Positions 1 through 32,000 of a DNA stretch of 32,000 nt are shown piece after piece. Location: assembly GCF_000039765.1 (NCBI RefSeq), contig NC_004460.2:60001-92000 (forward strand), given 5' to 3'. The position numbers and the translations under genes were made by a program. The notes under the pieces are model-generated. The model was given only the letters and a program-made list of their open reading frames with translations, made no database searches and was not told the DNA's origin. This DNA is from Vibrio vulnificus CMCP6 (GTDB lineage Bacteria; Pseudomonadota; Gammaproteobacteria; Enterobacterales; Vibrionaceae). Numbering within the stretch: position 1 is the first letter of the stretch; each line of letters starts with the position of its first letter.

Positions 1-607
1 ACCAGATACCGACGCCAATCATCAAACTACCAGCAATTCGGTTCAAGCGACGCACGTTTTGTGATTGACCAAGCAAGCGTTTCAAACCTTTACCACCAGT
101 GGCGTAGAGCGTCATACACACAAACTCTGAAATCAGAATAATTCCGACCAGCAGAAAAAGCTGTGGTGGTAGTGGCGCGCTTTTGTCGATAAAAGGGGGT
201 AAGAGAGAAATCATAAATGCCCAGCCTTTCGGATTGGCAATGGCAGTAATGAACCCTTGCATAATCAATTGCCAATTATTCGCGCGGCTGACAGGGCCTG
301 TTTCAGCAGAAAGAGACAGCTTTCCACGAGAGCGCCACATTTGGATGCCTAAGTAAACCAAATAGGTCGCGCCCAATATTTTGAAACTAATGAACAGCAT
401 AGGGTAATTGAGCATAACGGCGGCAATACCGACGACCGCTGCAACGGAAACAACCGCAACACCAACCAGCTCTCCGAGCATCATCCAAAGTGTGCGTTTA
501 TATCCAATGCTCATACCAAGGGTTAAGGCTAAAGTCATACACATCCCCGGGGTGATAGAGACAAAGAAAAAGGTTGGGATGAAAGCAGAAAGTAGCGCGA
601 AGTTCAT
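1..607 (-). CDS. LysE/RhtB-family amino-acid efflux permease (partial; 3' end runs off the window start)
   Basis: Absent from the ORF track because there is no stop inside the window. My manual reverse-complement translation from the ATG at 607-605 is uninterrupted: MNFALLSAFIPTFFFVSITPGMCMTLALTLGMSIGYKRTLWMMLGELVG...ITAIANPKGWAFMISLLPPFI...RIAGSLMIGVGIW. It is multi-TM, with the N-terminal ITPG and central ANPK motifs typical of LysE/RhtB exporters. Confidence 0.75.
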   Translation of the reverse strand, partial: MNFALLSAFIPTFFFVSITPGMCMTLALTLGMSIGYKRTLWMMLGELVGVAVVSVAAVVGIAAVMLNYPMLFISFKILGATYLVYLGIQMWRSRGKLSLSAETGPVSRANNWQLIMQGFITAIANPKGWAFMISLLPPFIDKSAPLPPQLFLLVGIILISEFVCMTLYATGGKGLKRLLGQSQNVRRLNRIAGSLMIGVGIW

Positions 608-817
608 GGAGCGAAAATGCCTCACAATATGGGACAAAAGTAACGTAAAGATACAATTACTAACAAATAACTCTGCATAGCATACTCAATTCGTGACATT
701 TGTCGAAATGTATTTGTGACTAATCACGCTGTTTTCTTTCCCCATTCCACTTCGAAAACGATCTCAATCACACATTGATACAAAGGCGATAGAAAATTTT
801 CATTCGCGTTCTATTAT

Positions 818-839
818 CTCATCGAAACGTTTCGATGAG
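818..839. promoter_or_regulatory. Candidate RbsR (LacI-family) operator: perfect 22-bp palindrome ctcATCGAAACGTTTCGATgag
   Basis: The sequence is its own reverse complement. The core CGAAACGTTTCG matches the ribose-repressor operator core as I recall it from E. coli. It lies about 50 bp upstream of the rbsD ATG, and rbsR is encoded at the end of the same operon. Confidence 0.7.
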
Positions 840-890
840 ATTTTTTCTCTAACGCGAATCGATAGAGTTCACCCAAATTGAGAAACAAAA

Positions 891-1310
891 ATGAAAAAAA
901 GTGCCCTGCTAAACTCTGAACTTTCCTACCTCGTGGCCACCTTAGGTCACACGGACGAGATCACGATTTGTGATGCTGGTTTGCCGATCCCAGATGGCGT
1001 CTCTCGCATTGATTTGGCGTTGACTCACGGTGTGCCAAGTTTTATTGAAACCGTACGAGTGATGCTCTCTGAATCGCAAATCGAAGGGGCAATTGTGGCC
1101 ACGGAGTTTGCAGAGGTAAGCCCTGAGCTTTATCAGGCATTAGTGGCTGAGCTTCAATGTGAAGAAGAAAAAACAGGCAAAGTGTTGTCACTGACGCATG
1201 TTTCTCACGAAGAGTTCAAGCAACGTACGGAGTCGAGCAAAGCGGTGGTGCGCACCGGTGAATGCACCCCTTACGCCAATGTGATTTTTCAAGCTGGCGT
1301 TGTGTTCTAA
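891..1310 (+). CDS. rbsD: D-ribose pyranase RbsD
   Basis: 139-aa ORF, MKKSALLNSELSYLVATLGHTDEITICDAGLPIP..., of typical RbsD length with the typical N-terminal motif. It is the first gene of an rbsDACBKR-ordered cluster. Confidence 0.95.
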   Translation: MKKSALLNSELSYLVATLGHTDEITICDAGLPIPDGVSRIDLALTHGVPSFIETVRVMLSESQIEGAIVATEFAEVSPELYQALVAELQCEEEKTGKVLSLTHVSHEEFKQRTESSKAVVRTGECTPYANVIFQAGVVF

Positions 1311-1353
1311 CCCATTGACAGGTTTCACCAAGTTAGGTGGTTGAGGAGAGAGT

Positions 1354-2859
1354 ATGAACCAAGCGATTTTACAGCTCAGTGAAATTGAAAAAGCATTTCC
1401 TGGCGTGAAGGCGTTAGATAAGGCCTCGCTCAATGTCTACCCAGGAAGAGTGATGGCTTTAATGGGAGAAAATGGAGCAGGAAAATCCACCTTGATGAAA
1501 GTGCTTACCGGTATCTATTCACGAGACGCAGGTGAGATAGTTTATCAAGGTCAATCAGCGCAGTTCAAAGGGCCAAGAGATTCACAACAAGCTGGTATCA
1601 GCATTATTCACCAAGAACTAAACCTTATTCGTGAACTGACCATCGCAGAGAACATTTTTCTTGGTCGAGAGATTACCTCGGCGTTTGGGCGTATTGATTG
1701 GCCCCAAATGTACGCGGAAGCGGACAAACTGCTCGCGCGCTTGAAAGTGAAGCACAGCTCAAAGACGTTACTTGGTCAGTTAAGTCTGGGTGAGCAGCAG
1801 ATGGTGGAAATCGCTAAAGCGCTCTCTTTTGAGTCCAAAGTCATCATCATGGATGAACCAACAGACGCCTTGACGGACACCGAAACAGAGGCGCTGTTTT
1901 CGGTTATTCGAGAGCTGAGAGAGCAGGGGTGTGGCATTGTTTACATCTCCCACCGTTTGAAAGAGATCTTCGAAATTTGTGATGACATCACGGTGTTGCG
2001 CGATGGCAAATTTATCGGTCAGTGCGAAGTCGTGCAAACAGACGAAGATGGCTTAATTGAGATGATGGTTGGGCGCAAGCTTGAAGAGCAATACCCAAGA
2101 ATTGACGTGGTGCACGGTCAAACCTGTTTAGAAGTGATTGGTCTGACGGGGTCTGGCGTACACGATGTCAGTTTTACCTTAAAACGAGGTGAAATTTTGG
2201 GTATTTCAGGTCTGATGGGCGCAGGTCGAACAGAGCTGATGAAAGTGATTTATGGTGCTTTGCCGAGTGAGAGAGGCGTGATCAATCTTGATAATCGCAC
2301 CATTAATCCGATAAGCCCACAAGATGGTTTGGCAAATGGCATTGCTTACATTTCAGAAGACCGCAAAGGCGACGGCCTCGTCCTTGGCCTTTCGGTGAAA
2401 GAAAACATGTCACTTTGTGCGCTTGATAAGCTAAGCAAAGGTGTGCAAATCCAACATCAAGATGAAGTGGTTGCTGTGGATGACTTTATCCAACTTTTCA
2501 ACATCAAAACGCCATCTCGCGAGCAAATTATTGGCAATCTTTCTGGCGGAAACCAGCAAAAAGTGGCCATTGCAAAAGGGTTGATGACCAAACCGAAAGT
2601 TTTGATCCTAGACGAACCGACTCGGGGTGTAGACGTCGGCGCGAAGAAAGAAATTTACCAGTTAATCAACAAATTCAAAGCCGAAGGGATGAGCATCATT
2701 CTGGTCTCATCTGAAATGCCAGAAGTGCTCGGCATGAGCGATCGCATCTTAGTGATGCATGAAGGTCGCATTACTGGTGAGTTTGAAGCAAAACACGCCG
2801 ATCAGGAAAAACTGATGGCCTGTGCCGTCGGCAAAAAAGTATCTGAGGAAGCAGCATGA
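1354..2859 (+). CDS. rbsA: Ribose ABC transporter ATP-binding protein RbsA (duplicated ATPase)
   Basis: 501 aa with two ABC cassettes: Walker [10 protein letters not shown], signatures LSLGEQQ and LSGGNQQ, Walker B IIIMDEPT and VLILDEPT. Its stop overlaps the rbsC start (ATGA). Confidence 0.95.
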
Positions 2860-3842
2860 GTAGTGAAATCATGAGCAAAAGAAAATCAAATGAGACAAAC
2901 AAAACTTGGATCAGTAAAGAGTGGCTCATTGAGCAGAAATCGCTCATCGCGTTACTTTTCCTCATCGTGGTGGTCTCTTTTCTCAATCCAAACTTTTTCA
3001 CCGTAGACAACATTCTCAACATTCTTCGTCAAACCTCGGTGAACGCGATCATCGCCGTGGGGATGACCTTGGTTATTCTGACTGCGGGCATCGATTTGAG
3101 TGTGGGGTCGGTGTTGGCCCTATGTGGCGCGTTTGCTGCTAGCCTTGTCGCGATGGAAGTCCCGGTATTCATCGCGGTGCCAACCGCGCTGTTAGCGGGG
3201 GCAACGTTGGGGGCCATTAGCGGCATTATTATCGCCAAAGGCAAAGTTCAAGCCTTTATCGCCACACTGGTGACGATGACCTTGCTGCGTGGTGTCACCA
3301 TGGTGTATACCGATGGCCGTCCTATCTCTACGGGTTTTACCGATACTGCCGATGCGTTTGCTTGGTTTGGCACTGGCTATGCGCTAGGCATTCCGGTACC
3401 GGTTTGGTTGATGGTGGTGGTGTTTGCGGCCGCTTGGTATCTGCTTAATCACACCCGCTTTGGTCGCTATGTGTATGCACTGGGTGGGAACGAGTCTGCC
3501 ACTCGTCTATCCGGTATCAACGTCGACAAAGTCAAAATCGGTGTTTACGCGATTTGCGGCCTACTTGCTGCTTTGGCAGGCATCATCGTCACATCACGTC
3601 TATCTTCGGCTCAACCAACGGCAGGGATGGGCTATGAGCTTGATGCGATTGCCGCCGTGGTGCTTGGTGGTACCAGTTTAATGGGTGGTAAAGGACGGAT
3701 TATGGGTACGTTGATTGGTGCGTTAATCATCGGTTTCCTAAACAACGCGCTGAACTTACTCGATGTTTCTTCTTACTACCAAATGATCGCCAAAGCTGCT
3801 GTTATTTTGCTGGCGGTAATGGTGGATAACAAAAATAAATGA
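2856..3842 (+). CDS. rbsC: Ribose ABC transporter permease RbsC
   Basis: 328-aa polytopic membrane protein. [27 protein letters not shown]...[26 protein letters not shown] closely parallels E. coli RbsC from memory. An alternative start at the ATG at 2871 is possible. Confidence 0.93.
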
Positions 3843-3917
3843 TTTGAACTCTGGAATAACTCTCTGACAGCCAAGTTTCGGCTTGGCACCCCTACAAAAG
3901 TACAAAGGACGACAACA

Positions 3918-4796
3918 ATGAAAAAATTGGCAACACTGATTTCTGCTGCACTACTAACCTCTACCGTTTCTCTTGGTGCGCAGGCGCAAGATACGATGGC
4001 GATCGTTGTTTCGACGCTGAATAACCCATTCTTTGTCACCATGAAAGATGGAGCGGAAACGCGTGCAAAAGAGCTGGGCTACAACCTGATCGTTTTGGAT
4101 TCGCAAAACGACCCGAGCAAAGAGCTTTCGAACGTGGAAGATCTGACCATTCGTGGCGTTAAAGCGATTTTGATCAACCCAACCGATTCGGATGCGGTTT
4201 CGAATGCGATTCGTATTGCTAACCGCTCCAAGATTCCTGTTCTAACTTTAGACCGTGGTGCAAGCCGTGGCGACGTTGTGAGTCATATTGCGTCAGACAA
4301 CGTGGTGGGCGGTGAAATGGCCGGTAATTTCATCGTCGAAAAAGTGGGCGAAAAAGCGAAAGTGATCCAGCTTGAAGGTATTGCTGGAACATCAGCGGCG
4401 CGCGAACGCGGAGAAGGCTTTATGAATGCGGTTAAAGGCAGTCATATGGAACTGCTTGCGAGCCAACCTGCGGATTTTGACCGCACTAAAGGTCTGAACG
4501 TGATGGAAAACCTACTGGCAGCAAACCCAGATGTCCAAGCGGTCTTTGCACAAAACGATGAAATGGCATTGGGGGCGTTGCGCGCCATTCAAGCGTCGGG
4601 CAAAGAGGTGATGATTGTGGGCTTTGATGGCACGGATGACGGTATCGCAGCGGTGAATCGTGGCAAACTGGCCGCGACTATTGCCCAGCAGCCAGACCTT
4701 ATCGGTGCGCTAGGTATTGAGACCGCAGACAAAGTGCTGAAAGGTGAACAGGTTGAAGATTACATCCCTGTTCCACTGAAAGTCGTAACGAAATAA
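3918..4796 (+). CDS. rbsB: Periplasmic ribose-binding protein RbsB
   Basis: 292 aa with a signal peptide ([23 protein letters not shown]), followed by the type-I periplasmic sugar-binding fold signature [16 protein letters not shown]. Confidence 0.95.
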
Positions 4797-4807
4797 TTGT
4801 CACGTTA

Positions 4808-4831
4808 TGCCTCTGACGTTGGTCAGAGGCA
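4808..4831 (+). terminator. Intercistronic hairpin after rbsB (tgcctctgac-gtt-ggtcagaggca); attenuator or mRNA-stabilising stem rather than a full terminator
   Basis: A perfect 10-11 bp GC-rich inverted repeat with a short loop lies 12 nt after the rbsB stop. It has no T-run (followed by taaacgccc), and rbsK and rbsR follow on the same strand. Confidence 0.4.
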
Positions 4832-4951
4832 TAAACGCCCGATGCCATTGAGTTTTTGGTTCACGCTTTGCTCTCTAGTAAGCAGAAAACTCAACGTCAT
4901 CAGTGTCGTTTTACAATGAACAAAGCTCATTCAAGAGCTGAGGAATACCCA

Positions 4952-5872
4952 ATGAACAAGTTAGTGGTTTTAGGTAGTGTTAACGCAGACCATGTGCTTC
5001 AAGTCCCATCCTTCCCACGTCCTGGGGAAACGTTACATGGGCGAAATTATCAAGTGATTCCGGGTGGGAAAGGGGCCAATCAAGCCGTTGCCGCTGCACG
5101 TTTAGGCGCAGATACGGGCTTCATCGCTTGTGTTGGGGATGACTCGTTTGGCATCAATATTCGTGAAAACTTCAAGCTTGACGGTATTCAAATCGATGGC
5201 GTGAAGATGCAGCCCAATTGCCCAACAGGCATCGCAATGATTCAAGTCGCAGACAGCGGCGAGAACAGTATTTGTATCTCGGCGGAAGCCAATGCCAAAT
5301 TAACCGAGGTGGCCATTGAATCGGATTTGCCACGTATCCGTGATGCTAGATTTCTTCTTATGCAGTTAGAAACCCCTATCTGCGGGATAGAGCTTGCGGC
5401 CAGAGAAGCTAAAGCTGCAAAAACTAATGTGATTTTAAATCCAGCACCAGCGCGCACATTATCTGACGAGCTATTAGCATGCATCGACGTGATCACACCA
5501 AATGAGACAGAAGCTCAGGTGTTAACCGGGATTGAGGTAGTGGATGATGAAAGCGCTCAGCAAGCCGCCAATGTCTTACATCAAAAAGGCATTGAGATCG
5601 TCATGATTACGCTTGGCTCTAAAGGGGTTTGGCTCAGCGAAAATGGCAGGGGGCAACGCATCTGCGGATTTAAAGTCGACGTCACCGATACAACCGCCGC
5701 GGGAGATACTTTTAATGGGGCATTGGTCACTGGTTTATTGGAGGATATGCCTTTAGAATCAGCGATTAAGTTTGCTCATGCAGCGGCGGCGATTTCAGTG
5801 ACTCGATTTGGAGCGCAAACTTCTATTCCAACCCGTAAAGAGGTCGATGAGTTTTTAGCCGCGCACAGTTAG
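4952..5872 (+). CDS. rbsK: Ribokinase RbsK
   Basis: PfkB-family motifs: MNKLVVLGSVNADH, GGKGANQAVAAARLG, and the C-terminal DTTAAGDTFNGA anion-hole/ATP motif. I chose the ATG at 4952, preceded by gaggaa, over the track start at 4856. The earlier start would add 32 non-conserved residues and overlap the rbsB hairpin region. Confidence 0.9.
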   Translation: MNKLVVLGSVNADHVLQVPSFPRPGETLHGRNYQVIPGGKGANQAVAAARLGADTGFIACVGDDSFGINIRENFKLDGIQIDGVKMQPNCPTGIAMIQVADSGENSICISAEANAKLTEVAIESDLPRIRDARFLLMQLETPICGIELAAREAKAAKTNVILNPAPARTLSDELLACIDVITPNETEAQVLTGIEVVDDESAQQAANVLHQKGIEIVMITLGSKGVWLSENGRGQRICGFKVDVTDTTAAGDTFNGALVTGLLEDMPLESAIKFAHAAAAISVTRFGAQTSIPTRKEVDEFLAAHS

Positions 5873-5892
5873 CCAATAATTAGGAGAACAAC

Positions 5893-6912
5893 ATGGCTAC
5901 GATGAAAGATATTGCAAAGCTTGCTGGTGTTTCCACATCAACCGTTAGCCATGTTATTAATAAGACCCGTTTTGTCAGTGAAGAAATTGCAGAACGGGTG
6001 AATCATGCCGCTAAAGAGCTCAACTATTTTGCCCCTTCCGCCTTAGCCCGCAGTTTAAAAGTCAACCGAACCAATACCATCGGAATGCTTGTGACGACCT
6101 CAACCAACCCTTTTTTTGGTGAAGTGGTTAAAGGGGTAGAGCGCAGCTGTTATCAAAAAGGGTACAACTTAATTCTCTGCAATACGGAAGGCGACCACGA
6201 GAGGATGAAATCGTCGATAATGACCTTGCTGCAAAAACGCGTCGATGGTTTGATTCTGATGTGTTCTTCGCTTGAAGGTGAGCGTTTGGATGTGTTTGAG
6301 CGCTACCCTGATATTCCCGTGGTAGTCATGGATTGGGGGCCGATGCTGTTTAGTAGCGATAAGATTCAGGACAACTCGTTACGTGGTGGCTATCTTGCCG
6401 CGAATCACCTCATTCAAATGGGGCATAAAGAGATTGGCTGTATTACTGGCCCACTGATTAAACATCAAGCTCAAATGCGTTATGAAGGCTATAAGCGGGC
6501 GCTCAATGAGCACGGATTGCCGTTCAACCCTGCGTGGATTGTGGAAGCGGACTTTGAATGTGAAGGCGGCTATCAAGCATTCAAAAAAATCGTCGCCAAA
6601 GGCCCTTTGCCAAGCGCTTTGTTTGTTTGCAATGACATGATGGCGATGGGGGTGATCAATGCTGCCAATGAGGTGGGGGTGGAGATTCCTCATGACCTTT
6701 CTATTATCGGTTATGACGATATTCACATCGCTAAATTTATGACGCCTTCGCTTACCACTATTCATCAACCCAAATATCGTTTAGGCCAAGCAGCGGTAGA
6801 GACCCTATTAAAGAAAATTAATAAAGAGACCGCAGAAGTGCAGGTAGTACAGCTTGAACCGACGTTGATTGAGAGAAACAGTGTCGTTGAGTGGCATGAC
6901 AATGAGATCTAG
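5893..6912 (+). CDS. rbsR: LacI-family ribose operon repressor RbsR
   Basis: 339 aa. N-terminal HTH MATMKDIAKLAGVSTSTVSHVINK, followed by a periplasmic-binding-protein-like sugar-binding core. It is the last gene of the rbs cluster. Confidence 0.9.
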   Translation: MATMKDIAKLAGVSTSTVSHVINKTRFVSEEIAERVNHAAKELNYFAPSALARSLKVNRTNTIGMLVTTSTNPFFGEVVKGVERSCYQKGYNLILCNTEGDHERMKSSIMTLLQKRVDGLILMCSSLEGERLDVFERYPDIPVVVMDWGPMLFSSDKIQDNSLRGGYLAANHLIQMGHKEIGCITGPLIKHQAQMRYEGYKRALNEHGLPFNPAWIVEADFECEGGYQAFKKIVAKGPLPSALFVCNDMMAMGVINAANEVGVEIPHDLSIIGYDDIHIAKFMTPSLTTIHQPKYRLGQAAVETLLKKINKETAEVQVVQLEPTLIERNSVVEWHDNEI

Positions 6913-7142
6913 TTCATTGTTAGTAACTCTAAGTAAAAAATAGTTACATAGTTGTTTGCTTTTATGCCAATCTAGGTGTGACTTCGCTTGGAATAATTAG
7001 CTCACCGAATGATTCGCTTGTTATATCGTCTGAAAATTTTAAGGATGTGATTTTCAGCCAAAAATAGCGAAATAGAGTTGTTTATTGGAATAGCGTGTGG
7101 TCTTATTGATACATTAATAAGTAAGGTTTGATAAGTTGAAGT

Positions 7143-7358
7143 ATGATTGGTAGAAAATACGCCCATTTTTCGGTTAAACATCCTTGGATACACCGTTTTA
7201 ACCTACTAGTAGCGCTCATGATCTTTGCGGTAAGCTGCTACGAGCTACTAGCCAATGAAAACTTATGGTACGGCCTAGGGACACTATTCACATTTGTTTT
7301 GTTGCTTGTATTTGCCTCTGCATCTGAGTTTAAACGAAAATACCTTTCTCATGAGTAA
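7143..7358 (+). CDS. Hypothetical small membrane protein (71 aa, two predicted TM helices)
   Basis: Two hydrophobic stretches, FNLLVALMIFAVSCYELL and GLGTLFTFVLLLVFASA. A convincing rho-independent terminator follows 16 nt downstream. No family recognised and the RBS is weak. Confidence 0.35.
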   Translation: MIGRKYAHFSVKHPWIHRFNLLVALMIFAVSCYELLANENLWYGLGTLFTFVLLLVFASASEFKRKYLSHE

Positions 7359-7373
7359 ATGAGAGAGCAATTG

Positions 7374-7401
7374 AAAAGGCACTAACGTAGGTGCCTTTTT
7401 T
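7374..7401 (+). terminator. Rho-independent terminator (aaaaggcac-taacgtag-gtgcctttttt)
   Basis: A GC-containing stem (ggcac/gtgcc, extended by A/T pairs) is followed by a run of six T. Confidence 0.6.
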
Positions 7402-7790
7402 GTCTTTCCTTGAGCGATACTTGCCCCCTTTCTCCTGCATTCTAGTTTTCGTTTGTTCTTTGACATTTATCTTGTGTATCGCACCATCCATGATGGGCGG
7501 TTTGAAGCGCGCACGCTATCACTCTCCATGGTTAGTTGCATATAAGGAAACAGGAATCATTCAGCGAATGAAGAAAACTTCAGCGAATTAAAAAACTGCG
7601 ACTATTATTGAAGATAACGGGCATTTTTTGCTGGCAAACGTGGTGAATCACAGTTTTTGTTTAAATATTTGAACTATTGAGTTGTTTGCCGATTTACAAA
7701 ACTGAGCCAAGCAGTTAAAAAGAAAACAATCGATAAAAAACCGTAGCCTGGCAACAGGTGGTTTATTAACCATGAAAAGTATTTGAAATC

Positions 7791-8774
7791 ATGAGCTATT
7801 CAAGTAGTACAATTTTGACCGAAAGTGGAACCAATGAACTTGAGATTATCGAGTTTCATTTGGAGAAGGTTTTGCCTAACGGTGAGACGAAAACTTGCTA
7901 TTACGGCATCAACGTTGCGAAAGTGCGTGAAGTTATCCAAGTTCCAGAAACAACGGATTACCCAAATGCTCAGCCGCATATGATTGGTGTGTTTTCTTCG
8001 CGTGATGTGTTAACGCCACTCGTCGATCTGGCTGGCTGGTTAGGCGTACCTACTCGTCCTGCGGTTGAGCGCAAGTTCGTTATTGTTACTGATTTCAACA
8101 AAATGACGAACGGCTTTTTAATCGACAGTATCAGTCGCATTCACCGTATTTCATGGAATGATGTTGAGTCGCCGAGTCAGTTTTTGGAAGCGGGCGAACA
8201 AGATTGCGTGGTTGCGGTTGTACGAAAAGATGGCAATCTGATCATGATCCTCGATTTCGAGAAAATCATCGCTGACATCAACCCAGAACTCAGCATGGAG
8301 AAATACGACGTTAAAACAGACCGAAGTGTCGATCTTAACCAGCGTATGGTCACCAAGCGTAATGCCAAAACCATTATGGTGGTGGACGACTCTGCGTTCA
8401 TTCGCTCTCTGATCCAAGAGACACTGACCTCGGCAGGCTACAATATCATCGCCTGTAAAGATGGCGGTGAAGCGCACGATAAGTTAATGAATCTGATTGA
8501 AGTCGCGCGTGAAGAGAATTTGCCGTTGAGTGAACTGATTGATGCGGTGGTGACCGACGTAGAAATGCCTCGTATGGACGGTATGCACTTAGTGAAACGT
8601 CTACGAGACAGTGAAGCCTACAAGACTCTACCTATTGTGATGTTTTCTTCATTAATGAGTGAAGACAACCGTGCGAAAGCATTGGCCTTGGGTGCCAATG
8701 ACACCATCACCAAACCAGAAATTGGCCGCATGGTGTCTTTGATGGATAAGTACGTGTTCAACATTGAATCGTAA
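7791..8774 (+). CDS. cheV: Chemotaxis coupling protein CheV (CheW-like domain + receiver domain)
   Basis: 327 aa. The N-terminal CheW-like region starts NELEIIEFHL...YGINVAKVREV. The C-terminal REC has IMVVDDS, VVTDVEMPRMDG and ITKP. Confidence 0.9.
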   Translation: MSYSSSTILTESGTNELEIIEFHLEKVLPNGETKTCYYGINVAKVREVIQVPETTDYPNAQPHMIGVFSSRDVLTPLVDLAGWLGVPTRPAVERKFVIVTDFNKMTNGFLIDSISRIHRISWNDVESPSQFLEAGEQDCVVAVVRKDGNLIMILDFEKIIADINPELSMEKYDVKTDRSVDLNQRMVTKRNAKTIMVVDDSAFIRSLIQETLTSAGYNIIACKDGGEAHDKLMNLIEVAREENLPLSELIDAVVTDVEMPRMDGMHLVKRLRDSEAYKTLPIVMFSSLMSEDNRAKALALGANDTITKPEIGRMVSLMDKYVFNIES

Positions 8775-8806
8775 GCACCAAGCGCCACAATTCATATCGA
8801 CTAACA

Positions 8807-8838
8807 AATCAGGCTCCATAACGGAGCCTGATTGTTTT
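8807..8838. terminator. Bidirectional rho-independent terminator between convergent cheV and the desaturase gene
   Basis: A perfect 11-bp stem, aatcaggctcc / ggagcctgatt, with loop ataac. It is followed by gtttt on the plus strand and ttt on the minus strand. Confidence 0.65.
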
Positions 8839-8860
8839 AGAGGGTTAAAATATTTAGGAG

Positions 8861-9997
8861 CTAAGCATAATGCGCAGTGAGCGCGTGCCAGCGTTTATAA
8901 CGGCTTAACAAGTCTTCTTTGGCTTGTTGATAACGTATTTTTACTAACGCCACCTCATATTTCTTAAAAGCAGTCTGTTTTTTACACTCTAGAAGCTGTT
9001 TCTTTGCATCGTAGTAATCTTTCATCGTGGCAACTAGGCCATCGAATTCCAATTGCAATTGTTGTTTGAGTGACTCTTGTTCACCACGCTGCGCAAGCTG
9101 GTGGAGCGCATTTTTCAGCCGTGTGGCAGCTCTGGCTTTGTCGATTTTCATTTGTGGAGTGAGGCGCAAGTTGCGGGTTAGACCTAACCATGAACAGCTT
9201 TTGATCAACCATTTTGTTGGGTCGTACTGCCACCAATAAATCCCGTTGCGGTAGTCGTTTTCAAAGATATGGTGAAAATTATGGTATCCCTCACCAAAGG
9301 TTAAAACGGCTAAGAACCCATTGTCTCTTGCACTGTTTTTGTCGGTAAAGGTCTGCTTTCCCCAAATATGGGCTAAGGAATTAATAAAGAACGTCGAATG
9401 ATGACTCAGCGTTAAACGTAGTGCGCCGACCACAAGTAGCATGCCGATGATGTCCTGATAATACCAACCCAATAACAAAGGGATGCCCAAGTTTGTCGCT
9501 ATTGCCAGCGGCACATAGTACTTATGTTGCCACATAATGACGGGATCTTTTTGGAGGTCGCGACAGTTAGTGTAATCGTTGTAGGTTGATTGATTGTAGT
9601 CTCGCAGCATCCAGCCAATATGAGAAAACCAGAAGCCGCGGCTCGCAGAGTAGGGATCTTTATCGTGGTGATCAACAAACTTGTGGTGCATACGATGATC
9701 TGAAGACCAATGCAATGCGCTGTTTTGTAGAGAGAAAGCACCGCCGATGGCAAAGACAACACGGAGCAAAGGATGCGCTTCATAAGTCTTATGGCTCCAC
9801 AAACGATGGTAGCCAGCAGTAATGGAAAGGTTGGTGAAGCTAAAAGTGACGAGTAACCAGATGAGGTGCTCAAAACCAAACCCTTCCTTGATACCGTACC
9901 AAGGTGTGACCACAAGGGCGAGTACTAATGACGTAACAAAGATGACAATGTTGAGCCATATGAATGGCGGTTTCTGTTGTTGCAAGATAGACCTCAA
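8861..9997 (-). CDS. Membrane acyl-CoA/acyl-lipid delta-9-type fatty acid desaturase
   Basis: 378 aa. It carries the three histidine boxes of the stearoyl-CoA desaturase family, HRLWSH, HRMHH and HNFHH, and N-terminal TM helices. A charged helical C-terminal extension of about 90 aa follows. Confidence 0.85.
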   Translation of the reverse strand: MRSILQQQKPPFIWLNIVIFVTSLVLALVVTPWYGIKEGFGFEHLIWLLVTFSFTNLSITAGYHRLWSHKTYEAHPLLRVVFAIGGAFSLQNSALHWSSDHRMHHKFVDHHDKDPYSASRGFWFSHIGWMLRDYNQSTYNDYTNCRDLQKDPVIMWQHKYYVPLAIATNLGIPLLLGWYYQDIIGMLLVVGALRLTLSHHSTFFINSLAHIWGKQTFTDKNSARDNGFLAVLTFGEGYHNFHHIFENDYRNGIYWWQYDPTKWLIKSCSWLGLTRNLRLTPQMKIDKARAATRLKNALHQLAQRGEQESLKQQLQLEFDGLVATMKDYYDAKKQLLECKKQTAFKKYEVALVKIRYQQAKEDLLSRYKRWHALTAHYA

Positions 9998-10154
9998 ATA
10001 TTTAAGCGAACAGTTGTACGCTAGAATATCAGCGAACAGGTGTAAGTCAAACTAAATGGCAAAATATGTGAACGGAATGTTTCCCTTTACTGGTGGGAAG
10101 AGTGTAGTATTAACTCTTTATGAAAAGACTATTTGTAGCGATAAGGACTTAAAA

Positions 10155-10703
10155 ATGGATTTTAAAGTAGCGAATTATTGCGATTTTGAACGGATTTCCC
10201 AACTTCACGCAAACAGCCTCAAGTCACACTATGGCGGTATCTTGAGTGAGCAGTACCTGACTCACGAGGTCTCAGCCGAGAAACTGCTGTTATGGCAAAC
10301 TCGATTAACAAACCCTCCCTTTAGTCAGCACATCGTTTTGGCCGAAGAAGGAGGGCTGTTGCTGGGCTTTATTTGTGCTTTCGGTAACCATGACTTTGAG
10401 CTGGGTACCTTCATTGATTCACTCTACGTCGATGACGCGTTTCAAAACCGAGGAATTGGCAGCAAGTTATTAAAAGAAATCGCGCAGTGGCAGCAACATT
10501 ACTTTAGTGATCGTGGCCTTTATTTACAGGTGAGTGAATCCAACACCGAGGCGATTGAGTTTTACCTGCATATTGGCGGCAGGGTGGCTGAGAGTCGTCA
10601 GCGCGAAGATCTGTCAGGGGAAATCGTGGTAGAAAAGGTGATGACTTGGCAAAACGCGCAAGCACTATTGGATGGGCTTGAACTGGCACTCGTTCACGGT
10701 TGA
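10155..10703 (+). CDS. GNAT-family N-acetyltransferase
   Basis: Acetyl-CoA binding motif A, LYVDDAFQNRGIGSKLLKEI. The track ORF begins at 10056. I prefer the internal ATG at 10155 (MDFKVANY...) because GNAT domains are about 160-180 aa, but the start is uncertain. Confidence 0.7.
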   Translation: MDFKVANYCDFERISQLHANSLKSHYGGILSEQYLTHEVSAEKLLLWQTRLTNPPFSQHIVLAEEGGLLLGFICAFGNHDFELGTFIDSLYVDDAFQNRGIGSKLLKEIAQWQQHYFSDRGLYLQVSESNTEAIEFYLHIGGRVAESRQREDLSGEIVVEKVMTWQNAQALLDGLELALVHG

Positions 10704-10738
10704 AGCCAGCCAGTAAAATGTTGCATTTTTCAGTTCAG

Positions 10739-10770
10739 TAAAAAAGGGATGCCGTTGGGGCATCCCTTCC
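10739..10770. terminator. Bidirectional terminator between convergent GNAT gene and ylqF/rbgA
   Basis: Stem gggatgcc / ggcatccc with loop gttgg. On the minus strand it is followed by tttttt (strong for ylqF). On the plus strand it is followed by ttccgttt (weaker). Confidence 0.6.
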
Positions 10771-10795
10771 GTTTATTAACACTTATTAACGCTCA

Positions 10796-11740
10796 TTAAC
10801 GTTTGTTACGTAGGTAACGTTTACGACGCTCTTCTTTGTTCTTTGCCTTTTCTTCCGCACGGCGCGCAGCTTCGAGTTCCACTTCCACCAATTCTTCCGT
10901 GATCATCTCTGGGCGTTCTAGGGTAATTTGTCCTAGCGTGCCGCTACGAAGCTCATGCAGCAGGATTTCACTGGCCTTGTGGAGATCAACACGACCACCA
11001 GAACGCAATGCCCCACGGCGTTGGCCAATCTCTTCCATCAATTCAACATCGGTTTCTGGCAGTTCTTCGATCTGATAGCGCTCTTTCAACTTCTCAGGGT
11101 AGTGCTTTGCGAGGTACTCGACGGTGTAAAACGCCACTTCGTCATATTCCATCGCCGTATCTTTCACTGCGCCTGTAGCGGCTAAACGAAAACCACTATG
11201 AGGGTTTTCCACTTTTGGCCAAAGAATCCCAGGGGTATCTGATAACACAATGCCATTTTGCAGGTTGATGCGCTGTTGGCGGCGAGTCACCGCTGGTTGG
11301 TTACCCGTTTGTGCAATCGCACGGCCGGCCAAAGTGTTGATGATGGTGGATTTCCCCACGTTTGGGATGCCCATGATCATGGTACGAATGTTTTTGCCGA
11401 CTTCTTCACGATGAGGAGCTAGCTTACGGCATAGCTCAAGAATTTTATGCACTTCTTGAGTCTGTGACGTGGTGATCGCCATCGCTTTTACATTCTGTTC
11501 TTTTTCAAGATGTTCAATCCAAAGTTCTGTTAGCTCAGGATCGGCTAAATCGCGCTTGTTCAGTACTTTAACGACGGGTTTTTCACCGCGGATTTTAGAA
11601 ATAAGAGGGTTTTCGCTACTAAAAGGAATACGTGCATCTAGCACTTCAATAATGACATCTATCTGCGGAATCGCTTCTGCAATCTCTTTTTGGGCTTTAT
11701 GCATGTGGCCCGGAAACCATTGAATTGAATTGTTAACCAT
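10796..11740 (-). CDS. rbgA: Ribosome biogenesis GTPase A (YlqF/RbgA, circularly permuted GTPase)
   Basis: IQWFPGHMHKA at the N-terminus. The G-motif order is permuted: NKRD (G4) precedes GIPNVGKST (G1) and DTPG (G3). I chose the start at MVNNSIQWFPGHM (11740) rather than the track start at 11815. Confidence 0.85.
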   Translation of the reverse strand: MVNNSIQWFPGHMHKAQKEIAEAIPQIDVIIEVLDARIPFSSENPLISKIRGEKPVVKVLNKRDLADPELTELWIEHLEKEQNVKAMAITTSQTQEVHKILELCRKLAPHREEVGKNIRTMIMGIPNVGKSTIINTLAGRAIAQTGNQPAVTRRQQRINLQNGIVLSDTPGILWPKVENPHSGFRLAATGAVKDTAMEYDEVAFYTVEYLAKHYPEKLKERYQIEELPETDVELMEEIGQRRGALRSGGRVDLHKASEILLHELRSGTLGQITLERPEMITEELVEVELEAARRAEEKAKNKEERRKRYLRNKR

Positions 11741-11932
11741 TTGAATAAATTGCCCTTTGTGTTTCTTTGTCTGTCTGAAAACATACCGCATTTGGCTAAA
11801 AAGCTGTGATAGCAACTTCAGCTAGGGTGTGTACAGACGGCTTTGGCGCGATCTTATCACTTCCAACCTCCGATGGCGAAGATAAGATTCCTTATTCACA
11901 ACAAGCCCATCTCTCGGTATCACGACCCAAAT

Positions 11933-11974
11933 AAAAACGCACCACGGGGTTTGGCTGCCCGTTGTGCGTTTTAT
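11933..11974 (-). terminator. Rho-independent terminator downstream of the Aer-like receptor gene
   Basis: A 12-bp stem with one mismatch (acgcaccacggg / cccgttgtgcgt), followed by a T-run on the minus strand. It lies about 30 nt after the stop at 12001. Confidence 0.5.
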
Positions 11975-12000
11975 TACTTATCGTCTATAGGTTGAACACA

Positions 12001-13560
12001 TCAAATGCGTCTAAATTGAGAAACCAGCTTACCTTGGCTATCTAGGGATTTCACCAACGCGTTACATTGGTGACAGGTGTCACTTGAGAGCACGTTGGTG
12101 GCCGAGCAAGCATCACTGATGGATTGCACGCTAGAGCTCATGTCTTCCGTGACTCGAGCCATCTCTTCAACTGCTGTAGCAATTTGGTTGTTTCGGTCAG
12201 AAATGTCCGTTACTTGGTCGAGAAGTATTTGCAGTTTTTGCCCAGAGGAGTCGGCTGAAGAGACACATTGTTCAGCCAAGTGCGTCCCTTCACTCATGGA
12301 GGAGACCGCTTTCTGCGTGCTGCTTTGGATCAATCCAATCACTTTCTGGATTTCTTCGGTAGATTCATGGCTGCGCTGCGCAAGCTTTCTCACTTCGTCG
12401 GCGACGACTGCAAAGCCTCGCCCTTGTTCACCAGCTCGAGCGGCTTCGATGGCCGCATTCAAGGCGAGTAGGTTGGTTTGCTCAGCCACACCCTGAATGA
12501 TGATCAGCACATCACCAATGGTTTTGCCGTGTTGCGCGAGTTGGCTCACCACGTCTGAAGTTTCATCCAATTGTCCTGCCAGTAGTTTTATCGCCTTGAC
12601 AGTGTCTTGCACGGTGATCATCCCTTCACTCGCGGCGGAGTGAGCTTGATCTGTCGCATCAGAGGCACTTTGCGCGTTTTGCGCGATCTCATTGGCGGTG
12701 GAGTGCATTTCGGTAATGGCAGCAGCCACTTGTTCTGTCTCGTGGGTTTGACCTTTGAGGTTGTGCGAAGCTTTGTCGCTGTTTGAAGATGAATTTCTTG
12801 CAGAGTCAATTAGTTGTTGATTGGAGTCCTGAATGCGTCCCACCACCGCATTGAGCTCAGACTGGCGCATCTTAAGTGCCAATTTTATCTCGGAAATATC
12901 GTCTACTTTCTTGTTGTATACCAGTTCCATCAATGGGTTATCGAACACTTTACGCGCTTCTGCTGAAAGCGATTCTAATCGACGGGTGGAGCTGTAGCTG
13001 ATCGCCACAGACAGTAAGAGAAGTGACCAAATACCTAAGCCGGGAAGCGCGGTATTGAACGCCAAGCTTAAGAGAGTCGCGCCAAAAAACAGTATTGATT
13101 GCCTTTGCCATAGTCGAGTGCGAGGAAGCTTGAGTTGAATAGGCGTCTTGCCAGCACGAATTTGTGCGTATAGCCGAGTCGCATTTTCGACATTTTCTCG
13201 GCTTGGACACAACCGAACAGATTGATATTCGACAACTTTGCCAGAGCTGTCCTTAATGGGTGAGGCAAACGCATCAACCCAATAATGGTCGCCATTTTTA
13301 CAACGGTTTTTGACCATTCCCATCCAAGATTTACCCGCTTTCAAATGTTCCCATAAATCTTTAAACGCTTCGGGTGGCATGTCAGGGTGTCGCACGATGT
13401 TGTGTGGCTGCCCCATCAACTCCTCTAACGTATAACCAGCGACATCACAAAACTCTTTGCTCGCATACGTGATATGACTGGAAGGAGAGGTAACAGAGAG
13501 AAGGTTGTAGTGAGGAGGGTAAGTCACCTCTTTCTGCGTCACGGGTTGATTGATTCGCAT
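12001..13560 (-). CDS. aer: Aer-like aerotaxis/redox methyl-accepting chemotaxis protein (N-terminal PAS, membrane hairpin, HAMP, MCP signalling domain)
   Basis: The N-terminal [46 protein letters not shown] closely matches the FAD-binding PAS of E. coli Aer as I recall it. A central hydrophobic hairpin ([34 protein letters not shown]) follows. The C-terminus has the highly conserved MCP hairpin [35 protein letters not shown]. Confidence 0.85.
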
Positions 13561-13766
13561 AAATTGCCTCTTGATTCATATCCCTGAATGAAAAAATAAG
13601 CCACGACTTTTACTTTAGCTTTAACTTAAATAACAATCATTATTATTGCTCTTTTATAAGGTTTAGTTCAGTTTGGAAAAAGTACAAACCTTCATATTAC
13701 CCATTGCTTTTATTGGCATTGGTCTATTATTGAAAAATACTGCATACAAAAGGTGGAGAAGCCGAT

Positions 13767-14687
13767 ATGTCACTGGGAAGTGTATTAAATAAAGTCGAAG
13801 ATGCAGATGAACTTCTGAAACTTCATGATCTTACTGAAGCGGATTTAGCGCTGATTCGTAAATTTGGTCAAATAATGGTGCCCAAACTCGATGAGTACGT
13901 TAAGCACTTTTACGATTGGCTCAGAAACACCCCTGAATATGAGCAGTATTTCGGTGATGCGCAAAAGCTACAACGAGTTCAAGATTCGCAAGTTCGCTAC
14001 TGGAAGACCTTCTTTGATGCCAGGATAGATTCGGCCTACCTCAAGGAAAGACGGGATGTTGGAGAGATTCATGCCCGTGTCGGCTTACCATTGCCAACTT
14101 ATTTTGCCGGTATGAACATCTCGATGGTGATATTTACCAAAAGAATGTACGACGGCAGTTTATACAGTGACGAATACAGCTCATTGGTGACGGCATTTAC
14201 CAAATTGTTGCATTTGGATACCACTATAGTAGTAGATACCTATTCGCGTTTAATTAATAAACGCATTTCTGAACAGAGCGAAGCGTTATTAGCGATGTCG
14301 ACACCGGTGACGATGATTTGGCAGGATATTTTGATGTTGCCAATCGTCGGCATTATCGATTCAAAACGCGCTCAAGATATTATGTCCGCAGTACTTAATA
14401 AGATTTCGGAGAATAGAGCCAAAATTTTTATTATGGATATTTCTGGTGTTGCGGTCGTCGATACGGCGGTAGCCAACCACTTTATTAAAATCACGAAAGC
14501 AACAAAATTAATGGGTTGCGATTGTCTGGTCTCGGGCGTTTCGCCTTCTATCGCGCGTACTATGGTCCAACTGGGCATCAATGTTGGTGAGGTTCGTACC
14601 AATGCCACCTTGCGAGATGCGCTCGAAAATGCATTCAAAATTGTTGGGCTGACCGTGAGCGGTTTGAAACACTTTCCTCATGAGTAG
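13767..14687 (+). CDS. rsbR: RsbR-like stressosome sensor: N-terminal globin-coupled-sensor (protoglobin) domain + C-terminal STAS domain
   Basis: 306 aa. The N-terminal half has the globin-coupled-sensor signature around a proximal His, RRDVGEIHARVGLPLPTYF (His102, nt 14070-14072). The C-terminal half is an RsbR-type STAS: STPVTMIWQDILMLPIVGIIDSKRAQ...IMDISGVAVVDTAVANHFI. RBS aaggtggag. The stop overlaps the rsbS start region. Confidence 0.85.
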   Translation: MSLGSVLNKVEDADELLKLHDLTEADLALIRKFGQIMVPKLDEYVKHFYDWLRNTPEYEQYFGDAQKLQRVQDSQVRYWKTFFDARIDSAYLKERRDVGEIHARVGLPLPTYFAGMNISMVIFTKRMYDGSLYSDEYSSLVTAFTKLLHLDTTIVVDTYSRLINKRISEQSEALLAMSTPVTMIWQDILMLPIVGIIDSKRAQDIMSAVLNKISENRAKIFIMDISGVAVVDTAVANHFIKITKATKLMGCDCLVSGVSPSIARTMVQLGINVGEVRTNATLRDALENAFKIVGLTVSGLKHFPHE

Positions 14688-14689
14688 TG

Positions 14690-15043
14690 ATGACGATGCA
14701 AAGTGCAATTTCGATTTCCAAACTACAAGATGTGTTGATCGCGTCTGTTCAAGTTGATCTCACCGAAAGTACGCTGAGAGATTTCAGCCTTGATCTTTTA
14801 GATGCGGTGAAATCGACCAGAGCAAAAGGGGTCATGATAGAGCTATCGGGAGTAAAAACGCTGGATGGAGAAAGTATGCACCGCCTACTCGATGTCGTGA
14901 AAACCGTTGAAGTGATGGGGCGTCGCTGCTTACTCGTTGGACTTCGACCGGGGGTTGTGATTGGCCTTATGGACATCGGTATTGATCTTGCCTCAACTCT
15001 GTGTGTCGCCGATTTAGAGCAGGGGTTTCTTTATTTGGAATGA
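14690..15043 (+). CDS. rsbS: RsbS-like single-STAS stressosome scaffold protein
   Basis: About 117 aa. It aligns without gaps, from memory, to B. subtilis RsbS: ISISKLQDVLIASVQVDL...GVMIELSGVKTLDGES...LVGLRPGVVIGLMDIGI...DLEQG. Possible starts are GTG 14687, ATG 14690 and ATG 14696. Confidence 0.85.
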   Translation: MTMQSAISISKLQDVLIASVQVDLTESTLRDFSLDLLDAVKSTRAKGVMIELSGVKTLDGESMHRLLDVVKTVEVMGRRCLLVGLRPGVVIGLMDIGIDLASTLCVADLEQGFLYLE

Positions 15044-15068
15044 TGATGGCTAGTTATGGAAACGCAAT

Positions 15069-15479
15069 ATGGTAGAAGTGGTCAGAAGCCTACAAACCTA
15101 TTACATCGCATCAGAAACCGACGTGATGAGTGCGGTAATGGGATGTTACAACGTAGCGCGTGAATTGGGCTTTGACGAAGGCCGAGTCAGTGAAATCTCC
15201 ACCTCGGTATCAGAGTTAGCAATGAACGTGGTGAAGTACGCAGAGTTTGGTCGGGTAGAGCTTTCCGAATTGACAAACGGCAAGGCAATTGGCTTGAGAA
15301 TGACCGTACGAGATAAAGGGCCGGGGATCCACAACATTGAAGATGCGCTCAGTGATCACTACAGCACAGGGCACTCATTAGGGCTTGGTTTGCCAGGAGT
15401 GAAACGCATGATGGATAGCTTTGAATTGACAACTGAGTTAGAGAAAGGCACCACGATTGTTGCTGAGAAGTGGGTGTGA
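15069..15479 (+). CDS. rsbT: RsbT-like serine/threonine kinase (GHKL ATPase, anti-sigma-factor-kinase type)
   Basis: 136 aa, close to RsbT size. N-box ELAMNVVKYA, G1 DKGPGI, G2 GLGLPGVKR. It lies immediately after the two STAS genes. Confidence 0.85.
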   Translation: MVEVVRSLQTYYIASETDVMSAVMGCYNVARELGFDEGRVSEISTSVSELAMNVVKYAEFGRVELSELTNGKAIGLRMTVRDKGPGIHNIEDALSDHYSTGHSLGLGLPGVKRMMDSFELTTELEKGTTIVAEKWV

Positions 15480-15481
15480 CG

Positions 15482-16066
15482 ATGGGATTTGACTTTGTTA
15501 CTGTCAATGATCCTTGCAGCGGCGAATATGTCTCTGGCGATGGGGCTGTCATTCACGAATTTGAGCATGGGCTCTTGGTTGTCATTATTGATGTTCTAGG
15601 CCATGGTGAAAAAGCAGCGAAAACCGCAAGGGCAATGGAGTCATACATCAAAGAGCTCTGCTCCAGTGACATCGTGTGGTTGATGGAAAAAGTGCACGAA
15701 CATTTTTTAACTTCTCAAGGTGCGGCAATGACAATGGTTTACTTCGATCGGTTAACGCACCAGCTCAAAGGGGTCGCGATTGGCAACACCTTGTTACGCC
15801 GTTGCGGAGAAGAGTGGCAATCGTATCACGCACAACCAGGAGTGGTCGGAGAATTGTTGCCAACACTAAAACCATTTCACGATGTCTTTAAAGATGGTGA
15901 TACGTTTCTCTTTACCACCGATGGCATTAAGGAAAACATCGATCCAGAATCCTGCCGAAGCTTTCAATACCATTCCCTTGGTTCGTTTACGCATTTCTTA
16001 ACCACCAATTTTGGTAAGTCCTACGATGATTCAACGGTAATTGCAGTTAGGTACTACTATGACTGA
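15482..16066 (+). CDS. rsbX: RsbX-like PP2C/SpoIIE-family serine phosphatase (stressosome feedback phosphatase)
   Basis: 194 aa. SGDGAVIHEFEHGLLVVIIDVLGHGEKAA is the characteristic (S/C)GD...DGLGHG metal-binding pattern, and TTDGI is a late Asp motif. The ATG at 15482 is 2 nt after the rsbT stop. The 3' end overlaps the kinase start (ATGACTGA). Confidence 0.75.
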   Translation: MGFDFVTVNDPCSGEYVSGDGAVIHEFEHGLLVVIIDVLGHGEKAAKTARAMESYIKELCSSDIVWLMEKVHEHFLTSQGAAMTMVYFDRLTHQLKGVAIGNTLLRRCGEEWQSYHAQPGVVGELLPTLKPFHDVFKDGDTFLFTTDGIKENIDPESCRSFQYHSLGSFTHFLTTNFGKSYDDSTVIAVRYYYD

Positions 16067-19000
16067 ATCGATCTCTTTAACCTTGACCAACAATGAAAGT
16101 AGCCGTTTTTTGATTCGTCAGCGATTACTATCCATCCTGCAAGCCTTTGGCTATGATGCCTGTCGGTGTGACATTCATATGTTACGTCTCGGTGAGTTTG
16201 TGCGTATTACGCTCGCAGATATTCAACGTTTTACTTTGAGCTTTGAGCTAGATGACGACAGCTTGAAAGTCATTCTTGCCAGCTCAGAGCTCGATCCGCA
16301 AACTTGCTCATTCCCTGCTTGTGTTCATACATTTCAACGTGAGAAGGCCATCGGCGTCTCTATTCCCTCATTAATTCCACTGTCTGATGAGATCCTAAAC
16401 CAACTGACACAGTTTTTGGCGAAGCCGAGCCGCGATGAGTTGATGTCGGAATTGAAAGCGAAAAACCAAGAATTAGCTGTGCATCAAGCCGGGCTAGAGA
16501 AAGAAATTGAGCTGCGTACCGCAGACCTTAAAGCCAGCGAAGAGCTGTCGCGCACGATTATTGATGGCGCACCGTCAAGCGTCGCTATTGTCGATGAATC
16601 CCTGTCTATTTCACTGTGGAACAGTACCGCGCAAAATGTTTATGGTTACAGCAGCGAAGAGGCGACAGGAGAGAACATTTTAACGTTGCTCAATATGAGT
16701 TTGCCTGATGCACTTTCGCATGTGCTTTCTGCCCCTTTGGCATTGCAAAATCAGCCTGATGTTGAGGGCGGGTTCTTCGAAGTGGAAACGACAACGAAAG
16801 AAGGGCACATGGTGCCGATCGATTTGGGGGTCTCCATCTTTGAGCTCAATGGGGCGTGCCATGCGGCACTGTTTCTGCGCGATGTCACCTCTAGAAAGGC
16901 GGTGGAAAAAGAACTCAATGACGCCAAAGCGAAAGCGGAAGAGGCGGTTGAAGTGAAATCGATGTTCTTGGCCAACATGAGCCATGAAATACGTACACCG
17001 ATGAACGCCATCATCGGAATGTCGCACTTAGCGTTAAAAACCGATCTTACCCCCAAGCAGCATGATTATGTCTCCAAAATTCACAGTTCAGCGACGCTCT
17101 TACTTGGCATCATCAATGACATTCTCGACTTCAGTAAAATTGAAGCGGGTAAGTTAAGCATCGAAACAACGGAATTCTATCTCGACGACGTGTTTCATAA
17201 CGTTTCGATGGTGACAGGACAGAAAGCATTTGAGAAAGGGTTAGAACTGATCTTTGACTTACCACGGGAGACGCCTCGATGTTTGCTCGGCGATCCGCTG
17301 CGTTTGGGGCAAATCATCATCAACTTAGTCAACAACTCGGTTAAGTTTACCGAGAAAGGTGAAATCACAGTCTCTGTACATCACATTAGAAATGTTGAAG
17401 ATTTGGTGGAACTTGAATTTCGTATTTCGGATACCGGCATCGGTATGACGGACAAACAGATGAAAAGCCTCTTTACTGCCTTTACTCAAGCCGATGGCAG
17501 TACCACGCGAAAATATGGTGGGACGGGCTTAGGCCTCTCAATTTGCCGCCGACTAGTCGAGTTAATGGGCGGGCAAATTCGAGTCGAAAGTGAAGCGGGC
17601 AAAGGCAGCCATTTCATTTTCAATGTGCTGGTGAAAGCCGATCCAGCCAACAGCTCGGCACCAAGCATTGTGCCTCAGTCTCTGGAAAAAATACGCATTC
17701 TTGTGGTGGATGATAACGAGCATGCACTTGAAATTATGCAAGAGATGCTCAGTACTTTGCCCGGCAAAGTGGCGCTTGCCAACTCAGGTCAACAAGCGGT
17801 GGATTGCATACGGAAAGCATCGGAACAGCGTGAAAAGTTTGATTTGATTTTTATGGATTGGAACATGCCAGAAATGGACGGCATAGAAACCAGCCGTTTG
17901 ATTCGAGAATCCTTCGCCAGCGAGTATCAACCGCAAATCGTTATTGTGACGGCCTATGACAAAGAAGACGTACTGGACGCAACCAATGATCTCGATATCG
18001 CGGGTTTTCTCTCTAAGCCGGTGGGGCAATCTTACCTTTTTGATCTGCTGGTTGAGTTGTTTGGTCGTGATAGAAATCCAACCACGCAGATTCGTAAGAA
18101 AGAGCTTCCCACTCATGACAGCAAAAATGATCTCAAAGGGCTGAAAGTCCTGCTCACGGAAGACAATGAAATCAATCAACAGATTGCTGTTGAGCTGATG
18201 GAAGGCAATGGTTTGCTGGTCACTGTGGCCAATAATGGCCAAGAAGCACTCGAACATTTAGAAGCCATGGAAAAAGGCGAGTCTCACTTTGATATCGTTT
18301 TCATGGACTTACAAATGCCCGTTATGGATGGTTATGAAGCTAGCCATCGAATTCGCGCTAACTCAAGTTACGATACCATTCCTCTTATCGCGATGACGGC
18401 CCATGCCATGGTAGAAGAGCGCGAACGTTGTTTAAACTTAGGGATGAATGATCATATTTCAAAACCGATTGACCCTGAGATATTGTTCAACACCATCCGG
18501 AAATGGTGTCCACGAACGCTAAACGAAAAAGATGAGTCGCCTGTCGATGTCGAACAATCGCAAACTCAACAGCTTGATTCATCCATCGAATCTGCTGCCA
18601 CGCCTAAGTCGACAGAGAGAGCGGCAGCAGAGAAGCGGACACTAGAGACGTTGGAATCACTCGATTACAAGAATGGACTACTCAGAGTAGCGGGTAATCA
18701 AACGCTTTATCGCCGGCTCTTGTCACAGCTCATGGATAAAGAGATCTCCGCACCAGAAAGGCTCACCATTGCGCTGGATAAGCAAGACACTGAGCAAGCC
18801 ATTATCATTGCTCACTCACTGAAAGGTTCGGCCTCCAATTTAGGCGCGATCCGATTGTCGGATATTGCTTCACGCTTGGAAATGGCGATACAACATGGCA
18901 AAGAAAGAGCGGAAATCGATAAGCTGAACAAGGAACTGGATGGATATCTAGAGCACTTTTTTCAGGATCTGGCGTTAGCATTAGGCAGACCCAAGCCAAG

Positions 19001-19277
19001 TAGCGATAAGCGACTGGAATTAAAAGATGAAGAGCTGATGATTATCCACACCCTAGATAGCCTGTTGGACAGTTTAGACGCTTATGCGATCGAGTTTCTT
19101 GACGAGCACTACGTGCTACTCAATACTTTACTAAAGTCTGAGGATTTTGAAGCGTGCTGCCGTTGTGTGAATGATTGTGATTTTGAGTCAGCGAGTAAAT
19201 CACTGAGAAAGGCTGTGAGCATCTATCCTTTAGATCTTGGGAAGCTTTCGGGAGAGAAAAATGGAAGGGAATCGTGA
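16059..19277 (+). CDS. Cytoplasmic hybrid sensor histidine kinase: unknown N-domain, coiled coil, PAS, HisKA, HATPase_c, REC, REC, HPt
   Basis: H-box FLANMSHEIRTPMN (His at nt 16983-16985). N-box IINLVNNSVKFT, G1 DTGIGM, G2 GGTGLGLSI. REC1 VVDDN...FMDWNMPEMDG...SKP. REC2 LTEDN...FMDLQMPVMDG...SKP. HPt IAHSLKGSASNLGA. No TM segment seen. I chose the start at ATG 16059 (MTESISL). Confidence 0.9.
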   Translation: MTESISLTLTNNESSRFLIRQRLLSILQAFGYDACRCDIHMLRLGEFVRITLADIQRFTLSFELDDDSLKVILASSELDPQTCSFPACVHTFQREKAIGVSIPSLIPLSDEILNQLTQFLAKPSRDELMSELKAKNQELAVHQAGLEKEIELRTADLKASEELSRTIIDGAPSSVAIVDESLSISLWNSTAQNVYGYSSEEATGENILTLLNMSLPDALSHVLSAPLALQNQPDVEGGFFEVETTTKEGHMVPIDLGVSIFELNGACHAALFLRDVTSRKAVEKELNDAKAKAEEAVEVKSMFLANMSHEIRTPMNAIIGMSHLALKTDLTPKQHDYVSKIHSSATLLLGIINDILDFSKIEAGKLSIETTEFYLDDVFHNVSMVTGQKAFEKGLELIFDLPRETPRCLLGDPLRLGQIIINLVNNSVKFTEKGEITVSVHHIRNVEDLVELEFRISDTGIGMTDKQMKSLFTAFTQADGSTTRKYGGTGLGLSICRRLVELMGGQIRVESEAGKGSHFIFNVLVKADPANSSAPSIVPQSLEKIRILVVDDNEHALEIMQEMLSTLPGKVALANSGQQAVDCIRKASEQREKFDLIFMDWNMPEMDGIETSRLIRESFASEYQPQIVIVTAYDKEDVLDATNDLDIAGFLSKPVGQSYLFDLLVELFGRDRNPTTQIRKKELPTHDSKNDLKGLKVLLTEDNEINQQIAVELMEGNGLLVTVANNGQEALEHLEAMEKGESHFDIVFMDLQMPVMDGYEASHRIRANSSYDTIPLIAMTAHAMVEERERCLNLGMNDHISKPIDPEILFNTIRKWCPRTLNEKDESPVDVEQSQTQQLDSSIESAATPKSTERAAAEKRTLETLESLDYKNGLLRVAGNQTLYRRLLSQLMDKEISAPERLTIALDKQDTEQAIIIAHSLKGSASNLGAIRLSDIASRLEMAIQHGKERAEIDKLNKELDGYLEHFFQDLALALGRPKPSSDKRLELKDEELMIIHTLDSLLDSLDAYAIEFLDEHYVLLNTLLKSEDFEACCRCVNDCDFESASKSLRKAVSIYPLDLGKLSGEKNGRES

Positions 19278-20397
19278 CACTGTGTTGGTGGTGGATGATA
19301 ACTCTGAAAATCGTTCTCTACTTAACGGGTTGCTCAGCTCAACCTATCGAGTATTGATTGCCACCAATGGTATGCAGGCGATTTCTGCGTGCCAGTCTCA
19401 CCTGCCGGATATTGTTCTTCTCGACATCATGATGCCAGAGATGGATGGCTATGAAGTGTGTCTTCAACTCAAAGCCGATCCCAGAACAGCGCACATTCCA
19501 ATTATCTTTCTGACCGCAAAATCACAGATTGAAGATGAGCAAAAAGGTTTCGACGTCGGAGCGGTGGATTACATCTTAAAACCGATCAGCCCGCCAATTT
19601 TAATGTCTCGCGTTCGGAATCACCTTAAACTCAAACACGCGATGGAGGAGCTGGCGCAGCAAAATACTGTTCTGGAAGACAAAGTGAAGGCCAGAACTCA
19701 TGAGCTGGAATCCTTGCAAGATGCCACCATTGGTGCGATGGCCTCTTTGGCAGAAACGCGTGACAATGAAACCGGCAATCACATTCGTCGGACTCAGCAC
19801 TATATTCGTTTGTTGGGCGAGCAACTGATTCGAGAAGGGCTGTTTTTAGACCAACTCAACGAGAGCACGTTGGATGTATTGTATAAGTCTGCCCCTTTGC
19901 ATGATATCGGCAAAGTCGGCATCCCTGATGAGGTATTGCTCAAACCCGGCAAGCTCACGGACGAGGAGTTTGAGATCATGAAAAGCCATACCGAGCTTGG
20001 TAAACTCGTGATCGAAACCGTGGAAGAGTCGATTGATTTTCAATGTGATTTCTTAATGTACGCCAAAGAAATTGCCTATTCTCACCAAGAAAAGTGGGAT
20101 GGTTCTGGCTATCCACAGAAAATCAAAGGGGAGGCGATTCCGCTGAGTGCCCGTATGATGGCGATTGCCGACGTGTATGATGCGCTGATTTCTCATCGTG
20201 TCTACAAACCTGCATTTAGCCATGAAAAAGCGGTATCGATCATTTCAGAGGGCAAAGGAAGCCATTTTGACCCACGAATCGTTGATTCGTTTATGAACAT
20301 TCATGAGCAATTTAGAGATGTCGCGGCAAGATTTAGCGATGACGAGCATCACCACCAAAACGCCGCTGAAATTACCCAGAAAACCAGTGCCAGATAA
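19261..20397 (+). CDS. Response regulator with HD-GYP domain (RpfG-type; predicted c-di-GMP phosphodiesterase)
   Basis: REC: VLVVDDN, VLLDIMMPEMDG, LKP. A coiled-coil linker follows. HD-GYP: HIRRTQHY, LHDIGKVGIPD, HQEKWDGSGYP, MAIADVYDAL. The start at 19261 (MEGNRD, RBS ggagag) overlaps the kinase 3' end by 17 nt. Confidence 0.9.
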   Translation: MEGNRDTVLVVDDNSENRSLLNGLLSSTYRVLIATNGMQAISACQSHLPDIVLLDIMMPEMDGYEVCLQLKADPRTAHIPIIFLTAKSQIEDEQKGFDVGAVDYILKPISPPILMSRVRNHLKLKHAMEELAQQNTVLEDKVKARTHELESLQDATIGAMASLAETRDNETGNHIRRTQHYIRLLGEQLIREGLFLDQLNESTLDVLYKSAPLHDIGKVGIPDEVLLKPGKLTDEEFEIMKSHTELGKLVIETVEESIDFQCDFLMYAKEIAYSHQEKWDGSGYPQKIKGEAIPLSARMMAIADVYDALISHRVYKPAFSHEKAVSIISEGKGSHFDPRIVDSFMNIHEQFRDVAARFSDDEHHHQNAAEITQKTSAR

Positions 20398-20543
20398 CGT
20401 GAGTTTGTCAAAAGGAACTCATTGAATGTGATGGGTTTTGCTACTTATTTGCGCCTTGAGCAGCCATAGAATCTGCACGGTTTTGTGCTATCATGGCCAA
20501 CAATATTCCACACTCTTCTCTCATTTGTTGGCAGTGACAATTC

Positions 20544-21677
20544 ATGAAGTTCATCCATACCTCAGATTGGCATCTCGGACGCCAGTTTCACAACGTTTCA
20601 CTCCTTGATGATCAACGCGTCGTGCTCGACCAGTTAGTCAATTATATTCGAAATCATCCCGTTGATGCCGTTGTTGTTGCTGGCGATATTTTTGATCGCT
20701 CGGTGCCTCCTACTGCGGCCATCGAATTGCTCGGCAAAACGATTGATGAAATTTGTGGTGAGCTTGATACACCGATGATCCTGATTCCAGGCAACCATGA
20801 TGGTGCTGCGCGTTTGGGCTTTGGTGCCTCGCAAATGAAACCCTCAGGGCTGCATATCATTAGCCAGTTCTCACAAATGATCGAACCGGTTGTGCTTAAA
20901 AGTGAGAGGGCGGGCGAGGTGGCATTTTATGGCATGCCTTACAGCGATCCTGAACAAGTACGCGACGCATTTGGCGTGCTGGTGAGCAATTATGATGAGG
21001 CGCATCGCGTCTTGGTTGATGAAATTCGCCAGCATTTTGATCCCAAACAGCGTCAAGTGCTATTGAGCCACTGTTTTGTCGATGGGGCGCAGAGCAGTGA
21101 GTCGGAGCGTCCACTTTCCATCGGTGGATCTGACCGCGTTAGCTATGAGCATTTTTCCATTTTTGATTACGTCGCCTTAGGGCACCTGCACCAACCACAA
21201 AAGCGAGTGGAAGAACACATTCGTTATAGTGGTTCATTGATGAAATACAGTTTTTCTGAGCAGTTCCAGAAAAAAGGATTCATGTTAGTGGAGTTGGATG
21301 AAAACGGTTTTGTCTGCGCAGAGCATATTGCGCTCGATGCCCCTCATGACATGCGGGTGATTGAGGGCGAAATGAACGATATTCTCGAACAAGGTAAGCA
21401 AGATCCCAATTATCAGGACTATTTGCTTGTTCGCTTGCACGACAAACATGCCATTTTAAACCCGATGGAAAAGTTACGAGCGGTCTATCCCAATGTTCTT
21501 CATTTAGAAAAACCAGGGATGTTAATGAACGTAGAGCAAGGGTTATCGCAAGCTAAATTGGCTCGTAGCGAAGTTGACATGTTTCGTGATTTCTTTGCAC
21601 AAGCGCAGGACAACCCACTGAGCGAAACGCAAGATGCCGCGATTTGCCAGCTCATTCAACAATTGACCAAGTCTTAG
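20544..21677 (+). CDS. sbcD: Exonuclease SbcD (Mre11-like nuclease subunit)
   Basis: 377 aa. Calcineurin-like phosphoesterase motifs MKFIHTSDWHLG, VVAGDIFD, GNHD and GHLH. Confidence 0.9.
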   Translation: MKFIHTSDWHLGRQFHNVSLLDDQRVVLDQLVNYIRNHPVDAVVVAGDIFDRSVPPTAAIELLGKTIDEICGELDTPMILIPGNHDGAARLGFGASQMKPSGLHIISQFSQMIEPVVLKSERAGEVAFYGMPYSDPEQVRDAFGVLVSNYDEAHRVLVDEIRQHFDPKQRQVLLSHCFVDGAQSSESERPLSIGGSDRVSYEHFSIFDYVALGHLHQPQKRVEEHIRYSGSLMKYSFSEQFQKKGFMLVELDENGFVCAEHIALDAPHDMRVIEGEMNDILEQGKQDPNYQDYLLVRLHDKHAILNPMEKLRAVYPNVLHLEKPGMLMNVEQGLSQAKLARSEVDMFRDFFAQAQDNPLSETQDAAICQLIQQLTKS

Positions 21678-21685
21678 GAATCGCG

Positions 21686-24600
21686 ATGAAACCACTCAAA
21701 CTTACCATGCAGGCGTTTGGTCCATTTGCTGAACGTGAAGTTATTGATTTTACCCAACTGGGTGAAAACCCACTGTTTCTAATTAATGGGCCCACAGGTT
21801 CGGGAAAAACCTCTATCTTGGATGCGATCAGTTTCGCCCTTTATGGCGAAACCACAGGCAATGAGCGCCAAGGTATGCAGATGCGTTCAGATTTGGCCTC
21901 TATCCATCTAGCCACGGAAGTGACGTTAGAGTTTCTGCTACACGGAAAACGCTATAAGGTGATTCGCCTGCCTGAGCAAGAGGCGGCAAAAGCGCGCGGT
22001 GAAGGCACCACCACCAAAAAACACACTGCCGCGCTTTATCTTTGCCAAGATGACGAAGAGCTGATCACCAGCAAAACGGCTGAAGTGAAAACGCGAGTGA
22101 CGGAATTGATTGGCTTGAACGAAACGCAGTTTCGCCAAGTCATGGTGTTGCCACAGGGAAAATTCCGCGATTTGCTGCTGGCGAGTTCCAAAGATCGTGA
22201 AGAGATTTTTGGCCAACTGTTCCAAACCGAAATTTACAAACGCATTGAATGGGCGCTAAAAGACAAAGCCAATGCGATTAGTAAAGCCAAAGAAGAGTTT
22301 GATAACCAAATTCGTGGGGCGCTAGAGGTGGCGGATGTCAGTGATGAGCAGGCGCTCAAAGAGGCGCTTGCAGACAAAAAAACGCAACTGATGCAGTGGC
22401 AAGAGACAGAGAAACACGCTCTCGAGCGTTACAATTCGGCCAAGCAATCCCTTTCCACGGCTAAGGCTCTGGTGGAGGATTTTAATAAACTGGCTTTGGC
22501 CAAAACGAATTTAGATGCCCATTTGGCGAAAAATGATCAGATGTTTCACTTGGCGCAAAAGCTGGAACAAGCACGACAAGCTCAGCAGCTTGACGCACCG
22601 TATCGCCAGTGGAAAAACGCACTCAATGATGTTCATGCTCAGCAAGGCAAAATTGACGAGCTTAACGCATCATTAAACATACTGTTGTTGCAGAGCAATG
22701 AGCTGGAACAACAGTGTTTGCAGGCGCAGAAAAATGCCGAACAAATTCCTCAGCTACAACAGCGAACGTATGAATTAGAGACGGTTAAAAGCAAGCTGGT
22801 GGAAAAAGCCCAGTTTGAACAAGAGATCATTCGTCTTGAAGAAGAAGTACAGAAATTTGCTCATCAATTAAAACGCGTGCAAGAACATAAAGTCGTGATG
22901 CAGCAGGAACTGACGTCCGCCATTGAAGCGTTTGAAAAGGCAAAGCAGCAAGCGGCAGAGATACCGAGACTTGAAGCGCGAGAGAGTGAGCTTAAGCGTC
23001 AGATCAGTGACTATGAACAATACCAGAATCTGAATACAGCGCTGCAGAATTTACTCACACAAACTGAACAAAAAGAGCAGTTACATCAGCAAGCCAAGCA
23101 GCATTGGCTCAACGCCCAACAGTCTGCGGATAGCATAGAACTGAGTTGGCATAATGGCCAAGCCGCTATTTTGGCTCAGCGCCTTCATCAAGGGGAAGCT
23201 TGCCCAGTTTGTGGTAGCCTCGAACACCCGCAAAAAGCGCAGTTTGTCGGTGAGCCTGTGCATAAACAGCAAGTAGAACAGGCCCGTGAGCAAGAAAAAA
23301 CCGCTCTCGCACAGCTCAATCAACATCACCAAGAGCTGGAGCTGCACCTTGCACAAGTTAAGCAACAGCAGAAAGCGATTGAGGAAAAAGCAACACAACT
23401 CGGTGAGCTGCTTAACAGCCCGTTAGAAACCTTGCAGGCGCAAGCTCTTGAAATCCATCACACACTCAAACAGCTGCAAGGGTTGGATCTCGCTCAGCAA
23501 GAAAGTCATGTTAAACAACTGACCGAGCGTTGTGCGAAGGGCGAGGAGATGGAAAAAGAACTCGCTCAGCAACATATTTCTAGCAGAGCAACGTTGAAAG
23601 AAAAAACGCAACAGTTGGCGAAGTTCAGCCAACAAATTGCCGCACAATTTAGCCATGTAGCCCAAGTTGAGCTGGAAATTGCGCAGCTCAAGCAACAAAC
23701 GACGGCTTTACAAACGGCAAAAGAGACGAGCCAAAAGCGTTTTGATGAGATTCAACAAACGCTTGCCGCGCGTCAAAGTGAAGTTAAGGCACACGGTGAG
23801 ATGTTGCTGCAGACTCAGCAGCGCAGTGAACAAAACCAAACTGCATGGTTGGAGGCGTTGTCTGCATCGTCATTTGACGATGAACCGCACTATTTGGCGT
23901 TGCGTGTCGAGCCAGAACAGATCGAACAATGGAAACGTGAGATTGAGCAACATCAACAGCAGGCGACACGTTTAGAGCAGAGTTATCACGACCTTAAAGA
24001 GCGTTTGAAAGATCAGCAAGCACCCGAGCTTGAGCAATTAGAGCTGTTGGTGACAACGACAGAACAGCAGTATCAACAGAACAAAAATGAGTTGGATGCG
24101 GTGCGTTCACTGGTGGCGAAGCTTGAGACCGTGCAAGCGAAGATTGCTGAACTGCACACGCATAATCATCGCCTTGAAGAAGAGTACAAGGTTTTTGGCA
24201 CACTCTACGATGTGGCAAGCGGCAAAACAGGCAGTCGCATTAGCTTGCACCGTTTTGTGTTAGGGGTGTTGCTGGATGATGTACTGATTCAAGCTTCGCA
24301 TCGTTTGGCATTAATGAGCAAAGGTCGCTACCAGTTAACGCGAAAAACCGAAGGGTTTAAGGGCACGGCGGGTCGCGGGCTCGATCTGATTGTGGAAGAC
24401 AGCTACACCGGAAAATCGCGTGATGTCGCCACACTCTCAGGTGGTGAATCGTTCATGGCCGCACTTTCCCTAGCACTGGGTTTATCGGATGTTGTTCAGT
24501 CATACAGTGGTGGCATTCGTTTAGAGACTTTGTTTATTGATGAAGGCTTTGGTAGCTTGGATCCTGAATCCCTTGATCTTGCGATTCAAACCTTGGTGGA

Positions 24601-24751
24601 GTTGCAGCAAACAGGCCGGATGATCGGGGTGATTTCCCATGTGTCAGAGTTGAAAGAACAAATGCAACAACGGATTGACGTGATACCGTCGCGAGTGGGC
24701 TCTTCGATTCGCCTTAAGTCCGCTTTTGCCGCTAATGCCTCAACAAGTTGA
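21686..24751 (+). CDS. sbcC: Exonuclease SbcC (Rad50-like SMC ATPase)
   Basis: Walker A INGPTGSGKTS at the N-terminus. A very long Q/E/L-rich coiled coil carries the central zinc hook CPVCGS (around nt 23205-23222). The C-terminus has signature LSGGESF and Walker B LFIDEGFG. I chose the start MKPLKLTMQAFGPF at 21686, 9 nt after the sbcD stop. Confidence 0.9.
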   Translation: MKPLKLTMQAFGPFAEREVIDFTQLGENPLFLINGPTGSGKTSILDAISFALYGETTGNERQGMQMRSDLASIHLATEVTLEFLLHGKRYKVIRLPEQEAAKARGEGTTTKKHTAALYLCQDDEELITSKTAEVKTRVTELIGLNETQFRQVMVLPQGKFRDLLLASSKDREEIFGQLFQTEIYKRIEWALKDKANAISKAKEEFDNQIRGALEVADVSDEQALKEALADKKTQLMQWQETEKHALERYNSAKQSLSTAKALVEDFNKLALAKTNLDAHLAKNDQMFHLAQKLEQARQAQQLDAPYRQWKNALNDVHAQQGKIDELNASLNILLLQSNELEQQCLQAQKNAEQIPQLQQRTYELETVKSKLVEKAQFEQEIIRLEEEVQKFAHQLKRVQEHKVVMQQELTSAIEAFEKAKQQAAEIPRLEARESELKRQISDYEQYQNLNTALQNLLTQTEQKEQLHQQAKQHWLNAQQSADSIELSWHNGQAAILAQRLHQGEACPVCGSLEHPQKAQFVGEPVHKQQVEQAREQEKTALAQLNQHHQELELHLAQVKQQQKAIEEKATQLGELLNSPLETLQAQALEIHHTLKQLQGLDLAQQESHVKQLTERCAKGEEMEKELAQQHISSRATLKEKTQQLAKFSQQIAAQFSHVAQVELEIAQLKQQTTALQTAKETSQKRFDEIQQTLAARQSEVKAHGEMLLQTQQRSEQNQTAWLEALSASSFDDEPHYLALRVEPEQIEQWKREIEQHQQQATRLEQSYHDLKERLKDQQAPELEQLELLVTTTEQQYQQNKNELDAVRSLVAKLETVQAKIAELHTHNHRLEEEYKVFGTLYDVASGKTGSRISLHRFVLGVLLDDVLIQASHRLALMSKGRYQLTRKTEGFKGTAGRGLDLIVEDSYTGKSRDVATLSGGESFMAALSLALGLSDVVQSYSGGIRLETLFIDEGFGSLDPESLDLAIQTLVELQQTGRMIGVISHVSELKEQMQQRIDVIPSRVGSSIRLKSAFAANASTS

Positions 24752-24893
24752 GGTGGTAAGTGGGTGATAGCACATAGCCAGACGATCCGTTTGGGAGAAA
24801 TGTGCAGAGCAAATATTGCAGTATAAACAGACAGAATCACCTCGTGAGTTGAGACCAACGATCGAGGCGATTTATTTTCCCCATAACTTTCTT

Positions 24894-24921
24894 TTATCGA
24901 CTTATAAATTTAAGTCGATAA
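24894..24921. promoter_or_regulatory. Perfect 11-bp inverted repeat with 6-bp spacer (ttatcgactta-taaatt-taagtcgataa); candidate operator or weak AT-rich hairpin
   Basis: Read directly from the sequence. It lies in the AT-rich intergenic region, 143 nt after the sbcC stop and about 255 nt before the protease gene. Confidence 0.3.
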
Positions 24922-25174
24922 TCAGTACTTCATTTTTATTGTCAGCATCAATTTTGGGTAGGCTTCTGATTTATTTACCTTCTTAATTTTCTAAGCTTAT
25001 TGTCCGGACGCGATATTGTTCATTATCCTATTGATCTTTATTGTATTTTCATTTGATTGTCATAAAGGGGTGAAAGTATAACTTTAATTTATATTATGAA
25101 TCCAAATGCTAATTGGTAATTAATTGGTCTGGTTGATATTTTGCCTCTATTATTGTCAATAATAAGGCGGGATA

Positions 25175-28100
25175 ATGTCTTTAAAAATAAAAAAAGCGAA
25201 AATCGGAATCGCTATATCAAGTTTGCTCTCCTCCATCTCACTTAATGCGACTACTTTGCCGTCTCCGGATTGGCATGAGTTTACCATGAGTGATGGATCG
25301 GTACGTGAAATGCGTTTAATGGGGAATCAAGCGTTAGCGTGGTACCAAGACCGTGAAGGCACCATTTATCTCTATCAAGGTGATACTTGGTACTACGGTA
25401 AATACGCAGAATTTGATGGTGAGGGCAGAGTGGTTTCAACCGATGTTGTTGTTACTCAAGCTTCGCAAAGTCCAGCGGCATCTAATTCATCACTTCACCC
25501 AGTAAAACCAGCTCGAATTAGCTTTGATGAAGGGTATTCATCAGACATCAACACAACGGAGCACCATGCTGTTGCTTTACGAATCCGTCAAGCAGATCAA
25601 CCTGTTACTCAACCTTTGCTTGTGGTTCAAGTCAGCTTTAATGATGAAGTGATGGTCAATGACTTTACTAACCGAATTTTTGGTCAGGATGGGCAAAGCG
25701 TTAGAGATTACTTTCTCAAAAACAGTTACAACAAGTACGTTGTTACTCCAGCACGAGAAACGCAAGGTACCGCGAATGATGGGGTGATTAACATTTCATT
25801 AGATATGGCGCATCCTGATTGTCACTCCAAAGAGGACAATACTTGTACCACTAGACAACGTGCCATTTTTACGGCGGCTTATGCCGAGCTTGATCAGTAT
25901 ATTGACCTGTCCACATATGACAGCAATGGTGATGGTTTTATCAAGCCCTCAGAACTCTCGGTGATGTTTGTGTTTGCGGGTTACGATGCTGCCGCTGGCG
26001 GTAATCGTCGACCTTACATTTGGCCTCATAAGTTTGCCCATAACAATGAAACCATCGATGGTGTCACCATCAATGCGTATTGCTTGTTTGCTGATTTTCA
26101 AGGCGACCACCAGTCAACAATGGGCGTTATTGCTCACGAACTCGGTCATTTGATGTTGGGTCTTCCAGATTTGTATTCTTATGAGCATGACGGTTCGATA
26201 GGTCATTGGGGTCTGATGGGCGGTGGTTCATGGGGCCGCAAACCTGGCGACCTTTATTCTGGCGACACGCCGGTCAATATGACAGCATGGAGCAAAGAAG
26301 CATCAGGCTTCTTGGAGCCAGATGTTTTAAACAGTAACCAAAGTTATACCGTCAACACCTCTCAAGGTGAAAGCGTCATCTATCTTGATCCTTACCTACA
26401 GAAAATGGGGCCAAGACTCTACTTGCAAAACCGCCGAAAAGTCGACTACGACAGAGCATTGCAAGGAGAAGGCCTGTTGGCGACCTCTGTGGTGATTGAC
26501 AACAAGTTCAACAGTACTGGTCCAATGCAGGTGCAAATATTCCAAGCGGACGGGCTAGATGAACTAAACGCAGGAGGCTGGAGTGACAATGGTGATGTTT
26601 TCCCAGGCAGCAGTAATGTCACCTTACTTTCTGATGACTCAACGCCTTCATTAAGGTTGAACACAGCTGGGCGCAATACCGGCATCACTATCAGTGACAT
26701 TGTCAGTACGAATCAGCATTCAACGTTGACACTGCAATTGCCGGATCAGCGTGGCAAACATGCATGGATGACCTCATTTGCACGTCAATATACGCAATAT
26801 GATCGCCGAATTAATGCACTCGGCTTTGCGGTGGATGTGCATTTTGAAAACACCTCATTAGATGGCATCCATTTTTATGCGCAGAAAAGTGATCAGACAC
26901 AGCCTATGGAATATAAGGTGACCAAATACCCTTATCAAACCAACTGGCGTGGAGATGTGACCTTTAAGGCGGAAGATGGCGTTGAAATTGCTCGTGGGCA
27001 ACTGAATTCCGATGGTGGACGGGCGATGTTCCCACAACCATTCGCACTGACACAAGAGCGTCACCTCATTGTGGTTGAGCTAACTAATGCAATTCCCGAA
27101 TTTTCAACTTCTTATTACGATGCTTATCTCAGCGATGGCATTCGCAAAGAACAGTTCTACGCCGACAATACCACGTTACAAGGTGGCCGAATGAACAGCT
27201 CGCGAGGTCGAAACTTCCCGTTTGCAGCTCTACTACAAACCCAAGTTAACCCGCTTCCTCAAGCTCTGGACGATCAATTCCAAGTTACCCAAGGCCAGAG
27301 TATACAGCTCAACTTAATGAACAATGATACCAACTTAATGCCTGGCCACAGTTTTCAGGTTGAGCTCATGACTCAGCCAAGCAAAGGCACCGTGAACGGA
27401 AAAGAGTATCAAGCTGATTTAGGAGCTGAAGGCGTCGATGAGTTCCAATATCGTTTGCGCGACAGTGAAGGAAACGTAAGTAACACAGCAAAAGTATCTG
27501 TTACTGTATTGGCGATTAACAAACCCCCGGTGATTTCGGCCAAAGTGGTTAATGACGTCGTGTACGTTGGAGGACTCGTTGAGCTGAGTGTTGACAAAGT
27601 GGAGGACGAAGATTCCAAAGCGTTTAGTTACCAATGGCAGCAAATTTCTGGTCCAAAAGTGACGCTACGTAATGGCCAACAGAAAACCAGCAGTTTTGTG
27701 GTTCCTGAAGGTGTGACAGCGAGTGATGTCATGCACTTCAAGGTCACTGTGACTGATGACGCCCAAAATGAAGTCAGCCAAAACGTAGAAGTGAAGGTGA
27801 ATAACCATCAGCCTGAAGCACAAAATGATCACGGCCAAATAAAAGCAGGGGAAGTAAACCGCTTTAGAGTGTTGGACAACGATATTGAGAAAGATGGAGA
27901 GACGCTCACTTTAACTCGGATCGTCTCTCAGCAAGGACTGGGTAAAGCGAGCCTCTCAGGAAATGAAATTGAATTCAGCGCACCAGCGACTTTCGGCAGT
28001 GAAACAAGCACAACGGTGACGTATGAGATCAAAGACCCTCAAGGACTGATGTCTCAAGCAACACTGATCATTCAGTTTGTTAAACCGAAGACTTTAGTGA

Positions 28101-29035
28101 TCGACAACATCACACTTGAGGGACGTGAAGATGAAAGTGTTATCCTCAATTTGCAGCAATTAGCAGGCAAAGGTGGAGAGGTTAAGATTGTTGAACTGCC
28201 GAAAAATGGACTGATTCACAATGGCCAATATGTACCTCAAGCGAACTTTGCTGGCAAAGATAGTTTCACGTTCCAAGTGACGAATGCCGAGGGGACAACT
28301 TCAAATATTGCAACGGTTTCAATCAATATTCTGCCGGTCAACGACTTACACACTTTTAGTGTTAAAGCCTCTAAGTTGCAAGTCAGTGCGGACGAGCGTA
28401 TTGAACTGTCGGTTGTGCAATTAAAAGACATTGATTCCAGCAACCACCAGTTCAATTGGAAACAAGTCTCTGGGCGCAAAGCGACAATACTTAATGCGGA
28501 TAAGTCGGTTGCAATCGTTGTGATTCCTTCTCAATCCGTTGGCAATGAAAAGCTTGTGTTCAGTGCAACGGTTCGTGACGAACAAGGAGAGGCGGTTACT
28601 CATAGTTTGACATTAACGGTACATGCCACGACGCCTAGTGTGAAGCAGGGCAAACTTAAGCTCAAGTTTGGTAACTCACTGAATGTGAAGCCTCTTGAAT
28701 CTGAATACAAAGGGAAGTTCCAACTGCGTATTACGCGCCCAGCAGAACATGGTGAAGTGCAAATTGTGAATCAGGAATTGATTTATCAAGCTCCGTCTCA
28801 AACAGCATTAACCATGATCGACAGATTCAACTATGAAGTTCTTTTTGATAACGGAGAGAGCAAGCAGGGATGGTTTGAAATAGAGTTGTCACCAACCAGC
28901 ACGATTTCTGGTCAAAATGATGATGCAGACAACCCACCAACAGGAGATTCAGGTGGTGAAGATGCGGGTTCTCTAGGCTTTGGATCGGCATGGCTAATGG
29001 CATTCGTTTTACTGTGGCGTAGAAGAAATAGCTAG
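25175..29035 (+). CDS. Secreted M6-family (InhA/PrtV-like) zinc metalloprotease with C-terminal Ig/cadherin-like repeat region and GlyGly-CTERM sorting tail
   Basis: Signal peptide MSLKIKKAKIGIAISSLLSSISLNA. Zinc site VIAHELGHLMLGLPDLY (HELGH at nt 26135-26149), which matches the HExxH-x-LGLPD(E/L)Y pattern of M6 peptidases. The C-terminal half has repeated beta-rich modules. It ends in ...DSGGEDAGSLGFGSAWLMAFVLLWRRRNS. Confidence 0.8.
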   Translation: MSLKIKKAKIGIAISSLLSSISLNATTLPSPDWHEFTMSDGSVREMRLMGNQALAWYQDREGTIYLYQGDTWYYGKYAEFDGEGRVVSTDVVVTQASQSPAASNSSLHPVKPARISFDEGYSSDINTTEHHAVALRIRQADQPVTQPLLVVQVSFNDEVMVNDFTNRIFGQDGQSVRDYFLKNSYNKYVVTPARETQGTANDGVINISLDMAHPDCHSKEDNTCTTRQRAIFTAAYAELDQYIDLSTYDSNGDGFIKPSELSVMFVFAGYDAAAGGNRRPYIWPHKFAHNNETIDGVTINAYCLFADFQGDHQSTMGVIAHELGHLMLGLPDLYSYEHDGSIGHWGLMGGGSWGRKPGDLYSGDTPVNMTAWSKEASGFLEPDVLNSNQSYTVNTSQGESVIYLDPYLQKMGPRLYLQNRRKVDYDRALQGEGLLATSVVIDNKFNSTGPMQVQIFQADGLDELNAGGWSDNGDVFPGSSNVTLLSDDSTPSLRLNTAGRNTGITISDIVSTNQHSTLTLQLPDQRGKHAWMTSFARQYTQYDRRINALGFAVDVHFENTSLDGIHFYAQKSDQTQPMEYKVTKYPYQTNWRGDVTFKAEDGVEIARGQLNSDGGRAMFPQPFALTQERHLIVVELTNAIPEFSTSYYDAYLSDGIRKEQFYADNTTLQGGRMNSSRGRNFPFAALLQTQVNPLPQALDDQFQVTQGQSIQLNLMNNDTNLMPGHSFQVELMTQPSKGTVNGKEYQADLGAEGVDEFQYRLRDSEGNVSNTAKVSVTVLAINKPPVISAKVVNDVVYVGGLVELSVDKVEDEDSKAFSYQWQQISGPKVTLRNGQQKTSSFVVPEGVTASDVMHFKVTVTDDAQNEVSQNVEVKVNNHQPEAQNDHGQIKAGEVNRFRVLDNDIEKDGETLTLTRIVSQQGLGKASLSGNEIEFSAPATFGSETSTTVTYEIKDPQGLMSQATLIIQFVKPKTLVIDNITLEGREDESVILNLQQLAGKGGEVKIVELPKNGLIHNGQYVPQANFAGKDSFTFQVTNAEGTTSNIATVSINILPVNDLHTFSVKASKLQVSADERIELSVVQLKDIDSSNHQFNWKQVSGRKATILNADKSVAIVVIPSQSVGNEKLVFSATVRDEQGEAVTHSLTLTVHATTPSVKQGKLKLKFGNSLNVKPLESEYKGKFQLRITRPAEHGEVQIVNQELIYQAPSQTALTMIDRFNYEVLFDNGESKQGWFEIELSPTSTISGQNDDADNPPTGDSGGEDAGSLGFGSAWLMAFVLLWRRRNS
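28946..29032 (+). other. GlyGly-CTERM-type sorting signal (predicted rhombosortase substrate motif)
   Basis: A Gly/Ser-rich motif (SGG...GSLGFGS), then a hydrophobic helix (AWLMAFVLLW), then the basic cluster RRR at the extreme C-terminus. This is the architecture known from Vibrio VesB-type GlyGly-CTERM proteins. Confidence 0.65.
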
Positions 29036-29070
29036 GAAACCAGACATTCGGCAGTTCCCACTAACAGCAA

Positions 29071-29100
29071 AAGAAGAGGTGATTCACCTCTTCTTTATTG
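29071..29100 (+). terminator. Rho-independent terminator of the protease gene
   Basis: Perfect 11-bp stem aagaagaggtg / cacctcttctt with loop att and a T-rich tail. It lies 36 nt after the stop. Confidence 0.65.
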
Positions 29101-29254
29101 TCTGTTCAAAATAAAATCAACTGTAAACTTCGGCGATAATGCATTGAAATCCTTATTGTTTGCTGCGAAATATCTTGAACATCTCATTCATGAGAAAATT
29201 TCAGCTGTCAAGTTTATTTAGGGTATGACGTGCTAACTATCAGAATGAAGTTTT

Positions 29255-29276
29255 GTATGTGACCGTTGTCACATAT
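29255..29276. promoter_or_regulatory. Candidate CRP (cAMP receptor protein) binding site with both core half-sites perfect: gtaTGTGAccgttgTCACAtat
   Basis: TGTGA (29258-29262), a 6-nt spacer, then TCACA (29269-29273). This matches the canonical TGTGA-N6-TCACA. It lies in the 520-bp AT-rich region upstream of the LysR gene. Confidence 0.5.
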
Positions 29277-29555
29277 TCATCAGTCGGTTTGCATAAAGAT
29301 TAATTCACAGTTCGAATAAATGCCTCATGATGATAATACTGCTCTTCCCATATGGGTTCAGGCTTGAGGAGAATTTTATTTACAATTTTATTACAAAGAA
29401 AAATACATCATATAAGCTGTGTTTATAGTTGCATAAACAATAGTTTTTTGTAACTCGCGTAGCGTATTGATATTTTTGTCTTGATTTTAAAAATCAGAAA
29501 TACCAAGTACACAAAAAAACTATAAAACTGGGTAACATCAAGGTAGATAGCTGTC

Positions 29556-30407
29556 ATGAAAACCGTTCATAGAATGATCGACGTAAAATATCTTCGGACA
29601 TTTTCACAGGTTGCAAAACACAAAAGCTTTACAGCTGCAGCCGAGTCACTATTTATGACTCAGCCCGCTGTGTCGCAGCATATCAAAAAGATCGAAAATA
29701 CAATTGGGGCTAGTATTTTTGTTAGAAAAGAGGGATTTGGGCTTACGAAACACGGTAAGGTGTTATTGGAATATGCGGATCAAACAATGTCCATGTATGA
29801 AAAGCTATTCAAAGATTTAGAAAAAGTGGATACGAGAGAGCAATATAACATTGCGATTGCAGATTCGTTCTGTCCTATTCTCGTAGAAAAAGTCGTGAGC
29901 GAATTTCGTGCACTGAATAATACAGACTTAGCGATCACCAGTTTTAGTACAACGTCTACGATCGATATCGCTAACTTCGATGTAATATTCAGTCTCAATC
30001 GATTGAGCTCAGAAAATGGTAATTCTTATCAGCTAAGATCATCAAGTTATGTAATTAGTCACACAGCATGTATAGACTTATATGAGTGCTATCCGTTCCG
30101 AGTGGTTTATTGCAACTCCTTGTCGAAAACCTTGGTTCAAGAATTACTGAAAGAGAACAAAATTGATACGCGGTTTGTCTCAAGTTGGGTAAGCACGAGT
30201 TCTGCAAGACTGATGAACAAAGAGTTGGAAAACCATGGCACCATCATGGTTTGTCCAGACTGGTCAGTTAGAGAGCCTAACTACAAGAAGATTCCTACTA
30301 GCCAACAGGTCAATATGAATGTGGGGTTTAGCGAAGGGATGTCTGATGAGTTAGACAAAATTGGCTTAAAGGCGAAACTCAACGATCTTTTTGAACAGCA
30401 TCATTAA
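29556..30407 (+). CDS. LysR-family transcriptional regulator
   Basis: 283 aa. N-terminal winged HTH LRTFSQVAKHKSFTAAAESLFMTQPAVSQHIKKIE is the classic LysR signature. The C-terminal substrate-binding region is poorly conserved. Confidence 0.8.
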   Translation: MKTVHRMIDVKYLRTFSQVAKHKSFTAAAESLFMTQPAVSQHIKKIENTIGASIFVRKEGFGLTKHGKVLLEYADQTMSMYEKLFKDLEKVDTREQYNIAIADSFCPILVEKVVSEFRALNNTDLAITSFSTTSTIDIANFDVIFSLNRLSSENGNSYQLRSSSYVISHTACIDLYECYPFRVVYCNSLSKTLVQELLKENKIDTRFVSSWVSTSSARLMNKELENHGTIMVCPDWSVREPNYKKIPTSQQVNMNVGFSEGMSDELDKIGLKAKLNDLFEQHH

Positions 30408-30410
30408 CAG

Positions 30411-30863
30411 CTATCTGAGGACCAACAAGCTTAATAGCATAAACAAACAGCATGATGCAGAAATAGGTATTCCGTAAGGGATGCCTATTTTTTTTATCTC
30501 CTTTTTGGCAATCAAGCAATACACATAAACACCTATTACAGTGATTCCACCAAATAAGCCGATATAGCAAATGGCTTCAATTGCATAGTCGGGTTTTACG
30601 CCCACCATCATGACTGGAAAGTATTTTGCGTCACCACCACCCCAAAATCCTAATAGCCATAATATAAAACTGAATGCAAAGCATAATGTTGCAATTAAAA
30701 AGGAGTGTAATAAATAACCATTTAGAAAAGCAAAAATAAAGCAACAAAGAAAAGTAAAAACAACGGTGTGGTTCGATATGACGCGAGATTTGGCATCAGT
30801 AAATGATGCGTAGAGTGCTGTAAAAAATATTAATGTTATGGCGAGTTGCATAAATGTTTCCAA
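30411..30863 (-). CDS. tadV: Type IV prepilin peptidase, A24 family, short TadV/CpaA type (no methyltransferase domain)
   Basis: 150-aa polytopic membrane protein. It has an early Asp (FTDAKSRVISN) and the second catalytic motif FWGGGDAKYF (GxGDxK). It is divergent from an flp pilin gene. Confidence 0.75.
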   Translation of the reverse strand: METFMQLAITLIFFTALYASFTDAKSRVISNHTVVFTFLCCFIFAFLNGYLLHSFLIATLCFAFSFILWLLGFWGGGDAKYFPVMMVGVKPDYAIEAICYIGLFGGITVIGVYVYCLIAKKEIKKIGIPYGIPISASCCLFMLLSLLVLR

Positions 30864-31050
30864 AAATAAAGCCTATTTTATATTAGTTTGCACTTTCTTA
30901 GTAACTATTATATTTATAGTGTCATAATGCTTTTTTATCATAACTTTGTATTATGGATATATAAATCTTATTCATTGGCGTTTGTTATTCCATTAGTTTA
31001 ATTTGTCTTCACCCCATAACGACACATTTTAAAGTTAATAAGAGGATAGT

Positions 31051-31341
31051 ATGTTTAACAAAGTTATGACAAAAGCGATTGAGTGGAAATTAAACTTCAA
31101 TGAAAGTATCTGTAAACTAAAAGAAGATGATCGTGCTGTAACGGCAGTAGAATATGCGATTATTGCCGTTGCTATGTCTGCCGTTTTATTAGCGATTTTC
31201 AAGAATGGTACTTTGACTGGTGCAATTACTGATGCGATGGATAGTGTTTCAAGTGCTATTTCTGCAGAAAATGGTGGTACTGGTGGTACTGGTGGTACTG
31301 GTGGTACTGGTGGTACTGGTGGTGGTGCAGCTGGCAGTTAA
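31051..31341 (+). CDS. flp: Flp-family type IVb prepilin with atypical processing site and C-terminal (GGT)5 tail
   Basis: KLKEDDRAVTAVEYAIIAVAMSAVLLAIF matches the Flp motif (K/D-E-R-G-x-T-A-I-E-Y + hydrophobic helix), except Ala replaces the -1 Gly. Good RBS (agagga). It is adjacent to tadV and rcpC-like genes. Confidence 0.7.
   Translation: MFNKVMTKAIEWKLNFNESICKLKEDDRAVTAVEYAIIAVAMSAVLLAIFKNGTLTGAITDAMDSVSSAISAENGGTGGTGGTGGTGGTGGGAAGS
31273..31323 (+). repeat. Tandem 9-bp repeat ggtggtact x5 plus a partial unit (ggtggt), in frame inside flp
   Basis: Read directly: five perfect consecutive copies encode GGT-GGT-GGT-GGT-GGT, followed by GG. Confidence 0.95.
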
Positions 31342-31403
31342 TTACTTCCCAATATTGAATGGAGGGAAACCTCCATTTTTCTCTTATTAAAAAAGACAAA
31401 ATA

Positions 31404-32000
31404 ATGAATAGAGCCGTTATCATTCTTTTCCTTTCCCTTGCAATATTCAGCACGCTGTTTTTTCTTATGGGTGATATGTTTGAAACTGAAGAAGTTGTCG
31501 CAGCAGAACCTGTAATAGAGCCCACGGTAGTCTTACTTGAATTGACTCAAGGTGTTGAAAAATCTGGGATTGTATCTAAGTCTGTGTACAAGGAAATTGA
31601 AGTAAAACTATCTGAAGCACACAGCAACCGACACGCATTAAAGAACGAACTGAATATTCAACCAGGTGCGCTTTTTAACCGACCGTTACTCAAAGGAACC
31701 ATATTGTCGAACGATGTGATCAGTAACCCTGGTGATCGTGATTATATGTTCTTGTCTCTAAAAAAAGATGAAGTGCCTTATTATTACGAACCATCCAGTT
31801 CAAATATTATTGAGAATATCACTTTGCAACCAGGTGACAGCGTCAGTTTTGTTTCCACTACATCATCAAGATCTAATTTACTAGAAACTGGTTATAAAGA
31901 TATTGGACATCTCGTTAGTAAAATCATTATTAGCGATGCAAAGGTCATACAAGTCATTAAGTCAGAGAGAAATGTAAATACTACAAAAGCTTCTGAGTCG
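31404..32000 (+). CDS. rcpC: RcpC/CpaB-like Flp pilus assembly protein (partial; 3' end beyond window)
   Basis: Not in the ORF track because there is no stop in the window. My manual translation from ATG 31404 is open to the end: MNRAVIILFLSLAIFSTLFFLMG...LLKGTILSNDVIS...ISDAKVIQVIK. It has an N-terminal TM anchor plus a beta-rich region, in the position (right after flp) occupied by rcpC/cpaB in tad loci. The family call rests mainly on context. Confidence 0.5.
   Translation, partial: MNRAVIILFLSLAIFSTLFFLMGDMFETEEVVAAEPVIEPTVVLLELTQGVEKSGIVSKSVYKEIEVKLSEAHSNRHALKNELNIQPGALFNRPLLKGTILSNDVISNPGDRDYMFLSLKKDEVPYYYEPSSSNIIENITLQPGDSVSFVSTTSSRSNLLETGYKDIGHLVSKIIISDAKVIQVIKSERNVNTTKASES

Follow-up and report, generated by a model that had tools for sequence, protein, structure and literature searches.

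How a stressosome without a sigma factor of its own signals to a histidine kinase encoded beside it, and whether the signal ends in the turnover of c-di-GMP, are the questions raised by six genes at positions 13767-20397 of the window, that is, the whole stretch of 32,000 nucleotides of Vibrio vulnificus CMCP6 that was analyzed (NC_004460.2, positions 60,001 to 92,000). The RsbR encoded here is identical to chain B of the V. vulnificus stressosome in PDB 7O0I over 306/306 residues and the kinase shares 99% identity with V. vulnificus proteins; on these identities, the cluster is practically certain to be the published locus rsbR-rsbS-rsbT-rsbX-VvD1-VvD2 (VV2_0073 to VV2_0078), with the same gene order and domain content and no sequence difference. 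It is the locus on which Heinz et al. (2022, PMC9237108) and Cutugno et al. (2023, PMC10014275) worked, so that its structure (PDB 7O0I), its mutants and a c-di-GMP hypothesis are already in print. A sequence-only reading had considered the module probably not new, which is now stronger than it was stated, and had regarded the route from RsbT to the kinase and the c-di-GMP end point as unsettled, as they also are in the two papers. What lies beyond the literature searched is a GHKL-like domain at the N-terminus of VvD1, a change of HHE to HQE in VvD2 (no mention of either was found there), and β-proteobacterial loci without an adjacent HD-GYP gene.

Six ORFs on the forward strand fill the interval, and the tight packing of same-strand genes that had been claimed was borne out by these ORFs and by reading their junctions base by base. 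The rsbR stop TAG ends at 14687 and rsbS has candidate starts at GTG 14687 (1-nt overlap), ATG 14690 and ATG 14696; the reported overlap of the rsbR stop with the rsbS start region thus stands for the GTG only and fails for ATG 14696, which fits the 115-residue RsbS chain of 7O0I and leaves a gap of 8 nt. A further 25 nt separate rsbS from rsbT. The other three junctions are as the earlier reading had placed them: a gap of 2 nt lies between the last base of the rsbT TGA (15479) and the rsbX ATG at 15482; the kinase ATG (16059) and the rsbX TGA (16064-16066) lie within ATGACTGA, with 8 nt shared; the regulator gene, opening with ATG at 19261, overlaps by 17 nt the kinase gene, whose TGA runs to 19277. 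In the ORF listing, TTG/GTG codons farther upstream (16041, 19237, 15470) give longer reading frames; the ATG starts of the earlier reading are those consistent with orthologues. Ahead of rsbR lies a divergent intergenic region of 206 nt (13561-13766), presumed to contain the promoter, with GGAG (13755-13758) 8 nt ahead of the rsbR start codon, and one sigma-70-like match at 13713-13741 in a promoter/terminator scan that was overall at chance level. (The gene on its other side, at 12001-13560 on the reverse strand, encodes an Aer-like receptor with PAS domain, membrane hairpin and MCP signalling domain [Pfam PAS_3 2.9e-22, MCPsignal 4.2e-43], and its counterpart, 69-76% identical, is likewise adjacent and divergent in a further 12 Vibrio loci; it is a conserved neighbour and at most a candidate member of the stressosome system.)

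The profile-HMM searches that the sequence-only reading had proposed as a check assign every domain it had named at or above the curated Pfam cut-offs, supporting its view of a sigma-factor-less set of globin-RsbR, RsbS, RsbT and RsbX joined to a soluble hybrid kinase and a REC-HD-GYP protein. VvRsbR (306 aa, 13767-14687) combines a protoglobin sensor (residues 13-161, nt 13803-14249; Pfam Protoglobin 110 bits, 1.4e-31) with a STAS domain (residues 186-285, nt 14322-14621; 54 bits, 1.3e-14), and its H102, S199 and T233 are invariant across 18 loci, the latter two being the published phospho-sites (PMC9237108). RsbS (115 aa, 14696-15043) is a single STAS domain (29 bits, cut-off 22.6) with Ser51 invariant in 18/18 loci; heme-globin RsbR and RsbS together have been shown to build a pseudo-icosahedral STAS core (7O0I). 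RsbT (136 aa, 15069-15479) is a GHKL serine kinase of the SpoIIAB/RsbW type (HATPase_c_2 42.5 bits, 7.9e-11), whose profile matches SpoIIAB structures at 4.5e-12 and whose E49, N53, D82xG84xG86 and G105xG107 are invariant. RsbX (194 aa, 15482-16066) is a single-domain PP2C phosphatase (SpoIIE 33.7 bits, cut-off 25), classed as RsbX-like and not RsbU-like (PMC9237108). No RsbU, RsbV, RsbW or sigma factor was found among the larger ORFs of the window, in line with what had been said of their absence.

Downstream, the core of VvD1 (16551-19277, forward strand; residues numbered from ATG 16059, the Pfam numbering being +6 since the searched ORF starts at TTG 16041) consists of PAS (165-277), HisKA (300-364, His309), HATPase_c (411-523), REC1 (545-670, Asp600), REC2 (697-813, Asp750) and Hpt (900-965, His919). 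H309, D600, D750 and H919 are invariant across 18 loci and the N, G1 and G2 boxes are present in this core. VvD1 and VvD2 very probably form the output of the stressosome, as presumed in the published studies, which also proposed that c-di-GMP is degraded (PMC9237108, PMC10014275). There, the transcripts of rsbRSTX and D1/D2 follow matching kinetics in Northern blots and qRT-PCR, their proteins accumulate together, and motility and fleQ expression are lowered in ΔRSTX and likewise in ΔD1 mutants (PMC9237108, PMC10014275); the cluster is also reported to be induced in stationary phase and when nutrients or iron are limiting. A different view would make D1/D2 an independent two-component system that answers to its own PAS signal and is adjacent for co-expression only, the stressosome output lying elsewhere. 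It would account for the PAS domain of D1, for the negative bacterial two-hybrid test between RsbT and D1 (PMC9237108), and for the partial overlap of the ΔRSTX and ΔD1 phenotypes, in which ΔRSTX retains some D1-dependent traits that the authors explain by PAS-mediated or cross-talk activation (PMC10014275). We consider it very improbable, however, given the start/stop overlap of rsbX and D1 and the conservation of the cluster. The same six genes are found in this order in about 18 Vibrio species, one Psychromonadaceae MAG and Aeromonas schubertii, hence the arrangement is not due to chance; R-S-T-X-D1 stays together in about 27 loci across γ- and β-proteobacteria (Vibrio, Psychromonadaceae, Aeromonas, Iodobacter, Janthinobacterium and MAGs) amid unrelated flanks that differ each time, and β-proteobacterial loci keep the kinase while the HD-GYP gene is not adjacent.

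The N-terminal region of VvD1 speaks against independence as well, in both its distribution and its predicted fold. Residues 1-108 (16059-16382, forward strand) match nothing in Pfam or the PDB by sequence, and the published domain scheme of VvD1 begins at PAS, stating only that an RsbU_N domain was not found. The AF2 model of this domain (pLDDT 87.1, pTM 0.77) has the beta-alpha-alpha-beta4 arrangement of the GHKL-type fold, and the top 18 Foldseek matches in the PDB are all RsbW, UsfX or SpoIIAB (probability 0.99-1.00, E down to 1.6e-5); the Iodobacter orthologue, although just 24% identical, also gives a confident model with these proteins as its only significant fold matches. The region thus models confidently as a switch-kinase fold of the RsbT/RsbW kind in degenerate form: its N-box Asn position is variable and G1 and G2 are absent, and therefore it presumably neither binds ATP nor acts as a kinase. 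R20 (codon at 16116-16118) is conserved in 18/18 loci, together with K/R22, D38 and E46. Chained alignments of RsbT with SpoIIAB and of D1 with RsbT bring this Arg into register with Arg20 of SpoIIAB, with an uncertainty of one residue; Arg20 of SpoIIAB is essential for binding the STAS protein SpoIIAA (PMC4166321). The domain is followed by a helical, coiled-coil linker (residues 109-164, 16383-16550, forward strand), modelled as helices 110-121 and 125-139, which carries the most conserved stretch of the alignment, K-S-R-D-E-L-M-x-E-L-x-x-K-N-x-x-L-A, with L128, L132, N136 and L139 invariant. The profile of the N-domain matches 49/49 stressosome-linked kinases and 0/71 other hybrid kinases, as well as the N-terminal part of a Flavobacteriales kinase that has another domain layout and is encoded beside rsbRST (E 1.2e-5), in which the linker motif recurs.

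It is consequently somewhat probable, in our view, that the N-domain is the missing coupling module between stressosome and kinase. The first ~165 residues of VvD1 would retain, despite the presumed loss of ATP binding, a polar patch on helices alpha1 and alpha2 (Arg20, Lys/Arg22, Asp38, Glu46) to which a partner-switching protein may bind, the coiled coil then passing the change to the PAS-kinase core. [quoted passage not shown] The likeliest partners would be an unphosphorylated STAS domain of RsbS or RsbR or, with slightly lower probability, RsbT itself, each a tentative choice; some other partner, or none, is about as probable as a STAS domain. Heinz et al. (2022) proposed instead that released RsbT transiently phosphorylates a Ser/Thr of VvD1 and so switches it, in which case the N-domain would be a mere target or dimerisation element. 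The negative two-hybrid result fits such a fleeting enzyme-substrate contact, and the RsbT homologue of Moorella thermoacetica reportedly phosphorylates a downstream diguanylate cyclase, as far as the citation of that work in PMC4976288 goes. This mechanism is nevertheless unlikely, since the substrates known for kinases of the RsbT/RsbW/SpoIIAB type are STAS domains, which D1 does not have, the fold of its N-domain is of the kinase and not the substrate type, and the invariant columns of the alignment (M1, R20, L128, L132, N136, L139) include no Ser or Thr. Coupling through the hidden GHKL-like domain, on the other hand, offers a testable idea of how a stressosome is wired to a kinase.

The end point depends on VvD2 (378 aa, 19261-20397, forward strand), which contains a REC domain (residues 8-118, Asp55; Response_reg 8.2e-28) and an HD-GYP domain (145-361; HD_5 2.1e-33, HD 2.5e-17). 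Its best PDB matches are Pseudomonas aeruginosa PA4781 (4R8Z; 217 residues of HD-GYP aligned, E 1.8e-61), of the same RpfG-type architecture, and Persephonella PmGH (4MCW, 1.4e-41), with which it shares the E-T-G signature of the eight-ligand subgroup. Where HHE has its second His, a metal ligand, VvD2 has Gln276 (nt 20086-20088), and HQE is found in 15/18 orthologues; therefore, c-di-GMP hydrolysis cannot be assumed. PA4781, the closest solved relative, hydrolyses c-di-GMP poorly and prefers pGpG; its Glu185 ligand is missing, and it has GFP in place of GYP. The Gln of VvD2 aligns with His277 of PmGH, whose H277A mutant is essentially inactive (PMC4159591), and RpfG-family members with degenerate motifs work via protein contacts (bioRxiv 10.1101/2021.11.05.467447). 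VvD2 might accordingly be a binder of c-di-GMP or pGpG, an enzyme with a preference for pGpG or a regulator acting through protein-protein contacts rather than a working c-di-GMP phosphodiesterase, but we consider this the less probable case by some way: seven of the eight ligands are kept, along with D183, K225, D308, E-T-G, GYP and the RxYK specificity motif, Gln could in principle ligate a metal, and the exchange of His and Gln among orthologues suggests functional equivalence. The lowered motility and fleQ expression of ΔD1 are also what a rise in c-di-GMP would produce (PMC10014275); no c-di-GMP measurement was found in the literature searched.

Taken as a whole, the explanation that we favour, with a probability of roughly 0.85, is that of a stressosome locus with VvD1/VvD2 as output and, less certainly, with coupling through the N-domain. 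By homology and the V. brasiliensis biochemistry, heme-bound O2 would hold the complex quiet, loss of O2 would lead RsbT to phosphorylate RsbS Ser51 and RsbR Thr233/Ser199, and RsbX would reset the system. The intact and invariant residues suggest that VvD1 may then relay phosphate from His309 to Asp600 or Asp750, to His919 and on to VvD2 at Asp55; the HD-GYP domain of VvD2 would lower c-di-GMP or pGpG and thereby favour motility.

Among known systems, the O2-sensing stressosome of Vibrio brasiliensis (Jia et al. 2016, PMC4976288) shares the six-gene order and an RsbR 82% identical, whereas its RsbS, RsbT and RsbX are just 46-49% identical and its D1 N-domain 23%; its RsbR binds heme and its RsbT activity is under O2-dependent control, and its authors suggested aerotaxis via a CheY-like neighbour, not c-di-GMP (PMC4976288). 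The anti-sigma-factor serine kinases RsbW, SpoIIAB and UsfX resemble the D1 N-domain in fold, in the conserved Arg on helix alpha1 and in having their catalytic base at the position of Glu46, with no significant sequence similarity; the D1 domain is shorter (about 105 versus about 140 residues) and fused to a histidine kinase. The RsbU_N-linked outputs (B. subtilis RsbU, the M. thermoacetica diguanylate cyclase MtG and RsbU_N histidine kinases; PMC12143880) likewise lie adjacent to rsbRST and would share with VvD1 the succession of N-terminal partner-binding domain (a putative one in VvD1), conserved coiled-coil linker and dimeric effector, the four-helix bundle of RsbU_N being replaced in VvD1 by a GHKL-type fold. 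With the Bacillus subtilis and Listeria systems (rsbR-S-T-U-V-W-sigB-X), finally, V. vulnificus has in common the RsbR/RsbS STAS core with its conserved phospho-acceptor Ser/Thr, the RsbT GHKL kinase and the RsbX PP2C reset phosphatase; it differs from them in lacking RsbU, RsbV, RsbW and sigma-B, in having a single RsbR without paralogues, with a globin instead of a non-heme N-domain, in the position of rsbX right after rsbT, and in having a phosphorelay as its output.

The six forward-strand genes that fill positions 13767-20397, rsbR-rsbS-rsbT-rsbX-D1-D2, are identified from their sequences as the stressosome locus VV2_0073-VV2_0078 of CMCP6 or of a strain nearly identical to it, since the RsbR product is identical across 306 residues to chain B of the V. 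vulnificus stressosome structure PDB 7O0I, the kinase D1 (also VvD1) is 99% identical to a protein cluster of V. vulnificus (P0004) and the surroundings are of vibrio type. The neighbours in the window, namely a ribose transport operon, CheV, an RbgA-like GTPase, an Aer-like MCP, sbcDC and an M6 peptidase, fit a vibrio chromosome. The six same-strand genes announced by the sequence-only reading are all present, and Pfam assigned STAS, GHKL, PP2C, kinase, relay and HD-GYP domains to their products: Protoglobin (1.4e-31, 110 bits) plus STAS (1.3e-14) in RsbR, STAS in RsbS (29 bits vs a cut-off of 22.6), HATPase_c_2 in RsbT (7.9e-11, 42.5 bits), SpoIIE/PP2C in RsbX (33.7 bits vs a cut-off of 25), PAS, HisKA, HATPase_c, two Response_reg and Hpt in D1, and Response_reg with HD_5/HD in D2. 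Curated NCBIfam cut-offs were reached by none of the six proteins.

Base-by-base reading places the rsbX ATG at 15482, 2 nt past the rsbT TGA, and both the kinase ATG (16059) and the rsbX TGA within ATGACTGA, an 8-nt overlap; the last 17 nt of the kinase gene are also the first of the regulator gene (ATG 19261). These three junctions agree with what had been claimed for them. The remaining claim, that the rsbR stop overlaps the rsbS start, holds if rsbS begins with the GTG at the end of the TAG (14687) and fails if it begins with the ATG at 14696, which leaves an 8-nt gap and to which the 115-residue RsbS of the solved structure corresponds. In frame, rsbS could start at any of three codons (GTG 14687, ATG 14690 and ATG 14696), and an obvious Shine-Dalgarno sequence was not found ahead of any of them; the gap between rsbS and rsbT is 25 nt. 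Scanning 13400-20700 for promoters and terminators gave results at chance level, hence uninformative on operon structure, and megablast against plasmids returned trivial short matches only, hence no sign of plasmid carriage. RsbU, RsbV, RsbW and sigma-B, which had been said to be missing, were found among none of the larger ORFs of the window, nor does any of these ORFs encode another sigma factor, and a published genome analysis likewise has none of them with the module; a Bacillus-type sigma-B partner-switching cascade, in which these four are encoded with the module, is not present here.

The cluster is already known, and its interpretation has been published for exactly the same sequence. 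Heinz et al. 2022 (PMC9237108) described the RsbR:RsbS structure, equal transcription kinetics of both modules in Northern blots and the joint accumulation of RsbR, D1 and D2 in stationary phase, and Cutugno et al. 2023 (PMC10014275) constructed ΔRSTX and ΔD1 mutants, both of which have reduced motility. The earlier judgement that the module was probably not new was therefore right, given the solved structure with an identical RsbR and the mutants of the locus. Its logic leading from sensing to c-di-GMP is the working model already in print (PMC9237108; PMC10014275), where c-di-GMP is suggested to be under the control of Vibrio-type modules (PMC9237108), and the two questions it raised, the route from RsbT to the kinase and the c-di-GMP end point, stand in the published work too. 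The cluster is the reference Gram-negative stressosome, with structure solved and mutants published, and there is nothing new in the locus itself. RsbRST modules with non-sigma outputs were reportedly catalogued in 2005, and their link to the output is said to have been a question since. In the Vibrio-type system, VvD1 is without the RsbT-binding RsbU_N domain, and an RsbT-VvD1 interaction was not detected by two-hybrid analysis (PMC9237108).

The assignment of the first four products as RsbR, RsbS, RsbT and RsbX is sustained by their Pfam domains together with intact phospho-acceptor and kinase residues. RsbR combines an N-terminal sensor with a C-terminal STAS domain, S199 and T233 being invariant (18 loci), and RsbS is a single STAS domain with its phospho-acceptor Ser51 invariant in 18/18. 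RsbT has the invariant E49, N53, DxGxG and GxG of a GHKL serine kinase, and its profile matches SpoIIAB structures at 4.5e-12, with E49/N53 corresponding to SpoIIAB E46/N50. RsbX is a PP2C protein of 194 aa with no additional domain; its subtype, RsbX rather than RsbU, is taken from PMC9237108, as Pfam gives here the SpoIIE/PP2C family alone. The pseudo-icosahedral core is known from PDB 7O0I, the solved structure of RsbR:RsbS with the identical RsbR sequence (PMC9237108). The sensor of RsbR is of the globin-coupled type, matching HemAT (1OR4, 6.6e-9) and other sensor globins, and His102, invariant in 18 loci, is the candidate heme-ligating residue. Heme and O2 binding by RsbR have been demonstrated experimentally (PMC9237108; PMC4976288), and O2-dependent control of kinase activity is documented for the V. 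brasiliensis homologue (Jia et al. 2016; PMC4976288).

Divergent from rsbR, the reverse strand at 12001-13560 encodes an Aer-like receptor with PAS_3, a membrane hairpin and an MCP signalling domain. Twelve other Vibrio loci (including L002-L008, L010, L012, L013 and L027) have such a gene in the same position, 69-76% identical, so that the O2-sensing stressosome has a second sensor of O2/redox type as a conserved neighbour; no such gene adjoins the cassettes of V. zhanjiangensis, V. penaeicida, V. ruber, Aeromonas and the β-proteobacteria. A CheV-type protein (CheW plus receiver) is encoded 5 kb upstream, at 7791-8774, in a low-GC stretch (38.6% at 7001-8000 vs about 46% on its flanks), and it may be the 'CheY-like protein' behind the aerotaxis suggestion of Jia et al. 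On the other side, positions 25175-29035 encode a secreted-type protein of 1,286 aa in which an M6 peptidase domain (immune inhibitor A) is accompanied by PKD and by three Big_9/cadherin-like repeats. After this gene, the stretch 29001-32000 has 36-37% GC and contains a LysR-family regulator, a composition shift that hints at a separate acquired segment.

D1 (16059-19277) carries the motifs of a hybrid kinase with a multistep phosphorelay: His309, NLxxN at 422, DTGIG at 458, GTGLG at 488, Asp600, Asp750 and His919. Its proposed PAS-HisKA-HATPase-REC-REC-HPt order was recovered with Pfam, and the four phospho-sites (His309, Asp600, Asp750 and His919), as well as Asp55 of D2, are invariant in the 18 complete loci. 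Phosphate would thus pass from D1 His309 via Asp600/Asp750 to His919 and then to D2 Asp55, with a putative HD-GYP output and coupling to the stressosome presumably through the N-domain of D1.

D2 (19261-20397) has the Response_reg and HD_5/HD domains, with the HD and GYP motifs, of the REC-HD-GYP protein that had been read from the DNA, and its hydrolase role is a prediction. The closest structures to its HD-GYP domain are PA4781 (4R8Z, 1.8e-61) and PmGH (4MCW, 1.4e-41). LHDIGK, DGSGYP, HRVYK, RDNETGNH and ADVYDAL are all present, and D2 keeps the equivalents of D183, K225 and D308, the GYP, the RxYK c-di-GMP motif and the E-T-G signature that marks the subgroup with eight ligands. Of the PmGH metal ligands (E185, H189, H221, D222, H250, H276, H277 and D305; PMC4159591) it retains seven out of eight, one short of the trinuclear set; the exception is Gln276 (20086-20088) at the position of PmGH His277, SHQEKWDGSGYP, and the HHExxDGxGYP motif reads HQEKWDGSGYP. 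The enzymology of VvD2 is not reported in PMC9237108 or PMC10014275. With Gln replacing a metal-ligand His in 15/18 orthologues as HQE, the H277A variant of PmGH being essentially inactive (PMC4159591) and degenerate-motif proteins of the RpfG family able to act without hydrolysis (bioRxiv 10.1101/2021.11.05.467447), VvD2 might be something other than a conventional c-di-GMP hydrolase. We regard this as unlikely, however, for Gln may still ligate the metal and the interchange of His and Gln among orthologues, three of which have HHE (two of V. profundi and that of V. ruber), suggests tolerance. Given the change from HHE to HQE, hydrolysis of c-di-GMP or pGpG is to be measured, not assumed, in this motility-linked pathway of V. 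vulnificus, a lethal human pathogen.

About 165 residues of D1 precede the PAS domain, comprising an N-domain (residues 1-108) and a coiled-coil linker (residues 109-164). This N-terminus has no match to any Pfam family even at E<=10, nor to PDB sequences with phmmer or hmmsearch; a PDB profile search gave nothing relevant, and phmmer against 1.84 billion representatives found orthologues only. With the N-domain as query, alone or extended by the PAS, word-indexed searches for homologues returned only fragments, so that a full-length query was needed. An alignment of 29 orthologous N-termini averages 39% identity per column; in it Arg20 is invariant, Lys/Arg22 and Asp38 are near-invariant, as is Glu/Asp/Gln46 in 18 loci, and conservation is also very high in the linker motif K-S-R-D-E-L-M-x-E-L-x-x-K-N-x-x-L-A. 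From this alignment AlphaFold2 produced a confident model (mean pLDDT 87.1, pTM 0.77) with a strand at 3-10, helices at 13-29 and 34-51, strands at 57-64, 68-74, 91-94 and 97-103, a helix at 110-121 and a linker helix at 125-139. Foldseek against the PDB retrieved, as its top 18 matches, only RsbW of B. subtilis (6M36/6M37), mycobacterial UsfX (8IH8, 8JZT) and SpoIIAB (1TH8, 1L0O, 1TID, 1TIL), with probability 0.99-1.00, E between 1.6e-5 and 1e-2 and a target-length TM of 0.48-0.71; the RsbW domain of Rv1364c appeared lower in the list. With an orthologue as second independent target, the top 11 matches were again all RsbW/UsfX/SpoIIAB. Because the top matches are exclusively of this kind, the call that residues 1-108 have the Bergerat-type α/β fold of small anti-sigma kinases is robust for predicted structures. 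The model, mixed α/β with a five-stranded sheet, differs from RsbU_N, the RsbT-binding four-helix bundle, for which Pfam found no match in D1, in agreement with PMC9237108.

At the sequence level the fold is unsupported: hhalign of the N-domain against the RsbT profile gave a probability of 0.8%, and in searches with the HMM of the N-terminal alignment noise began with RsbT ORFs, at E about 0.3. Compared with RsbT and RsbW the domain is smaller by about 35 residues, the position equivalent to the Mg-ATP-binding N-box Asn (50) varies freely (I/Q/R/Y/H/A/V/K) and the G1/G2 glycine motifs are not conserved. Unlike the RsbT of the window, in which E49, N53, DxGxG and GxG are invariant, the N-domain does not keep the ATP-binding motifs, and it would therefore be at most a degenerate relative of the GHKL kinases, not an enzymatic member. 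Chaining a weak hhalign register (D1 21-53 with RsbT 24-56) to the strong RsbT-SpoIIAB alignment puts D1 Glu46 at the position of the catalytic base and D1 Arg20 within one residue of Arg20 of SpoIIAB. The latter residue, with T49 and E104, is stated to be essential for binding the STAS protein SpoIIAA (PMC4166321, citing Masuda 2004 and Campbell 2002), and the SpoIIAB-SpoIIAA complex is the template for docking RsbT on RsbS/RsbR in the V. vulnificus and Listeria stressosome papers. The putative equivalence of the two Arg20 residues, uncertain by one residue, is a lead, not a demonstration.

The distribution of the N-domain was followed with the same HMM in 3,084 sequences, made up of every stop-to-stop ORF of 60 aa or more in the loci and the window together with all retrieved proteins. 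All 49 stressosome-linked D1 orthologues were matched (globular part E <= 1e-16), against none of 71 other hybrid kinases with a HisKA-HATPase-REC-Hpt core (P0053-P0123). A scan of one genome per species gave 29 loci with an RsbR relative. About 18 Vibrio species and one MAG of the Psychromonadaceae share the order R-S-T-X-D1-D2, and Aeromonas schubertii (L030/L031, 5752-12201) has the six-gene cassette between a LysR regulator and pyruvate kinase; in this other genus, with its other flanks, successive genes overlap by 4-8 nt. Iodobacter, Janthinobacterium and related MAGs (L021-L026, L028) keep R-S-T-X-D1, including the N-domain, and in these β-proteobacterial loci an adjacent REC-HD-GYP gene is absent; the flanks in Iodobacter (L023, 9926-15403) are housekeeping genes, for RnfH, a RatA-like protein and DnaB. 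A Flavobacteriales MAG (L029, 9986-13243) encodes a STAS-only RsbR (139 aa, no globin), RsbS and RsbT but not RsbX; a kinase of 524 aa follows (N-domain, coiled coil, PAS, HisKA and HATPase; no REC or Hpt), and after it a stand-alone receiver of 139 aa. The N-terminus of this kinase is matched end to end (profile 1-140, E 1.2e-5; globular part alone E 0.047), and shares with D1 both the R-x-K motif of the first helix and the linker motif (LSEKELLLELERKNQELI). Since D1 is kept in the β-proteobacteria and, as a variant, in the Flavobacteriales, and D2 is not, the kinase is on this sampling the constant stressosome partner and the HD-GYP regulator a lineage-specific end point; from the 49/49 vs 0/71 matches and the different architecture of the Flavobacteriales kinase, the N-domain and linker are judged to travel with rsbRST, not with one kinase chassis.

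Median identity to the window is 92% for the RsbR STAS, 76% for the RsbR globin, 75% for the catalytic core of the kinase, 70% for D2, 46%, 50% and 48% for RsbS, RsbT and RsbX, and 23% for the D1 N-domain. Between species (17 related loci), the RsbR STAS (14322-14621) is 79-98% identical, and in the region 14696-16382 identities fall to 24-66% for RsbS, 40-60% for RsbT, 34-59% for RsbX and 13-36% for the N-domain. The RsbR STAS and RsbS, partners in one core, have mean Kimura distances of 0.11 vs 0.91, roughly eight-fold apart. A recombination mosaic specific to V. vulnificus (RsbR 82-85% vs RsbS ~47%) was considered and rejected: the contrast recurs in every non-sister species pair, V. vulnificus/V. 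zhanjiangensis being the sole exception, and is thus an effect of rate. The fast set, RsbS, RsbT, RsbX and the D1 N-domain, consists of parts expected to contact one another. Mirror-tree correlations of the N-domain (0.66-0.90) were phylogeny-driven, with saturated N-domain distances, and did not separate its partners.

The V. zhanjiangensis cassette (L001, 10001-16584) is 86-98% identical to that of the window throughout, its D1 N-domain reaching 86% vs about 20% for other Vibrio cassettes; neither the MCP upstream nor sbcD downstream is common to the two. This near-identity, together with the reported presence of the locus in only 44% of V. vulnificus isolates (PMC10436020), suggests that the cassette has moved horizontally, recently in the case of V. 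zhanjiangensis.

Two partners of the N-domain are plausible. The unphosphorylated STAS domain of RsbS or RsbR could dock on it as SpoIIAA does on SpoIIAB, the kinase then being a client of the stressosome that is released by RsbT-dependent phosphorylation; alternatively, RsbT itself could bind the N-domain. We hold the STAS partner tentatively and a different partner, or none, just as tentatively, and place RsbT only a little lower, the slight lean towards the STAS partner coming from the negative RsbT-D1 two-hybrid result and the conserved polar patch of α1/α2. The motility loss common to ΔRSTX and ΔD1 agrees with an activating input and favours neither a STAS nor an RsbT partner. Our most far-reaching reading, to which we give a probability of about 0.3, is that the kinase is a client on RsbS/RsbR via its Arg20 face, switched by phosphorylation of the core, and that the GHKL domain with its coiled coil is a widespread alternative to RsbU_N. 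The stressosome surface would hold the hybrid kinase, or be the site of its regulation, and RsbT would phosphorylate the core, whereupon the kinase is released or switched. If the kinase is such a client, RsbT would be the writer of the signal, not its messenger, and stressosome effectors would have a second plug besides RsbU_N, in γ- and β-proteobacteria and Bacteroidota. A degenerate partner-switching fold, restricted to stressosome-linked kinases and with an invariant Arg at or near the putative counterpart of the STAS-docking residue of SpoIIAB, makes the missing link testable by direct binding and mutagenesis, and suggests that earlier interaction screens may have tried the wrong pair. 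The lasting value of the analysis lies in this candidate for the link from stressosome to kinase and in the caution on the HD-GYP active site. The direct analogy is with RsbU, in which RsbT binds RsbU_N and the linker, the coiled coil becomes ordered and the dimeric effector is turned on (PMC12143880); where RsbU has a four-helix bundle, D1 would have a GHKL-like domain.
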